Origin: a virus
Taxonomy: Duplodnaviria > Caudoviricetes
Length of the DNA stretch: 63,853 nt
IMG/VR virus record: IMGVR_UViG_3300035148_000271
Span: 1-63,853 of that record
Reading direction: 5' to 3' (one strand)
Below are positions 1-63,853 of the stretch, piece by piece (the stretch's first letter is position 1; each line of letters opens with the position of its first letter). The position numbers were made by a program, and so were the translations under genes. The notes below the pieces were generated by a model, which made no database searches, had not been told where the DNA came from, and worked only from the letters and a program-made list of their open reading frames with translations.

Positions 1-209
1 ACATTGGAGACGACGGTCCCCTCGGGCGTTTCGATGTCGTACTCCGCAATGCCGGCCACGGACGGGATCGGCTCCAGCGTCTTGCGGAAGAAGCCCGTCT
101 CCACGCAGAAGTCGACGCAGGCATCCCGAATGGCCCGCAGCATCAGCGGTTCGGACGCCCCGGGCACTGCCGGCGCGACGTACTCCAAGAAGTCTTCGTA
201 GGCGGCCAT
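1..209 (-). CDS. N-terminal part of phage head-tail adaptor-like protein (runs off left edge; continues in frame at right edge)
   Basis: ATG at 209 overlaps the stop of the upstream gene; reads MAAYEDFLEYVAPAVPGASEPLMLRAIRDACVDFC...; open to base 1. Confidence 0.7.
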   Translation of the reverse strand, partial: MAAYEDFLEYVAPAVPGASEPLMLRAIRDACVDFCVETGFFRKTLEPIPSVAGIAEYDIETPEGTVVSN

Positions 210-874
210 CAGACAGTTCCTTGGGCCTGACCGACGTTCGGGGTCGCGCCCTTCTGGTTCAGGTCAGGGGAGTACGCCAAGTCCTTGCTCGTCTTCTCGC
301 CCAGCATCAGGCGGAAGGCGTTCAGGTGGGCGGCAGCGATGTGCGGCTGGCGCGAGAACTCGGTGTCGATGGAGTAGGCCTTAAACAGGACGAACTCGAC
401 CACCGGGTTCAGGTACACATCGTCCAGCACCAACGTGTCGGACGTATTGAGCGCAATCGCCGGGATGGCCGACCACTTGCCATGCAGCACCGCACCGACC
501 TTGGCAGGCGGGTACACCTCAAACACCTTCGGGTACTTGTTGTCGTAGACCCAGTGCTTGATGGTGGTCGAGGCGGTGGCGGTGCGCCATGACGGCGCTT
601 GCCGGTCCAGCACGTCGCGGTCGATGTAGGTGACCACCTTGCCGTTGGCGTTGTGGCTGATGTCGAGCAGGCGCAGGGCCGAAATGGGCAAGGACTGCAC
701 GGCACCGGCCACCAGCGTCAGCGTGCTGGCGATGGGATACGAATCCGGCCGCACCGAAATGACGGCCAAGACGGCGTCATGCGTGTAGCGAATGAGACTG
801 GCTTGGGACCAGCGCTCATAGGTCGGATCGTTCAGCGCTTCCGTGGTCCGCGTCAGAACGTCGGATACCAGCAT
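209..874 (-). CDS. Phage head-tail adaptor/connector-like virion protein (221 aa)
   Basis: Position downstream of the capsid gene; pattern (LND...RWS...VRPD...FEVYPP) I associate with podovirus adaptors. Confidence 0.6.
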   Translation of the reverse strand: MLVSDVLTRTTEALNDPTYERWSQASLIRYTHDAVLAVISVRPDSYPIASTLTLVAGAVQSLPISALRLLDISHNANGKVVTYIDRDVLDRQAPSWRTATASTTIKHWVYDNKYPKVFEVYPPAKVGAVLHGKWSAIPAIALNTSDTLVLDDVYLNPVVEFVLFKAYSIDTEFSRQPHIAAAHLNAFRLMLGEKTSKDLAYSPDLNQKGATPNVGQAQGTV

Positions 875-894
875 GCACCCTCCCAGTGGATCAG

Positions 895-1917
895 TTAGAT
901 GCTGCCCCTTTTGCGAAGCTGGAACAGCACGTCATCCGGGAGAATCGACGCCAAAGCACCGCAAAACGCTTGGCATGAGCGCAAATGACCTCCTTCCTTC
1001 TGCCAGCTACAGAAACGGCACCAGACGCGCTCGTCCGGCACGATGCCCTGCACGGAATCGGCGCACCAGAAGGTAGTCTCCGGTTCGATGTGCGCCATGA
1101 TGGCGAAGGTCGGCGTACCGAACAGGCCGCCCAAGTGCGACATGCCACTGTCGTTTGCCACCAACAGGTGCGCGTGCGCGACCAGCGAACACATGTCCTC
1201 GGGCTTGGCGTCGATCCAGACCTTGGCCGGGTGATACATCCACGCATCGTGCTTGTGCTCGCTAGTGAGGGCGACGTAGACGCGATGGCCTTCCTTCGTT
1301 AGTTCGTTCACCAGCCGGGCATAGTTGGCGGCCGGCCAGTCACGCGCCGGTCCCACGCAGGACGAGTAGGGCGACAACACGATGTACTTGCCGCTGTCCA
1401 CTGGAGCGGGCTTGTCCACGCTGCGTGGACGGGCCGGTTCTATGGACACGGGAACGCTCGGGTACTGAACGCGGATGGCCCGCAGCGCCCAGTGCGGACG
1501 CGACTTGAGCGTCCCCCGGAAGCCTTCGGCCAACTGCTCCATGTAGTCCTGATTCACGTCCACGCCACCGCAGGTTTCGTCCTTCGGCAGTTCGCGCAGG
1601 GTCAGGTTGGGGTGGCCGGCCCACTTCACCCACTTGTAGTGGCGAGCGTTGTAGGTGACCTTGTAGCCGGCCTCGGCCAGCCCGCAGGCGGCGTACAGGA
1701 CGCAGATCGCGTCCCCGATCCCCATGGAGGTGGTGTACAGGGTGATGCCGTTTTCCTTGGGATCGAATGACAGCGCCCGGCCGCTCTTGGCGGCGACGTT
1801 GCCGAGATACCCAAGGGACTCGACCTCGGTCAGTTCGTCGTACTTCTTGTTGCCGGCTCTTTCCGGGGACCACTCGACCACCGCCCCGTTCTCCCGGTTC
1901 CTCAACAGCCGAATCAC
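895..1917 (-). CDS. Glycosyltransferase family 9 (heptosyltransferase-like)
   Basis: Motifs GIGDAI, ARDWPAANY, LLVANDSGMSHLGGLFGTPTFAI; probable GTG start at 1917 after a GGGGGA RBS. Confidence 0.8.
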   Translation of the reverse strand: MIRLLRNRENGAVVEWSPERAGNKKYDELTEVESLGYLGNVAAKSGRALSFDPKENGITLYTTSMGIGDAICVLYAACGLAEAGYKVTYNARHYKWVKWAGHPNLTLRELPKDETCGGVDVNQDYMEQLAEGFRGTLKSRPHWALRAIRVQYPSVPVSIEPARPRSVDKPAPVDSGKYIVLSPYSSCVGPARDWPAANYARLVNELTKEGHRVYVALTSEHKHDAWMYHPAKVWIDAKPEDMCSLVAHAHLLVANDSGMSHLGGLFGTPTFAIMAHIEPETTFWCADSVQGIVPDERVWCRFCSWQKEGGHLRSCQAFCGALASILPDDVLFQLRKRGSI

Positions 1918-1926
1918 AGTTCCCCC

Positions 1927-1957
1927 AAACAAAAAGGGCCGACCCGAAGGCCGGCCC
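1927..1957 (-). terminator. Rho-independent terminator after the major capsid gene
   Basis: Minus strand GGGCCGGCC-TTCG-GGTCGGCCC followed by TTTTTGTTT. Confidence 0.85.
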
Positions 1958-1989
1958 AAGAGCGCTCTAGGAAACGCTCACGGAGATGC

Positions 1990-2979
1990 TTACTTCATCA
2001 CGCGCGACCACACCAGCGCTTCCGGCTTGGTCGTCTTGAAGCCGAACACGTTCAGGCCACGGACGATATCACCGAAGGTCGACGTGCTGCGCAGCGTTTC
2101 CATCTTCACGAACTGCGAGGCGAACGACACCGCATCGCGCGTGCCGGCCATCACGTCCCACACGGCGTTGTCCGCCGCCGCGCCGGTGCCGCCAGTGGCG
2201 TTGCCAGACCCGAGGTCGGTCGCGGTATGCAGGTTGTTGTTCGTGTACAGCGTGAAGCGGTCGATCATGCCGAGACGACCGTTGCGCAGGATCGAGGTGC
2301 CGTCACCCGCCAGACTCGCGTCCTTCAGGTCCGACTTCTTGATCAGCGAAGCGATGTACGGCGGCAGGATGACCCAACGGCCCGTTTCCGGGACGTTTTG
2401 CTCGTCCAGCACCAGACCCATGTCGACGATCCATTCCAGCACGTTCGTCTTCGTGAGTTGCAGCGGAGCGCCGACCGCGCCAAGGTTCACCGAACTCGAC
2501 CGCACGCCGGCCGTGGCACCGTAGTTGCCGCTGGCCGCGTCATCGTAGACGGCATTGAACACCGTCTGCTCGATGGTGATCTTCATCTGCTCGGCGGCAT
2601 CCTGCGAGAACATGTCCATCAGGCGCACGTCAGCCTGCACCTTGTCCACATCGTCGGCCACGAACGAGAAGTACTTGCCCTTGTCGATCAGCAGTTCGAT
2701 GGGCGTGCTGGTCGGGACTTCGTTCGTCAGGGTCAGACCCTTCTGATAGTCCCGGATGGTGATCGTCGGAATGGACCGGATTTGAACCTTGTCACCGGCG
2801 TCCTTGATTTCACCTTCCCAGTCGTTGTTGGTGATGTCGCCCAAGCAGGTGCTGGCGTAGAACTTGACCGCCAGCTTGCCGGACCAAATCTCCGGAATGA
2901 ATTTCGTAGCGGCAGCGGAGCCGTACGAATCGACGCCAGAACCTGCGCCGTAATAGTCGCCAGAAACGGCAAAAGCCAT
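1990..2979 (-). CDS. Major capsid protein (329 aa)
   Basis: FIPEIWSGKL...NNDWEGEIKDAGDKVQI...FGDIVRGLNVFG pattern of P22/T7-like coat proteins; follows the scaffold and precedes a terminator. Confidence 0.9.
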   Translation of the reverse strand: MAFAVSGDYYGAGSGVDSYGSAAATKFIPEIWSGKLAVKFYASTCLGDITNNDWEGEIKDAGDKVQIRSIPTITIRDYQKGLTLTNEVPTSTPIELLIDKGKYFSFVADDVDKVQADVRLMDMFSQDAAEQMKITIEQTVFNAVYDDAASGNYGATAGVRSSSVNLGAVGAPLQLTKTNVLEWIVDMGLVLDEQNVPETGRWVILPPYIASLIKKSDLKDASLAGDGTSILRNGRLGMIDRFTLYTNNNLHTATDLGSGNATGGTGAAADNAVWDVMAGTRDAVSFASQFVKMETLRSTSTFGDIVRGLNVFGFKTTKPEALVWSRVMK

Positions 2980-3009
2980 GGTTTTCTCCCGCTACGCGCG
3001 GGGCGAGTC

Positions 3010-3951
3010 TTAGCGGACCCGACCTTCCGACTGCGCAGCAAAAATGTCTTGTTCGACCCTTGCTGCGTCTTCAGGAGAAATTCGACCTTCGCGGACGTTG
3101 CGGAAGAACGCCTGTATCTCGCCGCGATTCCAGATTCGTTTCGTGCTGGGCACGTCCGGCTGGCCTCGCATCGTGACAGGCGTCACCTGCTCGTTCGCGG
3201 GCGGCGCTCCATTCGACGCAACACCCACATTGCCGCCGTAAGACTTGAAGAAGAACGCCACGCGCTTCACGTCGAATCTTGCCGCTGCGTCGTCGAACAG
3301 AGACTGTCGGGTCGCCCCGGAGCCTTCGTCGACCTGATCCAGCCACTTCAGAAAACCGGTGTCCGTGTTCAGCGTTTCCCACTGGGGCACTGCGGCCGTG
3401 AGGTCGTTGAAAAACTGACGCCGAAGCGCAGCCTGACTCGTCTCCTCCGCACGCGCCAGCCGGTCTTCCAGATTCGGGTCGACCTTCTGCGCTGCTGCCG
3501 GGGCTGTCGGCACCACGCTTCGCGCAACGCGCTCGACGAGGCCGATGAACTCCGGGCCGTACTGCTCCAGTTCTTCCGGCCTGACGGCTGCCGGCGCTGG
3601 CGTCGGGGGCTGGGCCGTCATGCGCTGGCTCAGTTCCTCGACCTGCGTCTTCAGGGTTTGCAGTTCACCCTTGAGCTTCTTGTTCTCGTCGGTCAGACGA
3701 GGAACCTCATGGTTGTACTTGCCCTGAAGGACACGGTACATCTGCTCCCAGTCCTTGCCCGGTGCTTCTGGCAGGGCAGGACGCGGGATGTTCTCTGGCT
3801 CCAGTGTCGGCTGTGGAGCCGGCGCTGGGGCTGGTTCAGTTCCGGCTGGAGTCGCTGCTTCCGCTGGTGCGGGCGGCGTTGTTCCAGTCGCGCGTTGCTG
3901 CAATTCGGCGGCCCTGCGGCCGGCTTCTTCAACTGCTTTCGGTAACGGCAT
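3010..3951 (-). CDS. Capsid scaffolding protein (313 aa)
   Basis: Pro/Ala-rich, coiled coil, YRVLQGKYN and C-terminal IFAAQSEGRV; immediately upstream of the capsid gene. Confidence 0.75.
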   Translation of the reverse strand: MPLPKAVEEAGRRAAELQQRATGTTPPAPAEAATPAGTEPAPAPAPQPTLEPENIPRPALPEAPGKDWEQMYRVLQGKYNHEVPRLTDENKKLKGELQTLKTQVEELSQRMTAQPPTPAPAAVRPEELEQYGPEFIGLVERVARSVVPTAPAAAQKVDPNLEDRLARAEETSQAALRRQFFNDLTAAVPQWETLNTDTGFLKWLDQVDEGSGATRQSLFDDAAARFDVKRVAFFFKSYGGNVGVASNGAPPANEQVTPVTMRGQPDVPSTKRIWNRGEIQAFFRNVREGRISPEDAARVEQDIFAAQSEGRVR

Positions 3952-4038
3952 ACAACTCCTGTGAGCCTTGATCGAACGGGAGGCGAGCCTTTCGTGTTCG
4001 CAACCACGTCGTCAGGTAATCACCAACGACCAGCCGAG

Positions 4039-4260
4039 CTATGTTTTCGACTGGGACTCCATCGTGTTGAGGACGATCCTCAAGCACGCTGCACTGCCCT
4101 GATGGTGGAACAACTTGTTCGCGTCCGACAGTTGCTCAATCACCAGATGTTCTTCATGCAGGGACTGTTTCAGCCACTGCACCACCAACTCGTACTGCGG
4201 TCCTGCCACGCTGCGTAAGTACCGCAGCGATTCCCTGACCTTGTCGTTCGCCGCAATCAC
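4039..4260 (-). CDS. Hypothetical protein (73 aa)
   Basis: Coupled ORF in the head operon. Confidence 0.6.
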   Translation of the reverse strand: MIAANDKVRESLRYLRSVAGPQYELVVQWLKQSLHEEHLVIEQLSDANKLFHHQGSAACLRIVLNTMESQSKT

Positions 4261-4544
4261 TTCGGCATTTTCTTGCCGTACCAGCGACCTGCGCCGACCA
4301 GTCCTCCATTCGCATAACGCTTCACGTCGGAGTCATCGGCAACGCTGGCGATGCGCGGCTCCACGCCGCTGTCAGCCGCATCGCCCGCGCCCATTGTTTC
4401 AGTGGGCTTGTCGTCGTAGCCATAGCCACGATGCGTGCCCGGAGAGTTCGGCCCCGTTTCGCCGGACTTGGCCTTCTTCTTCCAGCCCTTGGCGGCCAGA
4501 TAGCCAGCCCCGACGCCGACCGCGAACGATCCCCAGTTGGCCAT
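4257..4544 (-). CDS. Hypothetical virion-associated protein (95 aa) with YANGGLV motif
   Basis: Start/stop overlaps with both neighbours. Confidence 0.6.
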   Translation of the reverse strand: MANWGSFAVGVGAGYLAAKGWKKKAKSGETGPNSPGTHRGYGYDDKPTETMGAGDAADSGVEPRIASVADDSDVKRYANGGLVGAGRWYGKKMPK

Positions 4545-4699
4545 CAGCAGCCCCGCTTTCCGCCGACCTTGCCGCCCTTCTTGTAGCCCTTGGCGTCCAT
4601 CATTTCTTCGCGCTTGGACCCTTCCTTCATGCCGTGCTTGCGGTCCATCATCTTGTCCTTGCCCGACTTCTCGAACGGCACCTTCTTCTTCATCGCCAT
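4544..4699 (-). CDS. Small Lys/Met-rich basic protein (51 aa) with YKKGGKV motif
   Basis: ATG at 4699 preceded by GAGG; MAMKKKVPFEKSGKDK... Confidence 0.6.
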   Translation of the reverse strand: MAMKKKVPFEKSGKDKMMDRKHGMKEGSKREEMMDAKGYKKGGKVGGKRGC

Positions 4700-5811
4700 A
4701 GCCTCGGTCGTTGCGCAGCGGTTGCGATCATTAGAAGCAGTTCCTCGTCGGTCGGGTTGATGATCCCTTTGGCCATCAAACGTCCAACACGTACGCGCCC
4801 TGCGTTTCTGAGAGTGACTTGTACGGTGCAATCGACTTTTGGGTCAACACGTGCGAAGGCCACGCTTTCGCACTCCACATCCACGGTCCCGACTTGCGAG
4901 CGTCCAGCACAACCTTTCAGTACAGCGCAGTTGTTTTCTTCCGCTTCCGCGCGGACGAAGCCCCGGGCGAAGTAGCCGGCAACAGATGACAGGCGCGCTT
5001 CAGCGTGGTCCTGCGAGACTTCCGCGAAGACGACAGGCCGTCCGATGCCGGCCGCGCCCTGCGCCTTGGACTTAATGACAACGACGGCATCGACCAGCGG
5101 GCGGATCGCGGGAGCGCGCTTGGAGCGGCGAGTGCCGGCCGGCTCTTCGGGTTGCTCAACGACGGCGTCGGCGCTGAGCGCCATGGAGGCGGTATCGCTG
5201 CCTTCCTCGGCGGCCAACTCGAAGGTGCCGGCGCGTTGCAGGCCGAACTCGGCTGTGTCCGACTCCTCCGTGACAGCCAGAGAACTGTTGGCCGTGACGA
5301 CAGAAGCGACTGTGTCGGACTGTTCCGTGGCCGCCAGCGATGTCGTGGCATTGACGGCAACGGCCACCACGTCGCTGCCTTCTGTGGCGGCCAGCGCAGC
5401 ATTGGCGTTGACCTGCAACGCGACGATGTCACTGCCTTCGGTCGCGGCTAGTGAAGCGTTGACGTTGACCCGGGCGGTCGCGTCGTCACCGGCTTCCGTG
5501 ACTTGCAGACGGACGTTGACGGTGGCCGTCAGGGCGGCGGTGTCGCTGCCCTCGGTGGCCGCCAGTGAAATGGGTTCGCGGTAGACATCCGCCTCAAAGG
5601 CGGCAACGTCCGACCCTTCGGTGACGGCCAGACTGACATTGGCCGTGCTGACGAAAGCGACAATGTCGGCGCTGTCGGTCGGGGCCAGCGAGACGGTGAC
5701 GTTGACCGCACAGTCGGCAACGTCCGATCCCTCGGTCGCCGCTAGGTCAAGATTGGGGATGCCGCTGGCGGCGGCCCCCAGCAGTGGGCTGTAGCCGCCG
5801 CTGAATGCCAT
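4690..5811 (-). CDS. Repeat-containing virion protein (373 aa)
   Basis: About ten copies of an L-A-[AV]-T-E-x-S-D repeat spaced about 18-22 aa. Confidence 0.7.
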   Translation of the reverse strand: MAFSGGYSPLLGAAASGIPNLDLAATEGSDVADCAVNVTVSLAPTDSADIVAFVSTANVSLAVTEGSDVAAFEADVYREPISLAATEGSDTAALTATVNVRLQVTEAGDDATARVNVNASLAATEGSDIVALQVNANAALAATEGSDVVAVAVNATTSLAATEQSDTVASVVTANSSLAVTEESDTAEFGLQRAGTFELAAEEGSDTASMALSADAVVEQPEEPAGTRRSKRAPAIRPLVDAVVVIKSKAQGAAGIGRPVVFAEVSQDHAEARLSSVAGYFARGFVRAEAEENNCAVLKGCAGRSQVGTVDVECESVAFARVDPKVDCTVQVTLRNAGRVRVGRLMAKGIINPTDEELLLMIATAAQRPRLWR

Positions 5812-6155
5812 TACGCCACCTTACGCTGCGACCAGTCGAACGAACGGGCCGAACCGGCGGTCTGCTTCATTTGCAGGGTCCAGCCGTGCATCAGCACCAG
5901 CGAAGGGCTGGCCCACACCGGCTCGTCCTGCACGTTGGAAATCGTGGCCTCGTACACCAATCGTGCAGTGCCGCTGCTGATCACCTTCTCCAGCACCTGA
6001 ATCTCGATGGTGTCGCCCCGCGCCAGCGCGTTGCAGTCGATGAAGAACTGGAACACGCCGTCGGTGGTGTCGGGGGAGGTTCCGAGCGCGGTGAAGCCCG
6101 CCTCGGGAGGCGTGCCGGTGGTACGGGTGCCGCTTGCGTGCTCGGTGATCGCCAT
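5811..6155 (-). CDS. Hypothetical virion protein (114 aa)
   Basis: Coupled ORF, beta-rich sequence. Confidence 0.65.
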   Translation of the reverse strand: MAITEHASGTRTTGTPPEAGFTALGTSPDTTDGVFQFFIDCNALARGDTIEIQVLEKVISSGTARLVYEATISNVQDEPVWASPSLVLMHGWTLQMKQTAGSARSFDWSQRKVA

Positions 6156-6156
6156 G

Positions 6157-7020
6157 TCAGTGAGTCAGGCCGTAAACGATGATGCTTTCAGAGGCGTCGG
6201 CCGTACTAAGTGAGGAAGATACCCGCGCCACGATGCGTGAGCCGGCCTTGATCCCGCAGAAGGCCGGGAAGCTCACGCTCTCGCGCTGCTCGTTGGCCGT
6301 GAAGATGTGGCCGTACATGATGTTCTGACCCACCGCGTCCTCGTTGCCGCTGCTGCCAAATCCAACATCACCACAGGTCATCAACGCGGTCGTCATTGAC
6401 GTATCGACGTTGAACTGAGGCGACATCATCAGCCCCATGTAGTCCTCGGCGCTCGATGCGGTCATCTGTATCCATCCCCCCTCGACGTTGCTGGTCCCTG
6501 ATCCGCCAGCAGTGCCCGTGGTGCTGGCAGAGGTTGCGCCGATGGCGACGATCCGCGTAGTGAACGGGAACGACCCCGGGTTCATCTGGCCGCCGTTAAA
6601 CGCCGCGCTCACGTAACACTTGGCCGACGCCGCTGTGTTCTGGTGGCGCGCCCAAATCGGCGTATCCGCTGGGACGTACAGCGGCAGCCAGTAGAGCGCT
6701 CCCAGCCCCTGCGAGTTTGGGCACCCGAGCTTCTCAGCGATCACCGTCACGTTCGCGTTGTCCGGGCCGATGCCGATATCGCACCATGCGTTGAGCGTGG
6801 TCGAGGTGATCGCGTCCGCCGATGTCCGCACCCCGGTCATACGGAACACCATGAAATAGGACGGATACGTCAGCCCCGCATGGAGTTGCGTCCATGTCCC
6901 GAAGGTGTGGGCAGACCCACCAGAAGTCACCAGCAGCAGACTGGCGTTGCTCGCCTGTACCCCGGGCACCGAATGCGTGGCCGGGAAGTAGCTGAAGTGC
7001 GGATGCGGAGGGGCCAGCAT
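6157..7020 (-). CDS. Hypothetical virion protein (287 aa) with internal two-fold duplication
   Basis: True start probably ATG 7020 (MLAPPHPHF), overlapping the upstream stop; two halves share W-x-Q...DIG(I/F)G...P-x-x-x-x-A-x-(T/S)-x-I-x-AR. Confidence 0.65.
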   Translation of the reverse strand: MLAPPHPHFSYFPATHSVPGVQASNASLLLVTSGGSAHTFGTWTQLHAGLTYPSYFMVFRMTGVRTSADAITSTTLNAWCDIGIGPDNANVTVIAEKLGCPNSQGLGALYWLPLYVPADTPIWARHQNTAASAKCYVSAAFNGGQMNPGSFPFTTRIVAIGATSASTTGTAGGSGTSNVEGGWIQMTASSAEDYMGLMMSPQFNVDTSMTTALMTCGDVGFGSSGNEDAVGQNIMYGHIFTANEQRESVSFPAFCGIKAGSRIVARVSSSLSTADASESIIVYGLTH

Positions 7021-7400
7021 CAGGTCGTCGCGTGTGTGATGGTGCCGCTGGTGAGCGAGTAGGCCGCCGCGTTCGTGATCGTGGTGTTGCTGATGATCAC
7101 GTTGGTGCCCGAGGTGCCGACCGTCAGGCCGGACACGATCACGGTGCCGCCGGATTCCTTGATGCGGGCTTCCGCCGCCACACCGCCGGCCGAGGCGTTG
7201 GCGGTCTTCGGCATGCCCGACAGGGTCAGCACGTCGCCGGTGACCGTCGAAGCGGGGTCGCTCAGCGTGAACGTGAGCAGCGTCGAACCGAAGCCCGAGG
7301 TGCCGATTTCCAAGGTCGCGGCCCCCGCGCCGCTGTCGATGTCGTCGCGCACCGCCTGCATGCGGGTCGTGCGCAGGGTGGAGCGGTAAGTCACAGCCAT
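7020..7400 (-). CDS. Small virion structural protein (126 aa), paralog of 62572-62979
   Basis: Shared pattern AV-x-D-x-ID-x-G-x-G...G-x-x-x-x-x-R...G-x-x-x-I. Confidence 0.7.
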   Translation of the reverse strand: MAVTYRSTLRTTRMQAVRDDIDSGAGAATLEIGTSGFGSTLLTFTLSDPASTVTGDVLTLSGMPKTANASAGGVAAEARIKESGGTVIVSGLTVGTSGTNVIISNTTITNAAAYSLTSGTITHATT

Positions 7401-7408
7401 GGGAACTC

Positions 7409-7819
7409 CTAGTAGTAGAAGCGGACCACGCCTTCTTGCGAGGTCGGCGGGGGAAGGGCCACGCGGAAGCGGCCGTTGCGGGACAGCTTCGGCTCAAACG
7501 AAAACACAGCCAGCGACCGGTTGCGGGTCTTGTTCCAGATGAGGCCGCAGCAGGCCTCGATGGAACTGTTCTCCCACACCGGGTCGTCCCAGTCCCACAC
7601 GATGCACTTGCCGTCGGCCACGAACTTCGGCGGACCAAGTCTTTTCCCGCCGGCGGTGTAGCCCTGTCCCTTGGCTTCGCCCGCCGTCACGTACGACGGC
7701 GTACGTTCGTCGAGCCGGGCCTGATCGGTGTAGAGCGCCAAGTAGTACTCGTCGGTCGGCTGGAACTCCAGCGAGTACACGCCTTCCGCGCCGGCTTGCG
7801 TGAGGCCGTCGTTGGTCAT
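7409..7819 (-). CDS. Virion structural protein (136 aa)
   Basis: ALYT...GQGYTAGG motif common in phage fibre-base proteins; coupled to the portal stop. Confidence 0.65.
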   Translation of the reverse strand: MTNDGLTQAGAEGVYSLEFQPTDEYYLALYTDQARLDERTPSYVTAGEAKGQGYTAGGKRLGPPKFVADGKCIVWDWDDPVWENSSIEACCGLIWNKTRNRSLAVFSFEPKLSRNGRFRVALPPPTSQEGVVRFYY

Positions 7820-9834
7820 TGAACCGGTCCTTCAATCAGTTGCTGTTGAGGCGCGACAGTGGCACCCAGTACCTCGCCATTCGGCCCGCGCTGAATCTGA
7901 ATCTGCTGGCTGGGCGGCGGTTGTTGAATCGCTTGCGCCTGCATGGCCTGCATCTGCTGCTGCGCCGCCTGCTCGCGCTTGATCGTCTCCGGATCGGGGA
8001 CGATGTCGTCCGGGTCCATGTCGAGCGTGCGGGCGATTTCCCGAAGAACTGCGGCCCGTCCGCTTGGTCCCATGACCTGTGCGTCGATGGGGTTCGCTGT
8101 TGCTGCCAAGAAGGCCTGACGCCGCTCCTGCACGCCTTCCTTGATGAGCGTTGCAACGACTCCCACCGGCACGATCTGCATGTCGCCCTTGATTGTGGGA
8201 TCGGGGTCGTACTTCATCAGGTAGTCGAACGTCCGTTTCACCGCCTGACTGATTGCACTGTCTAGCGACAGGATGGCGTGCTTGATCCCTTTTGCCGCGT
8301 TCTCCATCAGCATGGACAGTCCAGAAGCTGTTCTTCCAGCGCCGGCCACCTGCGTGCTGCCGTAGATGTAGTTCGGGACTCCAGAAACCTCGTCCGCCAC
8401 CTTCTGGAAATACGTGTACACGCCGAGCAAGGCTTCCGCATTCATGCTGGGCTGGAAGAAACGAACGGCGGGTTGGCCTCCACCGGTGCGGTCACTGGTC
8501 GTCTGCCAGATTTTCCACGGGTAGATTTCGGTGATGTCCTCGTTCGGCGGCAACCTGTCGGTGGTCACCTCGACTTGCGGTCCCGAAGCGATGCTCATGT
8601 TGTTCGCCAGACTGCGAGCGGCGGCGTTACACATGATCTGCACGTCGCGCATCGTCTCGGGGAGTCCGATGCCCCAGATGCTACCGGGCACCTTGCGGAA
8701 GCTGGCGGCGCTGAAGGGACGACGGCCAAGGGCGTCGGCGTTGAGAACGGCCCGGATACAGAAGGGACCGACCAGCCAGACGTTCGCTTCGTAGTCGGTG
8801 TAGTCATCGACGCCCTTCATGCCCCAGTCCTTCAGCATTGCTCCCGATACCGGACCGTTGAACTCGATGGAGGTGATGGTGGTGGAGGTGGCGAAGAACG
8901 AAGTGTTCTTGTCGTCGAGCCAGTCCTTCTCGGAGTCGGTGGCCTCCCACTCCTTCAGGCCTCCCCTGCCGTACAAGTCCAAGGCCTGCTTGATCTGCGC
9001 GTCGTTGTACCCGGGCTGTCCGATGCACTTCTGCAACTCGGAGCGGGTCATCTTGTGGCGGCGGATCAGGTAGCCGTCGTTGATGCCCGTACTCCCGGGG
9101 GAAGGGAACATGTCGTAGGGACTGACGCGCTCGAAACGCAGCACCACCTTGGTAGTGACCTGCGGGGTCCAGTCCGGCCCCCATGTCTGCACCCGTTGCT
9201 TCTTCACCAGCGGACCGGCGATGAAGCACGTGGGATAGGTGCAGAAGTCGTTGATCAGATCGTTGCGCTCGTCGGTGAACAGGGACTCGTCCAAGTGATC
9301 CTGAATCCGGTCCTCCATCGCCTTGGCGCGGTCCATCGCCTCCTTGCGGATTTCTTCCTTGACCTGATCGTGCAACTCCATCATCCGTTGCTCGACCGCG
9401 TCCTGAAGCACCGGCATCTGCTGCGCCACCATCTGCGCTTCCTGAAACACGGTCTGGACGATTTCCATCTTCACCGATTCCGGCAGTTCCGGTTCGGTGG
9501 TGGGCCGGCAGGAGAAAGGACGGTCCGCCGACATCATCACGTCCGTGATCCACGATTCCGCCGCCCGACTCTTGATGTCGGTGAGCATCATGTAGATCGG
9601 GGTGCCGCCGGCCTTCGCTACTTCGCCGGCGATTTCCGGGTCGTAGATGCCCTTCCTCTGGCGATCACAGCGCAGCAGGCGGGTGTTGATGTCCTGCTTG
9701 GCCGTTCTCGCCTCGTTCCAGCACTGGCGGACGTAGGACGCGATGGAGAGCATGGTGATGCCCTCGGCCTTGCGTCCCTCGATAGGAGGATTCCCTTTGG
9801 TATTGGTCGGTGACCAAGTCAGTGCCGTTGCCAT
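7816..9834 (-). CDS. Portal protein (672 aa)
   Basis: Directly after terL; ERVSPYDMFP, GIGLPE, RTASGLSMLM; Gln-rich C-terminus. Confidence 0.85.
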   Translation of the reverse strand: MATALTWSPTNTKGNPPIEGRKAEGITMLSIASYVRQCWNEARTAKQDINTRLLRCDRQRKGIYDPEIAGEVAKAGGTPIYMMLTDIKSRAAESWITDVMMSADRPFSCRPTTEPELPESVKMEIVQTVFQEAQMVAQQMPVLQDAVEQRMMELHDQVKEEIRKEAMDRAKAMEDRIQDHLDESLFTDERNDLINDFCTYPTCFIAGPLVKKQRVQTWGPDWTPQVTTKVVLRFERVSPYDMFPSPGSTGINDGYLIRRHKMTRSELQKCIGQPGYNDAQIKQALDLYGRGGLKEWEATDSEKDWLDDKNTSFFATSTTITSIEFNGPVSGAMLKDWGMKGVDDYTDYEANVWLVGPFCIRAVLNADALGRRPFSAASFRKVPGSIWGIGLPETMRDVQIMCNAAARSLANNMSIASGPQVEVTTDRLPPNEDITEIYPWKIWQTTSDRTGGGQPAVRFFQPSMNAEALLGVYTYFQKVADEVSGVPNYIYGSTQVAGAGRTASGLSMLMENAAKGIKHAILSLDSAISQAVKRTFDYLMKYDPDPTIKGDMQIVPVGVVATLIKEGVQERRQAFLAATANPIDAQVMGPSGRAAVLREIARTLDMDPDDIVPDPETIKREQAAQQQMQAMQAQAIQQPPPSQQIQIQRGPNGEVLGATVAPQQQLIEGPVQ

Positions 9835-11339
9835 CAGACCCCCACCCAGCCTCTCATCGCATTGGTCTTCTTCACCTTACGGGCGACTACCGGGTTGAGG
9901 TCGCCCCGCAGTCGCATCGCGCCGTACTGGAGCGCGTCATGCACGTGAGAGAAGCGGTCCTTGGCCGGCCGGTCCTTGAATTTCGCAGGGCCGCTCGTCT
10001 TCAGCCGCTCATAGCGGTAGCCGCCGTTAAAGCCCTTGCGCAGCACCTTACAAGAAGGATCGAGTAGGAACCCGGGTTCGCCGCCCACCGCCCTTTGCAG
10101 GAAGTACGCCACGCTTTCCCGTCTCCGGATGAACTCGTTCGTCTCCCCCAACTCGCACAGGCACCCCATGTCCTTCAGTTCCTCGATGCAGGACTTCTCG
10201 TTGGTCTGCGCTCGCTGGCTGCCGGCGGGGTCACCCACGGCTTCCACCCGGAACTTGGCGTACTTGGACATCCGTAGAGGACGAACCACGGACTCATAAA
10301 ACTGCCGGATACCCATATCTTCAGACACCAGTTCGTCCAGAACCAGAATGCGCCCTCGGGCGTCCATCTGAAGGAAGGTGGCTGCTGGGGTGAGTCCGAA
10401 GTCGAAACTGACCACCACGGGTAGTCCGGGGTTGGGCTGCAAAGACTCTCTGGCCACATGGAAGCTGTCCCTCCACTCCGGGTACACGGGTTTCCCATCC
10501 AAGGTCGTGCCGTACTCCCCGAGCAGGAACACCTTGATGTAGTCGTCCGTCTTCCCTCCCACCTGCCGGAAGTAATACTGATACCCCCCGGGAAGGTTCT
10601 GGACGTTCTCGGCCATGGGGTTCGCCAGCAACTCCCCGTAGGTCGGACTCTTCTTGTTCTGGTCCCGGTAAAGACCCCCGGGCTGGTCGAAGAACCGGTA
10701 GTCCAAGGGCTTGTCCTCCACCGCCAGCCGATACCACCAGTGGTCGTCGTCCGGCGGGTTGGTGTCCATGATCACGCCCGACCAGAACGGGGTCGGGGCG
10801 TGAACATCCGTGCTGTCGAACACCTTGCCGTCGATCACCTGCCCGTGGAACTCGCGCTTGGGCGGATACCGTCCGACCCGCTGCGTCATCATCTTCAGGA
10901 CCGCTTCGTCTATCTCACTGGCCTCGTTCATCCAGCCGCCGGTGGCTTCCAAGGACCGCAGCTTGTCGACCTCCTCCGGGCGGTCCATGGCCAAGAACCA
11001 CACCTCCATATCCAAGCTGGTGTTGTCGCCCAAGTCCTTGATCTGCACCTTCCCCGAAATCGGCACGTCCCAGCGCATCTCCGTCACCGGCCCGAACCAG
11101 TCCACCCACGTCCGGATGGTCGTGCTCTTCAACTCCGGGTACGTGTTCCGGGTCACCACCCAGCGGCTCTTCCTGACGCCATCGTTGGCCGGCCTCATTG
11201 CAAGCGCCTTCAACATAATCTCCCAGCAGCAGGTACTTGACTTACCGCTGCCTACCGGACCTTTCAGCCCTCGCACAAAGCAATCATCCTTGTGGAAGTC
11301 AGCGGCCACTGGGCCGGGGGGTACATACGAAATCTGCAT
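9834..11339 (-). CDS. terL: Terminase large subunit (501 aa)
   Basis: Walker A GPVGSGKS, Walker B WMNEA, DTNPP coupling motif, RNase H-like DFGLTPA and SHVHDALQY. Confidence 0.95.
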   Translation of the reverse strand: MQISYVPPGPVAADFHKDDCFVRGLKGPVGSGKSSTCCWEIMLKALAMRPANDGVRKSRWVVTRNTYPELKSTTIRTWVDWFGPVTEMRWDVPISGKVQIKDLGDNTSLDMEVWFLAMDRPEEVDKLRSLEATGGWMNEASEIDEAVLKMMTQRVGRYPPKREFHGQVIDGKVFDSTDVHAPTPFWSGVIMDTNPPDDDHWWYRLAVEDKPLDYRFFDQPGGLYRDQNKKSPTYGELLANPMAENVQNLPGGYQYYFRQVGGKTDDYIKVFLLGEYGTTLDGKPVYPEWRDSFHVARESLQPNPGLPVVVSFDFGLTPAATFLQMDARGRILVLDELVSEDMGIRQFYESVVRPLRMSKYAKFRVEAVGDPAGSQRAQTNEKSCIEELKDMGCLCELGETNEFIRRRESVAYFLQRAVGGEPGFLLDPSCKVLRKGFNGGYRYERLKTSGPAKFKDRPAKDRFSHVHDALQYGAMRLRGDLNPVVARKVKKTNAMRGWVGV

Positions 11340-11506
11340 GGGACTCCTGTGACGCCTACCTAGCTATCCGTGGGTCCGCACGGGGGACCCACCCGGCGTG
11401 TGTGGGCAATACCATGTGCTGGTTCCAACGCCCCCGGGCCGAGCGCGGCGTGGTCCGATGGGGGGGTGCCGGGCCGGCCGGCTGTGACCGGGCTGTGGCC
11501 GGACTG

Positions 11507-12391
11507 TCACTCATCGCCCTCCCGAGCGAGCCGGGCTGGCACAGCGTCAACAGTCAGGGGCTGTGGCTCCCGCTGTGCTGGGGTGAGGGTGACGTTGAAC
11601 GTGACCGCTTGCCGGGGCGCAGCATCCGCCTGTTGCCCGTACTTCTTGGGCCGCAGGCGCTCAGCCAGCCATCTGCGCGTGTCGATCTGTAGCTTGCGGA
11701 CCTGCACTAGCTCCAGCGGAGCGCTGTCCGGCAGGCTGTCAGCCAGTGCGACCATCTCGTCGACCAGCGTGTCGGCCCGGTCATCGTGCGCGGCTGCGTA
11801 ACGCTGAGCGAAGTCAGGCCTCTGCCTCATCCAGCTATACACCGTCCAGACCGCTCTGCCTGTCGCCTGACTCCAGCTATTGAGCGACTTGCCGCTCTGT
11901 ATCCACTCGCAGAGGTGATTGGCCTCGACCTCGCTGAACGTGGACGGCCGGCCTAGCCTACCGGGCTGTCCTTGGCTGTCTTCTGGCTGTATCGGGTGCT
12001 GCCTGTAAGCGTCCCGGATCGCTCGCACGGTGTCGGACAGGGGCGGGGCGGGCGCGGTCTGCACCGCCAGTTCGCTGGCAAGGACGGCCGGGTCGGCGGC
12101 AGCCATCATGCTCAGACTGGGTGCGTCCCCGTTCCTGATCCGCTCAGCCGCGTGGATGGCGGCCTGCACAGCCTCGCGCTGTTTCTGCCGCTGTTCCCGC
12201 TGTTTGGCCCGGGTCGGCTCATCCGCTCGCTTGCTGCCCGGTCGGCGGCCGGTCGGCAGGACCGCCGCCTCCGCATCCGCACTGACCGGAATTGTCGCCT
12301 GACGGGAATTGTCACCGTCTGCGACTTCACTGTCGCTTACAGGCTGTTGCGGAACTGTTACATGGACTGTCATTTGATCTAGATCAAACAT
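11507..12391 (-). CDS. terS: Terminase small subunit-like protein with long N-terminal extension
   Basis: C-terminal HTH (SGKSL...VYSW...FAQRY) and KLQIDTRRWLAERLRPKKYG, typical of Sf6-like TerS; start uncertain. Confidence 0.8.
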   Translation of the reverse strand: MFDLDQMTVHVTVPQQPVSDSEVADGDNSRQATIPVSADAEAAVLPTGRRPGSKRADEPTRAKQREQRQKQREAVQAAIHAAERIRNGDAPSLSMMAAADPAVLASELAVQTAPAPPLSDTVRAIRDAYRQHPIQPEDSQGQPGRLGRPSTFSEVEANHLCEWIQSGKSLNSWSQATGRAVWTVYSWMRQRPDFAQRYAAAHDDRADTLVDEMVALADSLPDSAPLELVQVRKLQIDTRRWLAERLRPKKYGQQADAAPRQAVTFNVTLTPAQREPQPLTVDAVPARLAREGDE

Positions 12392-12915
12392 ATACCTTAC
12401 GGTATGCTACACTTCGATTGCAGTGCGGCAGTAAGTGAGGTTCGCCGGACTGCCCCGCTCTTTCAAAACTTGCTCCCCTCAGTGACCTGCGAGACAGGCG
12501 ACACAGAGTGCCGGCGGCCGTGAGGCGGCCCGGTGAGACGGTCGGATGCTTCAGTGAGGGATGACCCAGTGAGCGACTGGGGTCGGCCTGAGAGGGTCGG
12601 ACAGCGCTCCCTGCCCCTCCCCACTGCCCCCTGACCGAGCGACCGGAGAACGACCGGACCCTGCCAGACAGCGAGAGGATCGACAGTGCCCCCGAGAGGG
12701 AGCGCTCGTAACCCCCGGATCGAACCGGGACGCGCACCGCGCAAGACGGACGGCGGCGAGATGACACAGCACTGGCGAGGGTCACGTTAGCCCAAAACGA
12801 AGTGATGAGAAGAAACGCTCATCAGTCTCAGCGCTTGGAACACGACCGAGCACTGAGGCGGATGCGTTTCGATTGTCCGGCTTTTCCCTGTTGGATCAAC
12901 CTTTTGGGAGGACGT

Positions 12916-13122
12916 ATGGGAATGAGTCGTTCCGAGTGCTGGCGGCTGTGGGAAGCCAGCCGCAAGGCTGTGAAGCCGGCCCGCGAGTACGTGGGCATCC
13001 CGCCCGGCTACTTCCGGGCGCACGTTGCCCCGGTGGCGGTGCCGCCTCTGGTGCCGCCGGTCATGCCGCTGATGCTGGCGGCGATTGCACTGGAAGCACG
13101 CGAACACAGCCACGGATGCTGA
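12916..13122 (+). CDS. Hypothetical early protein (68 aa)
   Basis: GGAGG RBS before ATG 12916. Confidence 0.5.
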   Translation: MGMSRSECWRLWEASRKAVKPAREYVGIPPGYFRAHVAPVAVPPLVPPVMPLMLAAIALEAREHSHGC

Positions 13123-13168
13123 ACACCAGCTACAGCCCCTGCACAGCCGGGGGCTGTGACGGATGTTC
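13121..13168 (+). repeat. Early-region intergenic hairpin, copy 1 (ACAGCCC...CACAG...GGGCTGT)
   Basis: ACAGCCCC 13132-13139 pairs with GGGGCTGT 13150-13157; outer GAACA/TGTTC. Confidence 0.75.
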
Positions 13169-13195
13169 CGATTAACCCGAGAAGGAAGGTCAAGT

Positions 13196-14455
13196 ATGAG
13201 CAATCGCTCGTTCGTTGAGCTTCACCTGTCCGGGATGAAGAAGGACGATCTGGTCGAGATGGTGAAGGCGACCGGCGAAAAGCCGGGCGACTACTGCCGT
13301 CTGCCCAAAAGTCACTTTGTCCTGAAGCTGGTGAGGCATTGGGAAGAACATGGCTCCATCCCGGGGCTGAGCCTGCCCGCCATGCAGGCGGTGCCGGCGG
13401 CTGTGAGTCCGGTCGCGCCCGTCGCTTTTGAAGCGCCGGCCGCGCCGGTCACGCACGCCGGTCGCAGTGCCATGGGCTTTGAAGTCAAGCAAGTCGGGAC
13501 CGAGAAACTTGGGAAACTGTTCGGCATCACTGGACAGTACCGAGACATTGAAGTGCCGATCTTCAATGACCCGGATGCCCCGGAGTTCGACCCGATGTAT
13601 CGGTTCGACCCCAAGAAATTGGGGCACTTCGCGCGCAACCTGCCGCACGGTGTGTGGATTTTCGGGCCGGCCGGCACGGGCAAGACCGAGTTCGTCAAGA
13701 ACTTCGCCGCCAAGTGCGGACGCTCGTTCATCCGCGTCAGTCTCGACGCTGGCATCGAGCGCTACGAACTGTTGGGCGGCGAGCGCATGCGCAACGGCAG
13801 CACGGTCTATATGGACGGACTGGTGCTCAACGGCATGCGCCGGCCGGGCGCGATCATCCTGTTGGACGAGGTAACGATTGGCCGCGCGGAGCACTTGGCC
13901 GCGCTGCACGGCATCCTCGACAGCGGGATCGCCGTGATTCAGGAAACCCATGAGAAGGTCCGCAAGGCCTTCGGCGTGGACTTCTGCGTCGCGGACAACA
14001 GCAACGGCCGGGGCGACACCTCTGGCGTGTATGCCGGGATCAGGGAAATGAACTTCGCGTTCACGGATCGCTACGGGTGGTTCGAGTACTTCGACTACCT
14101 GTCCGAGGAAATGGAACGCAAGGTCCTCGTTGACCGGACCGGTTGCACGCTGCAACTGGCTGAACTGCTGGTCAAGCTGATGAAGGCCTGCCGGGCCAGC
14201 AGCGAGGCCGGCAACCTCGAAATCGCGCCGACCCTGCGGCAGGTGATGAGCCTCGCCCGCAACCTCACGTGGGGCTTCCCGCCGCGCGAGGCGTGGGAAG
14301 GCGCGGTGGTCAACCGGGCGTCGCAGGACGCACAGGAAATCCTGCAACAACTGTGGAAGGCCAATGTGTCGGATGAGGCGGTGAAAGCCGCGCTCGCCGG
14401 CAAGTCGGCGGTCGTTACGCCGGCCATGGCGGCGACCAACACCCCACCATTCTGA
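13196..14455 (+). CDS. MoxR/CbbQ/CobS-like AAA+ ATPase (419 aa)
   Basis: Walker A GPAGTGKT, Walker B ILLDE, ADNSNGRGD, NFAFTDRY; AAGGAAGG RBS before ATG 13196. Confidence 0.9.
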   Translation: MSNRSFVELHLSGMKKDDLVEMVKATGEKPGDYCRLPKSHFVLKLVRHWEEHGSIPGLSLPAMQAVPAAVSPVAPVAFEAPAAPVTHAGRSAMGFEVKQVGTEKLGKLFGITGQYRDIEVPIFNDPDAPEFDPMYRFDPKKLGHFARNLPHGVWIFGPAGTGKTEFVKNFAAKCGRSFIRVSLDAGIERYELLGGERMRNGSTVYMDGLVLNGMRRPGAIILLDEVTIGRAEHLAALHGILDSGIAVIQETHEKVRKAFGVDFCVADNSNGRGDTSGVYAGIREMNFAFTDRYGWFEYFDYLSEEMERKVLVDRTGCTLQLAELLVKLMKACRASSEAGNLEIAPTLRQVMSLARNLTWGFPPREAWEGAVVNRASQDAQEILQQLWKANVSDEAVKAALAGKSAVVTPAMAATNTPPF

Positions 14456-14541
14456 GTCGCTTCTAACAGCCGCTTGCTGCGAAGGACAGCCGGCGGCTGT
14501 TGGGCTGTGATTAACAGTCGCAACAGTTTCGCAACAGTTTC
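14455..14541 (+). repeat. Early-region hairpin copy 2, followed by tandem CGCAACAGTTT
   Basis: AACAGCCGC...GGACAGCC...GCGGCTGTT; two CGCAACAGTTT copies before the RBS. Confidence 0.6.
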
Positions 14542-14555
14542 CAAGGGGAGTTTCA

Positions 14556-16775
14556 ATGAGCAACCGAGTACAGGGTCTGCGGTTGAAGTCGGCCCTGCAC
14601 GCGCACGCCAACAAGCTGGCGACCAATCTTGGGGTTCGGGTCGCGGCCGGTGGTATCACGGTCCAGTTCTCTGGTGGCGGTGCGTTTGCAGTGTGGTCCG
14701 ACCATAACGACCCGCGCAAGGTGGTGCATGGGGTGGTGCGATACCCGACCGTCCCGGATGCGGCCATGCTGACGCGCGGCGAGGCTGACCTGTTCACTGG
14801 CTACACGCTGCACGAAGTCGGGCATATCGCGTTCACCGACAACAGCCTCAAGGCGCACAAAGCGTACTTGGGAGTCGAACAGGCACTGGTCTTCAAAATC
14901 TGGAACGGCATCGAAGACGGCCGGATGGAATCGGCAGTCGTTCGTGACGGTCGCAGTCGCGGTGCCCGCAGCGCGCTCAAGCGCTTGCTGAACAAGATGA
15001 CGCTGGACGTTCCGCCGGACTGGTCACCGACTGCGCTGAAGCATGCGCCGTTCGCACTGGCGCTGCTGAGCCGAGCCAGCCGGGGCGTGGGCAACGGGTT
15101 TGCGAACACGTTGCTGCGTCGCATCCCGGAACCGAAACGGTCCCTGTACGCGGAAGCGTATGCCCGCATGGCGGCCCTGCCGGTCGAGAAGAGCGCCGGC
15201 ACGCAAGGTTCGTGGAATGTGGCGGTGTGGTTCTACGAGGAGTGGAAGAAGCGCTTCGGCGTGAACATTCAGGGCCGGATCATCCGCCCGGACGACCGCC
15301 CGAACCCGATCACCGAGCCGCCCAAACCGGACGGTGGTCACGTCGATACGCCGCTGGAAGAGGGCGAGGACGACGATACGGTGTTCGATGACCAGTTAGA
15401 CAAGAACATCGACCCGAACGACCTGCCCGAGTCCGAAGACGATGAGCCGGCCGTGCCGCCAATCCCGAAAAACGGGGACGACGAAGGCGAGGAAGGCGAA
15501 CAGCCCGGGACACAGCCGGGCGAACAGTCCGAGGAAGACGAAGAGGGCGAGGAAGGTGACAGCCCCATCGTCGAGCCGGGCATGCCGACCGACTCCGACG
15601 AAGAGTCGGAAGAGCCGGAAGACAAGACTCTGGTACCGGGCGACGCCGGCGGCGAGCCGGATGACGAAGAGGGTGACACCTCCGAGCATCATGCGGCCAG
15701 TGGCGACGCCGAAATCCCGTTCGACGCGAAAGACAGCGACGACACAGTCAACAGTGACGCCGAGGTCAAGTCGCCCGAACCGGACCTGACCGACGTGGGC
15801 AAGCGGATCAAAGACCGGACGAAGGACAAGAAGGAGTTGCGGTCGATGGCGCCGGCGAACTTCTCCGACATGTCCAAGTGGAAGAACGCCGCCAAGCAGA
15901 TGTTTGAGCACGAAGCGGCGGACAAGACCCTGCACAGCAAGATGCTGGCGGGTGGTGCGGCCAAGGTCAAAGCGCTGATCGCCCGGCTGTTGACTGCTCC
16001 GGAACGGATCGGTTGGGATGGCGGTGCCTTCGCGGGTCGCTTCGACCGGCGGCGGTACGTGCCGGCCATGAACGGGTCCGAGGCTGTGTTCAAGCGGCGT
16101 TGGGAAACGGAAGGCTTGAACACTGCCCTGTCACTGGTCATCGACCTGTCCGGGTCGATGGGCGGCGGCGAGGGAAGCAGCCTTGGACTGGCGGTCGACG
16201 CGGCATACGCGATTGCGGATGCGGCCGAGAAAGCCCGGTGCCCGGTCGAAATCCTTGGGTTCTCGGATGTCTTCGGCGGATCACAGCCGGCGGCCCGTTT
16301 GCCTGATATGGGCGGAACGCAAGAATGGACCGGTGCCGGGTCGGGCGGCTATGCCTTGGTGGTGGCGAAGAAGTTCAACGCCAAGCTGGCGACCTGCGCC
16401 GCCAACATCGGCAAGCTGAAGTGGATCAAGACCGGCGGAACGCCGGACTATCCGTGCGTGCATACGGCGGCCATGCGGCTGAGCGCCCGGCCCGAACAGC
16501 GCAAGATTCTGATGGTGCTGACGGACGGATGCGGCTACGGCGATATGGCTGACCTGTCGCTCGCGGCCGAGGAACTGATGGGCGTCACCATCATCGGCAT
16601 CGGCATCAACATGGCTGAACCGACCGGCGCGGGTGACGAACGGTACGACTCGCTGGCCCGGTCCTACCCGGTCCTGCGGGCCTACGTGCCGAGCATCAGC
16701 GAACTGGCTGGCAAGTCGATGCAGACGCTGGAGAAACACCTGCGCGAGACGACCAAGCATCGCCGGGTGATGTAA
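14556..16775 (+). CDS. CobT-like vWA protein with HExxH N-domain and acidic linker (739 aa)
   Basis: HEVGH and NGIEDGRME; D/E-rich linker; MIDAS DLSGSM...GGTP...LTDG; partner of the upstream AAA. Confidence 0.85.
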   Translation: MSNRVQGLRLKSALHAHANKLATNLGVRVAAGGITVQFSGGGAFAVWSDHNDPRKVVHGVVRYPTVPDAAMLTRGEADLFTGYTLHEVGHIAFTDNSLKAHKAYLGVEQALVFKIWNGIEDGRMESAVVRDGRSRGARSALKRLLNKMTLDVPPDWSPTALKHAPFALALLSRASRGVGNGFANTLLRRIPEPKRSLYAEAYARMAALPVEKSAGTQGSWNVAVWFYEEWKKRFGVNIQGRIIRPDDRPNPITEPPKPDGGHVDTPLEEGEDDDTVFDDQLDKNIDPNDLPESEDDEPAVPPIPKNGDDEGEEGEQPGTQPGEQSEEDEEGEEGDSPIVEPGMPTDSDEESEEPEDKTLVPGDAGGEPDDEEGDTSEHHAASGDAEIPFDAKDSDDTVNSDAEVKSPEPDLTDVGKRIKDRTKDKKELRSMAPANFSDMSKWKNAAKQMFEHEAADKTLHSKMLAGGAAKVKALIARLLTAPERIGWDGGAFAGRFDRRRYVPAMNGSEAVFKRRWETEGLNTALSLVIDLSGSMGGGEGSSLGLAVDAAYAIADAAEKARCPVEILGFSDVFGGSQPAARLPDMGGTQEWTGAGSGGYALVVAKKFNAKLATCAANIGKLKWIKTGGTPDYPCVHTAAMRLSARPEQRKILMVLTDGCGYGDMADLSLAAEELMGVTIIGIGINMAEPTGAGDERYDSLARSYPVLRAYVPSISELAGKSMQTLEKHLRETTKHRRVM

Positions 16776-16842
16776 CAACAAGGAAATTGATCAAGCCGGC
16801 CAACGCGGGCAGGAACAACAACAAACGCTCGCGCCCGTTACG

Positions 16843-16871
16843 CGGGGGCTTCGGCCCCCGTTTCTTTTGTT
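16843..16871 (+). terminator. Rho-independent terminator
   Basis: CGGGGGC-TTCG-GCCCCCG then TTTCTTTTGTT. Confidence 0.85.
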
Positions 16872-17003
16872 GCTCAATCACAGCCCAGCTAGACGCGACA
16901 GCCGGCGTACCGGATGGCTGGCTGCCAGCGAGACACGATGATCTTGAGCGGACCACCGGCACCGGAGTCCGCGAGGGGGAGTGGCTGGGCTGTGATTGAT
17001 CAA
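16870..17003 (+). ncRNA. Structured intergenic element (hairpin copy 3 with a ~90-nt multi-helix insert)
   Basis: TCAATCACAGCCCAGCTA pairs with TGGCTGGGCTGTGATTGA; internal helices CAGCCGGC/GCTGGCTG and GCGGAC/GTCCGC. Confidence 0.5.
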
Positions 17004-17018
17004 CCGAAGGAGGGAAGT

Positions 17019-17483
17019 ATGGGCACCAGAAGTCTGACGCGCGTTATCGACCACTATCAAACCGACGACGGCAAGGATGTGCCGAGCACGCTGGTCTGCA
17101 TGTACCGGCAGTTCGATGGCTATCCGACCGGGCACGGCGCGGACCTCGCCAAGTTCCTGACCGGGATGAAGATGGTCAACGGACTAGGCGCGGGCAACCC
17201 GAAGAAGATTGCGAACGGTGCCGGCTGCTTGGCCGCGCAACTGGTCGCGCACTTCAAAGACGGGCCGGGCGGAATCTACCTGTACCCGACCGACACCAAG
17301 GATGCGGGACAGGACTACGAATACGAAATCCACGTCTCGCATGACGACAAGCTGGGGATCAACGTCCTCGACCCGACCTATGAAACGGTCGACGGCCACT
17401 ACACAGTCACCGGCAGCACGGTGCTGTTCCACGGTGGCGTGGCGGCCTTCACGAAGTTCTGCAAAGAGAAGGAGACAACATGA
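17019..17483 (+). CDS. Conserved phage hypothetical protein (154 aa; MGTRS...Y-x-x-x-DGYP family)
   Basis: AAGGAGG RBS; recognisable MGTRS/DGYP motif. Confidence 0.8.
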   Translation: MGTRSLTRVIDHYQTDDGKDVPSTLVCMYRQFDGYPTGHGADLAKFLTGMKMVNGLGAGNPKKIANGAGCLAAQLVAHFKDGPGGIYLYPTDTKDAGQDYEYEIHVSHDDKLGINVLDPTYETVDGHYTVTGSTVLFHGGVAAFTKFCKEKETT

Positions 17484-17740
17484 GGCCCGTGAACTATGAC
17501 CGCCTGCCGGCGCACATGCAGGAAGGGATGAAGCGTTACATCGAGGACCGGATCGCCCCGGGCGGATTCGCCTGTTCAGTGCTGGCGAATGACTTCATTG
17601 CCGCCGTCACGCGAGCCGACGAGACGAACGTGCAGTGCCTGCGCGACTGGGCAATGTGGCTGTTGTGGGACTGCCCGCGCGAGGCGTGGGGGTCATACGA
17701 GAAGATCGACGCATGGCTGAAAGGAGGGAACACCGGATGA
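17480..17740 (+). CDS. Hypothetical protein (86 aa)
   Basis: AAGGAG RBS, ATGA coupling. Confidence 0.75.
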   Translation: MRPVNYDRLPAHMQEGMKRYIEDRIAPGGFACSVLANDFIAAVTRADETNVQCLRDWAMWLLWDCPREAWGSYEKIDAWLKGGNTG

Positions 17741-17928
17741 GCAAAAGATACCTGTTCACCTACAAGGCCGAGTGCCTGATGAAGCCGGATCACATCAAGC
17801 ACAGCGGCATGACTGTGGAAATTGTGAGGAACACCGGCATCAAGCACGGCAGTGACTTGCTGATGGAGGTAAAAGCGGACGACGGCTGGGAAGGGTATGC
17901 CTACATGTCCGAACTGACTCCGGTCTGA
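17737..17928 (+). CDS. Hypothetical protein (63 aa)
   Basis: AAGGAGG RBS, ATGA coupling. Confidence 0.65.
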   Translation: MSKRYLFTYKAECLMKPDHIKHSGMTVEIVRNTGIKHGSDLLMEVKADDGWEGYAYMSELTPV

Positions 17929-17970
17929 TCGGCCACAGCCCATGCACAGTTCGTGGGCTGTGACAGATCA
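17926..17970 (+). repeat. Early-region hairpin copy 4
   Basis: TGATC..CACAGCCCA-TGCACAGTTCG-TGGGCTGTG..GATCA. Confidence 0.8.
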
Positions 17971-17991
17971 CTGGTTCAACGAGGAGGAAGG

Positions 17992-18255
17992 ATGAAACTG
18001 AAAATCATCGACGCGTCGTACCACCGCAACGGCGTGGCCGGCGAGCCGTTTTGGGCAATCCTATTCGACGATGCCGAGAACGGCCGCATGATCGCCAGCC
18101 TGTTCGTCGACAACGATGCCTACTGCGCCGTCTACAACGTGGACAAGCTGGCGCAAGGCGACATCAGATTCACTCGCAATTCGTGGCGCGGCGACAACTA
18201 TGCGTCCGAACTGCGCCCGTTGCTTCGTGAATATTTCAAGAAGGAAGCCGCATGA
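17992..18255 (+). CDS. Hypothetical protein (87 aa)
   Basis: GAGGAGG RBS; HRNGVAGEPF...WRGDNY. Confidence 0.75.
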   Translation: MKLKIIDASYHRNGVAGEPFWAILFDDAENGRMIASLFVDNDAYCAVYNVDKLAQGDIRFTRNSWRGDNYASELRPLLREYFKKEAA

Positions 18256-18788
18256 AACCGACGACCCGCTTCAGTACCGAGGAAACACTGTTCGTCAAAC
18301 GCATGCTCAAGGCCTGCAAGAAACCGGAGTGGGCCGACAACATGTACGTCGAGACGACCGAGCAAGAGAACGACACCATCGTCTTCAAGGGGACGGGACT
18401 GTCGATTATGAAACTGGTGGTGGATGTCTCCTCGTTCGCCGGCGTGCCGGTCACCGTGAACATGTTCGCGGTGTACGTGGAGAAGGTGTACCCGGCCACG
18501 CGTCACCAACCCGAGGACGTGGACTACGTCGAACTGTGCCGTGACCGCGCCCTGTCGATAGCCCTGAAACGCGCGCTCGTTGCGGAGTACGAGAACGACC
18601 TCGACAACATGATGGATGCCGAGTCGTATGCAATGGACTACGAAGAGAGAAAGGGGGGAAACATGCGCTATCGAGGGTTCCTGATCATCAAAGAAGGAGA
18701 AACCTCTTTCCTCATCAAAGAACTAGGGGTTCGGTGCGGCTCCGCATGGAGTTGCGTGACTTATATCGACGAACACCTTTCTAGCTGA
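18252..18788 (+). CDS. Hypothetical protein (178 aa)
   Basis: ATGA coupling; internal GGGG RBS plus ATG near the C-terminus suggests a possible fusion. Confidence 0.65.
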   Translation: MKPTTRFSTEETLFVKRMLKACKKPEWADNMYVETTEQENDTIVFKGTGLSIMKLVVDVSSFAGVPVTVNMFAVYVEKVYPATRHQPEDVDYVELCRDRALSIALKRALVAEYENDLDNMMDAESYAMDYEERKGGNMRYRGFLIIKEGETSFLIKELGVRCGSAWSCVTYIDEHLSS

Positions 18789-18830
18789 TCAATGACAGCC
18801 CGTTCACAGCGAGCGGGCTGTAGTGGATCA
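18786..18830 (+). repeat. Early-region hairpin copy 5
   Basis: TGATC..ACAGCCCG-TTCACAGCGAG-CGGGCTGT..GATCA. Confidence 0.8.
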
Positions 18831-18847
18831 ACCCAAAGGGAGGAAGC

Positions 18848-19090
18848 ATGACGACAGCCACGATCACGCCCGATCTGAACCGTCGCATGGACAAGTACGA
18901 ACACGGTTCACCGTGGGACCGGGGCAGTGCGGACGCGTGGTACGGGCGCTCTGCCCATCCGCACAAGTACCCGAACGGCACGTACGTTCCGCCGTGCATC
19001 GACCTGCAACCCGGCACCGAGGAGTGGGACGAGTACATGGAGGCCTACAACACCGAACCGTTCAACCAAAAAGATTGGGGGACTGAATGA
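18848..19090 (+). CDS. Hypothetical protein (80 aa)
   Basis: GGAGG RBS; HGSPWDRGSADAWYGR motif seen in phage early proteins. Confidence 0.75.
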   Translation: MTTATITPDLNRRMDKYEHGSPWDRGSADAWYGRSAHPHKYPNGTYVPPCIDLQPGTEEWDEYMEAYNTEPFNQKDWGTE

Positions 19091-19458
19091 GCAAGCAACC
19101 CGGCAAGAGAATGCTGAAGCTGCGCAAGAAGATCGCCGGCTACTTCATCAGCGTGGCCGAAGACTTTGAGTACATCGCGCGGTTTTACGGCGAAGACGGG
19201 CGCAACGGGCTGTGTTACCACCTGTCACGGGCTGTGGATATGGACGACAAGTATATGAACGGAGCGCACAGTGCGGCGATTCAAATCCTGCACTGGCTGT
19301 ACCGCGACGGTCGCCGGGATGCGCGTGCCAAAGAACCGTACTGGTTCGATCACCCGACCGTCCTTGGCCGGCGCATCGTCGCCGCCATCCTCGCCGCCAA
19401 GATGGTCGAGGCCGGCGAGTGCGACTTCATCATCCGAGCGCAGTGCTTTTCCCGTTGA
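19087..19458 (+). CDS. Hypothetical protein (123 aa)
   Basis: ATGA coupling. Confidence 0.6.
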   Translation: MSKQPGKRMLKLRKKIAGYFISVAEDFEYIARFYGEDGRNGLCYHLSRAVDMDDKYMNGAHSAAIQILHWLYRDGRRDARAKEPYWFDHPTVLGRRIVAAILAAKMVEAGECDFIIRAQCFSR

Positions 19459-19666
19459 TCACAGCCTGTCGCTGCTCGCGTTCGTACAGATCGCGGCAGA
19501 ACGGGCCGCAGAAGTGGCCGACGAATTTGCTCGACCACTCCATCTCCCCGCACCAGCAACTGCCTTCCCACGGGAAGTGCGGTTGCATGGTGCGGGCTTT
19601 TTTTATTGCTGCCGCCAGTTCGTGCTCGATCCGGTCTTCAGCGGCGTCGACTTCATCCATGCCCAA
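19430..19666 (-). CDS. DksA/TraR-like C4 zinc-finger protein (78 aa)
   Basis: N-terminal D-x-x-D-x-A helix plus CxC...CxxxC. Confidence 0.55.
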   Translation of the reverse strand: MGMDEVDAAEDRIEHELAAAIKKARTMQPHFPWEGSCWCGEMEWSSKFVGHFCGPFCRDLYEREQRQAVINGKSTALG

Positions 19667-20018
19667 TCTCCTCCACCGAGAACCCTCCCCCGTCCTTCTT
19701 CGCCCGCTTGCGAACGAGGAAGAACCGGAAAGGGAACAACTCGGCCGCCACCTTGATCTTGACGTTGGCGTCGTCGCGCATGAAGCCCTTCACCTCATGC
19801 ATTTCCAGCACGCCATCGGCGGCCATCACGTTGAAGTCCGGGGTGTAGCGGGTGTCCTTGGCGAGCACCAGTGTCATGCTCTGGAACTGATGCCACAGCA
19901 CAGTGCCAGCCTGTTGCCGATCAATCAGGGCACGCTCGTATTCCGCTTCGGTCTTGTTGCGCTCGCCTCGCTTCAGTCTGCCGAGCGCGAAGTCGCGGTT
20001 GCCGAATCGCCGCTTCAT
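19653..20018 (-). CDS. PD-(D/E)XK endonuclease (DUF1064-like, 121 aa)
   Basis: RYTPDF...HEVKG. Confidence 0.8.
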   Translation of the reverse strand: MKRRFGNRDFALGRLKRGERNKTEAEYERALIDRQQAGTVLWHQFQSMTLVLAKDTRYTPDFNVMAADGVLEMHEVKGFMRDDANVKIKVAAELFPFRFFLVRKRAKKDGGGFSVEEIGHG

Positions 20019-20803
20019 TTAGCCCACTGCCGGGCCGGCCGGCGCTTGGACACTAGAAACTGTTCGTGCGTCATTGCGCCTTTGCGCAAATTGCACCGAG
20101 CGCAGGTCAGGTGCAGGTTCTCTGGATCGTTCGTGCCGCCGGCCGCAATCGGCAATTTGTGGTCGATGTGATACCCATCTTCGATAGGAACTGCGCAATA
20201 CGAACACAGCCCATCCTGTTCGACCAACATCTTCCGAACAGCCGCCGCTGTTGGCGGCTTTCCAGCGGCGCGTTCTTTCTGCCGTCGCGCTTGATTCTGA
20301 CGCAGCTTGTTTGCCAGCAACTCTTCCGGGGTCAGCCGATACGCTTCTCGGTAAGGTTTCTTTCGGCCGCCGTTGCGCTCCGCGAACCACTCGGCATTAC
20401 ACGGCTTGCAGTGCGAGTGCGGAACTGAGTAGCGTGTCCCGTCGCTTCGCTTGCGCGAGGCTTTAACGAATAGCTCAAGAGGCTTCCACTGCCGGCAACG
20501 CGAACAACGTGCCGACCCATCCTTAACTCGTTTTTGACTTTTAACCGCATCCCGACAGGACATGCTACAAAACTTCTGCGCCGGCTCCCATGGCCGAAAC
20601 GTCTTGCCGCAGTTGGCACATACCTTTTCCTTGCAGCCCTTCTTCAGGTGCGGCGTCGTTCGTTTCCACTCGACCATGCAGGCCTTGCACCACGTATGCA
20701 GACCATCCTTGGCGCGTGAAGAACGATAGAAGTCAGCGGCCGGCTTAACGGCCTTGCACCGACAGCACTTCTTTTCAACAGCCGAGGTCACTCCGCATTC
20801 CAT
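20015..20803 (-). CDS. HNH endonuclease with multiple Cys zinc-finger modules
   Basis: CSYC...HIDHKLP..GG.N...NL...C..CN..KG; several CxxC pairs; more AT-rich codon usage. Confidence 0.9.
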   Translation of the reverse strand: MECGVTSAVEKKCCRCKAVKPAADFYRSSRAKDGLHTWCKACMVEWKRTTPHLKKGCKEKVCANCGKTFRPWEPAQKFCSMSCRDAVKSQKRVKDGSARCSRCRQWKPLELFVKASRKRSDGTRYSVPHSHCKPCNAEWFAERNGGRKKPYREAYRLTPEELLANKLRQNQARRQKERAAGKPPTAAAVRKMLVEQDGLCSYCAVPIEDGYHIDHKLPIAAGGTNDPENLHLTCARCNLRKGAMTHEQFLVSKRRPARQWAK

Positions 20804-21030
20804 TCGGTAATGGTGTGCTGGACCGGCACCAGCACCTCTTCGGTTACCACCAGCAACACCTTATCGAACACGCCCGCCTTGCCAGCCGCAACAGTCTTGG
20901 CGTACTCGCGCGGATCGACAATGTTGCGATCCATCTCGTACCACTCCTGATGCCGCTGGCCAAGATGGACATTGCCGGCCCTGTCTTGCACGTCACGGCT
21001 GGTTTCGCACAGAATGAAGTAGCGGCTCAT
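20788..21030 (-). CDS. Hypothetical protein (80 aa)
   Basis: Coupled ORF. Confidence 0.55.
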   Translation of the reverse strand: MSRYFILCETSRDVQDRAGNVHLGQRHQEWYEMDRNIVDPREYAKTVAAGKAGVFDKVLLVVTEEVLVPVQHTITEWNAE

Positions 21031-21476
21031 AGCGGACTGTTCACTGCTTTGCGGTACTCGTTGAAGGGCAGGACAATCTCCTGCACGAAGCGCTGGCCGA
21101 GCTTGGCGTCATGGTCAAACTCCGACCGACTGTTGATCTGGTACTTCGACAGCAGGAACACACGTGCGCCGTCCTCGCTATGGATGTCATCGAACGAACG
21201 CTCGCTCGCCCACTGCCAGAACTGATCGTCCTTGCACAGCATGGCCGCGACCTGCGACAGCGTGGGCTGTGTCGGTTCCTTGACTGTCTCGTCATCGTTC
21301 AACTGGTACAGCACGCACACGAACCGCTGGCCGGCTTGTTTTCCGGCCTTGACGGTGAACCGTTTGAGCGGATGTTCTTCCTGCTGTTCGTCGAACAGGA
21401 AGGTTCCCGTCCGCCCCCGCTGGCTGCTCTCGCTCCACCCGAGCAGCATCACTTCGCCCCTGAATGCCTCGTTCAT
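21027..21476 (-). CDS. Hypothetical protein (149 aa)
   Basis: GGAG upstream; AAMLCKDDQFWQW motif. Confidence 0.7.
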   Translation of the reverse strand: MNEAFRGEVMLLGWSESSQRGRTGTFLFDEQQEEHPLKRFTVKAGKQAGQRFVCVLYQLNDDETVKEPTQPTLSQVAAMLCKDDQFWQWASERSFDDIHSEDGARVFLLSKYQINSRSEFDHDAKLGQRFVQEIVLPFNEYRKAVNSPL

Positions 21477-21852
21477 GCGCCTTCTCCGTGAATGTGCGTT
21501 TGAGCGACGGTGGGCCGAGCGGATTAGGAAGCGTCCCGATCAGTCCCTGCCGTTGCCTTGCCCGATGCCGCGCCTTGCGTTGAGCCACGGTCATTTTCTG
21601 TTTCTTCTTGTCCTTGCCATCGCCCCATGCGAACACCGCCAGCATGTCGCGGTTGAACCGATCCTTCTCCCACTCGCAGACGTACAACAGTTTCTCCCGC
21701 CGCATCGCGTTGATGTAGTTGCGCAGGGTGTTGTAATGCAGGCCGGTGGCGTCGTGCAGTTCCCAGTAGGTGCAGGGACCATCGCGCAGGGCCGCCAGCA
21801 GCTTGGCCAACGCGACGGCGTTGACCTTGTACGACTTCTTGCCGCCGTTCAT
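21292..21852 (-). CDS. Winged-HTH DNA-binding protein
   Basis: TYWELHDATGLHYNTLRNYI HTH; start at ATG 21852; C-terminus overlaps the next gene and is uncertain. Confidence 0.6.
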   Translation of the reverse strand: MNGGKKSYKVNAVALAKLLAALRDGPCTYWELHDATGLHYNTLRNYINAMRREKLLYVCEWEKDRFNRDMLAVFAWGDGKDKKKQKMTVAQRKARHRARQRQGLIGTLPNPLGPPSLKRTFTEKAHERGIQGRSDAARVEREQPAGADGNLPVRRTAGRTSAQTVHRQGRKTSRPAVRVRAVPVER

Positions 21853-22070
21853 CGCCGGCCTTTCTTCTTCTTCATCTTGTCCGGGTCGATCCACGGCAGC
21901 GGGGTGATGTTGGTGCCGCCGATGGGCTGGCCCCACTCCTCGTCCCCGAGCTTCAGGTAGGTCACCCGACAGCCGGGAAACTGTTCGTGACAGGCGTCGA
22001 TCACAGCCGCGAGTTCAGGATTCTCAGCCCGCGCACGCCGGTACAGGTTCTTCTTTTCCTCCAGCGTCAT
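21849..22070 (-). CDS. Hypothetical protein (73 aa)
   Basis: ATG 22070; ATGA-type coupling with the downstream gene. Confidence 0.5.
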   Translation of the reverse strand: MTLEEKKNLYRRARAENPELAAVIDACHEQFPGCRVTYLKLGDEEWGQPIGGTNITPLPWIDPDKMKKKKGRR

Positions 22071-23016
22071 CGAAGCTATCGGTGCGGACACAGACTTCCT
22101 CCAGTTCCAGTTCGTAGCGCTTGGGTGACAGGCCGGCACGCTCCACGTAGGACATCGACTCCTTGTGGAACCACAGTCCGATGCGCCCTTCCCACTCGCC
22201 GTTCCTCTGCTTGTCGATGTTCAGTATCTCGTCCGGTTCGGCCATCGCCTTGGCGTCGGTCGGATTGGTGGCGAGCGCATGTTCCTTGCGCTTGTTGCGC
22301 CAGCATGTGATCCAGTTGTCCGCCATGTCGCTGATCGCGCCCGATCCCTTGCCGTCGAACTTGGACGGGATCGACAGTTCGTTCTCGCCCTTGCGGACAT
22401 GGTGAATCACATGCACGTGGATGTTCAGGTCGCGGGCCATGGCGGTGGCCTGATCCATGAAGTCCTTCTGCCCGTTGTAATCGTCCTCGCCCCGGCAGAC
22501 CTTCATCAACGAGTCGATGAAGAAGTGGCGGACCTTGTGGGAAGCGTGGGAGAAGCGGGCGGCACCGAGGATCAACTGTGGTTCGGCTGTGCCGAGGTGG
22601 TCGAAGATGTAAAGCTTGCGGTCCATCCAGCCGAGGAACTGCTTGATGTACTGGACCGAGGGTTCAGCCAGCCCGGAGGCCTGTCGCACCATGCGCCACA
22701 TGGTCCGGCGCGGCTGCATTTCGAGGGAAGCGATGCAGGGCTTGGCCCCGTTCCATGCCAGATCGAGGGCGACCTGACTGGTGATCATCGACTTGCCGTG
22801 GCCGTTGATCCCGCACCAGACCGTGACTTCCCCGGGGCGGAACTTGAACAGGCCGTGCGTCTTGGGCCATGGCATCAGGTCGCCTTCGTCGCGGCTGTCC
22901 CCGTAGAACATGTCGATGACACTGGCTGTGATCTTCGCCGGTGAATCCAGCCGGTAGTCACTGTTTGGTTCCGCCAGATAACGTCCAAGGTCGAAGTTGT
23001 CACTGATCAATTCCAC
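22024..23016 (-). CDS. DnaB-like (SF4) replicative helicase (330 aa)
   Basis: Walker A GINGHGKS, SLEM, FFIDSL, HHVRK, KGSGAI, KQRNG. Confidence 0.9.
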   Translation of the reverse strand: MELISDNFDLGRYLAEPNSDYRLDSPAKITASVIDMFYGDSRDEGDLMPWPKTHGLFKFRPGEVTVWCGINGHGKSMITSQVALDLAWNGAKPCIASLEMQPRRTMWRMVRQASGLAEPSVQYIKQFLGWMDRKLYIFDHLGTAEPQLILGAARFSHASHKVRHFFIDSLMKVCRGEDDYNGQKDFMDQATAMARDLNIHVHVIHHVRKGENELSIPSKFDGKGSGAISDMADNWITCWRNKRKEHALATNPTDAKAMAEPDEILNIDKQRNGEWEGRIGLWFHKESMSYVERAGLSPKRYELELEEVCVRTDSFDDAGGKEEPVPACAG

Positions 23017-23446
23017 GGAAAGTTGCCCCTAGTTCTTGTTGGTTGTTGGCCAGCAGACGACCAAAGCGGTCGCTCTGCCAGCGGGTCCATGTGATGGTGT
23101 CGACGGCATCGGCGCGGGTGCGGACCACGCCGCGAGCGTCAACCGATGTTGCGGGATAAATCCATGCGCCACGTTGCGTTGAGACATGCCAGACGTGGCA
23201 TTCGCCATGCAGCGCGTGCGCTGTGATCGGGGCCAGATCGGCGGCGGTGCCCAGTCCATGGTCGATCAACGCACAGACGCGCAGTTCCTTGACGACGCGC
23301 CAGTCGTAGGTCCGACCGGGGGTCGCGTACAGGGTGAAGTTGGATACGGGAAGGGTGCCAACAAACGAGACTAGGATCAGCCCCGCCGGCACCTTTTTTT
23401 GTTTCCGCAAATCCAGCAGCGCCCGGCCGTTGCCGAGACTGCTCAT
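23000..23446 (-). CDS. Hypothetical protein (148 aa)
   Basis: ATGA coupling with the upstream gene. Confidence 0.55.
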   Translation of the reverse strand: MSSLGNGRALLDLRKQKKVPAGLILVSFVGTLPVSNFTLYATPGRTYDWRVVKELRVCALIDHGLGTAADLAPITAHALHGECHVWHVSTQRGAWIYPATSVDARGVVRTRADAVDTITWTRWQSDRFGRLLANNQQELGATFRGIDQ

Positions 23447-23862
23447 ACGATCTGCGCCAGCGTCTGCTGCGGTTCCACGCCGGTCCAGCGCTTCTGGTTC
23501 ACGAAGGTGGTGACCAGCGGGCAGTACTTGAAGTTGTCCTTCGCCCACTTCGGCAGTTCGGCGTGGATGTAGGTGCGAATCTCTTCCCAGTCCTTGTCCA
23601 GATTGGCGGACTTCCACTTGGCCAGCACCATGGCCTTGGCCAGCCGGCGTTCAGCCGGATACAGGCTCCAGAAGGCGTCGAAGTGCAGGGTGGAGCCGAC
23701 CGCCTTGGGCTTCGGTTCGGAACGCTTGGCGGGGCTGGCAAGCGCCTTGGCGAAGGCTTCCAGCAGGGCGGTGAGTTCGGCGTCCGGGATTTCGAGGCTG
23801 AGTGTGCCGACGTTGGGCGGACCGTCCTCGTCCTGCCACGTGGCCTTGATGCTGAGTTTCAT
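23443..23862 (-). CDS. Replication initiator-like protein (C-terminal domain only, 139 aa)
   Basis: FDAFWSLYP...AK..W...TFVNQKRW pattern of phage replisome-organiser C-termini; GAGGG RBS. Confidence 0.65.
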   Translation of the reverse strand: MKLSIKATWQDEDGPPNVGTLSLEIPDAELTALLEAFAKALASPAKRSEPKPKAVGSTLHFDAFWSLYPAERRLAKAMVLAKWKSANLDKDWEEIRTYIHAELPKWAKDNFKYCPLVTTFVNQKRWTGVEPQQTLAQIV

Positions 23863-24221
23863 TCTTCCCTCGTTCGTGACGGCTTGTTCTGGGGAAGAAC
23901 TGTAGGCGGCTAGGGAACGACTGGCAACTGTTGGGAGTGACTGTTGTCCGGCTGTTCTGGCGGGTTGTGCAGATGGATGCCCGCCGCACCCTTTGAAGTC
24001 CGATCCGCCTGTTGACCGGCAGCCGTCTGCGCGCGACTCGCAGTAACAACCCCTCGGCGTTGCCGTCCTGAACGGGTGGGGGCGTCTCTATCACTTCGTA
24101 GGTTGTTTGGTTCCTTTCTTTTCCCCTCCGCTTCGCTCCGGGGGTGTGTGTTTTCTTCAACCCCAAACCCCAACTGCAAACCCCCCCGACCCCCCCTTTC
24201 GTCATGTGAAAGGGGAGGCCC

Positions 24222-24332
24222 AAACAAAAAGCCCTGACTGCTGCGCTCCGGGTTACGGCCGGAACCCCTTACGGGGCGCTGCGCATGAGTCAGGGCTTTC
24301 AGAAGCCTACACCGATCCCGTAACGATCAGCG
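24222..24332 (-). promoter_or_regulatory. Structured RNA element (branched terminator plus kissing-loop partner hairpin)
   Basis: 12-bp stem AAAGCCCTGACT/AGTCAGGGCTTT with U-tract; loops CCGTAAC and GTTACGG are complementary. Confidence 0.65.
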
Positions 24333-24340
24333 GGCGAACA

Positions 24341-24649
24341 TTACTCGACGGCTTCCTTTTCGGTCAAGCGTTCCTTCTTGCTGTTCAAACGACGCTTCAC
24401 AAATTCCCAGTCAATTTCGTTGCCGCCCTCGATCAACTGGCGGAAGTCGAGTTGCCCCCGGCTGGCTTTGTCTAGCCCGACGGCGATCTTCATTTTGAAA
24501 GTGGGGAGTTCGTCGGGCGGGGTCAAATAGACCCTCTTGGCGATATAGGCCAGCGGACTACCGGTGTGCTGGCGAATGAAGGCATCCCGCACTTCATGCG
24601 GCACCGACAGGATGAAAGCCTTGAGCTTGTTGGACACGTTCGTACTCAC
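24341..24649 (-). CDS. Cro/YdaS-like transcriptional regulator (102 aa)
   Basis: First gene of the leftward replication operon; AVGLDKASRGQL resembles Cro/YdaS C-terminal helix. Confidence 0.5.
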   Translation of the reverse strand: MSTNVSNKLKAFILSVPHEVRDAFIRQHTGSPLAYIAKRVYLTPPDELPTFKMKIAVGLDKASRGQLDFRQLIEGGNEIDWEFVKRRLNSKKERLTEKEAVE

Positions 24650-24773
24650 TGTTTGGAAACACAGCCGCCAACATACGGCGCTCCCGAAGGTGGGTCAACC
24701 GCAACCGAAAGGTCTGGCTGTTCAGGCTGTTAGCCGACTGTGCAGCCTCTGAGCAACAACAACTAAAAGGTAC

Positions 24774-24802
24774 TTGACAGGTAGGTGGTAGGGGATCATA
24801 GT
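24774..24802 (+). promoter_or_regulatory. Sigma70-type promoter
   Basis: TTGACA-N17-CATAGT at the divergence point. Confidence 0.7.
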
Positions 24803-24834
24803 TCGATCCAACAAGAAACCAAACGGAAACGCGA

Positions 24835-25026
24835 ATGACAGCAACCGACCGAGACAGTCAAGCCTTCCGGAACGAACTGAAGCGGCGCATGGCCCAGCGG
24901 TACTTGGAGGAACGGGGGCTGAAGCCCATCGCCATTGGCTGTGCCTACGCCCGCCCCTACACCCCGCCCGAAATGGGCCGGGATGCCGAACAACTCCAGC
25001 GGATTCTGCTGATCAAGCATGACTGA
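24835..25026 (+). CDS. Hypothetical protein (63 aa)
   Basis: First ORF after the promoter. Confidence 0.5.
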   Translation: MTATDRDSQAFRNELKRRMAQRYLEERGLKPIAIGCAYARPYTPPEMGRDAEQLQRILLIKHD

Positions 25027-25111
25027 CGAATGGATGGACCCCGACCGGGGCGATTGGCGGCAACAGGAAGACAACGAAGCACAACGATTTCACAACGAGA
25101 AAGGACGCACC

Positions 25112-25717
25112 ATGGGATTCAAGGTCAGCAACAAAGGCGGCGGGGATTTCGAGCAACCGCCGGCCGGCAACCACATCGCCCGCTGCATTCGGGTGGTCGA
25201 CCTCGGTACGCAAAAGACCGAGTGGAAGGGCAAGCAGAAGCTGGTCCGCAAGATGTTCATCGGCTGGGAATTGCTCGGCACGACCATGGAAGACGGCCGG
25301 CCGTTCATCACCACGCAGCGCTACACGGCCAGCCTCGGTGACAAGGCCAAGCTGCGGGCCGATCTGGAAAGCTGGCGCGGCATGGCGTTCACGCCGCAGC
25401 AACTGGAAGGGTTCGACCTGAAGAACATCCTTGGCAAGCCCTGCATGGTCAACCTCGTTCCCTCGGACGACGGCAAGTACATGAACGTGAAAGCGATCAC
25501 GCCGCTGCCCTCGGGCATCACGGCACCGGCGGCGGAAAACGAGGCGTACCTGTTCAGCCTCGACGAGTTCGACGCGACCGTCTTCGCCAAGCTGAGTGAG
25601 CGTGTGCAGGAAACCATCAAGGCGTCCCCGGAGTATCAGGAACTGACGACCGGCCACAAGCCGGACGATCCGCATCCCGATCACGACGATGACGACGACG
25701 ACTCGATTCCGTTCTGA
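25112..25717 (+). CDS. Phage single-stranded DNA-binding-like protein (201 aa; possible upstream start 25019)
   Basis: ARCIRVVDLGTQ N-terminus and acidic SSB-type tail DDDDDDSIPF; AAGGA RBS. Confidence 0.75.
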   Translation: MGFKVSNKGGGDFEQPPAGNHIARCIRVVDLGTQKTEWKGKQKLVRKMFIGWELLGTTMEDGRPFITTQRYTASLGDKAKLRADLESWRGMAFTPQQLEGFDLKNILGKPCMVNLVPSDDGKYMNVKAITPLPSGITAPAAENEAYLFSLDEFDATVFAKLSERVQETIKASPEYQELTTGHKPDDPHPDHDDDDDDSIPF

Positions 25718-25727
25718 GAGGCCGACC

Positions 25728-25952
25728 ATGTTCAAGATCGAGAAGAACATCCCGCTGCCTAGCGGCGGGGCCGGCGGCAAGGAATCCAAGTACCCGTTCA
25801 TGCAGATGGAAATCGGGGACTCGTTCCAAGCGCCGGACGAGCAGCGCAACGCCATCCGGTCGATGGCCACGTACCACACCCGCAAGCACAAGATGCGCTT
25901 CATCGTCCGCAAGGACGGCGAGGCCCACGTCCGAATCTGGCGGGTCGCCTAA
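25728..25952 (+). CDS. Small putative DNA-binding protein (74 aa)
   Basis: IEKNIPLP...KYPF..MEIGDSF...RIWR motif; GAGG RBS. Confidence 0.7.
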   Translation: MFKIEKNIPLPSGGAGGKESKYPFMQMEIGDSFQAPDEQRNAIRSMATYHTRKHKMRFIVRKDGEAHVRIWRVA

Positions 25953-25987
25953 CAGTTCAACAACAGCCCAAGGGAAAAGAAGGAATC

Positions 25988-26848
25988 ATGGACACTCAAC
26001 TGCAACTCGAAACGATCAACCCGAAGAAGGCGGAATCCTTCCTGAACCACAACAAGGTCAACCGCAAGCTGCGCGATGGCGTGGTCGAGAAGTACGCGGC
26101 TGACATGAGCGATGGGCGCTGGACGCAGTGCCCGGTGCCCATCGTGTTCTACGACGACGGCGACATCGCAGACGGTCAGCACCGCCTGTGGGCCGTCATC
26201 GAATCGAAGACCACGCAGAAGTTCTACGTGATGCGTGGCCTGCCCCGCGAGGCCGGCCTGAACATCGACCGGGGACTGGGTCGCAGCATCGTCGACAACG
26301 CCAAGATCAGCGGGCTGGACGACGGGCTGAACAACGAACTGCTGGCCGTGGGCCGTGCCTTCGCCATGGGCGAGCGGGTTAGCAAGGGCTTGAGTGCGGC
26401 TCACTGGCTCGAATTGCTGGCCGTGGGACGGGATCACTGCGAGTGGGCCGTGAGCAACGGACCGCGCGGCAAGTACCTGCGCAACAACATGATCCTTGCC
26501 GCCCTTGCTCGCGCCCACGCGCATGGCGAGCACCCGGACAAGCTGAAACGCTTCGCGGAAGTGCTGAGCAAGGGCTTCGCGGACGGCGAGCATGAGACGG
26601 CCGCCGTGTCGCTGCGCAACTACCTGATCAGCAAGGGCAGCATGGCGTCGTCCTCGGCGCTGTGGCGCGACAGCTTCCTGAAGGTGCAGAACGCGATCCA
26701 TGCGTTCGTTCACGACCGCAAGCTCACCCTCATCAAGAAGGTGAGCGACGAGGCCTATCCGCTGCCACAGCAGAAGGCGACTGTGGTTCCGACTGTGAAA
26801 CCTGCCAAGAAAGGGAAAGCCAATGGCAAGCGAGCAGCTAAGTCTTGA
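25988..26848 (+). CDS. ParB/Srx-like (DGQHR) domain protein (286 aa)
   Basis: N-x-x-NR...YAADM..G.W...DGQHRL. Confidence 0.75.
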   Translation: MDTQLQLETINPKKAESFLNHNKVNRKLRDGVVEKYAADMSDGRWTQCPVPIVFYDDGDIADGQHRLWAVIESKTTQKFYVMRGLPREAGLNIDRGLGRSIVDNAKISGLDDGLNNELLAVGRAFAMGERVSKGLSAAHWLELLAVGRDHCEWAVSNGPRGKYLRNNMILAALARAHAHGEHPDKLKRFAEVLSKGFADGEHETAAVSLRNYLISKGSMASSSALWRDSFLKVQNAIHAFVHDRKLTLIKKVSDEAYPLPQQKATVVPTVKPAKKGKANGKRAAKS

Positions 26849-27170
26849 ACTGGAACGGAAGGCCCGTGATCGCGGCCAGTCCCGGGTGTCGATCAAGAAC
26901 CCGGACTGGACCGTGGCGGCTGTCACGCAGGCCCGCTGGCTGCGGGCCGTGGCCCTCGGCAAAGGCGACCTCGGGGACTTCCTCGGGGAAGACCTGCGGC
27001 TGGTGATCGGCGCGGAAATCGGCCAGCCCACCCATCCCAATGCGTGGGGGGCGCTGATCATGCGGCTGGCCAAGGAAGGCCTGATCGAGAAGACCGGTGC
27101 CTACCGGCAGATGCGCAGCAAGGGCAGCCATGCCCGTGCAACGCCTGCCTACAGATGGAGGAAACCATGA
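26823..27170 (+). CDS. Hypothetical protein (115 aa)
   Basis: HPNAWGA...SHAR motif; coupled. Confidence 0.7.
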   Translation: MASEQLSLELERKARDRGQSRVSIKNPDWTVAAVTQARWLRAVALGKGDLGDFLGEDLRLVIGAEIGQPTHPNAWGALIMRLAKEGLIEKTGAYRQMRSKGSHARATPAYRWRKP

Positions 27171-27349
27171 CCGGAATGAGCCTTGCAAGGCTGAGATATG
27201 GCCCGCTTGATGATGTTGCGTATTCCGTCGATATGCAGGCGATGGACGAAATGGAACTGCGTTCCGTGATCCTCAACTTGATCGCGCACGTCGAGCAACT
27301 TGAAAAGCGCGTCGATCAGATGTCCAAAGATGGGAGCTACAAATCATGA
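27167..27349 (+). CDS. Hypothetical protein (60 aa)
   Basis: GGAGG RBS, ATGA coupling. Confidence 0.55.
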   Translation: MTGMSLARLRYGPLDDVAYSVDMQAMDEMELRSVILNLIAHVEQLEKRVDQMSKDGSYKS

Positions 27350-27426
27350 CCGAACGGGACGGATGGATGTGCAGTTTCTTCTTCTGCCTTGGGTTCGTCA
27401 TCGGGTTTGCGGTGGCGCTTCCATGA
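27346..27426 (+). CDS. Membrane micropeptide (26 aa)
   Basis: MTERDGWMCSFFFCLGFVIGFAVALP; GGGAG RBS; ATGA overlaps at both ends. Confidence 0.5.
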   Translation: MTERDGWMCSFFFCLGFVIGFAVALP

Positions 27427-27521
27427 CGCGGAACCAGTACGAAGGACTGTTGATCGCGCTGTCGTTCACGGCCGGCCTGTTTGTCGGGCTGATCATCGCC
27501 GCTGCGATCAACAGCGCATAG
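27423..27521 (+). CDS. Membrane micropeptide (32 aa)
   Basis: MTRNQYEGLLIALSFTAGLFVGLIIAAAINSA; ATGA coupling. Confidence 0.5.
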   Translation: MTRNQYEGLLIALSFTAGLFVGLIIAAAINSA

Positions 27522-27529
27522 GAGGAAGC

Positions 27530-28051
27530 ATGAGTAACGACACCCCCGCCGCGCCTGCGCCCGAGCCAGTTTCTGAGGTGACGAACATCAGCACGCACAG
27601 CGACGGCACGAAGTTCTACACCATCGGCCCGTTTGCGCGTGATGTTCCTGTCGGCACAAAGCTCTACGCCCACCCTGCGCCAGTCGCCGCGCCCGATGCC
27701 GAGGAGATCATGGCGCTGGCCGATGGGTACGCAGCCAATCTAGTTAATGGCGAGCCGACGAAAACCCGCGCCGCCCTGCGCGCCGCTGTCGAGCGGGTGA
27801 TTGCGGAGAGGGACACGCTGAAAGCCGTGTCTGAGAAGTACCTAGAGCAAGGCGGGATCAACCTTGAAAGGGCGGAGAAGGCCGAGCAGGATGCGGCGAG
27901 GTTGCGGGAAGAATGGCCGAAGGTCCGTGCGCTGCTGATGGAACTGAAAGCGGCACGGGACAGCGGGAGGATTCCGTACTCGCACGCAACGGACATTCAG
28001 ATCGGGCCGCTTGTCGCTGCTATCGACGCCGCCATGAAGGAGCCGAAATGA
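27530..28051 (+). CDS. Hypothetical protein (173 aa)
   Basis: AGGAGG RBS; ends AAIDAAMKE. Confidence 0.7.
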   Translation: MSNDTPAAPAPEPVSEVTNISTHSDGTKFYTIGPFARDVPVGTKLYAHPAPVAAPDAEEIMALADGYAANLVNGEPTKTRAALRAAVERVIAERDTLKAVSEKYLEQGGINLERAEKAEQDAARLREEWPKVRALLMELKAARDSGRIPYSHATDIQIGPLVAAIDAAMKEPK

Positions 28052-28299
28052 AGCTGCCGCCGAAACCGCTACGCGCCGCTGTCGATGAGCACAACTTGCA
28101 GGGCGGTCGCCTTCTCTACTCTGCCGAGCAGATGAAAGCCTACGGCCTCGCCTGCGCGGAAGCGATGCGGGAGGCGTGCTCGAAGGCGTGCGATGAGTGG
28201 GCCGAGAAGTTTGCCGAACAAGCGCCGCTTGAAGGCAATCGCCCTTATGCCGCCAAGAAATGCGCCGTCGCCATTCGCGCAATCGAGGTGGAGCGATGA
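28048..28299 (+). CDS. Hypothetical protein (83 aa)
   Basis: AAGGAG RBS; YSAEQMKAY...EAC...C motif. Confidence 0.65.
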   Translation: MKLPPKPLRAAVDEHNLQGGRLLYSAEQMKAYGLACAEAMREACSKACDEWAEKFAEQAPLEGNRPYAAKKCAVAIRAIEVER

Positions 28300-28622
28300 G
28301 CGCCTGCACACACGACCTTGCCGAGCGCGAGACAGCCTGCGCGGATGGAATGTGCCCGATGTGCATCGCCGACAAGATCGAACGGCTAGAACGCGACTAC
28401 GAAGAACTCGGAGCGAGTGTGATGAATCTGTCGCACCCGAACTGTCAGCTTCTCCTAAACGACAAGCGCAAGGCTGAGCGTGAGCGGGACGAGGCGCTGG
28501 CGCTGCTGCGGGAGGCGCGGGAAGACGTTGCGTGCTGCGACACATTCATCGGGTCGAGGCAAGACAGGCTCGCCCGCATCGATGCGCTGGTGGAGGGGAA
28601 GAGTGATGCGAAAAGCGTTTGA
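28296..28622 (+). CDS. Hypothetical protein (108 aa)
   Basis: GAGGTGGAG RBS, ATGA coupling. Confidence 0.6.
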   Translation: MSACTHDLAERETACADGMCPMCIADKIERLERDYEELGASVMNLSHPNCQLLLNDKRKAERERDEALALLREAREDVACCDTFIGSRQDRLARIDALVEGKSDAKSV

Positions 28623-28998
28623 CGAACCGTCCTGCTGGGGCGACGACAGCCGCATCACAGTCGGGAACAACTGCAATCTGGTGAACACGCTGTTCAACAC
28701 GGTTGGCGGCGACATCACGATTGGCGACTGGACGTTCTTCGGTCACAACGTGATGCTGCTGACCGGTAGCCACGATCCGCAGAAGGTTTGTGCAAAGCGG
28801 CAGGAATACCAAGGACACGGCGGTGACATCCGAATCGGAAATGGAGTCTGGATTGGCAGCGGGGCGATCATTCTCGGGCCATGCGAGATACAGGACGACT
28901 GCGTCATCGCGGCCGGGTCTGTGTGCCGGCCCGGCGTTTACATGCAAGGATTCATGTTTGCCGGCAATCCGGCGGTTCCCAAAAGAAGGGTGGTGTGA
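28606..28998 (+). CDS. Hexapeptide-repeat sugar O-acetyltransferase-like protein (130 aa)
   Basis: ITIGDWTFFGHNVMLLTGSH, IRIGNGVWIGSGAIIL, AGNPA. Confidence 0.85.
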   Translation: MRKAFDEPSCWGDDSRITVGNNCNLVNTLFNTVGGDITIGDWTFFGHNVMLLTGSHDPQKVCAKRQEYQGHGGDIRIGNGVWIGSGAIILGPCEIQDDCVIAAGSVCRPGVYMQGFMFAGNPAVPKRRVV

Positions 28999-29660
28999 TG
29001 TCAACGATGTCTCCGAAGGACAACTTGGAACGGCTGCTGAAGGGCACGAACTACTCGGAAAAGATGCCGTACGTGGACCGGGAGCCGACCTTCCGCGCCA
29101 TGTGCGAGTTCGTGAAGGCCCGCCAGCACAGTCTGGACACAGCCGGCAAGAAGGATCAGGTGGTGATTTTCGAGACAGGCTGTGTGCGCTCCTTCGAGGA
29201 TTTCGGGGCCGGCTACAGCACGGTCATCTTCGACACCCTGTTGCAGATGATGGGCAAGGGCTACCTGACCAGCGTCGACATCACCAAGCAGAACGTGAAG
29301 ATCGCCAAGGGGCTGATCAAGTGGAAGGGCAGCGAGGTGCTGTGCGACGACAGCCTCAACGCGCTGGGGCGCTGGTCCACTCCCATCGACCTGTTGTACT
29401 TGGACAGCTTCGATCTGGCGCTGAACGACGACACGCCGTCAGCCGAGCATCACCTGAAGGAACTGAAGCTGGCGCTGCCGCTGTTGCGCCGGCCGGCCAT
29501 GGTGGCGGTGGACGACAACTTCAGCGGCGAGTACCGACCCAAGGGCCACCGCTACAAGGGCAGCAAGGGCCGACTGATCCGCGACTACCTGACCGATCTC
29601 GGCCTGAAGCCGGTGTTGGATTTGCAGCAAACAGTCTGGCTGTTGCCGCCGAACAGTTGA
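28998..29660 (+). CDS. Class I SAM-dependent methyltransferase-like protein (220 aa)
   Basis: IFETG, TSVDI, DDS, IDLLYLDS, VAVDD motifs (Methyltransf_24-like). Confidence 0.75.
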   Translation: MSTMSPKDNLERLLKGTNYSEKMPYVDREPTFRAMCEFVKARQHSLDTAGKKDQVVIFETGCVRSFEDFGAGYSTVIFDTLLQMMGKGYLTSVDITKQNVKIAKGLIKWKGSEVLCDDSLNALGRWSTPIDLLYLDSFDLALNDDTPSAEHHLKELKLALPLLRRPAMVAVDDNFSGEYRPKGHRYKGSKGRLIRDYLTDLGLKPVLDLQQTVWLLPPNS

Positions 29661-29685
29661 CGCTAGGCATACCTTTCAGTACATT
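29657..29685 (+). promoter_or_regulatory. Sigma70-type promoter driving the ncRNA array and Ro60
   Basis: TTGACG-N17-TACATT; first RNA unit starts 10 nt after the -10 box. Confidence 0.8.
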
Positions 29686-29694
29686 TCGTTTCAT

Positions 29695-29782
29695 AGCAGT
29701 GGCGCAGGGTGGCGGTTACTTCTCATGCCTAGAGGCTAGGCCGATGGCCTAGCGACCGTACCGCTCCCGCTTGATCCCTGCT
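29695..29782 (+). ncRNA. Y-RNA-like unit 1
   Basis: Terminal stem AGCAG/CTGCT; conserved GTGGCG-YAG, CGGTTACTTC, CGCTTGATCCC; cargo hairpin GCTAGGCC/GGCCTAGC. Confidence 0.8.
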
Positions 29783-29791
29783 TACAGTTTT

Positions 29792-29861
29792 GATGGTGGC
29801 GCAGACGCCGGTTACTTCGCATAGAGGGTGAGAACCGTGCCGGCATCGCTTGATCCCCATC
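29792..29861 (+). ncRNA. Y-RNA-like unit 2
   Basis: Terminal stem GATGG/CCATC; same conserved motifs; minimal cargo. Confidence 0.8.
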
Positions 29862-29869
29862 TTGGTTTC

Positions 29870-29962
29870 GCCGTGGCGGTAGTTGCGGGTACTTCGGGAT
29901 GAAACCCTTCTTCGGAAGGGCCGCCGTTTCGACACGGCAAGTCCGCAACGCTTGATCCCGGC
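29870..29962 (+). ncRNA. Y-RNA-like unit 3
   Basis: Terminal stem GCCG/CGGC; inner stem GTTGCGG/CCGCAAC; UUCG hairpin and T-loop-like GCCGT-TTCGAC-ACGGC. Confidence 0.8.
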
Positions 29963-29969
29963 AGCAGTA

Positions 29970-30103
29970 TTGGTAGTGGCGTAGAGGTCGGTTACTTCGC
30001 CTTGTAAGCGAGAGGTCGGGGGTTCGAGTCCCCTCGGGTCGAAAGACTCGTAGCTCAGTCGGATAGAGCGCTTATCTAGCCGGTTTCGCCTGATCCCTAC
30101 CAA
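29970..30103 (+). ncRNA. YrlA-like Y RNA (unit 4) carrying a circularly permuted tRNA-Thr(UGU) mimic
   Basis: Stem TTGGTAG/CTACCAA; anticodon arm 29996-30012, variable loop AGGTC, T arm GGGGG-TTCGAGT-CCCCT, acceptor stem closed by GAAA, D arm GCTC-AGTCGGATA-GAGC. Confidence 0.9.
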
Positions 30104-30135
30104 CGGATTTCATAACGACAAGACGCGAGGGAAAT

Positions 30136-31548
30136 ATGAAAACGAACAAACCGATCCGGGCCGCTGCCATCCAGACGCACGAAGGTGCGCCGGCCGTCCG
30201 CATCAACGCCGAAGCCCAACTGCGGCGCTCGGTCATGGCGTCCTTGCTGTGGGAAGACACGTTCTACGAGAACGGCGTCGACATCGCCACGCGCGTGCAG
30301 AAACTGGCCAAGGCAGTGCCGGCCGACACGCTGGCCGCCATCGCCATGGAAGCGCGGAACCAGATGTACCTGCGCCACATGCCGTTGCTGCTCGCCCGCG
30401 AACTGGCGCGGCACCCGAACCGCACGAATCCGGCCGTGGTGAAACACACCCTGTCGGCTGTGATCCAGCGTCCGGACGAACTGGGCGAGTTCCTGTCGCT
30501 GTACTGGAAGGACAAGCGCCAGCCGCTGTCGGCGCAGGTCAAGAAAGGACTGGCGGCAGCGTTCGCCAAGTTCGACGAGTACCAGTTGGCCAAGTACAAC
30601 CGCGACGGTGCGGTGAAGTTGCGCGACGTGGCCTTCCTGTCGCACGTCAAGCCGGGGATGCCGGCTGACGCTGCCGTACAGGTCGTCGAACGCAAGTACA
30701 AGAACGGCAGCGTGGCCAAGGTGCTGCGCCACCCGTACTCGACGGTCGGCAAACTGATTGACGGCACGTTGCCGACTCCGGACACGTGGGAAGTGGCGCT
30801 GTCGGCCGGCAAGGACAAGGCCGAGACGTTCCGGCGACTGTTGGATGAGGGCAAGCTCGGCGGGCTGGCGTTTCTGCGCAACCTGCGGAACATGGAGCAG
30901 GCCGGCATCACCAAGTCGGAACTGATCCAAGCGGTCGGCAACGTCCGCTTCAACAAGGTGCTGCCGTTCCGCTTCATCGCCGCTGCGCGGGCTGTGCCGG
31001 CGTGGGAAGACCTGATCGAGCCGCTGATGCTGAAGGCGGCCGAAGGACTGCCGAAGCTGAAAGGCCTGACGGTCCTGCTGGTGGACGTGTCGGGGTCGAT
31101 GGCCGACAAGCTGTCGGGCAAATCGGACCTGACCCGTCTGGACGCCGGGGCCGGGCTGGCGATCCTGCTGCGCGAAACCTGCGAGGAAGGCGCGATCTTC
31201 ACGTTCGACACCAGCATCAAGGCAATCCCGCCGCGTCGGGGCTTTGCCCTGCGGGACGCCATCGGCGCTCCGCGTGGCGGCACGGCGCTGGGCCATGCTG
31301 TTGTGCATGCCAATCAGGTCAAGGGCATGAAGCGCCTGATCGTCGTCACCGACGAGCAGTCGCATGACCGGGTCGGTGCGCCGGCCTGCGAGCAGGCCTA
31401 CATGATCAACGTCGGGGCGTACAAGAACGGCGTCGGCTACGGCAACGGCTGGACTCACATCGACGGCTGGTCGGAGAATGTGGTGCGTTACATCACCGCC
31501 TTGGAAGGGGCGACGGTGGAGGCAACCAATGACGACGAAACGGTGTAG
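30136..31548 (+). CDS. rsr: Ro60/Rsr-like TROVE domain RNA-binding protein with C-terminal vWA (470 aa)
   Basis: THEGAPA, LLWEDTFYE, IQRPDEL, FDEYQLAKYNR, TPDTWEV, LRNLRN, LPFRF, MIDAS DVSGSM and VTDEQ. Confidence 0.92.
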   Translation: MKTNKPIRAAAIQTHEGAPAVRINAEAQLRRSVMASLLWEDTFYENGVDIATRVQKLAKAVPADTLAAIAMEARNQMYLRHMPLLLARELARHPNRTNPAVVKHTLSAVIQRPDELGEFLSLYWKDKRQPLSAQVKKGLAAAFAKFDEYQLAKYNRDGAVKLRDVAFLSHVKPGMPADAAVQVVERKYKNGSVAKVLRHPYSTVGKLIDGTLPTPDTWEVALSAGKDKAETFRRLLDEGKLGGLAFLRNLRNMEQAGITKSELIQAVGNVRFNKVLPFRFIAAARAVPAWEDLIEPLMLKAAEGLPKLKGLTVLLVDVSGSMADKLSGKSDLTRLDAGAGLAILLRETCEEGAIFTFDTSIKAIPPRRGFALRDAIGAPRGGTALGHAVVHANQVKGMKRLIVVTDEQSHDRVGAPACEQAYMINVGAYKNGVGYGNGWTHIDGWSENVVRYITALEGATVEATNDDETV

Positions 31549-31810
31549 ACCCGGCGACCTTGCGGTCATCATCGCATCCGAAATGCCGGAAAACTTGGGG
31601 AGGTTCGTGGACGTACTCCACGAATCGGCCCCGCACAAAGGCGATCCCGCGTGGTGGGTCCGGATGCGTAACGGACCCGGCATGCGAGCAGACGGTCCTG
31701 CCTATGAGGGCCGTATCCGTGACAAGCGTTTGCAACCCATTCGTGGACCGAAGGATGAACCGTTTTCTCAAGTGGATGAAGAGACTGCTGTGCCGGCTGT
31801 TCGGACATGA
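31529..31810 (+). CDS. Hypothetical protein (93 aa)
   Basis: GGAGG RBS; CRPGDLAVI...LQPIR motif common in phages. Confidence 0.7.
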   Translation: MTTKRCRPGDLAVIIASEMPENLGRFVDVLHESAPHKGDPAWWVRMRNGPGMRADGPAYEGRIRDKRLQPIRGPKDEPFSQVDEETAVPAVRT

Positions 31811-31889
31811 CATGACCCCGGTGGAGTGGAACACCCGCCGGCGGACCTACTCCATGCGCTGCATCCACTGTGGACACATCTGGCGATGA
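31755..31889 (+). CDS. DUF1660-like small Zn-binding protein (44 aa)
   Basis: LLCRLFGH...CIHCG. Confidence 0.65.
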   Translation: MNRFLKWMKRLLCRLFGHDMTPVEWNTRRRTYSMRCIHCGHIWR

Positions 31890-32143
31890 GCGACTTTCTC
31901 GACTTTTTTGCTCCACTGGCAATTGCCGCCGTCGTTCTGGTGGGCGGCATCATCGGAACACTTTGCCTGTACGAAGTGACCTTCGGTCGCTGGGGCTGTC
32001 AGGACTTCTCCAAGATCACCGGACTGCAGACGGAGTGGTCGCTGTCGCTGGGCTGCTACGTGAATGACAAGGGCCAGTGGATGAGCCGGGACGCCTTCAA
32101 CCAGCGCAATGTCCAGAACCGCCTGCAGGTCGAGGTTAAGTAA
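31886..32143 (+). CDS. Membrane protein (85 aa)
   Basis: N-terminal TM helix; ATGA coupling. Confidence 0.6.
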   Translation: MSDFLDFFAPLAIAAVVLVGGIIGTLCLYEVTFGRWGCQDFSKITGLQTEWSLSLGCYVNDKGQWMSRDAFNQRNVQNRLQVEVK

Positions 32144-32565
32144 TGGCGCTGACCAACCGCTTTGAGTCCAAGATAGAGCGCATTCCGGAAGGTGGATGCT
32201 GGGTTTGGATGGCCTCGTTGGATTCCAAGGGGTACGGCCAGATCAATCTGCGCGGCAAGATCGTGCGGGCGCACCGCCACATCTTTGGGCTGTTCGGCAA
32301 CAGCGTTCCAACTGGCATGGACTTGTGCCATCGCTGTGACAATCGCTCATGCGTAAATCCGGCACATTTATTCGTTGGTTCACGGCAAGACAATATGGAC
32401 GATGCCAAGAGCAAAGGCCGAAAACTCGGCCGGCCGACGGCGACCGTGTGCAAGCATGGCCACGTCAAAGCCGGCGCGAATCTTTACCTATGGCGCGGGA
32501 GGCTTGGGTGTCGAGCTTGTCGCAAAGCGAGCGACGACCGCCTTCATGGAAGATTGTCATGCTGA
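32143..32565 (+). CDS. HNH homing endonuclease (140 aa)
   Basis: CWVW...GYG...AHR...CHRCDNRSCVNPAHL...N..D; C-terminal CKHGH...CRAC. Confidence 0.92.
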   Translation: MALTNRFESKIERIPEGGCWVWMASLDSKGYGQINLRGKIVRAHRHIFGLFGNSVPTGMDLCHRCDNRSCVNPAHLFVGSRQDNMDDAKSKGRKLGRPTATVCKHGHVKAGANLYLWRGRLGCRACRKASDDRLHGRLSC

Positions 32566-33428
32566 CGAACAGGCTCAATCTCCCGGAGTCGATTGTTCAA
32601 GCGGTTTTGTCTGACCCGTATAAATCGGGCGGCGACATCTCTGTCACCCAACTGATCGCGCCGGCCTACCAGCGCAAGCTGCGACTGGAGCACCCCCTCG
32701 TCGAAGACGTGTCGGACCGCATCTGGTCGCTGGTCGGGCAGATCGGCCACGGCATCCTTGAGCGCATCCCTGTCTCCGACCATGTGCTGAAGGAAGAGCG
32801 CCTGTACATGCCGGTGTCCGGCCCCCGTGCCGAGTGGCGGCTGTCTGGTCAGTTCGACCACTTGGAGAACGGCGTCCTGTCCGACTTCAAGTTCACCTCG
32901 GTATGGGCGGCCAAGGACGGCGGCAAGATCGAATGGGAACAACAGTTGAACCTGTTGAAACTGTTGTGCGACCACGTCTACGCCGCCATCTACGACGGCC
33001 GCTACGAGGTCAACACCTTGCAGATCGTCGCCATCTTCCGCGACTGGCAGAAGAGCAAGGTCGGGGACGACGGCTACCCGGATACGCAGGTGGCCGTGCT
33101 GCCGATCCAGATGTGGGAGAAGGAACAGGCGGTCGCCTTCCTGCACGAACGTATCGCAGCGCACCAAGACCCGGACCCGCCGGTCTGTTCGGACGAGGAA
33201 CGCTGGAAGACCCCCGACCGCTACGCACTGATGAAGCCGGGCGGCAAGCGGGCGATCAAGCTGTTCGGCAACATGGAAGAGGCTGTGGCTTTCAAAGAGC
33301 AACAGCCGGATGCCAATACCCTTTGGATTGACAAGCGGGCTGGCGAATACCGTCGATGCGGGGCATACTGCGCCGTGTCACACGCCTGTCCCGCTTGGCA
33401 GAAAATGCTGAGCGATGCGCCCTTCTAG
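32559..33428 (+). CDS. PD-(D/E)XK (Cas4/RecB-like) exonuclease (289 aa)
   Basis: ISVTQL, G-x-x-x-H-x-x-LE, SGQFD...DFK, QLN, C-terminal Cys cluster. Confidence 0.85.
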   Translation: MLTNRLNLPESIVQAVLSDPYKSGGDISVTQLIAPAYQRKLRLEHPLVEDVSDRIWSLVGQIGHGILERIPVSDHVLKEERLYMPVSGPRAEWRLSGQFDHLENGVLSDFKFTSVWAAKDGGKIEWEQQLNLLKLLCDHVYAAIYDGRYEVNTLQIVAIFRDWQKSKVGDDGYPDTQVAVLPIQMWEKEQAVAFLHERIAAHQDPDPPVCSDEERWKTPDRYALMKPGGKRAIKLFGNMEEAVAFKEQQPDANTLWIDKRAGEYRRCGAYCAVSHACPAWQKMLSDAPF

Positions 33429-33562
33429 TGATTACGGTATCGCAGGCCAGAGCCGGTCCGTACCCATCCCTGCAACGGGTGACGTGGGACGCTTTCCTTC
33501 CTTCGGCACAACCCCGGGCACCCGTCCCTTTTCCCTCGCGCACCATCCCTTGGGCGCGTTGC

Positions 33563-33588
33563 AGCCGGGCCTAGCGCCCGGCTTTTTT
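33563..33588 (+). terminator. Rho-independent terminator
   Basis: AGCCGGGC-CTAGC-GCCCGGCT then TTTTT. Confidence 0.75.
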
Positions 33589-33592
33589 CAGC

Positions 33593-33898
33593 GTGGACGA
33601 CACCCGCGCCCGTCAGTTGATCCGAGAGGTACTGTTCCGCGACCCGCTGCGCGAGTGGACGTGCCACGAACTGGCCCGACTGTTGTCCCTGACCGGCCGC
33701 ACCATCGCCCGCGAGATACGGTTCCTGAAGGAATCGAACCAGATCGAACGGGCCTACGGCAAGCGCCGGCGCATGACCTTCCGGGCCAAACCGGCCTCGC
33801 CCTACCCGCGTTGGTTGCAGCCGTTGGCTCTGGAGGATGTGGAGCGGGTGATCGTGCTGAGCGTGAACCGCTACAGCGTCGACAAGGACGAGCGATGA
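33593..33898 (+). CDS. Winged-HTH protein (101 aa)
   Basis: TCHELARLLSLTGRTIAREI. Confidence 0.6.
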   Translation: MDDTRARQLIREVLFRDPLREWTCHELARLLSLTGRTIAREIRFLKESNQIERAYGKRRRMTFRAKPASPYPRWLQPLALEDVERVIVLSVNRYSVDKDER

Positions 33899-34062
33899 TC
33901 CCGCAACCGGTGCTGACTTCCAAGATCAACATCCTGATCGGTGACCCCGAAGCCGACGGGCTGCCGGTCGACTTCCACTTCCAGTGCATGCTGCCGGACG
34001 ACGCCACAGTCGACCAACTGGCGGCATGGGTAGACGCTTTCTTCCAACAGCGGAACAACTGA
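33895..34062 (+). CDS. Hypothetical protein (55 aa)
   Basis: ATGA coupling. Confidence 0.5.
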   Translation: MIPQPVLTSKINILIGDPEADGLPVDFHFQCMLPDDATVDQLAAWVDAFFQQRNN

Positions 34063-34559
34063 TGGCCCTTCCTCCGGTCCCGGTCGGCATGCCCCGGCTG
34101 GCGCAAGACGTTCACATGCAGGCCGAGATACGGATCAGCACCGTGGCCGGCGTGGAGCGCCATGACACCTTCGGCTCAACCCTGCACCCGATTGAGAAGA
34201 CGCACAGGTACGGCGCGACCGTGGCAATCAGCGAAGCGCTGCTGGAGTCCAACAGCTACGTCCCGAAGGAAGTGATCGTGCGGGAGGTGTCGCGCCGCTT
34301 GGCGGCCGATCTGGCCAAGTCGCTGGAAGCACAGGTCAGCGCCCTGTTCGACTCCCTCTACATGAACGCCGAGAAGAAGGCGGTCAAGGCTCCGCAGAAA
34401 ACGGTGACGAGCGGCAGCTTGATCGGGACGTTCAACGCTGCGTCCGGAATCCTTGGGCAGAACGCGATGCAAAGCTACGCGGCCAGCAGGCAAGGAATGG
34501 ACGGTACGGTCGACCCCCGCTCCGAAGCGCCGGAAGACGAAGAGTGGAGTCCGGAGTGA
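34062..34559 (+). CDS. Hypothetical protein (165 aa)
   Basis: TGATG coupling. Confidence 0.55.
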   Translation: MALPPVPVGMPRLAQDVHMQAEIRISTVAGVERHDTFGSTLHPIEKTHRYGATVAISEALLESNSYVPKEVIVREVSRRLAADLAKSLEAQVSALFDSLYMNAEKKAVKAPQKTVTSGSLIGTFNAASGILGQNAMQSYAASRQGMDGTVDPRSEAPEDEEWSPE

Positions 34560-34771
34560 GCGACGACCTGTTGAACTGTCCGTGCTGTGGCGGCGAGGCT
34601 GTGTACTCCGGCGGCAACAGGGTCTACGGTCACGGCGAGTCGCCGTACGTCCACTTCATTCGCTGCCGTCTTTGCGGGCTACAAACCCAAGAGTTTCCGG
34701 AGGGCTACTGCGGACCGCCGGCTGACTGCAAACGACAAGCTGCCAACGTATGGAACAAACGTACGAACTGA
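34556..34771 (+). CDS. Lar-family restriction alleviation-like protein (71 aa)
   Basis: LLNCPCCGGEA...CRLCG...WNKR. Confidence 0.75.
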   Translation: MSDDLLNCPCCGGEAVYSGGNRVYGHGESPYVHFIRCRLCGLQTQEFPEGYCGPPADCKRQAANVWNKRTN

Positions 34772-34849
34772 GCCGTTGTGCTCTGGCTGTGAAGTTGGCC
34801 ATCATGGGCATCCAGTACGAACTGGTGAAGGGCCAGCCCTGCCCGGTGT

Positions 34850-35074
34850 TTGAGGGCGAACTGCGGACGTACTTCGGAATTGCGGAAGCTCCGTAACGAA
34901 GCCATCGTCCGCATGTTCAGGCTCGGCTTCACCATGGAGGAAGTCGGCCGGCACTTCCACCTGACCCGGCAACGCATTCACCAGATACTGCGGCAGCACA
35001 AGGTCGCCGCCGGCGAAGGCGGGCAGGCGGTGATGACCCCGGAGAAATGGGAGCGGCTGCGCAAGCGGCGCTAG
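34850..35074 (+). CDS. Sigma-70 region-4-like HTH protein
   Basis: GFTMEEVGRHFHLTRQRIHQIL; start uncertain. Confidence 0.65.
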   Translation: MRANCGRTSELRKLRNEAIVRMFRLGFTMEEVGRHFHLTRQRIHQILRQHKVAAGEGGQAVMTPEKWERLRKRR

Positions 35075-35075
35075 G

Positions 35076-38000
35076 CTACTGGCGACTCTCGATTTCGGCC
35101 CGATAGAACCGCGCGTTCCACTCCCGCAACAGTTGCTGGCGCTGTTCCTCGACCTCCCGGCGGGCGCGTTCCTTCTCCGCGAACGACAGTTCCTTGTCTT
35201 CCGCGATCTGCACTTCCTGTAGGCGCAGGGAACGCATGGCCCGCTCGACGTTCTGCACGCTGCGGCCCAGCGAGGCAATCGTGGACCGCCGGTCGATCCG
35301 CTCCAGCACCTCGGGCCGGTCGCTGTCCGCGAACTTCTTCGCCTCGTCCAGCGCCTGCAAGGCCTGCTTCTTGGCTTCCATGAAGTAGGCGGTGTCGGAG
35401 CGCACGTTGCCGTGCTTGTACCACTGGCGGACGAACGGAATCTGATCCTTGCGGGCGACCTCGTCGTAGTTCAGTTCTGTCAGGGCGATGGCGCTTTGCG
35501 TCCCATCCATCAGGAACGATCCCAGTCCGCCGGTGTAGTAGCGGGCGAAGTTCTTGATCGTCTCCGGGCTGACGCTGATGGCCCCCGGGACCGACTTGGT
35601 GCCACCGGTGGCCTCGTTCAGCCATGTGGTGAACTGTTGCAGGGCTGTGCCCCGGGTGTTGCCCCAGTAGCGTTCGCTGTCCGGCACCGGCTGTCCTGAC
35701 AGCTTCTCCTCGTCCGGCATGAGGGGAGCGCCGGTCGCTTTCTTGTTGGACGCCAACTCAAACAGCGGGTCCAGCACCGTCGGCACCAAGGCCGCTGTCG
35801 GCTCTTCCATCGTGCCCAGCGGGTTGAAGTGCTGCGACAGGCTCATCAGTTGATCCAGCCCCACCGCAGACTGGGGGCGGCCCCGCCACAGGTCGGCAAT
35901 GCCGTAGCCCAAGTTCACGAAGAAGCCGTAGCCGTACGGCAGGGGAATCGTCCAGCGGTCCCCGGTGCCGTCGCCTTTCATAATGACCAGCGAGCGCTGC
36001 TTCTCGTAGCCCGGCAAGCGGTCCCAGTACGGGACTTCTTCCTCGTCCTTGTCGTTGGCTCCCAGCAGGGCGAACATGATCCCCAGCGCCACCAAGGCTC
36101 CGGTCATGGCGGCGAACTCGGCCGGGTTCTTCTTGGCCGCCTGCATGATCCGCGTGGTGCCTTGGACCGCCGGGTTGAAGAACAGGTACAGGCTCGACAG
36201 GATCGGCGTGAGTTGGCCCTTGCGGTTGAAGTTGACCGTCAGGTTCTTGGCGATGCTCGCCGCCTCGGCCTTGCTCTTGCCCTGCTCGACGGCGTTCTTG
36301 TAGGCCGACACCCGGATCGCGTTCTCGATCATGCCGTTGGCGGCCATCACCACGTCTTCCAGCTTCTGGACGGCTTCCTTGGTGGCGTACCACGCCTTGC
36401 GGCCGGTGGTCTGCGTGTGGGCCGCCTCCATCAGTGACTGAAGCTCCCGCACCCGCTCGTCCATGTCCCCGAAGATGTAGAAGCCGGCCTTGCCGCCTTC
36501 CTGCTGGTAGTCCAGATACCACTTGGCAGCGGGCGTCGTCTCGTCCTTGCGGAACTCCACGTCCCAAATCCCCTTCATCATGGGGAAGACATCCTTGGCC
36601 ACAGTGGCTGCGTACTTGGTCCCGCCGACGTTGCCGGCGTGGATCATGCCGGTCAGGAAGTCGCGCGTGAAGTTGATCGTGGTGAACACCGGGTTCAGGC
36701 TCGTCCACATCTTGGCGAGGAAGCGATTCACGCCGGCCCATGCCTGCATGATCCGGTTCACGTCCGCTGCGTCACGGTCGAACAGTCCGCCCTTCGCCAG
36801 CATGGCGTCGCGCATGCCCGGGTCTTTCAGCCAGATCGCGTACTCCTGCCCGTAGTGCTTGACGATGATGGTTTCACCCGGTCGGTCCAGTACCCGGTTG
36901 CTGTAGCGGACCTCACCCTCCAGCAGGCCGTGGGCGTTTACGGTGCCGCTCTTGTAGAACGACGCCATCTGCTCGATCTTGTTGACCGCCCACAGGGCCG
37001 GGTCCGGATTGGCCAGCACGAAGTTCAACAGCGCCTTGCCGACCTTGTTCTTCTCGGCCCGCACGATGGCGCGTTCGTGGTCGAGGATGATGTTCTCCAG
37101 AATCTGCCCGGCCCGGGATTCCCGGCCCTTCATGCGCAGTGACTCCGGACCCCGTACGTCGAATCCGGTGCCGGTGCCAGTGCCTTGCTGGCCCAGTTCG
37201 TCGATGATTTCAAAGCCCTTCAGCGGCACGTAGTTCTTGAAGCGCGACTGCCAGCCGTTGTAGACCGTGGGCGTGATCAGGCCGGCGTTGACCATGGTGT
37301 CGCGCGTCATCTGCGCGATGTTCCAGAAGCGATCAGCATGCTTCTTGAGCGTTGCGTAGTCCGGCGACTGCTGGAAGATTTGCAGGATGCGGGCGGCTTC
37401 CTTGTTGGTCATGCCCGAGCCGCCGTCCGGCATGGTCGGGTTGATCGCCGCAATCTCGCGGTTGCGTTCCTGTGCATGCGTGGCGTACATCAGCATCGCC
37501 ACGTCTTCCGGGGCCACGCCATCCTTGCGGACATCGTCCAGTGTCGGACGAACGATCTTGTCCTTGAACCGTTGCAGCTTGTAGGCGACCTTGCCGTGGT
37601 AGCGCTCTTCGGCCAGCACCACGTTGGCCGCTTCGCTGACCTGTCCGCCGGCGGCTTGGACGACCCGCTGCGCCACGCCCATGCGGTTGAACCTGTCCTG
37701 CAACAGTCGCTGGACTGTTTGCGTGCGGGTTTCGGCGGGCAAGCGGAAGTTGTAGCCCTGCACCGCCGGCGCACGGGCAAACTCCACGCCTTCCACAACA
37801 TGGGCCGGAACTGCCGGCCAGCCGTAGCGCTTGAGCATCGTGTACGTGCCGTTGCCATCCAGCACTGTGTACGTGCCGTCGCCGTTGGCTTCCACGTCAA
37901 TCGGGTCGCGCGGACTCAGCACGCCATCGGCCACGGCTTGGAAGCGCTTGGGCGAGTTCTGGCCGCCCTTCTGGTTCTCTTCCTCGGTCTTGCCGGACAC

Positions 38001-41000
38001 CAGCGCATTGATCGGAATCATCTGCGTGGACGAGTCCATCTTGAAGAACAGGCGCGGCTGGAACGGGATCGACGCCGGCACTTCCTGCGTGTCGATGACG
38101 CGCTTCATGTACGTCTTCACGTCTTCGCCCGGCAGGCGCGGCGCGTAGGTGCGCTGGAACAGCGACAACTGTGGCGGCGTCGCCTTGATCTGCTCGACGA
38201 CCTTCTTGAACTCGATGGGCTGCGCCAGCCGCCATTCGTTCACGTCGGTGTAGCCGTGGGCAATGGCCGCCTGCTTCAGCGCCGGCAGGTCTTCCTGCAT
38301 CGTCTGGCTGACGCGCTGGAAGTCCACACGCGGCATGGTGGCCAGTACGTTGCGGATGGCTTGGGCCGTCAGCCGGTAGCCGGCGTCATCGAACGGCGTG
38401 TCCTTGCTGATGTTCTCCGGATCGAGGTCCACCGTGGCGGCCTTCAGCCGGTCCATGGGAATTATTCCCATCAGTTCGGCTGTGTACGCACTGTTGTTTT
38501 CAGCCGGGAAACTGTAGACGTGCTGGATTTCGCCCTTCGTCCCGGACGTGTCGATGCCGATCCGGTCCGGCGTCCCTTTCCCCGTCAGCCCCTCGCCGCC
38601 GTTCATGGCGTCGCCAAGGCCCAGCGGCTTCAGGGCCGTGACCTTGTAGACGTAGACCGGGGCGTCTTCGTCGAACCCGACCGGGATCGGGCCGTCATAG
38701 CCGTCCGTGGCGGTCAGGAAGCGGGCCACTCCCTCGATGTTGCCGGCGTTGGTGGCAGCCAGTTGGCTTCGGTTCGCCTTGCGCAGGGCAAGGAACGCCT
38801 GTCCCACCTGTGGAGTGGACTGTGCATTCAGGTCCGCCATGCCACGCTGGAACAGGGGCAGGCCGCCGGCGACCTTCTCTTTCAGGTACGGCGTCAGCGG
38901 AAAGCCCTGTTGCATCGTCTGCTTGCGCTGCGCAATGTCCGCCAGTTCGGACTCGCGCCGCGCTTGCTCGTCGCGGGCTGCCTGCTCGGACAGCGTTTGC
39001 AGCACGATCACCCGTTGACCGCCTTCGTACTGCGCAACCTCCCACTCGTTGTCACGATTGCGTTCCACCGTGACCTGAACTTCTGCGCCGGCCGTTGCAT
39101 TGCGACGCGCCGCCAGACGCGTCGCCTCGGCCTCGGTCAGGTTCATTGCACTGTCGCCATCAACGATGGTTCCGGTGCCCGGCTCAAACGTGCCGTCATT
39201 CCAGTAGCGAATTACCTCCCACCACTTCGTCTGGCCATCGACCGTATACGGCTCGGCCCGGAACACGTACTTCGGTTTCGGAGAGGCCTGAATGTTCACG
39301 AACTGCGGATCGACCTGTACGCCGACATCCAGCTTCTGCAACAGCTTGTTCACGCGCAGCGGGACGATGGTGTCGTAGAAGGCCTTCATGCCGCCGCCGC
39401 CGACATCCAGTTGCTTGTCCTTGATGTGGCCGTGATCGTTCTCGGCCATCTGTTGCGCGATGTCCTTGCCGAACGCTTCGGCCAGTTGCTTGCCGTTCAA
39501 CTCGCCGCCGGCGTAGTTGGCGGTGACGATCTTTCCGGTGGCGCGATCCGCGATCAACGTCAGCATGTTGTCGCCATCGGCTGCCTGTACCAGATCGGCA
39601 TTGATCAGGATGTTGTTCGGGCCGCCGTTCCATCCAGACGGGTTCGGATACCACTGGATGTTCTTGACCACCCTGCTCAAGTTGTAGTGGCTGGCGTTCT
39701 GCGCTCCCGTCGCCCATGCAATCGCGTCGTAGTCGTTCTCGGTGCCGTACAGCACCATGCGCTTGATGGCCAGATCGACGTATTCGTTGGTGCTGCCAAC
39801 AAATGGGCCGGGAGCGGAACGATTAGCGCCAACCCTTTCAATCGCGCGTTCGACTTCGCCACGATCTCTTGATGGGAACACCATGCGCCCATCAGGGGAG
39901 CGAGCAACCCATGTTTCTTCCCCGATATGCGGCAAAGTGGCGCGAACGATTTCGTATTGTTCCTTGCCCCTTCCTTCGCGTACCTTGTCAGCCCAGTCAG
40001 ATTGAATCTCTTCGATGAACAGAATCTTCTTGCCGTCCGCATAGCGCGTCTTGAAGCGGATGTGGGCGACGACGTTCGGCACCTTGTCGCCGTAGTGCCC
40101 GCCCCGGTACTGCGGCTTGGCAAGGGGAAGCCGGTCAAGGCGCTTGTTGATGTCCATCAGCGCCGTCGTCGCCTCGTCAATCTGCCGGTTGATGTCAGCG
40201 ATTTCTTCCGGCGTCGCATTCGGGTGCGTCTTGATCCAGCTATCGGCTTGCGACAGCACGGCATGCTCGGTGCGCTTTTGCTGTTGTAGCGTCTCGATCA
40301 TTATGTCGACGTCACGTGCCGGGATATGCAGCAGTAGTTCGGTGTAACCATCACCACCCGGTAGCGTCCACTTCTCGTACTCGGGCCGGCCAACGACGGG
40401 CAGTTCGTCCTTGTTCAGTTGGTCGCGCGCTTCGAGGGCGGCCTGCATGTCCTCGAACGGACCGGCGGCGCGTTCCAATGTGCGGGTGCGATAGACGTAG
40501 TGCGGCGGGATCGGTGAGCGCCGGCCCTTCGCATCCATCACTTCGTACGTGCGCTGGTCGCGTAAGGCGGCGTCTTCCACCTTCACGCCGCTGGCGTCGA
40601 GGAAGTAGAGGATGTCGTCCTTGGTGAACTTGCGATTCGCCATGGACAACATGTCGAGCAGGCCAGACCAGTCGACCTCGGATTGCTTGACCTTGCCCTT
40701 GTTGACCCAGTTGCGCACCGTCGCAATCCAGCCTTGCGGCGGCAGCGTCTTGTCGGGCAGCGTCGATACTTCCTTGCTGAGTGCGCTGTAGAAGCGATTG
40801 AAGTCGAGGCTCGGATGCTTCTCTCTCCACTCCTGCGCGAGCGACAGGAAGAGCGGGAAGTTCTTCTGGACGAGGTCGTCCACATCCTTGTAGCCGGCCT
40901 TCTCCGCTTCGGCTTGCAGCCACACGTACTGGTCGCTGTTGTCCAGCGAGCGCGAGAAGTTGACGAGGTCGGCCGGGCGCAGGAACTTGCGCTTGCCCTT

Positions 41001-44000
41001 GTCGGCCAGCCGCAGTTCGCTGCGAGCGGGTTCGGGCAGGACGTTGGCCTTGTCGTGATCGAGGTACAGCAGGGGCGTGCCACCGTCTTTCGGCGGCTTC
41101 TCGTTCTTCAGCCACTTGGTAATGGAACCGGGACCGAGCCAGTAAGCGCTTTCGAGCGCATGTACTTCCTTGCCGTAACGCTCGCGTCCAGAGAAGGTGT
41201 TGGTGCGTCCCTCGACGTAGGTGTTCCTGCGCAGGATGGCGATCAACGGCTTGCCGTTCACCACCTGATCGGTAATGAACACCACCGAGTCGGTGCCGCC
41301 TGCCGACTTGAACACCGCCACCGGCCGCTCCAAGGACTTGCCGATGTCTTCCAACTGTTGGGCTGTCAGGCCGACGCGAACGCCGTACTTGCCGGTGACG
41401 ATCTTGCGCACCTTCTCGGGCGTGACCACCAGCGCCAGCTTCCTGATGAAGCCCAGCGCTCGCAGAATCGGCTTGCTCTCCATGACGCCCAGCGGGTACG
41501 GCTCGTACTCGCCGTCGTCCACGATCTTCTGGATTTCGGTACGACTGAACGCCACCGTCTCGGGCGGCTGTGTGATCGGTACGTCCTTGTTCAGGACGAC
41601 CGCCATGTTCTGGCGACGGTTGATGTAGCCGTCGAACCCGGCGTCGAGGATCGCGCTTTCCATCGCGTTCAGGCGCTGCGGCAGCGGCTGGTCGCGGTTG
41701 TAGTTCAGCGCCGGCGTGCCATCCCACAGGTTGTCGAGCGCCGCACGGTGGGCAACTGGCCCCAGCCCGGCTTCACGCTTCGGCAGTTCGCCCTTCTCGG
41801 ACAGGTAGAAGTAGACGCGCTTCTTGATGCGCGGGTCGGTGGACTGCGCCAGACGCGGCAGTTCCTCGCCCTTTATGCCGGTGCCGAACTTCGCGCCCGC
41901 CAACACAGTCCGTGGGCTGTGCGAGTAGTGGACCGCTTCGACTCGTTGCAGGTCGACGCCGATTGCCGGGTCGTTGGGATCGGGGTGGATGCTCCAGTCC
42001 GGGTCGTACTCGCCCGGCAGCATCATGTCCTGCTCCCAGCCCCGGGGCTTCAGGACGGTCTGGTCGGTCCAGACGCTGTGCTTGACGATCAGCTTGCGCA
42101 GATCGGCGGCAGACGTTTCCTTCACTGGCGCGTAGCCCATCACCTCCCGCAACGTGTCGGGCGTGTACCAGCGGTCGCTGATCGGCTCCCACACGTTGCC
42201 GGTCTGGCGGTCCTTGACGAGGCTGTGCCAGATGCGCAGCGGAGCCATGGGGTGGCCGTTGACTACGCCGAGGATCAGCGAGTAACGCTGTTCGTCCGTC
42301 TTATCGAGGAAGGCGTCGTCGAACGCAACCTTGCGGCCGGCTAGGACATGGCACTTCCCAAGTCGCTTCCGATCTTTAACGGCTTCAGCAGCGACAGCTT
42401 CAGCCCGGGTTCCAATGGGACTGCTTTCTGACTTACCGTACGGAACACTTTCCCACTTCTTGGTGCGGGCGAACTCCAGTTGGCCCTGCTCTGTGGGGCT
42501 GGTAGGCTGGACTGATTCAGTGATACCATTTGGTTGTTCCTTGGAGGTTGCGATGGCACTACCAGACAAGTTCCCGCCCGGCACCGAGTTCTTCGATTGC
42601 GCTGAAGGCACGCCTGTTTCGGTCACTTGGGAAGGCGACTTCCCGATTCCGTTTGCTTGGGACGCCGGCACCAAGCGCCCATTCAAATACACCACCGTCA
42701 TGTCGGACGGCGTGCCAATCGACGAGGCAGCGTTCCGCGACTTGGTCGCCGCCTCGGCATAGATCACGCGCGACTGCCGTACCGCGTTTTTGTAGATCAC
42801 TTCCTCGGGGAAGGTCAGGCGCTGGGTATACGGATCGCGCTTGCCGTCTAGGGCGCGAATGATTTCGTACCAGTAGTGACCGAACTCCTTGGTCAGCCCG
42901 CCTTCCTTGGCGTAGAACATGGCGGCCGTGTTGACCTGCACTTCGATCTTCATGCCGTCGCGGACCACGTAGATGAGTGCGTCCTTGTAGCCGGCCTTGT
43001 CCTGCCTCTTCTTCGACAGCCCTTCCTGCCAGCCGTTGCGCTTCAACTCCACCGCATCGAACCGCTTGCGCAACCGCCGCATGATGTCGGGCAACGCCGT
43101 ATTCACGTCATGCACGATGATGGTTGAGCGCAGGGCATCCTTCAGCTTGTAGGCATTGCCCTCGTAGTCCTCCATTACCTTTTCAAAGCCGCGCGGCACG
43201 CTCTTGATGGCGTGCTGCTTGGCTTCGGCCGGCACTACCCCGCCGGACTTCGCGGCCACCACATCCAGATCAGCCAGTACATCCGGGGCCAGCTTCTTGG
43301 CGTGTTCCAGTACCTGCTTCAGGGCGGCGTATGGCTTGGAGATAGACGGGTGCCGATCCATCTCCCGCTGCGACACCTGCTCGCCCTTGATCAGCGCCTT
43401 CTGCACGTCCTCGGCCCGCTGGAACGGCAGTTCGTCCGCAGGCGCGGCCTTGGGTTCGACCGGTTGCGCCGGGACCGCCTTCTTCTTCGCCGCTTTCTTT
43501 GCAACTTTGGGCGGGGCCGTGGCGGTCGCTCCCCCGGTCGCAGGGGCCGTCTCTTTGGCGGCCTGCTTTGCGACTTTTTCTGCGGCCTGCTTGGCGCGAT
43601 GGCGCTGTTCCCATTCCACGAAGGCGCGGGCCGACGCCTCGCGCATCTTCTGGATACTGCCCTCGCCTTTCAGGAAGCCGACGTTGATCATGGCCGAGTG
43701 CAACTTGTCGATCAGTTGCTTCACTGCCGTCATCATGCGTTTGGCGAAGGCAGTGTCCGGTGACAGTTCAAAGACCCGGTTCCAGAATCCTTGGTCTTCC
43801 CACATTTCGCCCGTCACCTCGGACGCAATCTCGTTGTCGAACACCAAGTCGATGTCGGATTGCGTGGCCGCGCCCTTCGACTCAATCATCATCTGCCGCC
43901 CAAGTTCTGCCTTGAACTTGGATACGTGCTTGGAATCAGCGTGCTGCTGCGCGGCTGCTTTCAGCGCGTCGTATAGGTCCGGGTGATGCACCTTCATCTG

Positions 44001-46145
44001 GTGCGTCAGTTCGTGGCCCATCGTGTTGCGGACCGACCTCTCCCCGGCCGGGCGATTCAGGTTGACGATGATGACCGCGCCACTGTGCATCGACGCGCCC
44101 ATCGGCGGCGCAGCCATCACTGTGTTGCCGTTGGTGTCGCGCACCTGATCGCCAAAGTTCACGAACAGGGTTTCGATCCCGAAGGCTTTCTTGATTGCAG
44201 CGGCGAGCTTGGCCTGCTCGGTATCCGGGGCGGCAAGTGTGATGGTGCTGCGGTCGAGCGTCATCCGCTCGCCGGGCTTGCGACCGGAATTGATGTTGGC
44301 CTCTACGCCAGCGTGCAGATCGGCCAGCAGCGACTGCTGCGTTGCAGCAGCTTTCTTCTCGGAAGTTTTTGAAACCGAGGGTTGACCTTCGTTAGAGGTC
44401 GGAGTTGCCGCTACGGTGGCGACAGGCTGTGTTCCCGGCTGTTGTTGATCGGGGAATTTGGTCGCCAGAAGGCCCGAAAGCTGTTGGTCGGCAAGGGCGT
44501 CCGTACCTTGGGGTAGGCCTTCGGTGGTCGGAGTCACTGCGACCCCGGGCACTTCCGTCGCCGGGGCAGCAACAGTCGGTTCGACCGGCGAGGACACAGC
44601 CGCCGGCTGGGTTTGCGGCTGGCCAGCCACATAGCTGTCGACCGCTACATCCACCGCTTGCAGGAACTGCGGGACGTTCTGCGCCATGGCGGCTACGTTT
44701 GTATGGGCAGCTTCTGTGCCGACCATTCGCAACGCATCCTTGGCGACCTCGCCGTAGCCCTCCTGCTCCATCTTCACCAGCAGGGACTGGCGAGCGGCCG
44801 GGTCCATCCCTTCCATCTTCACGGCCAGCGCCGCCAGTGCATCGGGATTGTTGCGGGCCGCCTCAAAGACTTCCTTCGGTTGCAGCGCGGTCGGCTCTTG
44901 GCCGGCCGCCATGGCAGCGGCCTGCGCCTCGTCGTACTGCTGAACGTAATGTTCGACGTAGCGAGCGTCGTTCGTCAGTTCAATCGGCTTGCCTTGGGCG
45001 ATCTGGTCGAAGGCGTATACCTGCCACGCTGCCCGCAGGTCGGGCTGTTCGGGCGGCAGCGCATTCCAGACCTGTGATGCCGCAATCGCCCGTTCGGCCG
45101 GATCGGCTTTGGGATCGGTCAGCGCCTTCTCGGTCGCCTTCATGCGAGCGACGTTGTGACCGGCAATGAAGGTGCCGGGCACCAGCGTCATCAAGGCGGT
45201 CGGCACGATGACTTGTGCGGTGTCGCCCCACGATGCACCCGGGCCGCCGGCATAGGCTTTCTCGACCTCGGCTTGGCTCGACTGGGCGACCATCTCCTCG
45301 CCAATCTCCTTGGTGGTCGACAGTCCCAGTACCTTGGCGGCCTGCTTGATGATGTTGCTGTTGCCGAACATCTTCTTGACCGCGTCCTTGGTCACGGTCT
45401 TGACGCCCAGCGCTCCGCTGCCTTTCAGCAAAGCGAAGTCCAACAGATCAGAGCCGAACTCGGTGCCGACCTCGATCAGCCCCTGCAAACGGCCCGACGC
45501 CATGCCGGCAGCGTTCGCCTCTTCGTCCGACTTGCCGATGGATTTCTGGTACTTGTAGGCGCTCTGGTAGGCCTCTTCAGCTTGCTGTCCACCGAAGAGC
45601 GGTAAGGCCGCCAAGGAACCAACGACGTAGCCCGCCATGGCCCCGGGGATGGCCCCCACGCCGCCTACGGTTGCACCGATGCCTGCGCCTACCGCTGCCC
45701 CGGCCAAGGCCGGTCCGCTCGACAGCGGGGTGTTCTGGCCAGCGGCGTACGCGCTGCCCCGGATCGACAGTGGATTCGCTTCCCGCAGGCGCTGGCTGGT
45801 AGCGCTTTCCTGATACTCAGGATTTTCCTTGGCCCACTGTTCGCCCTTGGCGGAAATGGCTTGTCCGCGTTCGATCAGGTCGGGCGAGTTGATTTCTCGA
45901 CCAATGAACGTGGCGGTATTGCCAACCGCAGTCGGCAGTCCCTCCATGGTGCCGCGCACAACCCCTCGGCCTGCTTCCTTCAGGCCGCCGACGAATCCTT
46001 CATCCTCGCTTGGTGATGGCGTGGCGCGCGGCTCGGGGCTGCGCATCGACCGCAACGAGGACAACAGGGGATCGTCGTCCAGCGCCTTGCGGCGTTGATC
46101 GACTTCCGGAAACAGGTTGCCAAGTTGGTCGAGTGCGCCGGGCAT
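35076..46145 (-). CDS. Large polyvalent (DarB-like) ejection protein, 3689 aa
   Basis: N-terminal Gly/Ala hydrophobic region, HELTH metallopeptidase, RelA/SpoT-like, Cys/His papain-like, ART-like, PBECR-like, ParB-like and C-terminal LPD38-like (NLTVNFNRKG, LFFN) segments. Confidence 0.85.
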   Translation of the reverse strand: MPGALDQLGNLFPEVDQRRKALDDDPLLSSLRSMRSPEPRATPSPSEDEGFVGGLKEAGRGVVRGTMEGLPTAVGNTATFIGREINSPDLIERGQAISAKGEQWAKENPEYQESATSQRLREANPLSIRGSAYAAGQNTPLSSGPALAGAAVGAGIGATVGGVGAIPGAMAGYVVGSLAALPLFGGQQAEEAYQSAYKYQKSIGKSDEEANAAGMASGRLQGLIEVGTEFGSDLLDFALLKGSGALGVKTVTKDAVKKMFGNSNIIKQAAKVLGLSTTKEIGEEMVAQSSQAEVEKAYAGGPGASWGDTAQVIVPTALMTLVPGTFIAGHNVARMKATEKALTDPKADPAERAIAASQVWNALPPEQPDLRAAWQVYAFDQIAQGKPIELTNDARYVEHYVQQYDEAQAAAMAAGQEPTALQPKEVFEAARNNPDALAALAVKMEGMDPAARQSLLVKMEQEGYGEVAKDALRMVGTEAAHTNVAAMAQNVPQFLQAVDVAVDSYVAGQPQTQPAAVSSPVEPTVAAPATEVPGVAVTPTTEGLPQGTDALADQQLSGLLATKFPDQQQPGTQPVATVAATPTSNEGQPSVSKTSEKKAAATQQSLLADLHAGVEANINSGRKPGERMTLDRSTITLAAPDTEQAKLAAAIKKAFGIETLFVNFGDQVRDTNGNTVMAAPPMGASMHSGAVIIVNLNRPAGERSVRNTMGHELTHQMKVHHPDLYDALKAAAQQHADSKHVSKFKAELGRQMMIESKGAATQSDIDLVFDNEIASEVTGEMWEDQGFWNRVFELSPDTAFAKRMMTAVKQLIDKLHSAMINVGFLKGEGSIQKMREASARAFVEWEQRHRAKQAAEKVAKQAAKETAPATGGATATAPPKVAKKAAKKKAVPAQPVEPKAAPADELPFQRAEDVQKALIKGEQVSQREMDRHPSISKPYAALKQVLEHAKKLAPDVLADLDVVAAKSGGVVPAEAKQHAIKSVPRGFEKVMEDYEGNAYKLKDALRSTIIVHDVNTALPDIMRRLRKRFDAVELKRNGWQEGLSKKRQDKAGYKDALIYVVRDGMKIEVQVNTAAMFYAKEGGLTKEFGHYWYEIIRALDGKRDPYTQRLTFPEEVIYKNAVRQSRVIYAEAATKSRNAASSIGTPSDMTVVYLNGRLVPASQANGIGKSPSQVTETGVPSAQSKNSVPGGNLSGSAIATSKEQPNGITESVQPTSPTEQGQLEFARTKKWESVPYGKSESSPIGTRAEAVAAEAVKDRKRLGKCHVLAGRKVAFDDAFLDKTDEQRYSLILGVVNGHPMAPLRIWHSLVKDRQTGNVWEPISDRWYTPDTLREVMGYAPVKETSAADLRKLIVKHSVWTDQTVLKPRGWEQDMMLPGEYDPDWSIHPDPNDPAIGVDLQRVEAVHYSHSPRTVLAGAKFGTGIKGEELPRLAQSTDPRIKKRVYFYLSEKGELPKREAGLGPVAHRAALDNLWDGTPALNYNRDQPLPQRLNAMESAILDAGFDGYINRRQNMAVVLNKDVPITQPPETVAFSRTEIQKIVDDGEYEPYPLGVMESKPILRALGFIRKLALVVTPEKVRKIVTGKYGVRVGLTAQQLEDIGKSLERPVAVFKSAGGTDSVVFITDQVVNGKPLIAILRRNTYVEGRTNTFSGRERYGKEVHALESAYWLGPGSITKWLKNEKPPKDGGTPLLYLDHDKANVLPEPARSELRLADKGKRKFLRPADLVNFSRSLDNSDQYVWLQAEAEKAGYKDVDDLVQKNFPLFLSLAQEWREKHPSLDFNRFYSALSKEVSTLPDKTLPPQGWIATVRNWVNKGKVKQSEVDWSGLLDMLSMANRKFTKDDILYFLDASGVKVEDAALRDQRTYEVMDAKGRRSPIPPHYVYRTRTLERAAGPFEDMQAALEARDQLNKDELPVVGRPEYEKWTLPGGDGYTELLLHIPARDVDIMIETLQQQKRTEHAVLSQADSWIKTHPNATPEEIADINRQIDEATTALMDINKRLDRLPLAKPQYRGGHYGDKVPNVVAHIRFKTRYADGKKILFIEEIQSDWADKVREGRGKEQYEIVRATLPHIGEETWVARSPDGRMVFPSRDRGEVERAIERVGANRSAPGPFVGSTNEYVDLAIKRMVLYGTENDYDAIAWATGAQNASHYNLSRVVKNIQWYPNPSGWNGGPNNILINADLVQAADGDNMLTLIADRATGKIVTANYAGGELNGKQLAEAFGKDIAQQMAENDHGHIKDKQLDVGGGGMKAFYDTIVPLRVNKLLQKLDVGVQVDPQFVNIQASPKPKYVFRAEPYTVDGQTKWWEVIRYWNDGTFEPGTGTIVDGDSAMNLTEAEATRLAARRNATAGAEVQVTVERNRDNEWEVAQYEGGQRVIVLQTLSEQAARDEQARRESELADIAQRKQTMQQGFPLTPYLKEKVAGGLPLFQRGMADLNAQSTPQVGQAFLALRKANRSQLAATNAGNIEGVARFLTATDGYDGPIPVGFDEDAPVYVYKVTALKPLGLGDAMNGGEGLTGKGTPDRIGIDTSGTKGEIQHVYSFPAENNSAYTAELMGIIPMDRLKAATVDLDPENISKDTPFDDAGYRLTAQAIRNVLATMPRVDFQRVSQTMQEDLPALKQAAIAHGYTDVNEWRLAQPIEFKKVVEQIKATPPQLSLFQRTYAPRLPGEDVKTYMKRVIDTQEVPASIPFQPRLFFKMDSSTQMIPINALVSGKTEEENQKGGQNSPKRFQAVADGVLSPRDPIDVEANGDGTYTVLDGNGTYTMLKRYGWPAVPAHVVEGVEFARAPAVQGYNFRLPAETRTQTVQRLLQDRFNRMGVAQRVVQAAGGQVSEAANVVLAEERYHGKVAYKLQRFKDKIVRPTLDDVRKDGVAPEDVAMLMYATHAQERNREIAAINPTMPDGGSGMTNKEAARILQIFQQSPDYATLKKHADRFWNIAQMTRDTMVNAGLITPTVYNGWQSRFKNYVPLKGFEIIDELGQQGTGTGTGFDVRGPESLRMKGRESRAGQILENIILDHERAIVRAEKNKVGKALLNFVLANPDPALWAVNKIEQMASFYKSGTVNAHGLLEGEVRYSNRVLDRPGETIIVKHYGQEYAIWLKDPGMRDAMLAKGGLFDRDAADVNRIMQAWAGVNRFLAKMWTSLNPVFTTINFTRDFLTGMIHAGNVGGTKYAATVAKDVFPMMKGIWDVEFRKDETTPAAKWYLDYQQEGGKAGFYIFGDMDERVRELQSLMEAAHTQTTGRKAWYATKEAVQKLEDVVMAANGMIENAIRVSAYKNAVEQGKSKAEAASIAKNLTVNFNRKGQLTPILSSLYLFFNPAVQGTTRIMQAAKKNPAEFAAMTGALVALGIMFALLGANDKDEEEVPYWDRLPGYEKQRSLVIMKGDGTGDRWTIPLPYGYGFFVNLGYGIADLWRGRPQSAVGLDQLMSLSQHFNPLGTMEEPTAALVPTVLDPLFELASNKKATGAPLMPDEEKLSGQPVPDSERYWGNTRGTALQQFTTWLNEATGGTKSVPGAISVSPETIKNFARYYTGGLGSFLMDGTQSAIALTELNYDEVARKDQIPFVRQWYKHGNVRSDTAYFMEAKKQALQALDEAKKFADSDRPEVLERIDRRSTIASLGRSVQNVERAMRSLRLQEVQIAEDKELSFAEKERARREVEEQRQQLLREWNARFYRAEIESRQ
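42553..42762 (+). CDS. Nested antisense gene (69 aa), candidate antitoxin of the RelA/SpoT-like domain
   Basis: GGAGG RBS at 42543-42547, 5 nt before ATG; extended -10 TGaTACCAT at 42521-42529; globular aromatic/acidic sequence. Confidence 0.65.
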   Translation: MALPDKFPPGTEFFDCAEGTPVSVTWEGDFPIPFAWDAGTKRPFKYTTVMSDGVPIDEAAFRDLVAASA

Positions 46146-46151
46146 CGCCTC

Positions 46152-47318
46152 TTACCTCGGGATTTGATTGATCTGTCGTTGCGCTTCCTCCGGGGACATC
46201 TTCGGAATGGCGGCGGCCCTTGGCGGACGGGCCGTGCTGCCGCCCGGCTCTTCGGGCATCCGACGCGACTTGGCGATGGCCTCTTGCAATACCTGCTCGC
46301 GGATGTTGTAGAACTCCTGTGGAGTCTGCTTTTTGGGCGGCAGCTTGCTCAATCGTTCGGCAGCGGTAGCGTTGGCCTCGATGATGACGCTGTTGGCGTA
46401 GGACACCGCATCGCCCACCGGAGCCTTGTCGACCTGCATCTTGCGACGAGCAATCTCGCGCACCATCGCCGCACCGTATTCGTCCGGCACGTATTTGTCG
46501 TCGTTGCCCTTGATCGGAATTGTGGGTTTGTAGGCAGCGAGATACTTGTTGATTTCGATGTCCTCTTTGGTCGGCTTCTCGCCGGCCTGCTGTTCGCGCA
46601 ACTCCAATTCGCGCCGGCGCAGCCCAAGTTCCGAACGCTGGATCGCCGTCCGTTCCTGATCCTGTTCTTGCCGCGACCGCTTGTCGATGGCATCCAGCAA
46701 CTTGTCCTGCCGCATGATTCCGAAGAAGTACGTGTCCGGCACGAAGGAGCCATTCTTCAGGACGATGCCGTCTTCTTCGTGACCGTTGCGGTTCTTCTTG
46801 CTGCCGCGCTTTGCGCCGTCCAGATCGACATCAGGAACGGCCCGCTTCAGGACCGGCGTCAGATGCTTGGGATCACCCGAGGCGACGTAGGCGGCGACCG
46901 CCTTGTCCGCTTCGTCCTGATCGACCTTGTCGAGCACTTGCTGGTAGCGCAGCATGTCTTCGGTCTTCAGCATGCCGTGGTTCATGCCTACCCGTAGGCC
47001 GGCCCCTTGCATGGCTTGCAGCACACGCCGGTTCTGCGGCAACGAGAAGTCTGGTTGCCCGTCTTCGCCCAGCACCAACTTGTCCTTGAACTGCGCCATG
47101 GTGGTGGACAGTTCGCCTTCGTACGCTGCCTTGCGTTCCTGCTCGCGTCGTTGCCAGCCCTGTTGTTCGATGGCCCGCGCATTCGCTTCTTCGCGCAGCG
47201 CCGCTTCCCGCTCCAGCACCGCCGTGCGCTTGCGGGTTTGTTCAATGTCGTCAGCGACTGCGTAGCCCTTGCCCAGCCCGCCCGCGAAGGCACCGATCTG
47301 TCCGAGGTTGATGCCCAT
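46152..47318 (-). CDS. Internal virion/ejection protein (388 aa)
   Basis: Helical, N-terminal GAFAGGLGKGY; lies upstream of the giant protein. Confidence 0.6.
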   Translation of the reverse strand: MGINLGQIGAFAGGLGKGYAVADDIEQTRKRTAVLEREAALREEANARAIEQQGWQRREQERKAAYEGELSTTMAQFKDKLVLGEDGQPDFSLPQNRRVLQAMQGAGLRVGMNHGMLKTEDMLRYQQVLDKVDQDEADKAVAAYVASGDPKHLTPVLKRAVPDVDLDGAKRGSKKNRNGHEEDGIVLKNGSFVPDTYFFGIMRQDKLLDAIDKRSRQEQDQERTAIQRSELGLRRRELELREQQAGEKPTKEDIEINKYLAAYKPTIPIKGNDDKYVPDEYGAAMVREIARRKMQVDKAPVGDAVSYANSVIIEANATAAERLSKLPPKKQTPQEFYNIREQVLQEAIAKSRRMPEEPGGSTARPPRAAAIPKMSPEEAQRQINQIPR

Positions 47319-47320
47319 GT

Positions 47321-48421
47321 CTAGCTCCGCTTCAGCGCTGCGTTGCGTACTGGGGCGTGGTGGCGCTCCAGCAGCTTGTCGAAGAACTCCGTGCCCTTGG
47401 CCCGGACCACGTCAGCCGGCACGATGTATTCGCCGTTGCTGACGCGCACCGGCTGGCCGTTGCTGGCGTTCACCCCGGGGATGCTGTCGGACGTTCCCGT
47501 TCCGGGACCAACGATCTGGCCGCCGTCCGCGAACACGCCGCCAAGTTTCAGGCCCATGCCAACCAGCGATCCGAGGCCGGCCATGGACGAACTGTTGGAC
47601 TGTTGCGCTGCGTTCCAGCCGCTCATCTGCGTGCCGTACATCTGGTTCCACTGACTGGCCGCTTGGTTGAGCATGTTCCCCGACTGGCCGTAGCCGCCCT
47701 GCATGAAGGCGTTGTTCTGGCCGTAGGCGTTGTTGACCATGGCCTGATTGCCGAGACTGGTCTGACCGGCATTCTGTGCGCTCTGCGTCCATGCCAGCGA
47801 CTGCGCCGGGTAGCCCCGGCCGATGTTGGCGACGTTGGTCCGCATGGCGTAGCCCCGGTCCTTCTGGCCCTGCTCGGCGTTCTGCATAGCCCCCGCGCCT
47901 GCGGCGGCTGTCTGTGCCGCCAACTGGCTGTTGATGGCTGCCATCCGGGTGGCATTGGGCGTCAGCCCATAGCGACCCATGGAACGGTTGGAGGCCTGCT
48001 GGGCGATGCCGGCCTGCTGCTGTACGTCGGCCAAGGCCCGTCCCCGTGCGCCGGCGATGTTCGACTCGGAGTCGATGGTCTGCGCGTCCCGGATGACTTG
48101 CTCTTCTACCGGACGGTACTTCTCCATGTACGTCTTGTAGTTCTCGGCGCTGCGCTCCCGGGCGGTGGCAGCGTCGGTCAGCAGGGATTCGTTCAGGGCC
48201 AAGGCGCTCTTGTCGAGCGCGGCCAGCCGGGTTTGCTGCTCGCCGTAGGCCTGCTTGACGAACTGCAAGGCCTCCTGCGACAGCCCGACCTGCTGGGCCA
48301 TGATGTCGTACATGCGGGGGTCAGGGGCAGGAGCTTCCTGATCCTTCTTCCACATCCGCTTGTCGAGCTTGGTCGGCGGGGGCGTGAAGAAGATGGGGTC
48401 GTCTAGGCGGAGTCGAGTCAT
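47321..48421 (-). CDS. Internal virion/ejection protein (366 aa)
   Basis: Gln/Ala/Gly-rich; C-terminal FADGG..GPGTGTSDSIP..SNGEY; probable start ATG 48421. Confidence 0.65.
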   Translation of the reverse strand: MTRLRLDDPIFFTPPPTKLDKRMWKKDQEAPAPDPRMYDIMAQQVGLSQEALQFVKQAYGEQQTRLAALDKSALALNESLLTDAATARERSAENYKTYMEKYRPVEEQVIRDAQTIDSESNIAGARGRALADVQQQAGIAQQASNRSMGRYGLTPNATRMAAINSQLAAQTAAAGAGAMQNAEQGQKDRGYAMRTNVANIGRGYPAQSLAWTQSAQNAGQTSLGNQAMVNNAYGQNNAFMQGGYGQSGNMLNQAASQWNQMYGTQMSGWNAAQQSNSSSMAGLGSLVGMGLKLGGVFADGGQIVGPGTGTSDSIPGVNASNGQPVRVSNGEYIVPADVVRAKGTEFFDKLLERHHAPVRNAALKRS

Positions 48422-48831
48422 TTGATGTACCGGCACTCTGATTTCAGCATCCCAAACAGGATGCCGTCCTTCCCGTTGTTCCACTGGCGGATGCAGCCTT
48501 CCTGCACCCACCCCGCATGTCGCACCAACCGCAGGGACTCCACGTTGTCGTGCTCCACGATCACCGTCACCCGCTGCAACCCGCACTGCACGAACGGGTA
48601 GCCGAACGCTGCCGTCAGGAACTTGCGGGTCAGCGTGTGGCCACTGCCGTCCGTGGCAATGGACATTTCACAGTTCGTCTTGGAGAACCGGCTGTAGACC
48701 ACGACGCAGCGAATCGTCCCGTCGTCCGCGACGTTCGCCAGCACCTTGCAGCCCGGCCCGGGGGCGTAGTTCGCCTTCAGGATGGCGTTCGCCCACTCGA
48801 AGAATCTCGGGTCTTGCTCGGTAGTCACCAT
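48418..48831 (-). CDS. GNAT-family acetyltransferase-like protein (137 aa)
   Basis: FGYPF..G..RVT...N..S.RL...G...EG..R; usual position before ejection genes in podoviruses. Confidence 0.75.
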   Translation of the reverse strand: MVTTEQDPRFFEWANAILKANYAPGPGCKVLANVADDGTIRCVVVYSRFSKTNCEMSIATDGSGHTLTRKFLTAAFGYPFVQCGLQRVTVIVEHDNVESLRLVRHAGWVQEGCIRQWNNGKDGILFGMLKSECRYIK

Positions 48832-48878
48832 ACGGCTCTACCGAATGGCAGTGTGCCCAAGAAGGCGACCGGGTTCAG

Positions 48879-49451
48879 CTACCAAGTGATGGCGTCCAGT
48901 TCGGCCTTGGTGGTGGCGGCGGCGATTTGTGTCCGCAAGGTGGCGGCTTTGGCCTGCTGTGCTTGCAGGTGATTGCGCATCGCTCGCCCCAGCGCCTTCA
49001 TTTGCGCGAAGGTCAGTGTCTTGGCGGCCCCTTCGGCGGTGTACCAAACGGTTGTATCGCCCGTCGTCATGTCCTGAATTGTGACAGACAGCGCCTGCTG
49101 CGTTTCGAGGTCGGAGTCCCAGTTGAAACCGGCGGCAACGAAGCTGCCGATGGCTGCTGCATGCGCCGCCGCCTTGATGGCCTTCCATTTGACCGTCTTC
49201 AGGACATCCAGTGAACGGCTATCTGCCCACTGCTTGGTTGCCGCATCCCATTGCGCCGGAAAATTCGGGGGAGAACTCAGCCGGTCACGTTCGACATCCG
49301 TATAGGCGACGACCGTGCCGTTGCTGATGTAATGAAGGAACGGATCGCACGGTCCAGCAACCTCGATGAATCCGGCAGGAACTGCGACGCCGTCTTGCAG
49401 CGTCAGCGAGTTGACGATGCGACCGTCTACCGTCTTGGCGTAGAACTTCAT
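48879..49451 (-). CDS. DUF4376-like tail fibre accessory protein (190 aa)
   Basis: DSD..TQ...W..A......T...LRTQIAAATTKAELDAITW. Confidence 0.7.
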   Translation of the reverse strand: MKFYAKTVDGRIVNSLTLQDGVAVPAGFIEVAGPCDPFLHYISNGTVVAYTDVERDRLSSPPNFPAQWDAATKQWADSRSLDVLKTVKWKAIKAAAHAAAIGSFVAAGFNWDSDLETQQALSVTIQDMTTGDTTVWYTAEGAAKTLTFAQMKALGRAMRNHLQAQQAKAATLRTQIAAATTKAELDAITW

Positions 49452-52400
49452 CGCTTGCACCCCAACGCGAAGGCGGTGCCGTTCCAGATGCCGGATTCGG
49501 AGTCATAGCCGATAAAGGGATCGGGCATGGTCACGACGCGCAGGGAGTAGGTGACCGTTCCCGACCCCGGAGCGACATCCCAATGGGCAAAGGAGTAGGG
49601 ATTGTGAATGGATACCCCACCGGCGACACCCGGCAACGGCGGCTCAATCGAAATGGTTCGGATAAGTGACCCGTTACGGTACAGCTTGAACAGCGCACTC
49701 ATGTACTCGGTGTACCAGTTGTGCGATACATCCATGAACCACGACGTAATGATCGGGAACCCGCCAGAGTCCAGCGCCAAGACCATCACCTCAAGCTCGG
49801 CCCCGATGACACCCGGCCCCCTGATCTGTCCGGCTGATGTTCCGGTCGGCACCGTAACGGCATTGCCAGCAAGGTGGATCGTGTTGACGATGTTGGCGGC
49901 ATCCGCCTTGATCGAAGTCGCCTCGATGTTGCCGCGTGCGTAGATGTTGGTGGCCTGCACGTAGCCGGTCTGGTCGGCGTAGAACTGGCTGCTGGGGCCG
50001 AAGTTGATGACCGCCGTGCCCGCGCCGCCTGAATTGGGGCCGGCCCCAAGCACGATGAAATTGCTGCCAGCCTTCACGTGCATGAAGCTGGAGCCGTCCG
50101 ACACTAATTGCGCGGCAACAAAGCCGTTGGTGCTGTCCCACCAGTGGCCGTTGGTGCGGACATACGCCCATGCGCCGCTGTTGACGTAGCTGTTGTTGAT
50201 GTCGCACTGGCCAAGGTAGCCACTGGGTGAATGCAGCGAGCCGGCAAAGTAGCCGCTGTCGGCGTACACCTGTCCGCGAATCGTGGCGTTCTGCGCGACC
50301 AACGTGCCAGCCTTGGTGATGGCCCAGCCTGCGGTTCCACCCGACGACGCATAGTTGTCGGAGTAGAAGTCACCGCCGACGATGCCGGTGGTGATCTTCG
50401 CCACCGTCAGGCTCGCCACCTTGGCGGTGATGATGCTGCTGTCGAGCCGATCCGCTTCGATGTAGCCGCCGATCAGCTTCGCTACATCCAGACTGGCAAT
50501 CTTGGCGTTATCGACCGCGAGGTTGGCGATCTTGGCGTTGGTGATCTGGCCGTCATGGATGTACGCCGAGCGCATATAGACGCCCGGACTCACTGTATGG
50601 CCATTGATCACCTGTGGCGTGGTGATCACCATGAACGGCAGCGACTGTGGAGTGGTGCTCCACGTGCTGCTGTCGGCGTCGTAGTACTTGCGCACGTACG
50701 TGGCGGGATTACCGGAACTGGTGTCGAGCCAGACGTAACCGTCGTACAGGTTCGTGTTGGGCGGACTCGCACTGGCCGTGGCCGGCGGCGCAACATAGAA
50801 CTGGTCGGCCCGCACGCCGAACTCGGACCTCGGTGTCGCTCCAACCGCCGTGCTCGCCAGACCGTATCCGGAGATGTGCCCGGCGTTGTCGATCTTGACG
50901 GTGTACTGCGCCTCCAGTCCGTTGATGCTGGAGCCGTGTACCGACAGCGTCGAGGTGTGCGTCCCGACTGTCGTTTGCAGCGTGGTGATGTCGTCCACAC
51001 GCGCTTGGTTATCGGACGCTCGGGCAATCTTCTCTTGGTAGATCAAACCTGCCGTCAGGTCGGCCAAGTCCTCGCTGCCGGTTGGGTCAGCTACTCCGGT
51101 GACCAGTGCCGCCAGAATCTCGCGCGAGGAAGCCTCGGCCGCATCGGCAGCGGTGCGCTCGGTCGTCTCCTGATCAACCATCGCCACCGAGGCTCCGGGC
51201 GCATTACGCCCGATGGCCAGCCAGTCGATGTCGAAGTCGTCGTCAGAGGCGGCACCCAGTTCCAGCCGCAAGTTCAGGATGTTGTTGCCGGTGTAGTCGC
51301 TGACCGCCGACATGTCCCACTCGACCGTGGCGTAGTCACCCACCGCAATCGTGGGATCGGCCAGCACGCTCTGGTAGGACGCCGAGAAGCCGTGGCCGCC
51401 GGTCTTCCATTGCAGCGTGCCGCTCCACGTGGAACCGCTCACGCGCTTGATCCGCGCTTTCACCACCGGGTACTTGTTGCCCGGAACGACAGGGTCGAAG
51501 TCGGTGGTGTGTTTGATGCTCGGCGTGGTGCCGGTGGAGTTGACCACCAGATGGCCGTTGCTCTGGCTCACCGTGGCCGCCGTATCCGCCACCCAGCCCT
51601 CGGCCGTGGTGTCGAAGTAGTACGTCTCGGCCGGGTCGAACGCTCCGCTCACGCCCGCAGTCAGGGCAGAAATCTCGGTGGCCAGCGTGTCGATCTGGTC
51701 GATTTCGGCCGACAGCGTGGCGTCCAGTTGCGTCTGCGTGATCTGCCCGGTCAACTGGTTCAACAGTTCCGGGATGTTCAGGCCTGTGGTCGCCTTGGTG
51801 CCGGCGGTAGCGTTGTAAGCGCTCGGGGTGTCGTCCCACTTGTTGATGAAGCGCACCCAGTACCAGTAATCGGTGCCGGCCACCACGTCGGTGTCGGAGT
51901 AGATCGACGCCGTAGTGGTGCCCACCATGGCAGCACTACCGATCACATCTGCCGTATTGCGCCAGACTTCCGCGTGCGAGATATAGCTGACCGTGGCAAT
52001 GTCCCACGACACGATCACCGACTCGAAAGCGCCGGCCGCTTGTACACCCGTAGGCGCAGGCGGCGCACCGTAGATCGGGGTTTCGACAGGAGGGCCGACC
52101 GGCGGATACCCGGGCCATGGCGGGAAGCCCGGCCCCGGACCTGTTCCGCCGCCGGGAGTCCCGCCGCCACCGGTGGGCGGCTGCGGCGTGCCTTCATGCG
52201 TGGTGCCGTCGACCGTGATGTTGACGACGCCAGTGCCAATCAGTTCGCGCCACGTGACGTTCTTCTCGACGAACGAGGTGTTCTGCCCTTCGCGCGTTTC
52301 AAAGGCGGTCTTCAGGGCGTTGACGATTTCAGCCAGCTTCGACAGGTTAGGCGTGGCCGGCGACACCGCCGGCAGCTTGACCGGATCACGCGCCAGTTGC

Positions 52401-52453
52401 TGGAGGTCTTCCTGCGTGGCGTCCGGTAGCTTGATGCGAACCGGAACGGTCAT
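49448..52453 (-). CDS. Tail tip/host-specificity protein (J-like, DUF1983-like region; 1001 aa)
   Basis: FN3-like YWYWVRF, AQYTVKID..G.ISGYGL, AYIHDGQITNAKI repeats. Confidence 0.75.
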   Translation of the reverse strand: MTVPVRIKLPDATQEDLQQLARDPVKLPAVSPATPNLSKLAEIVNALKTAFETREGQNTSFVEKNVTWRELIGTGVVNITVDGTTHEGTPQPPTGGGGTPGGGTGPGPGFPPWPGYPPVGPPVETPIYGAPPAPTGVQAAGAFESVIVSWDIATVSYISHAEVWRNTADVIGSAAMVGTTTASIYSDTDVVAGTDYWYWVRFINKWDDTPSAYNATAGTKATTGLNIPELLNQLTGQITQTQLDATLSAEIDQIDTLATEISALTAGVSGAFDPAETYYFDTTAEGWVADTAATVSQSNGHLVVNSTGTTPSIKHTTDFDPVVPGNKYPVVKARIKRVSGSTWSGTLQWKTGGHGFSASYQSVLADPTIAVGDYATVEWDMSAVSDYTGNNILNLRLELGAASDDDFDIDWLAIGRNAPGASVAMVDQETTERTAADAAEASSREILAALVTGVADPTGSEDLADLTAGLIYQEKIARASDNQARVDDITTLQTTVGTHTSTLSVHGSSINGLEAQYTVKIDNAGHISGYGLASTAVGATPRSEFGVRADQFYVAPPATASASPPNTNLYDGYVWLDTSSGNPATYVRKYYDADSSTWSTTPQSLPFMVITTPQVINGHTVSPGVYMRSAYIHDGQITNAKIANLAVDNAKIASLDVAKLIGGYIEADRLDSSIITAKVASLTVAKITTGIVGGDFYSDNYASSGGTAGWAITKAGTLVAQNATIRGQVYADSGYFAGSLHSPSGYLGQCDINNSYVNSGAWAYVRTNGHWWDSTNGFVAAQLVSDGSSFMHVKAGSNFIVLGAGPNSGGAGTAVINFGPSSQFYADQTGYVQATNIYARGNIEATSIKADAANIVNTIHLAGNAVTVPTGTSAGQIRGPGVIGAELEVMVLALDSGGFPIITSWFMDVSHNWYTEYMSALFKLYRNGSLIRTISIEPPLPGVAGGVSIHNPYSFAHWDVAPGSGTVTYSLRVVTMPDPFIGYDSESGIWNGTAFALGCKR

Positions 52454-54084
52454 ATCGCTTCAATCTCCTGTCCCGTCTCGGCCAGCACCACGGCGCTCAC
52501 CGCACTGTTGCCGGTGACTTCGACCTGCAACTCTTTCACCCGTGAACGCTTGATTCGGAACGGCCGGTCGTTCTGTGCGATGTAGGTGCCGTATACGACG
52601 CCATCGCTCAACAGCTTCAGTTCCACCGGGTACTGTTCCGCCTCGACCTTGGCGTATCCCATGTCGACCGTGTCAGGGGCGCGATAAATCTTGCTGCGCC
52701 ATTGGTAGTACAGGTGGTTGATGTTGGTGTCCCATGACAGCACTTCGCTTGCCGTCTGCGTCACGTACAACTTGTCCTTGATCGGATCGTTGTACGCCGC
52801 CGTGCAGTATTGGTCGACCTCGTACAGGTTGCCGTTCTTGAAGTCGAACACCAGCCCGCCCTTGCGACCGCCGGTGTCGAAGAACGCCACGTAGCGCCCG
52901 TCCATTTCGTGCGAGTGCATGGTCGACGGGTTGTAGGCCTGCCACTGGTCGCGCGAGATCAAGCCTTCGGACATCGGCCGCATACCGTCTGGCCCAACCA
53001 TCCACAGTCCATCTGGACTGGCCCACAGCACGCCGTTCATCATCGGCACGATGGAGCGTTTGGAGGCGCAGGCTTGGTTCTGCTCCATGCGCGTGAACTG
53101 CATGGCGCTTGGGTCCACACCGGACAGAATGTACGGATTGGCGCGGGTGCCGACGAATACCGACTGTCCGAACGCGCCCAGTCCAACGATGGGACTGTCG
53201 GTCGACAACTGGTACTGCGGCGGATAGGCGTACAGGGCGTACGGCTCGGACAGGTACAACTGGTTGTTCTCAAACGCCACGCCGATGCCGTTGGTCATCA
53301 ACACCAAGCCCTTGGCGGTGGCCGGCAGCATGTCCCAGCCCCACGTCGCCACGATTTCGCCCAGTTCGTCCGGCGTCTTGCTGTCGTCGTAGTTGGTGGT
53401 GGATTCGTCGATCTCGTCCACGAACTGGTAGGCCGTGGTGGCAGTGCCGGTGCTCGACCGGTAGATGCGCTTGTGGGTGATTTCGTAGGGACCGACCGGG
53501 GCGGTGGGCAGGAAGCGCAGTTGCACCGTCTGCCCGGCCTTGAACGACACCGGCACCCCGCCGAGCGGGGCGCTCGGCATCGACTCCTCGCCCATCGCCG
53601 TCACATTGGTAATGACGTAAGCGGTGGAGTAGGCGGTGCTGTTCGGGTCGGTCGGACTGCCGGTGACGCTGACTGTGCAACTGGTCACCACTGGCTGTGG
53701 AACGCCCAGTCGGCGCGTGGTCTGCGGGTAGTCGGTGCCGCCCTGCGCCATCAGCGTGTTGTCGGTGACCTTGGGATAGTCATCTCCGGTGATGTAGGTG
53801 CGCTCCGAGGTGTCGTTGTCGATAGGAGCCTTGACCACATTCACGTCGGTCGCCCAGCTAAACCAATACTGCGCCTCGCTATCTAGCGTCTGTCCGAAGC
53901 GGTAGATCGTCTGCTTGGTGCCCGCCTTGGTCAACGTGGCGACCTGTGTCGTTCCCTTCCACGTTCCCAGCGTGCCATCCAGCAACCGCGTATTCACGGC
54001 AATCGTCGCCGCCCCGTCCGGCAGGAGCCGTGGGTTCAGGATCGGGACGATGCCCTTGAAGTTGCGAATGACAATGTTGGCCAT
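52450..54084 (-). CDS. Tail nozzle/stabilisation protein (544 aa)
   Basis: FKGIVP..NPRLLP, LSEPY...AYP, ASPDGL, WRSK beta-propeller pattern. Confidence 0.7.
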   Translation of the reverse strand: MANIVIRNFKGIVPILNPRLLPDGAATIAVNTRLLDGTLGTWKGTTQVATLTKAGTKQTIYRFGQTLDSEAQYWFSWATDVNVVKAPIDNDTSERTYITGDDYPKVTDNTLMAQGGTDYPQTTRRLGVPQPVVTSCTVSVTGSPTDPNSTAYSTAYVITNVTAMGEESMPSAPLGGVPVSFKAGQTVQLRFLPTAPVGPYEITHKRIYRSSTGTATTAYQFVDEIDESTTNYDDSKTPDELGEIVATWGWDMLPATAKGLVLMTNGIGVAFENNQLYLSEPYALYAYPPQYQLSTDSPIVGLGAFGQSVFVGTRANPYILSGVDPSAMQFTRMEQNQACASKRSIVPMMNGVLWASPDGLWMVGPDGMRPMSEGLISRDQWQAYNPSTMHSHEMDGRYVAFFDTGGRKGGLVFDFKNGNLYEVDQYCTAAYNDPIKDKLYVTQTASEVLSWDTNINHLYYQWRSKIYRAPDTVDMGYAKVEAEQYPVELKLLSDGVVYGTYIAQNDRPFRIKRSRVKELQVEVTGNSAVSAVVLAETGQEIEAI

Positions 54085-55092
54085 TTACCGCGCCCCCGCC
54101 TGCGCTGCAATGGTGTCGTCCTTCTTGCGGTTGCTGGCCGAACTGCCGAAGACGTAGCCGACCACGATGTAGCCGACCGCCTTGTAGTAGTCAAGGATGG
54201 TCGAGACGATAGTTTCGTCCGTGCCGGTCTTCAGCAGCAGATAGGCCATGACCGCGCCGCCGCCGATGACGATGGCGAAGGCGAGGATCGCCACCATGAA
54301 GCCGAAGCCGATCTGACGCCACAGCGGCCCGGTGCCGGTCATTTCAACAGCAAAGGCTCGCGCCTCCTTGATCCCGCCGCCGACCTCGGTGATTTCGAGC
54401 CAGTTGTCCTTCATTGCCTTGTCGATGACGGCCACGGCGCTCGGATCGGTCTTGATCTTCTCGATGACCTCTTGCTCGTTGACCGCGCCGATGGCGTCCT
54501 TGGCTAGCGGCACCACGATTTCTGCCAGCTTGGCGTTGTCCTCCGACCGGGTGCCTTTGCCGAAGTGACGGATCAGCGTTGGGATCGAAGACAGCAGAGC
54601 GTCGAGGGCGAGTCCAATGAATGGGGCCGGCATCTTCTTTTCCTTCACAGGCTGTGGAGCAGGCTGTGCTGTGACTGTTCCGAACGACAGTTGCATCGCC
54701 TCGTCCCAGTCCGCCTGCGTGATCTGCTTGGCGTCATGCCCGTTCTCATGCGCGACGATGCGCTGCGCAAGGAACAGATAGGTCTGCGGATCGTCAGGCA
54801 GTTCCTCGTCTGGCAGCACCCAGCCGGCACAGACCGCATTCACGTAGGCACTGGTTTCGTTTTCCTGTGGCGGTGCCCATCTGTTGATGATTCCACGAAC
54901 CGTCGTCAGCTTGTGCTGCTTGCGGTAGACCTTGAGGAGCGCGATCAGGGCGGCGATGCCGTAGCCCATGGTCGCAAACGTGGCGAAGCGGCCGGCCTCT
55001 TCGGTGCCGCTGTATCCGCGCTGGCTTTGCGCAAAGGAACCGTCGTTGATGTTCCCGGGATTCCTGTTCCGGATTCCCCTTGCCGCTGTCAT
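54085..55092 (-). CDS. Lysozyme-like endolysin fused to a holin-like membrane domain (335 aa)
   Basis: RGIRNRNPGNI...IINRWAPPQENET..Y N-domain; C-terminal two TM segments ending GYVFGSS. Confidence 0.7.
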   Translation of the reverse strand: MTAARGIRNRNPGNINDGSFAQSQRGYSGTEEAGRFATFATMGYGIAALIALLKVYRKQHKLTTVRGIINRWAPPQENETSAYVNAVCAGWVLPDEELPDDPQTYLFLAQRIVAHENGHDAKQITQADWDEAMQLSFGTVTAQPAPQPVKEKKMPAPFIGLALDALLSSIPTLIRHFGKGTRSEDNAKLAEIVVPLAKDAIGAVNEQEVIEKIKTDPSAVAVIDKAMKDNWLEITEVGGGIKEARAFAVEMTGTGPLWRQIGFGFMVAILAFAIVIGGGAVMAYLLLKTGTDETIVSTILDYYKAVGYIVVGYVFGSSASNRKKDDTIAAQAGAR

Positions 55093-55457
55093 CTACCGCC
55101 CTTTCCACTCAGCCCGTTGAGCGTCATCGTGTTGTGGTCACGCAGGAAGCGATTGATTTCGTCGATCTTGGAGGTCATGTTGTCCAGCTTGCGATCAAGC
55201 GCCTCGCGTTCCGCCCGCGCGTTGGCGTAGTGCTCGACAATCTCCCGGTCCTGCTTGGCATCGTGCTGGATGGCGTTGTGGGCATCCGCCCGCACGTCGT
55301 AATAGGCCGCGATCCCGCTGCCGATTGCCACAACAAGGCCGATGACGTTGCCGATGATCCACTTGGCGAATTTGGCGACCAGCCGCGCTTCAACACTGGC
55401 GGCAATCTCCTCGATCAGTCGATGGTGCGGATGCTCATGCTGCTCTTCATTCTCCAT
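55089..55457 (-). CDS. Single-TM coiled-coil protein of the lysis cassette (122 aa)
   Basis: One TM helix followed by coiled coil; directly upstream of the endolysin. Confidence 0.6.
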   Translation of the reverse strand: MENEEQHEHPHHRLIEEIAASVEARLVAKFAKWIIGNVIGLVVAIGSGIAAYYDVRADAHNAIQHDAKQDREIVEHYANARAEREALDRKLDNMTSKIDEINRFLRDHNTMTLNGLSGKGGR

Positions 55458-55459
55458 GC

Positions 55460-56434
55460 CTATACGACGATGTCGTCGCCCTCCACGTCAATCACCGCTT
55501 CCTGCATGTCCAACCCCTCGTACACGGCTACTGCTTCCGTGCCGGGGAAGTCGAACCCCGGATGGGAGAACGCAGAGCGCAGTCCGGTCATCCCGCGCAT
55601 CTGAATGGAAAGCGACGACAGCGACAACAGTCCGCCAGCGAACAGGCGCGGCGTGCTGACGGTCGAGTGCCCGACGAGGCCGAGCGAAGCGGAACCGAAG
55701 TCGAACGGCGGCTGGTCGGTCCATGAGGTGTCGCCTGTGATTTCCACCGCGCCGATCAGTGACAGCGCCCCACTGCCTACCGGGTGCGTGTACGGCGCAG
55801 GCGCATTGATCTGAAACCCAGTCTGGGAGATGGTTGAGCGTCCGCTCATATCCATCGTCCCAGCCCCCGTTGCCTTGATCGTGGTGGCGCTCGGGTCGGC
55901 CGTTAGCGTGAAGCGGCCAGTTGTTGACAGGCTCACGCTGAACAGCGGCTTGGTCACTGCCACGTTGATGGACAGCGTGACCGTCGCAAAGCTGAGTCGG
56001 CCGCGCGTGCTCATTGCCCCCGTGCCAATCGACTTGTTGATCAGCGTGAGCAGCGTGGCGCTCGGCACCATCCGCCCGACCGGGTTCAGTTCCAGCGGTG
56101 GATCGACGAAGAACGGCTCCTCGAAATCGAGGTTGCCGGTCACGGTCGAGCGGCCCGCCGTGTTCAGCGTCCCGGACACCGGGTGGATGTCCGGCTCCAG
56201 ATAGTCTAGCGACATCGTCAGGAACGAACCACGGCCCACGGTATCCATGGTGCCGCTGCCGATGTCGAAGATTTCCCCTAGCTCAAAGTCGCCGGCCAGC
56301 GTGGAGCGTCCCGTGGCGTCCAGCGTTCCCGCTTCAAACGCCCACGCCTCAGTCCACGTTTCCTCGTAGTCGGCATAGGCAGTGCTGCCGCCCTCTATCG
56401 TCCACGCCTTCCGCCACTTGAGCAACGCCGTCAT
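55460..56434 (-). CDS. Repeat-containing virion protein (324 aa)
   Basis: Recurrent G-x-[LM]-x-x-x-G-R-[ST] motif. Confidence 0.65.
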   Translation of the reverse strand: MTALLKWRKAWTIEGGSTAYADYEETWTEAWAFEAGTLDATGRSTLAGDFELGEIFDIGSGTMDTVGRGSFLTMSLDYLEPDIHPVSGTLNTAGRSTVTGNLDFEEPFFVDPPLELNPVGRMVPSATLLTLINKSIGTGAMSTRGRLSFATVTLSINVAVTKPLFSVSLSTTGRFTLTADPSATTIKATGAGTMDMSGRSTISQTGFQINAPAPYTHPVGSGALSLIGAVEITGDTSWTDQPPFDFGSASLGLVGHSTVSTPRLFAGGLLSLSSLSIQMRGMTGLRSAFSHPGFDFPGTEAVAVYEGLDMQEAVIDVEGDDIVV

Positions 56435-56436
56435 GG

Positions 56437-56874
56437 TCAGGACACCGAGATGAGTTCACCGATTGCCGGGCCGCCATAGATGCTGGTGGTGCCGGTGACG
56501 CCGTTCCATGCATGAACTACCGCGAACCGCTTGGTGCCGGCTGCGGTTGCATCCCCGGTGGTCAGGTCGAAGTTGCCGTTAGCGTCGGCCGTCACCGCGC
56601 CCTCGAAAGCCACCGTAGTGGGCGGATTGCCGGCCGCGAATACGAGCATGCGGCCGGTGGTGCCGGGCGAAGCATTGGATGGCACGCGCCAGTATTTGGT
56701 GAAGGCGTACGGGTCGCCCGACAACGTAGCGTGGCCAACGGAATCCAGCGTAACGCTGCTCAAATCGAACAGCACACCGGTGGCCCCGTTGAAATACGGA
56801 CCGCCGGGAATCTGCTTCTGCGACGACGGATTGCCGACTACGTACGGACCGCCGGGAATCTGAAGCTCAGCCAT
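56437..56874 (-). CDS. Virion protein (145 aa) with duplicated QIPGGPY
   Basis: QIPGGPY occurs twice at the N-terminus. Confidence 0.6.
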   Translation of the reverse strand: MAELQIPGGPYVVGNPSSQKQIPGGPYFNGATGVLFDLSSVTLDSVGHATLSGDPYAFTKYWRVPSNASPGTTGRMLVFAAGNPPTTVAFEGAVTADANGNFDLTTGDATAAGTKRFAVVHAWNGVTGTTSIYGGPAIGELISVS

Positions 56875-58188
56875 TTACGCCACCGACAGTTTCGGGCAGA
56901 CATAGACCGTAGTGCTGGCCTTCGCCAGATGCACGCGGGCATGAACGAAACCTTTTTCCTGCGGCGTGAACGTCACGGCGAGCTTCTGTTTGACTGGTGT
57001 GCCGAGGCCCGTCGTCGTCCATGTTTCGCTGCTGGTCGTCTGATTGGCTGGCGTCGCAAGCAACGTAGCCCGGTCTGTGGCGAACGACCCCACCGGAGCA
57101 CCGCTTGTCCCGAGGTACTGCACCTCGATCCAGCACTCCGCATCGGTCAGCGTCACGTTGTCGGTGACCACCTCCAGTGTCGCGGTCACGCTTGATCCGG
57201 TTGTGTCGTTCCACGCCACGATTTCCGGTGACACCAGCGTGTGCATCGGGTAGTCGGTGTTCGCCGTCGAAACCATCTTCCACGAAATGCCGGTCGTACC
57301 GTCCGACGCGCCACCTGTGCGCTTGATCGTGGTTTCGTGTCGCGTCGAGCCGCAGTAGTCCTGCACCCACAGGGCGTAGTTCGTATCGCCAGAGTCGCAG
57401 TTGTGCATTTCGGAACGATGCCCGACCACGGCGGTTCCGGTCGTCAGCGTCCCACTCCAACTGGCGGGCAGCTTGCAGTTACGAATGACGAAATGGCCCG
57501 TCTGGTCGGCGCGGAAGATGGTCATGGCCTGTGCGCCCTGACTCAGATCAACGCCTTCGATTTCAATGTTGGAGTTGCTGTTTGCTGAGTTCCCGCTGAC
57601 AAGGTGCGTGATGGCCGCCCCGCCCGATTCGATGCTGCCGCCATGCCACCGGAACACACCGTTTACGTGATAAATCTTCTGTACTGCGTTACCGAAGCGA
57701 ATCGAACAGTCACGCCATTCGGTGAAGGTTTGGCACGTCGTGTTCGACGTGACGTTGGTGGTGATGGTGTCAGAGTTCGCGCCGGTATCGGTGATGCGGA
57801 ACTTGCATTGCTCGAAAACGGTGTGCGTGTTGAGGGTGCCACTCAACGTCATCGTGTCAGAGGCAGAAAAAACGATGCCGTAGTAGTAGAAGTTTCCGGA
57901 AAGCTGTATCTGTGAATTGGTGCCGGTGACGGTCGCCGTTGTGGCTACTGCCGTTGGAGGCTCTGCACCGTCGTTGGCACAGATCACCTGAACAGGGCTT
58001 CCTAGCGTGCCCGTAAGGGAGACGGATATTAATGAGCCACTGCTTTCTGCGTGCGCTTGGGAAACATAGATCGTGTCACCAGCCGCATCAACCGCCGCCG
58101 CAGCAGCGAGCGTCGTAAAGGCGTTCGTCCACGACGACCCATCCGCCGTTCCACCTGCTCCGCTTTTAACGTAGTACGTTGGCATCAA
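56875..58188 (-). CDS. Beta-helix-like virion protein (437 aa)
   Basis: YYVKS...DGSSWTNAFTTL..A...AGDTIYV cap motif of pectin-lyase-like folds; AGGAG RBS. Confidence 0.7.
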   Translation of the reverse strand: MMPTYYVKSGAGGTADGSSWTNAFTTLAAAAAVDAAGDTIYVSQAHAESSGSLISVSLTGTLGSPVQVICANDGAEPPTAVATTATVTGTNSQIQLSGNFYYYGIVFSASDTMTLSGTLNTHTVFEQCKFRITDTGANSDTITTNVTSNTTCQTFTEWRDCSIRFGNAVQKIYHVNGVFRWHGGSIESGGAAITHLVSGNSANSNSNIEIEGVDLSQGAQAMTIFRADQTGHFVIRNCKLPASWSGTLTTGTAVVGHRSEMHNCDSGDTNYALWVQDYCGSTRHETTIKRTGGASDGTTGISWKMVSTANTDYPMHTLVSPEIVAWNDTTGSSVTATLEVVTDNVTLTDAECWIEVQYLGTSGAPVGSFATDRATLLATPANQTTSSETWTTTGLGTPVKQKLAVTFTPQEKGFVHARVHLAKASTTVYVCPKLSVA

Positions 58189-58194
58189 TCACTC

Positions 58195-61100
58195 CTAAAT
58201 TTTGAACCGGATGATTCTCCGTCCGACCATCTGCCCTGTCTGGACCTGATAGGCCGTCGTCCTAAGCATCCCCTTGGATTGACGCCATATGTCCTGTGCG
58301 TCACCAAGCGGACCCGGAGCGCCTTTTCCGGTCAGCCATACCTCGCCCAGCGACGGCATCGCCGTCAGGCTGAAAATCGAATGCGGCCAGTCATGCCCAC
58401 CATTCGTTAATGGGAACGACGCTGGAGGATTGAACGTCGTCCATGTCTTCGTCATCGTGTCGTAGACACATATCCACGGATCAATCGCAACCTTCATGTC
58501 GCCGTCAGGACCGGCAACGAGCTTGGTCCCAACCGCCTTCAGCGAGCGATACTGGCTCGTCGTCAGCGGTGAGTAACCAAGGGAAGCCGCCTCGCCGCCT
58601 TCCGGCCCGTCGTATGTCCGCAGCCACCAGTTGCACGCCTCGGGGAATGGCACCCACTCCAGCGTGCTGGAGGCTGGTGTCGTCCCGTTCAGGTTCACCT
58701 TGATGATCCGCCCCATGCGCCGGGTCGTTGAGTTGGTGTACCCGTTGATGTTCTGCCAGTTGCTCTCGGCAGGAACGTAAAACATTTGGGTGTGCGTGAA
58801 GTACAGGTTCCCGTTGCAGTAGACGGTGTTGCAGATGTCGCCATCGCCGGTCGAGCCGGTCGATGCGTTGCCCGTCCCGTTGTCCGGGCCGCCGAGCACC
58901 TTGAGCGACACCGTGGCGAGAACGTGCCGCGTCCACGTATGTGTTCCGCTCGTCGGTACGCAGGGGAACTTGTAGAGCGCGACGGTCATGGTGGACCCGC
59001 CGCTCACGTTCACGCCGACCACCCAGATGCAGTCGTTCACCGGGTCATAGGCTGAGTTGTTCGGGCGTCCCCACCCGACCGCCTCGGAGTCCGACGCGAT
59101 GCCAACATCCCAATCCGCTGGAGTGGTGTAGCCGCCGTTCGCCGCGCCGCGCCGCTTCAGCCGATTCTGCGATGGCCGCGTCCAGCCGTTTCCTAGCCGA
59201 ATTCCGCTGACAGGATGCACACCGGGCTTCGTCCACTTGTACATCGGTGCCCACGCAGCGAACTGCTCACCCGCCGCGTCACCAAGCGGAGCCGTGTAGC
59301 CCACATCGCACGGTCCCATCCAATACTCGCCACGCTTGTCGATGACGAAGCCGAGGCCATCCGGCATGTACGGGCCACGCTGCGGCTCGACACCGCCGAA
59401 CCCGCCCGCGCCGGAATACCCGGTCGAGCCGTTCCACGGGTAGTTGTGATAGAAGTTCTGCGCGAGCTTCAGCCGGATCGTTCCGCTCGCCAGCACCGCG
59501 TCCGACACATCGGCGTCCCACATCTCCTGCCGACCGTCAGAGTTGTTCCACGCAACGCCAATCGGCGGGTAGTCGGCCCGCGTCGAGGACGGCCAGCCGT
59601 TGTCCCAATCGCCGCCGAACAGCGTGATCCGGCGGCTTGCTTGACCGGGGTTGTAGCCATCGTTGAAGTTTTCGATGATGGCGTGATGCTTGATCGCAAG
59701 CAGCGGGCCGCTGATCGTTGTGGACGTATTGGCCGGGTTCTCCGTTTCGACATTTATCGCTGACACGGTTTCGAGCGGACGAAGCACCTTGATCGACCTG
59801 TAGCGCCGCTGGCGCTGATCGCCGCCAACGCCGTCCGGTTCGTTTGAGCCGGGCCTCCAATAAAACTTCCGAGGACGCGCGGTTACCGCCCCGCCGACGA
59901 TGCGCTCGCTGATGAAGTCCCCGAGACATCCGGAGGGTCGCTGGAACGGAGTACCTGAGTTCGGATACCCGCCCGGAATAAGATACTGGTTGTACTCGGC
60001 AAGGTACGCCGCGTTCGTTGCTGTCAGCGCGGAGGTGTTCCACGTCATCGAACGCAGGTCGAACAACGCAATGCCTTGGTTTGAAATCAACAGCAATGTG
60101 TTGGTGAACGGATCGTGCCGCAGTAACCCCCAGCTTGCAGCGAACGGTGCATCTAAGAGTCGTTCGATAGCTCCCGCGCCGGAATTTTGCGGAATGGTCT
60201 GCGCACTGGAGTTCAGGAACACGCCAAGATTCATGCGCCAAAAATGCGCGGAAGTTGTGCCGTTATCTTCCAGTCCCCCAACCCAATAGATGTACTCGCC
60301 AACCGCGCACGCACCGTCGCGTCCCTGCCGCTTGTTCGGCTTTATCCCGCCAATCGTCGGCACCGTTTTCATCACTACGACGTACGGCTCCGTATACGAG
60401 CCGAAGTACGTGGACCGCATGATGATGAAGCAGACGCCGTGATCGTCACCCACGGAGTTGCCGCCACCGATCAGGAATCCGGCGTCAAGCTGCGGACTCC
60501 ATGCTTGGTGCGGGTTGTAGACACCGCCAAAATAATCGTCAGGCGGGCTGTAGTAGCCGGGATTTGTTGCCATCGACCCCACGGGACGGTACAGCCCGCC
60601 GCTCAAGGCCGTCATCCGCTGGCCGTTTTTCCACCCAAGGGGCTGGCTGTCAACAAAAGAGGTGCCGGTGCCATTAACGATGTTCCCGTCAGCCGTTACC
60701 TCGGTCCGTGTCGCATATGGGAACTTTTCGGCCACCGGACGCGACGACGATCCGCGCACGTACTGTCCCTTGGCTGGGATGACGAGCGAGTCGATGCGCG
60801 GGATGTAAAGGTAATGATGATTGTCGTGCTGGGTCATGTACCCAAACGTAGCCGTCTTGTATGGATTGGTTCCTAACCCGGTGATGATGTTCGTCGGCTC
60901 AACGTACGTCTGTGTGCCAGTTACGGGGTCATACTCGATGACATAGTTCGGCGTCTGGTGTCCGTGCGTGCCGTTGCCCCACTCGATGAGTGTCCCGTCC
61001 TTGGTGGCAAAGTTCGACTGCCAGAACAAAGACGATCCCGTATACGAAAGGGTTGCCGTGCCCTCGTCCGGGTCATACAGAACATCTAGTGTGGTTGGAG

Positions 61101-62565
61101 CCGGCGCTGGGATTCCATCGCCCTTGCGGTTCAGTTGCAGGAACCAGCCCGGGTTCACGCCCTGCGTGCCGTATGCGCCGCGCACGGTGAACACCCGCGA
61201 TGCGCCGTTGAAGTCAAGGTTGTAGCCGGTCAGCGATGACCATGCCACATCCGAGTAGCCGGCCCCGCTCAGTTGGCCGGTCTGCGGATGCAGGTCGAGC
61301 GTGGAACCAAGAACACCATCTGGCTTGTTCATCACCGCCGTCGCGCCAGCAAAGGTTCCGGTAGTGTTGTTGGCCGCCGTAGCGTTCGTCAGCGCCGTGG
61401 CGGTCGGCGCGTAGATCGCGTTGCCCTTGACGTTGCGCGTGAATCCGGTGCCGCCGTTGATGTCCACGCCGATGCCAGCGTCGATCACGATGGTGTTGGA
61501 GAACACCTCGATGTTCTTCAGCGGCGCAACCGTAGTCGGAGCGGTGCTCGTCCAGTCTCGCGCGTAGATTGCGCCAAGGCTGCCAGCGCCGCCGTCGATG
61601 TTGTAGAAGACGTTGTTGTAGATGTAGCAGTTGCCGGACACCTGCAACAGCGGCTCGTCGGTTGGGTTGCCGACGAAGAAGTTGCCGTAGATTTCGTAGG
61701 TGTTGCTGGACCCAGTTCCGGCTGAAGCCACGCCGCCGATCAGCAGGTTCGGGCGGGAGTTGCCGCCGGTCGAACTGGTGGCGACGTTCTTGTTCCAGAC
61801 GTTGTTGCGGATGATCGTCTTGGTCGTACCCTCGGGCCGACCGGCAATGGTCGTCCCCCACACCGTCTGCCCCTTGATTTCGCAGTTGTAGCCGATGCAG
61901 TTGGTGAAGTAGTTGCCTTCGATGATCCCGCGCACGAACGGTGACGCACCATCGGAGTTGCCGAGGTACATCCCGGTGCCGCACCCGTCGAAGATGTTGT
62001 TCTTGATCGTCCAGTCCCAGCAACTGACGCTGTTGGCACCAATGCCGGCTGTGGATTGGCTGTCGTCACAGCCGGTGATCCGGCAGTTGTCGATGGTGAT
62101 CGCGTAGCTTGGGCCGACGTTGGACTGCGCATGAATGCCATCGCCGCCAAGCTGAAGACTGTCAATCGTCAGGTTCTTGATGGTGATGTTGTTCGACCCG
62201 CTGATCCGCACCGTGTTGTTGCCGACAGAGCCGGTGATGCGAGCCGAGCGGTCCGTCGGACCTTCGATGGTGATGTTGCTCTTGCTGTAGATCGACAGCC
62301 CGGGGTAATCGCCGCCCACGAACTGGATCGTCGATCCCGGCGCAGCCGCCGCCAGCACCGAGACGTAGTTGCTCGGATTGGCGCTAACCGTTTGCGGACC
62401 GGTGATCCACTGTGGCTGTGATCCGGACACCGCAGAACGCCCCGTTCCGCCCAGCAGTACCGACCCCAGCGTCTTGGTGACGCGGGCCTGCAATGCTCCC
62501 GACACCGCAATGCGGCCGGTGCCACCAATGATCCATGGTTGCGGGCGAAGGCGAAAACGGGGCAT
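58195..62565 (-). CDS. Tailspike/depolymerase-like protein with right-handed beta-helix (1456 aa)
   Basis: A.PG.TI...GG.Y cap; repeated I-x-N-N-x-F turns; C-terminal propeller-like segments. Confidence 0.75.
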   Translation of the reverse strand: MPRFRLRPQPWIIGGTGRIAVSGALQARVTKTLGSVLLGGTGRSAVSGSQPQWITGPQTVSANPSNYVSVLAAAAPGSTIQFVGGDYPGLSIYSKSNITIEGPTDRSARITGSVGNNTVRISGSNNITIKNLTIDSLQLGGDGIHAQSNVGPSYAITIDNCRITGCDDSQSTAGIGANSVSCWDWTIKNNIFDGCGTGMYLGNSDGASPFVRGIIEGNYFTNCIGYNCEIKGQTVWGTTIAGRPEGTTKTIIRNNVWNKNVATSSTGGNSRPNLLIGGVASAGTGSSNTYEIYGNFFVGNPTDEPLLQVSGNCYIYNNVFYNIDGGAGSLGAIYARDWTSTAPTTVAPLKNIEVFSNTIVIDAGIGVDINGGTGFTRNVKGNAIYAPTATALTNATAANNTTGTFAGATAVMNKPDGVLGSTLDLHPQTGQLSGAGYSDVAWSSLTGYNLDFNGASRVFTVRGAYGTQGVNPGWFLQLNRKGDGIPAPAPTTLDVLYDPDEGTATLSYTGSSLFWQSNFATKDGTLIEWGNGTHGHQTPNYVIEYDPVTGTQTYVEPTNIITGLGTNPYKTATFGYMTQHDNHHYLYIPRIDSLVIPAKGQYVRGSSSRPVAEKFPYATRTEVTADGNIVNGTGTSFVDSQPLGWKNGQRMTALSGGLYRPVGSMATNPGYYSPPDDYFGGVYNPHQAWSPQLDAGFLIGGGNSVGDDHGVCFIIMRSTYFGSYTEPYVVVMKTVPTIGGIKPNKRQGRDGACAVGEYIYWVGGLEDNGTTSAHFWRMNLGVFLNSSAQTIPQNSGAGAIERLLDAPFAASWGLLRHDPFTNTLLLISNQGIALFDLRSMTWNTSALTATNAAYLAEYNQYLIPGGYPNSGTPFQRPSGCLGDFISERIVGGAVTARPRKFYWRPGSNEPDGVGGDQRQRRYRSIKVLRPLETVSAINVETENPANTSTTISGPLLAIKHHAIIENFNDGYNPGQASRRITLFGGDWDNGWPSSTRADYPPIGVAWNNSDGRQEMWDADVSDAVLASGTIRLKLAQNFYHNYPWNGSTGYSGAGGFGGVEPQRGPYMPDGLGFVIDKRGEYWMGPCDVGYTAPLGDAAGEQFAAWAPMYKWTKPGVHPVSGIRLGNGWTRPSQNRLKRRGAANGGYTTPADWDVGIASDSEAVGWGRPNNSAYDPVNDCIWVVGVNVSGGSTMTVALYKFPCVPTSGTHTWTRHVLATVSLKVLGGPDNGTGNASTGSTGDGDICNTVYCNGNLYFTHTQMFYVPAESNWQNINGYTNSTTRRMGRIIKVNLNGTTPASSTLEWVPFPEACNWWLRTYDGPEGGEAASLGYSPLTTSQYRSLKAVGTKLVAGPDGDMKVAIDPWICVYDTMTKTWTTFNPPASFPLTNGGHDWPHSIFSLTAMPSLGEVWLTGKGAPGPLGDAQDIWRQSKGMLRTTAYQVQTGQMVGRRIIRFKI

Positions 62566-62571
62566 GGGCGA

Positions 62572-62979
62572 TTAGTTCGTGATGTTGAGGGTGACGGTCA
62601 CACCCGAGCACGAAACGGCCGTGGCGTTCGCCGGGATCACCGGATCGGTCACGATCATGTCGCCACCACCGCCACTGGCGCTGATGGAAAAACTCATCAC
62701 CGCGCTGTTGGCCTTGTCGCGGAAACGCCCGTTGCCGATGGTGCCGGCGGTCGGCTTGCCAGAGTTGGTGATGGCATTACTGGTGGCGGTCGCGGACGTG
62801 CCGCTGCCGTTGGTGGAGGCCGCAAACGCCGTGGTCGAGAACGGCAGCACCGCCAACGAAGCATTGGCCCCGGTCAGCAACTCGAAATCGCCGCTGGCGT
62901 CGCCCGAGCCGGCGTCGATCAGGTCAAGAACAGCGTCCAGCGCGGCCTTGTTGCCGTCTTGGCGAACAGAGATAGCCAT
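62572..62979 (-). CDS. Small virion structural protein (135 aa), paralog of 7020-7400
   Basis: AGGAG RBS; shared motifs with the 126-aa protein. Confidence 0.7.
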   Translation of the reverse strand: MAISVRQDGNKAALDAVLDLIDAGSGDASGDFELLTGANASLAVLPFSTTAFAASTNGSGTSATATSNAITNSGKPTAGTIGNGRFRDKANSAVMSFSISASGGGGDMIVTDPVIPANATAVSCSGVTVTLNITN

Positions 62980-62982
62980 GTG

Positions 62983-63153
62983 TTACTCCTGTGGTTCTGG
63001 AACGATCTGGCCAACACACTGGATGTCCTTCGTCGTCCCGTCGTCTAAATGAACGTGCAGCGTGAACGCGATGGTGGCTTCCGCCTTCATCGAGGCCTGC
63101 TGCTCCTTTTCAGCCTCCGGACTGTCCGGCGACTGTTGCACTTCCTCAGACAT
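62983..63153 (-). CDS. Hypothetical protein (56 aa)
   Basis: GGAGG upstream of ATG 63153. Confidence 0.5.
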   Translation of the reverse strand: MSEEVQQSPDSPEAEKEQQASMKAEATIAFTLHVHLDDGTTKDIQCVGQIVPEPQE

Positions 63154-63529
63154 CCATGTCCTCCCGGATGGTGATGCTGATCTTGTCGTACACGGTCTGC
63201 ACCGTGCCGTCGTTGTAGGTGATTTCGATTTCCGCTTCGTACCGGCCCGAGGCGTCCAGATCATCGGCATCCCAGTCCACGCGGATGCGCCCGCCGATGC
63301 CGGCCACGTCGTACGGGGTCGTGTAGTCGACCGTCCCGTCTTCCAGCAGGAGGCCGGACAGGATGGTGCAACTGACCTCGGACTTCAGGACCGTTTCCCC
63401 AAGCTTGCGCATCTTGAAGAGGACCGTCGATCCCGACAGATTGATCGGATCGCCCTGCTTGTCGCGCAAAGTAAAGATCGGCCGGGGGCGGGTATCGCCC
63501 TCGACCAGTCGAATCTTGGTTGTCATCAA
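63146..63529 (-). CDS. BppU-like Ig-fold virion protein (127 aa)
   Basis: EGDTRP...PINLSGSTV.F.M...G.Y.AEIEITY. Confidence 0.7.
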   Translation of the reverse strand: MMTTKIRLVEGDTRPRPIFTLRDKQGDPINLSGSTVLFKMRKLGETVLKSEVSCTILSGLLLEDGTVDYTTPYDVAGIGGRIRVDWDADDLDASGRYEAEIEITYNDGTVQTVYDKISITIREDMDV

Positions 63530-63853
63530 ATCCTCCGGGCGCGTACGAACAGCTTCTTGCTGCCCAGTCCGCCATGATCGGAACGCACGCGGGCCGCGTT
63601 CTTGCCGACCGTGAACTCACGGGCCTTCCGTACCGATTCAGCCGGGTCGTAGAAGACCTGACCCTTGATGTCCATGAGCTTGCTCATTGCGCCGGCGGCA
63701 ATGACTTCCGCGAAGTCCTCATACAACTGGTCCCAGACTTCGGTCGAGGCGCGTGTCGGCTTCAGGGTCACAGCCAGAACAACATCTTTTGCGCTGTCCG
63801 CCGGCACCGGATCGAGGATGAAGGTGCTGCCGCTGGTGTAGATCAGCTTGGTC
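63526..63853 (-). CDS. C-terminal part of the adaptor-like protein begun at 209
   Basis: Open to the right edge; ...LDPVP...LKPTR...IAAGA..KL; in frame with 1-209 across the join. Confidence 0.7.
   Translation of the reverse strand, partial: TKLIYTSGSTFILDPVPADSAKDVVLAVTLKPTRASTEVWDQLYEDFAEVIAAGAMSKLMDIKGQVFYDPAESVRKAREFTVGKNAARVRSDHGGLGSKKLFVRARRI

Follow-up and report, generated by a model that had tools for sequence, protein, structure and literature searches.

Does the tRNA-like element at positions 29996–30070 of this phage DNA share only the tRNA elbow known from bacterial Y RNAs, or does it hold a whole tRNA, anticodon arm included, in rotated order? The question matters because, after decades of work on Y RNAs and Ro60, a partner for the tRNA-like domain of YrlA is still being sought. 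The window, i.e., the whole stretch analysed, comprises 63,853 nt of one strand (IMG/VR record IMGVR_UViG_3300035148_000271, positions 1–63,853; Duplodnaviria, Caudoviricetes). An earlier note had described the element as a circularly permuted tRNA-Thr(UGU) inside the fourth unit of an array, and our direct sequence check located every element that it listed at 29996–30070. It had also taken YrlA mimicry of the D, T, and acceptor arms as established, which agrees with the available text of Chen 2014 (PMC4201824). The reading of the additional hairpin as an anticodon arm extends the YrlA model of that paper.

The element lies in an array upstream of a Ro60 gene, with the following features:

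29657–29685, + strand: sigma-70-like promoter match TTGACG-17-TACATT directly 5' of unit 1 (a consensus match only; 1 found, 0.2 expected)
29695–29782, + strand: Y-RNA-like unit 1 (ends approximate), with scaffold stem, GGTTACTTC, branched distal part, and CGCTTGATCCC
29789–29858, + strand: Y-RNA-like unit 2 (ends approximate), with only a 5-bp/7-nt hairpin after TTAC
29866–29960, + strand: Y-RNA-like unit 3 (ends approximate), recognized by shared end motifs and fold
29972–30101, + strand: Y-RNA unit 4, YrlA type, with scaffold stem and complete permuted tRNA module (Rfam match, folds)
30136–31548, + strand: Ro60 homologue, 470 aa (Pfam TROVE, 7e-18; phrog_850, 1.8e-47)

The placement of the module inside unit 4, as proposed earlier, is confirmed by the motifs GGKTACTTC and CGCYTGATCCC, which occur in exactly four copies each in the 63.9-kb window (0.29 and 0.16 expected, respectively). 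The copies alternate, with one GGKTACTTC per unit, and all of them fall inside 29714–30097. The hairpin of unit 2 is TTCGC-ATAGAGG-GTGAG (29816–29832). The Ro60 homologue also matched the Ro60 structures of Thermus phage phiLo (9KOP/9L5Y; E 1.7e-23), and its ORF starts 35 nt past the end of unit 4, on the same strand and within the 4 kb that characterizes the YrlA class. On the + strand, no terminator-like site was found from the end of the array to the start of the Ro60 ORF. The four units are probably co-transcribed with the phage Ro60 gene. The Rfam YrlA model (RF02553) matched unit 4 at 29985–30099 with 42.2 bits (E 4.8e-8), a weak but significant match below the gathering score of 69, and no match reached that score in the window or in 20 related loci. 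The 17 sequencing runs listed for this DNA are all DNA metagenomes, with small shares.

Unit 4 can be divided as follows:

29972–29991, + strand: scaffold 5' strand with GTGGCG/GGCGTAG (29976–29984), presumed Ro60-binding side, conserved in all four units
29992–29995, + strand: TTAC, the YUAY of YrlA RNAs (available text of PMC4201824), abutting the anticodon arm on its 5' side
29996–30012, + strand: anticodon arm, positions 27–43, TTCGC (29996–30000) paired with GCGAG (30008–30012)
30013–30017, + strand: variable loop AGGTC, 5 nt, positions 44–48 (sequence; ARAGORN on the rotated form)
30018–30034, + strand: T arm GGGGG-TTCGAGT-CCCCT, positions 49–65 (sequence; covariation)
30035–30050, + strand: 6-bp acceptor stem CGGGTC-GAAA-GACTCG, its end closed by the GAAA tetraloop (30041–30044), without CCA
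30051–30070, + strand: U8 and A9 (30051–30052), D arm GCTC-AGTCGGATA-GAGC (positions 10–25; 30053–30069), and G26 (30070)
30071–30101, + strand: 3' linker (CTTATC..) and scaffold 3' strand with CGCCTGATCCC (30087–30097)

The anticodon loop is CTTGTAA (30001–30007; C32, U33, U34, G35, U36, A37, A38) with the triplet TGT at 30003–30005. On the scaffold, GGCGTAG (29978–29984) corresponds to GGCGCAG in units 1 and 2 and GGCGGTA in unit 3; it resembles, but is not identical to, the YrlA motif GNCGAAN0-1G that Chen 2014 proposed as a Ro60 contact.

When the module was rotated (cut in the GAAA, with 30070 joined to 29996), in the kind of in-silico permutation suggested earlier, ARAGORN reported a 74-nt tRNA-Thr(tgt) with a standard cloverleaf, whereas it found no gene in the unrotated stretch or in the whole window. 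Compared with a canonical tRNA, the colinear order is lacking, while the cloverleaf and its conserved nucleotides appear upon rotation. Where a canonical tRNA has seven acceptor pairs and a free 3' end, the module has a 6-bp, GAAA-closed stem with no discriminator or CCA, which confirms the sealed acceptor end described earlier. The Rfam tRNA model gave a partial match of 21.8 bits to unit 4 (gathering score 29). The hairpin exceeds what chance would give: 17-mers that combine a 5-bp stem with U33 and R37 are found at ~0.001 of window positions, and relatives retain the hairpin through compensatory changes. With regard to isotype, the triplet and the ARAGORN call agree with the proposed tRNA-Thr(UGU); the module body is not particularly Thr-like: it was closest to Ile (0.75), followed by Val and Arg (both 0.74) and Thr (0.72), in a comparison set that includes ARAGORN calls that are themselves Y RNAs. 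Since the body is not isotype-specific, the label 'Thr' derives solely from the triplet. Folding energies were no better than those of shuffled sequences (z-scores of 0.52 and 0.23 for unit 4; −1.89, −0.02, and −0.35 for units 1–3), so that thermodynamics alone gives no support to the arm or to unit 4. The single-sequence minimum (−44.0) places the 29996–30012 hairpin in a shifted register, and the cloverleaf register (−43.6) lies 0.4 kcal/mol higher.

Relatives were collected with a spacing-pattern search of viral DNA (at least 119 stretches), from which 112 phage modules (104 unique) were parsed among the matches listed; the bacterial sample consisted of 120 stretches from many phyla, with 93 modules parsed. 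The pattern fixed TTAC, TTC (27–29), the 17+5 nt spacing, and GGTC, so that the geometry of these main samples is partly imposed. An unbiased, Ro60-anchored sample comprised 80 loci with 55 tRNA-like cores. Loops were counted in 94 phage modules, 10 of the 104 having been removed (8 with a stem of ≤3 bp, 2 for the D stem), and a further 8 with long acceptor inserts were left out of these to give an alignment of 86. A core-only scan for the share of cores with the arm (T arm, 12–40 nt, TAGCTCAG...AGAGC) was discarded because ordinary tandem tRNA genes dominated it and Ro60 was present in only 3/116 loci. Submitting all possible joins to ARAGORN was also abandoned as too permissive, since nearly any isotype could be obtained, and explicit parsing with exact rotations was used instead.

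Among the matches listed, a Ro60 homologue was present in the fetched DNA of 97 of the 112 phage modules, always on the same strand, and the modules were mostly 46–1200 nt upstream of it. For bacteria, 64/93 modules were in Ro60 loci (64/64 on the same strand). The permuted-tRNA architecture is thus widespread in phages and bacteria, and the modules found near Ro60 are always on its strand. Among the gene neighbours of 140 loci, no family except Ro60 was common to more than a few; the larger neighbour clusters were antisense ORFs inside Ro60.

The alignment of 86 phage modules (among the matches listed) had 98.4% of cells paired (77.3% in shuffles) and a covariation of 0.581 (0.148 in shuffles), a value reached by 0/500 shuffles, with compensatory changes in all four helices. 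Stem pairs 30–40 and 31–39 occurred as four pair types each, with 17 and 51 double changes, respectively, and were never unpaired. U8, A9, G10, A14, G15, one G of the D-loop GG, and A21, which lay outside the search pattern, were invariant in 86/86 of these modules. A de novo RNAalifold consensus recovered the same four hairpins. ARAGORN called a tRNA on 100/104 rotated phage modules (among the matches listed) and 79/92 bacterial ones, with the anticodon at loop positions 3–5 in 99 and 79, respectively. The earlier proposal of a tRNA opened between positions 26 and 27 and grafted onto a scaffold is thus backed by covariation, by ARAGORN on rotated sequences, and by the consensus fold. In the unbiased Ro60-anchored sample, a full anticodon arm was detected in 26 of the 55 tRNA-like cores (25/80 loci), the hairpin being degenerate or absent in the remainder; the arm is therefore dispensable for the family.

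The loops carry the hallmarks of anticodon loops. Among the matches listed, the 94 phage modules had U33 in 92, R37 in 92, and A38 in 89 cases, U36 was followed by A37 in 64/64, and G36 by G37 in 22/23. The rule was looser in bacterial modules (10/73 exceptions). In real tRNAs, U36-A37-A38 or G36-G37-A38 is the form needed for modification at position 37. On a Ro60 tree of 77 loci (phage modules among the matches listed), G36 and G37 switched jointly in ~10.6 of 11 independent pairs, and opposite switches did not occur (p ~0.001); position 33 changed once and position 38 three times, compared with 32 times for position 34 and 35 times for position 35. Position 26 of a tRNA pairs with position 44 at the top of the anticodon stem. 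The 94 phage modules (among the matches listed) contained G26/A44 in 66 and A26/T44 in 17 cases, and both positions switched jointly in ~6 of 11 pairs on the tree, never oppositely (p ~0.03), which fits the 26-44 pair of a true anticodon stem.

The triplet itself behaves differently. Loops unconserved and random among homologues had been named as evidence against the permuted tRNA, and a survey for anticodon bias had been suggested. U33, R37, A38, and the 36–37 coupling are kept, but the triplet takes 27 different forms in the 94 phage modules among the matches listed; GTT, TGT, and GCT are strongly over-represented in the same set (44/94), so that a bias is present, but the mean rate of triplet change is close to neutral. 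Across 23 disjoint close pairs picked by Ro60 identity, mean triplet divergence was 0.333 vs. 0.254 at 4-fold sites, as would also be expected of an unread loop. (A previous version of this test on nearest neighbours with differing triplets was biased in its selection and was replaced.) GTT was retained in five pairs at 4-fold divergences of 0.26–0.57; as a counter-case, 2/3 triplet bases differed at a divergence of 0.07. Outside the loop, two loci (L004 and L006) agree at 98%, but their loops read CTGTTAA and CTGTGGA. Given the retained coupling and the five diverged pairs, the loop may have the decoy or sensor role that the earlier note suggested.

We lean slightly towards interpreting 29996–30070 as the effector module of a YrlA-class Y RNA, a sealed whole-tRNA display on Ro60 whose loop would serve as bait or decoy. 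By analogy with other Y RNAs, the RNA of unit 4 very probably binds Ro60 through its scaffold. We put the loop as a working specificity element at a little short of an even chance.

A rather unlikely alternative is a genuine arm that has the fold of an anticodon arm but an unread triplet, a relic of the ancestral tRNA of YrlA that was kept for folding or nuclease resistance and lost elsewhere. This would agree with the near-neutral mean divergence of the triplet, with the incomplete occurrence of the arm in Ro60-linked cores, and with class-II anticodons (Ser GCT, Leu TAG/CAG) on the same class-I body. In addition, S. Typhimurium YrlA works without an anticodon arm (available text of 10.1101/312249), and a stable tRNA fold has been proposed to shield Y RNAs from nucleases (Chen 2014, PMC4201824). 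It is more difficult to reconcile with the excess of GTT, TGT, and GCT, with GTT held across high synonymous divergence, and with the strict U36-A37 and G36-G37 coupling and its ~10 independent joint switches, for which there is no obvious folding reason and which match the position-37 modification determinants of real tRNAs.

It is improbable that the hairpin at 29996–30012 is a long variable arm, with the scaffold stem replacing the anticodon stem. Variable arms have short loops. The hairpin has 5 bp and a 7-nt loop with U33, R37, and A38, and the variable loop after it has the standard 5 nt, the first of which co-varies with position 26. Between G26 and the scaffold 3' strand lie at least 6 unpaired nucleotides, which prevents the scaffold from stacking directly under the D stem. 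Nonetheless, this is the published YrlA geometry: in the available text of Chen 2014 (PMC4201824), YrlA has no anticodon loop, the hairpin is a less-conserved 'V arm', and YUAY starts the 'V loop', and the scaffold extends the anticodon stem in the crystal structure of S. Typhimurium YrlA (10.1101/312249). CcrColossus, which PMC12135203 (citing Chen 2014) names as a phage with Y RNAs, has short, class-II-like hairpins with 4-nt loops in its units D and E and no 5/7/5 arm. S. Typhimurium YrlA (RF02553, structure 6CU1; PMC4201824, 10.1101/312249) resembles unit 4 in lying beside Ro60 on the same strand, in having a closed 6-bp acceptor stem between a T arm on the 5' side and a D arm on the 3' side, and in its YUAY motif and tRNA tertiary nucleotides; it has already been likened to a circularly permuted tRNA. 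It differs in that its RNA ends exit via the anticodon stem, without an anticodon loop, whereas those of unit 4 exit at 26/27 and leave a full 5-bp/7-nt arm.

The 'V' stem-loop YrlAs of Chen 2014 (Fig. 1; P. fulva, R. etli, M. smegmatis, and mycobacteriophage ET08) have a fourth hairpin between YUAY and the T arm, and probably share the architecture of unit 4. The available main texts include no description of U33, R37, A38, 36–37 coupling, or 26-44 for this stem-loop. Our literature search returned no paper naming the hairpin an anticodon arm; such phage RNAs may be included in supplementary figure S1 and tables S1–S2 of Chen 2014. Overall, the comparative data favour an anticodon arm over the published 'V arm'.

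Very improbable is a cryptic permuted tRNA gene, in which the scaffold would be excised, the ends joined, the acceptor loop opened by RNase P or Z, and CCA added to give a working tRNA-Thr(UGU). Permuted tRNA genes of the red alga Cyanidioschyzon merolae and one archaeon also place the 3' half before the 5' half and begin with a closed acceptor end, and they mature via a circular intermediate with a splicing endonuclease and ligase. Nothing indicates such processing of unit 4, and their break point and host domain differ. Red-algal maturation is discussed in 10.1101/312249, whose available text adds that the required type of splicing endonuclease has not been reported in bacteria, and no conserved ligase or endonuclease gene was found beside the cassette in the 140 loci. 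M. smegmatis YrlA, too, is a Ro60-bound Y RNA that bears a tRNA-like module, and it is encoded upstream of rsr with a second Y RNA alongside; its 7-bp acceptor stem is opened in vivo, being cleaved by RNase P and gaining CCA, in contrast to the 6-bp, GAAA-sealed stem here, and 6-bp YrlA was not cleaved by RNase P (available text of Chen 2014, PMC4201824). In favour of maturation, N-CCA directly follows a 7-nt 3' strand in 6/70 phage (among the matches listed) and 8/62 bacterial modules, with ~1 expected. Against it, tetraloops, mostly UUCG or GNRA, close the acceptor in 43/95 phage modules (among the matches listed), and the many triplets of the phage modules sit on the same body. Maturation into a real tRNA, which the earlier note had raised, thus appears unlikely for this copy, given its closed 6-bp stem, missing CCA, and generic body, and for most relatives, given their tetraloops. 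Permuted (two-piece) tmRNA (RF04321) is another bacterial or phage tRNA-like domain in permuted order, but its CCA end is free, it is charged, and it lacks an anticodon arm. We recorded one such match in Brevundimonas phage Gurke (L017:6297-6642). Lastly, a chance resemblance or functionless, decaying tandem-tRNA pseudogene, to which the unremarkable fold energies would correspond, is already contradicted by the four-helix compensatory changes in the 86 aligned modules (among the matches listed), the invariant tertiary-contact nucleotides, and the strict linkage to Ro60 and its strand.

The analysis establishes the anatomy of the module, its conservation and covariation, and its linkage to Ro60. 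Unit 4 (about 29972–30101) is the last predicted RNA of an array probably co-transcribed with Ro60, and its module is a complete, circularly permuted class-I tRNA. The RNA ends leave the tRNA between 26 and 27 and pair into the presumed Ro60-binding scaffold, and the GAAA tetraloop seals the acceptor end, so that the RNA cannot be charged or enter translation. Under the bait or decoy reading, the whole tRNA surface, including an anticodon loop held in a position-37-modifiable form (U36-A37-A38 or G36-G37-A38), would be displayed on the Ro60 particle to attract something that recognizes anticodon loops. In a phage this would most plausibly be a host anticodon nuclease, with a synthetase or modification enzyme as alternatives. 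In the available texts, phage tRNAs counter tRNA-targeting defences (PMC10264068; PMC11555353), the Salmonella rsr-yrlBA-rtcBA operon responds to damaged tRNAs (PMC7790460), and YrlA is modified by TruB and DusA (PMC4201824).

Provided that the hairpin is a genuine anticodon arm, many of the YrlA RNAs would be whole tRNAs in rotated order, beyond elbow mimicry, and would offer direct sequence support for an origin of YrlA from tandem tRNAs. The search for the partner would widen to anticodon-loop readers, and two predictions would follow: position 37 should carry t6A or m1G, and binding or cleavage should depend on the anticodon. A Y RNA with an anticodon arm would also explain why several deposited phage genomes have a 'tRNA-Thr', 'tRNA-Gln', or 'tRNA-Ser' annotated a short distance before Ro60, entries that probably represent Y RNAs. 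A further generalization, in our view unlikely, is that phage and bacterial Ro60 particles carry sealed, isoacceptor-specific tRNA baits with a loop competent for t6A37 or m1G37, which would be the face shown to an enemy or partner that reads anticodons, be it a nuclease, a synthetase, or a modification enzyme. If so, triplet switches between close relatives (UGU/GUU, GUU/GUG, CUG/UAG) would retarget the bait, and the phage Ro60–Y RNA cassette would be a decoy or cleavage sensor against tRNA-cutting defences.

The single 63.9-kb contig that forms the window is the entire genome of its record, and its phage character is indicated by PHROG families near the site and by phage genomes as the closest DNA matches. 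On the minus strand (35076-46145) it also encodes a large polyvalent phage protein of 3689 aa, in which LPD38 and MuF_C domains were recognised. The locus of interest is arranged as follows:

28881-29660, methyltransferase-like ORF, 5' of a 440-nt non-coding stretch
29972-30101 (approximate), + strand, unit 4, the last of the Y-RNA-like units in that stretch
30136-31548, + strand, Ro60 homologue of 470 aa (Pfam TROVE, 7e-18; phrog_850 'RNA-binding protein', 1.8e-47)

The Ro60 ORF also matched its counterpart in Thermus phage phiLo, for which structures have been determined (9KOP/9L5Y; E 1.7e-23). The non-coding stretch between the two ORFs consists of four tandem units, all starting with GTGGCG...GG(T/G)TACTTC and ending with CGC(T/C)TGATCCC; the start and end motifs occur four times each in the window, all in the array and in alternation. 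A promoter-like site (consensus match) was found upstream of unit 1, and no terminator-like site was found between the array and Ro60. Bacterial and phage Y RNAs have the same layout: in the available text of PMC4201824, several RNAs lie 5' of Ro60, and in M. smegmatis a single precursor is processed. An HNH endonuclease and an exonuclease (phrog_2139), at 32143-32565 and 32349-33428, lie ~600-800 nt downstream of the window Ro60, and in Microbacterium phage FuzzBuster an annotated exonuclease (locus L003:791-1432) is directly upstream of the Y RNA and Ro60.

The earlier note had placed a tRNA-like module in rotated order at 29996-30070 of unit 4, and each of its elements was found there. When the module was permuted in silico (cut in the GAAA loop, 30070 joined to 29996), ARAGORN returned a 74-nt tRNA-Thr(tgt); it found no tRNA in the unrotated module or in the whole window. 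Rfam gave no match in the window at gathering thresholds. With E-value thresholds, the top match was YrlA (Y RNA-like A) at 29985-30099 (42.2 bits vs. gathering 69; E 4.8e-8), and a partial tRNA match at 29980-30036 was weak (21.8 bits vs. gathering 29; E 0.051). The Rfam YrlA model pairs the sequence 5' of the variable loop with that 3' of the D arm; this pairing is poor in the window and is replaced by a local hairpin, TTCGC/GCGAG. Single-sequence MFE prediction gave the hairpin in a shifted register, with the cloverleaf register only 0.4 kcal/mol costlier, and fold energies of the window units were no better than those of shuffles. Fold energy gives no support, and the case therefore depends on comparison with relatives.

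Comparison by blastn with phage genomes identified the same cassette in Xanthomonas, Xylella, Caulobacter, Brevundimonas, and Microbacterium phages. The last unit of Xanthomonas phage 10KY502B reads TTCGA-CTTGTAA-TCGAG, in which a C-G pair of the window module has become A-T, a compensatory change, and the corresponding unit of its close relative Tenjo has the loop CTGTTAA. Arms occur in two of the five CcrColossus units (loops ATCTGGA and CTGTTAA), and CcrPW has ATTAGGA where CcrColossus has ATCTGGA. A search pattern whose only fixed parts are TTAC, TTC, GGTC, their spacing, and the T-loop start retrieved at least 119 stretches from viral sequences and at least 120 from bacterial genomes (including Streptomyces, Kitasatospora, Amycolatopsis, Bradyrhizobium, Caulobacter, Paenibacillus, Bacteroidota, and Acidobacteriota). 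Among the matches listed, 128 viral ones yielded 112 parsed modules (16 were too near locus ends), of which 104 were unique; 94 had a stem of >=4 bp and a standard D stem, and 86 were aligned after removal of 10 whose stem was weak or whose D stem was odd, and of 8 with an acceptor insert >30 nt. For bacteria, 93 modules were parsed, with 28 lacking a closed acceptor plus D arm (among the matches listed). A generic 'T arm ... D arm' pattern was rejected, as it returned mostly tandem tRNA genes, with Ro60 in 3/116 loci.

Among the matches listed, a Ro60 homologue was present in the fetched DNA for 97/112 phage modules, on the same strand in all, and most of the linked modules were 46-1200 nt upstream of Ro60 (16 were just downstream); for bacteria, Ro60 was in the locus for 64/93 modules (same strand, 64/64). 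Several conserved features lie outside the search pattern: TA at positions 8-9 (94/94 phage modules) and a closed acceptor hairpin in all but a few, both among the matches listed, and U8, A9, G10, A14, G15, one G of the D-loop GG, and A21, invariant in 86/86 aligned modules. The Rfam YrlA model at gathering threshold gave no matches in 20 loci holding such modules; the curated model fails to capture this class.

Across the 86 aligned modules, 98.4% of paired cells were complementary, vs. 77.3% when shuffled and 27-54% with slid partners, and the covariation score of 0.581 (0.148 shuffled) was reached in 0/500 shuffles. The two anticodon-stem pairs left free by the pattern showed no failures, with 30-40 found as GC 69, CG 6, UA 6, and AU 5, and 31-39 as CG 35, AU 32, UA 13, and GC 6. 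RNAalifold predicted the same four hairpins unaided from 45 full-length units. After rotation, ARAGORN called 100/104 phage and 79/92 bacterial modules as tRNA (among the matches listed), with the anticodon assigned to loop positions 3-5 in 99 of the phage and all 79 of the bacterial calls. The loop shows anticodon-loop hallmarks. U33 (92/94), a purine at 37 (92/94), and A38 (89/94) are kept in phage modules, as is the coupling of positions 36 and 37, and the triplet varies, with 27 forms at positions 34-36 (GTT 20, TGT 12, GCT 12, TGG 6, others; 94 modules among the matches listed).

The coupling is strict: in the 94 phage modules, U36 was followed by A37 in 64/64, G36 by G37 in 22/23, and C36 by A37 in 5/5 cases. 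U36-A37-A38 is the determinant of t6A37, and G36-G37 that of m1G37. On a FastTree phylogeny of Ro60 from 77 loci, position 33 changed once and position 38 three times, vs. 32 and 35 times for positions 34 and 35, and G36 and G37 switched jointly in ~10.6/11 independent pairs and never in the opposite sense (p ~0.001). Two old paralogues, one G36-G37 and one U36-A37, are excluded as the source of this pattern by loci L004 and L006, which are 98% identical outside the loop and carry CTGTTAA vs. CTGTGGA, and by several G36-G37 modules whose nearest neighbour is a U36-A37 module. Position 26 and the first base of the 5-nt loop after the hairpin are G/A in 66 and A/T in 17 of the 94 modules and switched jointly in ~6/11 independent pairs, never oppositely (p ~0.03), as would be expected if that base is position 44, pairing with 26 atop the anticodon stem.

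Covariation, loop hallmarks, and the ARAGORN calls on rotated modules together support the proposal of a tRNA with an intact anticodon arm, opened between positions 26 and 27 and grafted onto the scaffold, the stem formed by the two RNA ends. The module is a YrlA-type Y RNA variant. YrlA was defined by Chen et al. 2014, the available text of which lists 22 phages (PMC4201824). According to the available text of Wang et al. 2018 (10.1101/312249), where the S. Typhimurium module was solved, YrlA has no anticodon loop, the majority of YrlAs probably look like tRNAs in circular permutation, and a cited model derives YrlA from a dimeric tRNA transcript, with the first tRNA's anticodon arm absorbed into the scaffold. 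Therefore, tRNA mimicry and a permuted appearance were already known. In the main texts that our literature search covered, the hairpin was nowhere presented as a complete anticodon arm evolving by rules of its own, nor was a break point at 26/27 described. Judged from comparative sequence data, the structural interpretation is supported and would refine the published YrlA model. In the Salmonella crystal structure the scaffold continues the D stem, whereas in window-type modules at least 6 unpaired nt separate G26 from the scaffold 3' strand, which therefore cannot simply extend the D stem. The scaffold 5' strand at 29976-29995 (GTGGCG-TA-GAGGTCGGTTAC) resembles a degenerate acceptor strand and U8-A9, followed by a D arm without a stem, consistent with derivation of the module from the inner halves of two tandem tRNAs. 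Unit 2 has a 5-bp/7-nt hairpin right after TTAC (29816-29832, TTCGC-ATAGAGG-GTGAG; U at loop position 2) and no T, acceptor, or D arm; it resembles a Y RNA reduced to an anticodon arm, or else what is left of a tRNA-like unit.

In a pattern-independent sample selected by Ro60 similarity alone (the best 80 of 555 confirmed relatives), 45/80 viral loci held a strict tRNA-like core on the Ro60 strand (55 cores), and 26/55 cores, in 25 loci, had a hairpin with >=4 bp, U33, and R37. The others had degenerate hairpins, 8-nt loops, or, as in Salmonella YrlA, none. The arm is therefore common but not obligatory, and arrays often combine units with and without it. Some units, among them D and E of CcrColossus (L002:1640-1960) and others in loci L018, L019, and L020, have Leu-like D arms of the class-II type, GCGG-AATTGGTAG-ACGC, and a short 4-nt-loop hairpin before the T arm without a 5/7/5 arm. 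One array therefore mimics several tRNA kinds.

Genes for tRNA-Thr, tRNA-Gln, and tRNA-Ser are annotated immediately 5' of Ro60 in deposited phage genomes, and ARAGORN calls there were tRNA-Glu(ctc), tRNA-Asn(gtt), and tRNA-Ser(gct). The sites are:

L001:1506-1573 (10KY502B, OQ622092), annotated tRNA in the deposited record; passes Rfam tRNA at 33.3 bits
L002:1171-1238 (CcrColossus, JX100810), annotated tRNA in the deposited record
L017:2721-2795 (Gurke, ON529850), annotated tRNA in the deposited record
L001:1285-1354 and L016:2003-2073, further such calls

Each call is pieced together from the 5' strand of the Y RNA, a D region with defects, the anticodon and T arms, and the 3' strand of the acceptor stem; these are probably Y RNAs misread as tRNA genes. 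L004 also has a normal tRNA-Glu(ttc) gene between Y RNA and Ro60 (L004:1749-1825; Rfam 70.5 bits), for which ARAGORN found no counterpart in the close relative L006. Brevundimonas phage Gurke encodes a permuted tmRNA (L017:6297-6642; RF04321, 57.7 bits vs. gathering 47) among tRNA genes ~2 kb downstream of Ro60.

With regard to function, the scaffold would, like that of other Y RNAs, bind to the outer face of the Ro60 ring; this position is established in the available text of PMC12135203 for Xenopus, Deinococcus, Salmonella, and phage phiLo. The distal module is predicted to adopt the L shape of a tRNA, given its invariant tertiary nucleotides and the known fold of Salmonella YrlA, and would display its elbow and anticodon loop to tRNA-binding proteins. 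Since the acceptor end is closed, the RNA would be neither charged nor attacked from its 3' end. Our tentative reading, held at slightly less than even confidence, is that the anticodon loop functions as a specificity determinant, acting as decoy or bait toward some factor that reads anticodons. In a phage, the obvious candidates for this factor would be anticodon nucleases of the host. In the available texts, phage tRNAs are proposed or shown to counter such tRNA-targeting defences (PMC10264068; PMC11555353), and damaged tRNAs induce the Ro60 operon of Salmonella (PMC7790460).

The main rival, which we consider unlikely though substantial, is that the arm persists as an inherited structure with a triplet that nothing reads. 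Evidence on triplet reading is mixed. In favour are the strict coupling of positions 36 and 37, the marked over-representation of GTT, TGT, and GCT that the proposed survey of anticodon bias revealed, and the retention of GTT in five pairs with 26-57% Ro60 4-fold divergence. A change of 2/3 triplet bases separates 10KY502B from Tenjo although their 4-fold divergence is only 7%, which also counts in favour. Against it, in 23 disjoint close pairs, triplets differed by 0.333/site vs. 0.254 at 4-fold sites (0.073 for the rest of the module and 0.098 for other loop positions), so average triplet change is near the neutral rate. In addition, the arm is absent or degenerate in about half of cores (best 80 of 555 loci), Ser and Leu triplets occur on a class-I body, the unit 4 body resembles tRNA-Thr no more than it does the tRNAs for Ile, Val, or Arg, and no conserved neighbour or partner gene accompanies the cassette across 140 loci. 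Kitasatospora modules (L173, L189, L190, L203, L167, L216, L238, L240) are nearly identical except in the loop (CTCCGGA, CTCCTCA, CTGTCAA, CTCTTAA, or CTGTTAA); triplet turnover is therefore not phage-only. In unit 3 of 10KY502B (L001:1309-1384; D arm GTCT-AGTGGCTTA-GGAC, 4-nt variable loop TGAC, loop ATCTCAA), body and triplet seem to agree, the D arm being Glu-like and CTC a Glu triplet.

Maturation of the window copy into a true tRNA, also raised earlier, is very improbable, given its 6-bp acceptor stem sealed by a GAAA loop. Among the matches listed, tetraloops close 43/95 phage modules (TTCG 9, GCAA 7, GAAA 7, GTAA 4), and stems of 6, 7, or 8 bp are commonest. N-CCA directly follows a 7-nt acceptor 3' strand in 6/70 phage and 8/62 bacterial modules, vs. 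~1 expected by chance (L002, L019, L042, L132, L140, L210, and L242 are included). These modules are a real minority, and the window copy belongs to the sealed majority. They recall M. smegmatis YrlA, which is RNase P-cleaved and CCA-tailed, and may be opened and tailed likewise. The proposed refinement alters the picture of what the effector domain of YrlA presents, and it yields testable predictions.

Follow-up and report, generated by a model that had tools for sequence, protein, structure and literature searches.

We analysed the whole of IMG/VR record IMGVR_UViG_3300035148_000271 (positions 1 to 63,853, that is 63,853 nucleotides; hereafter the window) and found that a stretch of a giant polyvalent virion gene appears to be coding on both strands: the minus strand encodes a RelA/SpoT-type synthetase domain whose nearest solved relative is the toxin Tas1, and the plus strand carries, just past this domain and antisense to the giant gene, a conserved gene for a 69-aa protein. 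From the structural models and the comparison of related loci, we regard this small gene as a likely Tis1-like immunity gene, nested antisense within the toxin-bearing ORF, where its sense-frame reading gives the polyprotein a hydrophilic linker. Toxin-immunity pairs of this kind are known; what is new is the nested antisense arrangement.

The synthetase domain and its polyvalent carrier

The giant ORF P0001 (35076..46145, minus strand) encodes a polyvalent virion protein of 3689 aa, in which Pfam places MuF_C at residues 1592-1680 and LPD38 at residues 3374-3572. Genes for an internal virion protein, a transglycosylase and a tail fibre lie nearby, and the polyprotein is probably injected into the host. 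The phage has a GC content of 62%, and GC3 within the P0001 gene is 0.82. PHROG scans of 20 other ORFs of the record returned structural genes, with no integrase or repressor among them, and a search of the whole record with the HD_4 model found no (p)ppApp-hydrolase-like (Aph1-like) gene. The cassette studied here is flanked on its N-terminal side by an F-Q-R motif at residue 908 (43416..43424, minus strand), one of nine F[ASQ]R motifs in P0001, and on its C-terminal side by an F-A-R motif at residue 1225 (42465..42473, minus strand), which lies past the promoter of the small gene; the sequence EFARTKKW around the latter is also present in P0003, a 62%-identical relative.

The synthetase domain occupies residues 935-1135 of P0001 (42741..43343, minus strand). 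By sequence, its closest solved relative is Tas1, 6ox6_A (phmmer E 4.4e-7). Its AF2 model (pLDDT 91.6) gave 54 matches at E<=0.001 when compared with the PDB by Foldseek, the best one being again Tas1 6ox6_A (E 1.2e-7, TM 0.61/0.63), followed by SAS1, RelP, SpoT, CapRel and FaRel. The domain stays below the gathering score of Pfam RelA_SpoT (PF04607), with 15.1 vs 27 bits and an E value of 0.028; among the relatives, the same model scored 30.8 bits in locus L019, above the cut-off, and 19.2 bits in L023.

The synthetase-like motifs listed in a preliminary description of this DNA were all found on the minus strand where it had placed them: IKSVPRGFEK (43208-43179), KDALRSTI (43142-43119), GYKD (42992-42981), EVQVNT (42944-42927) and HYWYE (42878-42864). 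In an alignment of 20 sequences including the window, K47, R51, K55, K68, D69, R72, T74, G118, Y119, D121, E134, Q136, K146 and H156 are invariant, and the domain has the catalytic motif classes of the RSH superfamily, namely basic residues, D..R, GY.D, E.Q and H..Y, which we take to be the syn1-5 motifs. These results support the assignment of the domain to the RelA/SpoT-type synthetases, with the toxin Tas1 as its nearest relative. Judging from its likeness to Tas1 and its pairing with a Tis1-like protein, the domain probably acts as a toxin by making (p)ppApp. Toxic small alarmone synthetases either make (pp)pApp or pyrophosphorylate tRNA CCA ends; of the two activities the first appears the more likely here, because the partner described below appears to be of the Tas1/Tis1 (Apk/IapK) kind.

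The small antisense gene and its predicted product

The gene P0002 (42553..42762, plus strand, with its TAG stop at 42760-42762) translates to the 69-aa sequence quoted in the preliminary description and, as that description had it, lies between the end of the RelA-like domain and the next F-A-R boundary. The two upstream signals proposed for it are present as well. A Shine-Dalgarno (SD) sequence GGAGG is located at 42543..42547 (plus strand), 5 nt upstream of the ATG; no second GGAGG occurs on this strand anywhere in the 11-kb giant gene, compared with nine on the minus strand, and an SD-like motif is conserved in relatives. An extended -10 box, TGATACCAT, is located at 42521..42529 (plus strand), its hexamer beginning 29 nt before the ATG, and a -10 box is likewise conserved across clusters of related loci; a consensus scan of positions 42100-43300 found no complete sigma-70 promoter.

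The length of the ORF is by itself unremarkable and within chance: the three antisense frames of the giant gene contain 14, 15 and 13 open stretches that are 69 codons long or longer (42 altogether, the longest of 909 codons), and P0002 falls inside an open run of 158 codons. No family could be assigned to it from Pfam, PHROGs or NCBIfam, the phage GenBank collection had no match to the region (blastn, tblastn) nor to the small protein, and viral contigs scanned with a pattern taken from the one protein yielded no relative. The signal above chance for P0002 comes from the comparison with related loci given in the next section, not from the ORF alone.

The AF2 model of the small protein, built from an alignment of 20 sequences, is a confident one (pLDDT 91.7, pTM 0.76). 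Among 48,161 chains, Tis1 (6ox6_B) ranked second in similarity to it, tied with the unrelated-looking 2ra8_A, at a modest score of a size that is common (Z 4.6, rmsd 3.6, 59 of 76 residues aligned), with the next rows at Z 4.1 or less; a repeat of the comparison agreed with this. The two proteins have sizes of 69 aa and 77 aa (Tis1), and the nearest Atlas cluster to the small protein is named Tis1 immunity (score 0.76), which we take as a lead only; Foldseek against the PDB gave zero matches at E<=0.001. At the sequence level, the Pfam Tis1_ImmP model (PF24154) matched 0 of the 20 family members at E<=1, nothing anywhere in the record at E<=10 and nothing in the genome holding L040 either; run over 401 genomes, it recognised a canonical Tis1 in one of them (E 1.1e-36). 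There is a colinear motif likeness of DSARRNGAPIS..EF to NDALRFGREISREEY, but an hhalign comparison of the small-protein family with one canonical Tis1 gave a probability of just 1.9%. On the immunity reading, the small protein would extend the Tis1-type (p)ppApp synthetase inhibitors by a sequence family of its own. A weak match to periplakin, obtained when the family profile was compared with PDB sequences (E 0.0066), was set aside; nothing else came from that search.

The model of the complex between the synthetase domain and the small protein reached a score of 0.89 (0.88-0.90 in three runs), and the best of three controls scored 0.00. Of 80 solved complexes 58 attained this mark, as did 2 of 110 mismatched pairs, a calibration which is approximate since our own alignments were used; moreover, since the Tas1-Tis1 complex has already been solved, the high score may mirror memorised likeness. 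At least 95% of contacts agree between runs, and the pLDDT of the partner is 91. The predicted interface includes the invariant K55, K68, D69 and Y119 of the toxin and the near-invariant D59, Y60, R102 and Y159, with residues 28-35 and 43-55 on the side of the small protein, so in the complex prediction, which had been suggested as a check, the small protein docks on the conserved residues of the toxin. According to published work, Tis1-type proteins act on (p)ppApp synthetases by occluding their acceptor site (PMC11782079; PMC10083569). The proposal that the antisense ORF encodes a candidate antitoxin gains support from the modest fold likeness to Tis1, from the Tis1-named Atlas cluster as a lead, and from the predicted complex.

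The predicted binding would also suit a small protein that acts on the synthetase as a regulator, timer or assembly chaperone rather than as a simple antidote, for example by keeping the domain silent until packaging, or by stopping an injected pulse of activity after the arriving DNA has begun to be transcribed. A host-type promoter serves the small gene apart from the late operon; in a record without an HD_4 hydrolase-like gene, control would depend on the small protein alone; and a full-length MuF-fused toxin is reported to be less toxic than the isolated domain (PMC10083569). However, classical Tis1-type occlusion agrees with both the closest fold match and the predicted docking site, and we consider a regulator rather unlikely, noting that in silico it is indistinguishable from immunity and is largely a variant of the immunity explanation.

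Conservation and codon-level selection on the antisense strand

Relatives were gathered by alignment-based pattern scans (A1 on viral contigs and a narrower one, A3), and all of them come from metagenomic contigs. The small protein was found in 73 of 77 sources and is convergent to the RSH domain in all 73; these sources correspond to 42 distinct sequences, which form 27 clusters at 70% identity. In 37 of the 42 distinct loci the small gene is nested within the toxin ORF, in four it overlaps partly and in one it does not overlap, all being convergent, and the loci with the small gene range from 33 to 72% GC. When loci were found by the RSH domain alone, 35 out of 39 carried the small gene; among the remaining ones, L020 and L039 have none, L034 is truncated by the contig end, and L035 has a weak match only (E 0.003, no start found). 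The start codon is ATG in 37 of the distinct sequences and GTG in five, with GGAGG ahead of four of the five GTG codons. In the window and 27 further loci the antisense frame is open and terminates opposite one and the same Tyr codon of the sense strand, and the remaining antisense frames of these loci have up to 8 stops. A -10 box (TAnnnT at -34..-13) is present in 22 of 27 clusters vs 3-8 of 27 in control windows, or in 23 when L007 is included, whose box (TGTTAAAAT) was inspected separately from the cluster comparison; for the nested clusters the figures are 18 of 22 vs 4.1 expected. The copy in L009 has a GTG start and reads beyond the usual stop codon, and for these reasons it may be decaying.

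Codon-level selection was evaluated in 23 nested clusters against a null in which the sense protein was held fixed and its codons were redrawn synonymously 300 times, a test whose significance can be inflated by relatedness among loci. The start codon and the open frame are kept in 23/23 clusters (11.9 and 15.1 expected, respectively), as is the stop (17.5 expected), and the SD-like motif in 19/23 (4.8 expected); jointly, the four signals are kept in 19/23 clusters vs 1.18 expected. The score of a leave-cluster-out antisense HMM was reached by 0/300 redraws in 21 of the 23 clusters (z 3.6-5.4), the weak ones being L012 (14/300) and L028 (10/300). Conservation of the antisense ORF and of its ribosome-binding site and selection on plus-strand codons, which the preliminary description had put forward as a check, are therefore observed, and they support the antisense ORF as a real conserved gene tied to the RSH domain.

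In the sense frame, read-through of the small gene produces a hydrophilic linker, residues 1129-1198 of P0001 (42552..42761, minus strand). After the sequence VIYAEAA (42767-42747), Ser, Thr, Asn, Gln, Gly and Pro make up 54% of 70 residues, in agreement with the earlier view of a Ser-rich linker; its description as low-information does not hold, however, since the linker is conserved, with 116 of 154 homologues aligning through it. The relative frame of the two genes, with shared third codon positions, is identical in 37/37 nested and 4/4 partly overlapping distinct loci. This frame converts the F, V, L and I codons of the small protein into N/K, T and S/R in the sense direction, and for this reason the linker in the polyprotein is hydrophilic.

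The conserved element could instead be the sense peptide, serving the toxin as a functional, disordered tail, with the antisense ORF as a mere by-product, since in this frame the sense residues fix two thirds of the antisense codon letters. The sense tail can be aligned among homologues at about 30-38% identity, and a mirror test on it was positive (z 0.5-3.9; 0/300 redraws reach the score in 3 of 23 clusters), so that part of the excess is shared by both strands. Nevertheless, the antisense excess (z about 4-5) exceeds the sense excess, synonymous sites of the sense frame are under constraint that preserves the antisense residues along with the small gene's ATG, SD and stop, the upstream -10 box is conserved, and the antisense product folds confidently. 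Moreover, the small ORF is intact where the sense ORF ends early or lies elsewhere: an HMM built from nested copies only, used for detecting less-overlapping copies, finds it in L019 (overlap of 127 of 204 nt), in L005 and L022-27 (49-nt overlap with the toxin ORF) and in L007/8, where the small gene is outside the toxin ORF, across a gap of 291 nt. A by-product of the sense tail is thus already disfavoured, and we find it very improbable.

We likewise give little credence to the idea that the plus-strand transcript is chiefly an antisense RNA against the giant mRNA, type-I-like or by head-on interference, with coding secondary. A conserved promoter directed against the late operon would suit it, as would the fact that at 37 of the 42 distinct loci the small gene is covered entirely by the toxin mRNA, but protein conservation, an SD, a start codon and a confident fold are superfluous for an RNA role, and the L007/8 gene is wholly outside the toxin ORF; RNA and protein roles could coexist. 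In type I toxin-antitoxin systems the antitoxin is a non-coding RNA, whereas the transcript here would carry a conserved ORF with SD and start and a confidently predicted fold. Finally, a chance antisense open frame in a GC-rich gene, in keeping with the 42 long antisense runs and with the zero family matches, has next to no probability and is refuted by the conservation over 27 clusters of 33-72% GC and by the structural and signal evidence.

A proposed two-strand module and its closest known systems

According to the Tis1-like immunity explanation, the virion polyprotein on the minus strand carries a Tas1/Apk-like synthetase domain, the putative (p)ppApp-making toxin, and on the plus strand the 69-aa gene begins just beyond the domain and ends within the domain's last helix. 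Host RNA polymerase would transcribe the small gene from its own extended -10, apart from the late operon, and the small protein would cover the conserved active-site residues of the toxin in the manner of Tis1 on Tas1, so that any cell with the phage genome would be protected; toxicity, neutralisation, expression and timing are what we infer in this account. The polyprotein would translate the immunity gene backwards in the shared-third-position frame and, because this frame yields a hydrophilic linker, the module would be insertable in frame into giant injected proteins, toxin and antidote being transportable as a single unit. As the antidote would be transcribed by the host polymerase off the incoming DNA, it may also serve as a timer ending the injected toxin pulse. 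On balance we favour a two-strand module in which a complete antidote gene, with promoter, RBS and stop, sits inside the toxin polyprotein ORF and the two products bind each other.

Tas1-Tis1 (Apk1-Tis1), the type VI pair of Pseudomonas aeruginosa (6ox6), resembles the present pair on both sides: Tas1 is the best sequence and fold match of the toxin, and Tis1 is a tied-best fold match of the small protein, with a similar size and a docking predicted over catalytic-site residues. It differs in that the Tis1_ImmP model misses the small protein here, in its carrier, which is a PAAR protein instead of a phage polyvalent protein, and in its gene order; in locus L077, a canonical one, both genes are read from one strand, toxin first, and the immunity gene overlaps its end by 11 nt, whereas here the genes are convergent and nested. 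Colicin immunity genes, like the small gene here, lie on the opposite strand, facing the toxin gene, with their own constitutive promoter. However, they sit beside the toxin gene rather than within its coding frame, and translation of the toxin is not known to run through them.

The MuF-fused phage toxins of the Apk2-IapK(-Aph1) type share a phage virion-associated carrier, a Tas1-like domain and a small, specific Tis1-like antidote, although in the accessible portions of both reports the immunity genes come after the toxin gene (PMC10083569; PMC12226406), and here they are convergent. The words antisense, opposite and convergent are absent from the available text of PMC10083569. Those systems include Aph1 hydrolase immunity in the text available, unlike the record of the window, which has no Aph1-like HD_4 gene; when three relatives of the C-terminal type (L036, L010, L006) were scanned with Pfam, none had a MuF domain. 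In the FaRel-AT2faRel toxSAS module, too, a Tis1-type domain neutralises a (pp)pApp synthetase by occluding its acceptor site, but this module is a chromosomal operon whose multidomain antitoxin has a Tis1-like N-terminal domain, and antisense overlap has 0 occurrences in the available text (PMC11782079). RelA/SpoT effector modules in giant multidomain injected proteins were described among polyvalent and MuF proteins by Iyer et al. 2017 (PMC5512222); in the accessible part of that article the terms antisense, overlapping and immunity protein are absent and a nested gene is not described. A literature search of article text, with supplements and figures outside its scope, found no paper on an antisense or convergent Tis1-like gene.

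Functional antisense-overlapping protein genes are rare and disputed in bacteria and phages. The strengths of the present case are its deep conservation (33-72% GC), its kept signals, the copies with low or no overlap that allow comparison, and the functional link that is apparent between the products of the two strands; if confirmed, few antisense overlapping coding pairs in prokaryotic viruses would be as well supported or as widespread as this one, which standard gene callers miss. It suggests a route by which toxic effector domains could be safely carried and shuffled, together with their antidote, in phage polyproteins, and it indicates that the "low-complexity linkers" of giant proteins can conceal genes on the opposite strand. 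Immunity genes can escape gene callers: the small-protein family has 73 matches among the called proteins of a public collection, all "hypothetical" and 60-130 aa long, and the P0002 of the window is absent from them. Among public sequencing runs, the best share of the window's sampled words was 0.10, and one metatranscriptome reached 0.06.

The synthetase domain and its tail in the giant virion protein

The record of 63,853 bases is linear and complete-looking (CheckV 100%), has a GC content of ~62% and encodes terminase, adaptor, major head, tail fibre and internal virion proteins. Its giant ORF (46145 to 35076, minus strand; 3689 aa, here P0001) contains LPD38 and MuF_C domains according to Pfam, hallmarks by which it is classed, on domain content, as a polyvalent virion protein. 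The synthetase motifs named in the preliminary description are present in this protein, on the minus strand at 43208-42864. Residues 876-1165 alone match the type VI toxin Tas1 (PDB 6ox6_A; E 4.4e-7), and also Pfam RelA_SpoT below its cut-off (E 0.028; 15.1 bits, cut-off 27). Modelled with AlphaFold2, residues 935-1135 (pLDDT 91.6) resemble Tas1 most closely among PDB structures (E 1.2e-7, TM 0.61/0.63), with small alarmone synthetases, SpoT, CapRel and FaRel next in rank; the basic, D..R, GY.D, E.Q and H..Y positions are invariant among 20 aligned sequences. The sequence and fold matches to Tas1, together with the invariant motif positions, identify the domain as a RelA/SpoT-type synthetase akin to Tas1, divergent yet apparently intact.

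The tail that follows the domain had been taken for a low-information, Ser-rich linker, a reading contradicted by its conservation. Of 5699 candidates from a word-indexed search, 7 passed E<=0.001, P0001 itself included, the closest being P0003, with 62% identity over the whole segment; HMMER, run in full over 1.84 billion representatives, reported 318 matches at E<=0.001. Among 154 stored homologues, 116 align past query residue 290 and 80 past residue 325, that is, through the supposed linker, where an alignment of 45 homologues displays the fixed pattern ..SRN.AS..G.P....N.R...SQA....TG.PSTSKNS.P.GN... Ser, Thr, Asn, Gln, Gly and Pro make up 54% of this sense tail versus 32% of the small protein encoded opposite to it; the tail is hydrophilic because, in a frame sharing third codon positions, antisense F, V, L and I codons are read in sense as N/K, T, S/R and I/M by the genetic code.

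The antisense gene and its conservation across loci

The 69-aa ORF on the plus strand (42553-42762, with the translation quoted at first reading), the GGAGG 5 nt upstream of it and the extended -10 element (TGATACCAT, 42521-42529, plus strand) were all recovered. Taken by itself, this ORF is not remarkable: in the three antisense frames of the giant gene, 42 runs stay open for 69 codons or more (up to 909), and family-library scans did not recognise the 69-aa product. Its sole local oddity is the GGAGG, which recurs nowhere else on this strand of the 11-kb giant gene, versus nine occurrences on the minus strand. A rough base-composition estimate gives ~19 GGAGG per strand of this gene (35076-46145), and the motif looks avoided on both strands, most of all on the antisense one. 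Long antisense open frames also occur on the plus strand at 37185-39872 and 40683-42344 (895 and 553 aa when read from a start codon, within open runs of 909 and 592 codons), both in the antisense frame that matches the giant gene codon for codon; we regard them as what a gene of high GC3 (0.82 here) usually produces.

Comparison across loci, all of the relatives being metagenomic sequences, showed a conserved two-strand cassette. An alignment of the synthetase domain and a pattern scan yielded 39 IMG/VR loci with DNA. In the window and the 27 tail-carrying loci, the antisense frame whose third codon positions coincide with those of the sense frame stays open throughout the tail and ends at the same point, the sense Tyr of the last helix, while the remaining antisense frames hold up to 8 stops; the translations share LP.SFP.GT.FFDVEG.PV....AWD...PR.F...SA.RNGAPI...EF..LV and, on this likeness, plainly form one protein family. 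A second scan, seeded by the small-protein motif, added 36 viral loci and one alphaproteobacterial MAG contig. The antisense ORF is thus kept in homologous modules: the small protein was found in 73 of 77 sources, the synthetase domain lying on the opposite strand in 73/73, and these copies comprise 42 distinct sequences, which clustering at 70% identity groups into 27, the loci spanning 33-72% GC. The four sources without a match at E<=1e-3 are L034, which is cut by the contig end, L035, L020 and L039, the last two, which are the two of the 39 toxin-first loci lacking the small gene, giving no small-protein match at all.

Among the 42 distinct loci, the small gene is fully nested in 37, overlaps the toxin ORF in part in 4 and stands apart from it in 1, with a single relative frame in all those that overlap. 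The toxin ORF runs more than 1.1 kb beyond the small gene in 11 clusters (internal modules) and stops 58-406 nt beyond it in 12 (C-terminal tails). An HMM trained on nested copies alone also detected the small protein where the toxin ORF does not traverse it. In L005 and L022-27 a stand-alone synthetase gene of 304-316 aa overlaps just the last 49 nt of a convergent small gene; in L019 the toxin ORF covers 127 of its 204 nt; in L007/8 the small gene lies 291 nt past the end of a portal-fused toxin ORF. In L007 this ORF (371-4900) encodes a 1509-aa protein with an N-terminal phage portal domain (Phage_portal_3, E 4.9e-13) and the same synthetase domain internally, the separate small gene being convergent to it at 5197-5376. 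Two nested copies, both on the minus strand of their locus, look degenerate: that of L009 (2905-3288) begins with GTG and continues beyond the customary stop, and that of L035 (~2908-3231) has no detected start and a weak family match (E 0.003). Both may be immunity genes undergoing decay while the surrounding polyprotein stays intact.

Codon redraws point to selection on the plus strand, including its ribosome-binding site. The 42 distinct small genes start with ATG (37) or GTG (5), GGAGG preceding four of the five GTG. In 23 nested clusters the sense protein was kept and codons were redrawn from the usage of each locus; against this null, which ignores phylogeny, we observed 23 starts (11.9 expected), 19 Shine-Dalgarno sequences (4.8), 23 open frames (15.1) and 23 stops (17.5), and all four jointly in 19 clusters (1.18). 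Scored against an HMM from which its own cluster had been left out, the antisense protein stood 3.6-5.4 z units above 300 redraws (phylogeny again ignored); no redraw reached the observed score in 21 of the 23 clusters, the exceptions being L012 (14/300) and L028 (10/300). The mirror test, in which the small protein was kept and its codons redrawn, gave a smaller excess for the sense tail (z 0.5-3.9), so part of both signals may be shared ancestry, but the antisense frame is the more strongly constrained of the two.

A TAnnnT box starting 13-34 nt upstream of the start codon occurs in 22 of 27 clusters, 23 with L007, where it was seen outside the scripted count, versus 3-8 of 27 in same-sized control windows. 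In nested clusters it was found in 18/22 (4.1 expected), and TGn-extended boxes numbered 8 (0.8 expected). Since these counts exceed controls and expectation, the extended -10 first noted in the window is a conserved feature. A stricter two-hexamer scan found no promoter at the small gene.

Predicted fold, docking and known systems

The small protein was modelled with confidence from a 20-sequence alignment (pLDDT 91.7, pTM 0.76); the order of elements is three strands, one helix, a short strand and a final helix. Foldseek gave no significant match to this model. In a structural search against representatives, Tis1 as crystallised with Tas1 (6ox6_B) ranked 2 of 48,161, with a modest Z of 4.6 that deserves little weight alone (rmsd 3.6 Å, 59/76 residues), tied with 2ra8_A and ~0.5-0.9 Z above the rows below; it gains weight because Tis1 is the chain bound to Tas1, itself the top match of the toxin domain. 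The tie at Z 4.6 comes from the N-terminal 78 residues of 2ra8_A, a Bacteroides fragilis structural-genomics protein; these might be a further Tis1-like domain joined to other sequence. The language-model Atlas independently put a cluster named 'Tis1 immunity protein' at the top (score 0.76), which is a lead only. Sequence comparison does not place the family in Tis1_ImmP (Pfam model, whole record and profile comparison), likeness to Tis1 being limited to a visible colinear C-terminal motif. In the public protein collection 73 called proteins of 60-130 aa match the family, the window's own not among them; they are hypothetical wherever the source names them, and none has a Pfam domain.

Complex prediction for the 201-aa toxin domain and the small protein, each with its own alignment, scored the pairing at 0.89 (runs 0.88, 0.90, 0.89) versus 0.00 for the best of three controls, with at least 95% contact agreement and a partner pLDDT of 91. 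Of 80 solved complexes 58 attain that level, as do 2 of 110 mismatched pairs; these counts are rough because our own alignments were supplied. The predicted docking involves conserved residues of the toxin domain: invariant K55, K68, D69 and Y119 and near-invariant D59, Y60, R102 and Y159. As Tas1-Tis1 is already solved, the score may reflect likeness to it and not be independent evidence. Tis1-type proteins are described in PMC11782079, PMC10083569 and PMC12226406 as occluding the acceptor site and so neutralising (p)ppApp synthetases. The domain would be a (p)ppApp-type toxin borne by the virion protein, and the small protein, expressed from a host-type promoter of its own and uncoupled from the late operon, would neutralise it wherever the phage genome is present in a cell.

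This kind of toxin-immunity pair is already known (Tas1-Tis1, Apk2-IapK, FaRel-AT2faRel). In published systems, however, the immunity gene is described as 3' of the toxin gene, and in a canonical locus (L077) tis1 comes directly after tas1, co-directional with it and overlapping it by 11 nt, whereas the window's cassette is convergent and nested. The text of PMC5512222 and PMC5576092 does not mention antisense or opposite-strand placement, nor does that of PMC10083569, PMC11782079 and PMC12691689 mention antisense, opposite or convergent placement; no nested or convergent Tis1-like gene was found in the full-text literature, a search covering article text. We therefore regard the small proteins as a separate Tis1-like family, encoded in a gene arrangement that is new.

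Other features of the giant protein

Nine F-[A/S/Q]-R motifs occur in the giant protein (minus strand: 43416-43424, 42465-42473, 41541-41549, 40950-40958, 38844-38852, 38313-38321, 38151-38159, 37773-37781 and 35541-35549), the preceding residue being usually hydrophobic or acidic. Two of them flank the toxin-immunity cassette, promoter included, and EFARTKKW is also present in the 62%-identical P0003; these motifs may be module boundaries or processing sites. N-terminal to the synthetase domain, an HExxH motif (MGHELTHQ, residue 711, ~44001-44015, minus strand) is accompanied by a faint Pfam WLM match (E 0.16). The region may be a zincin-like metallopeptidase module, of a type common in polyvalent proteins according to PMC5512222.
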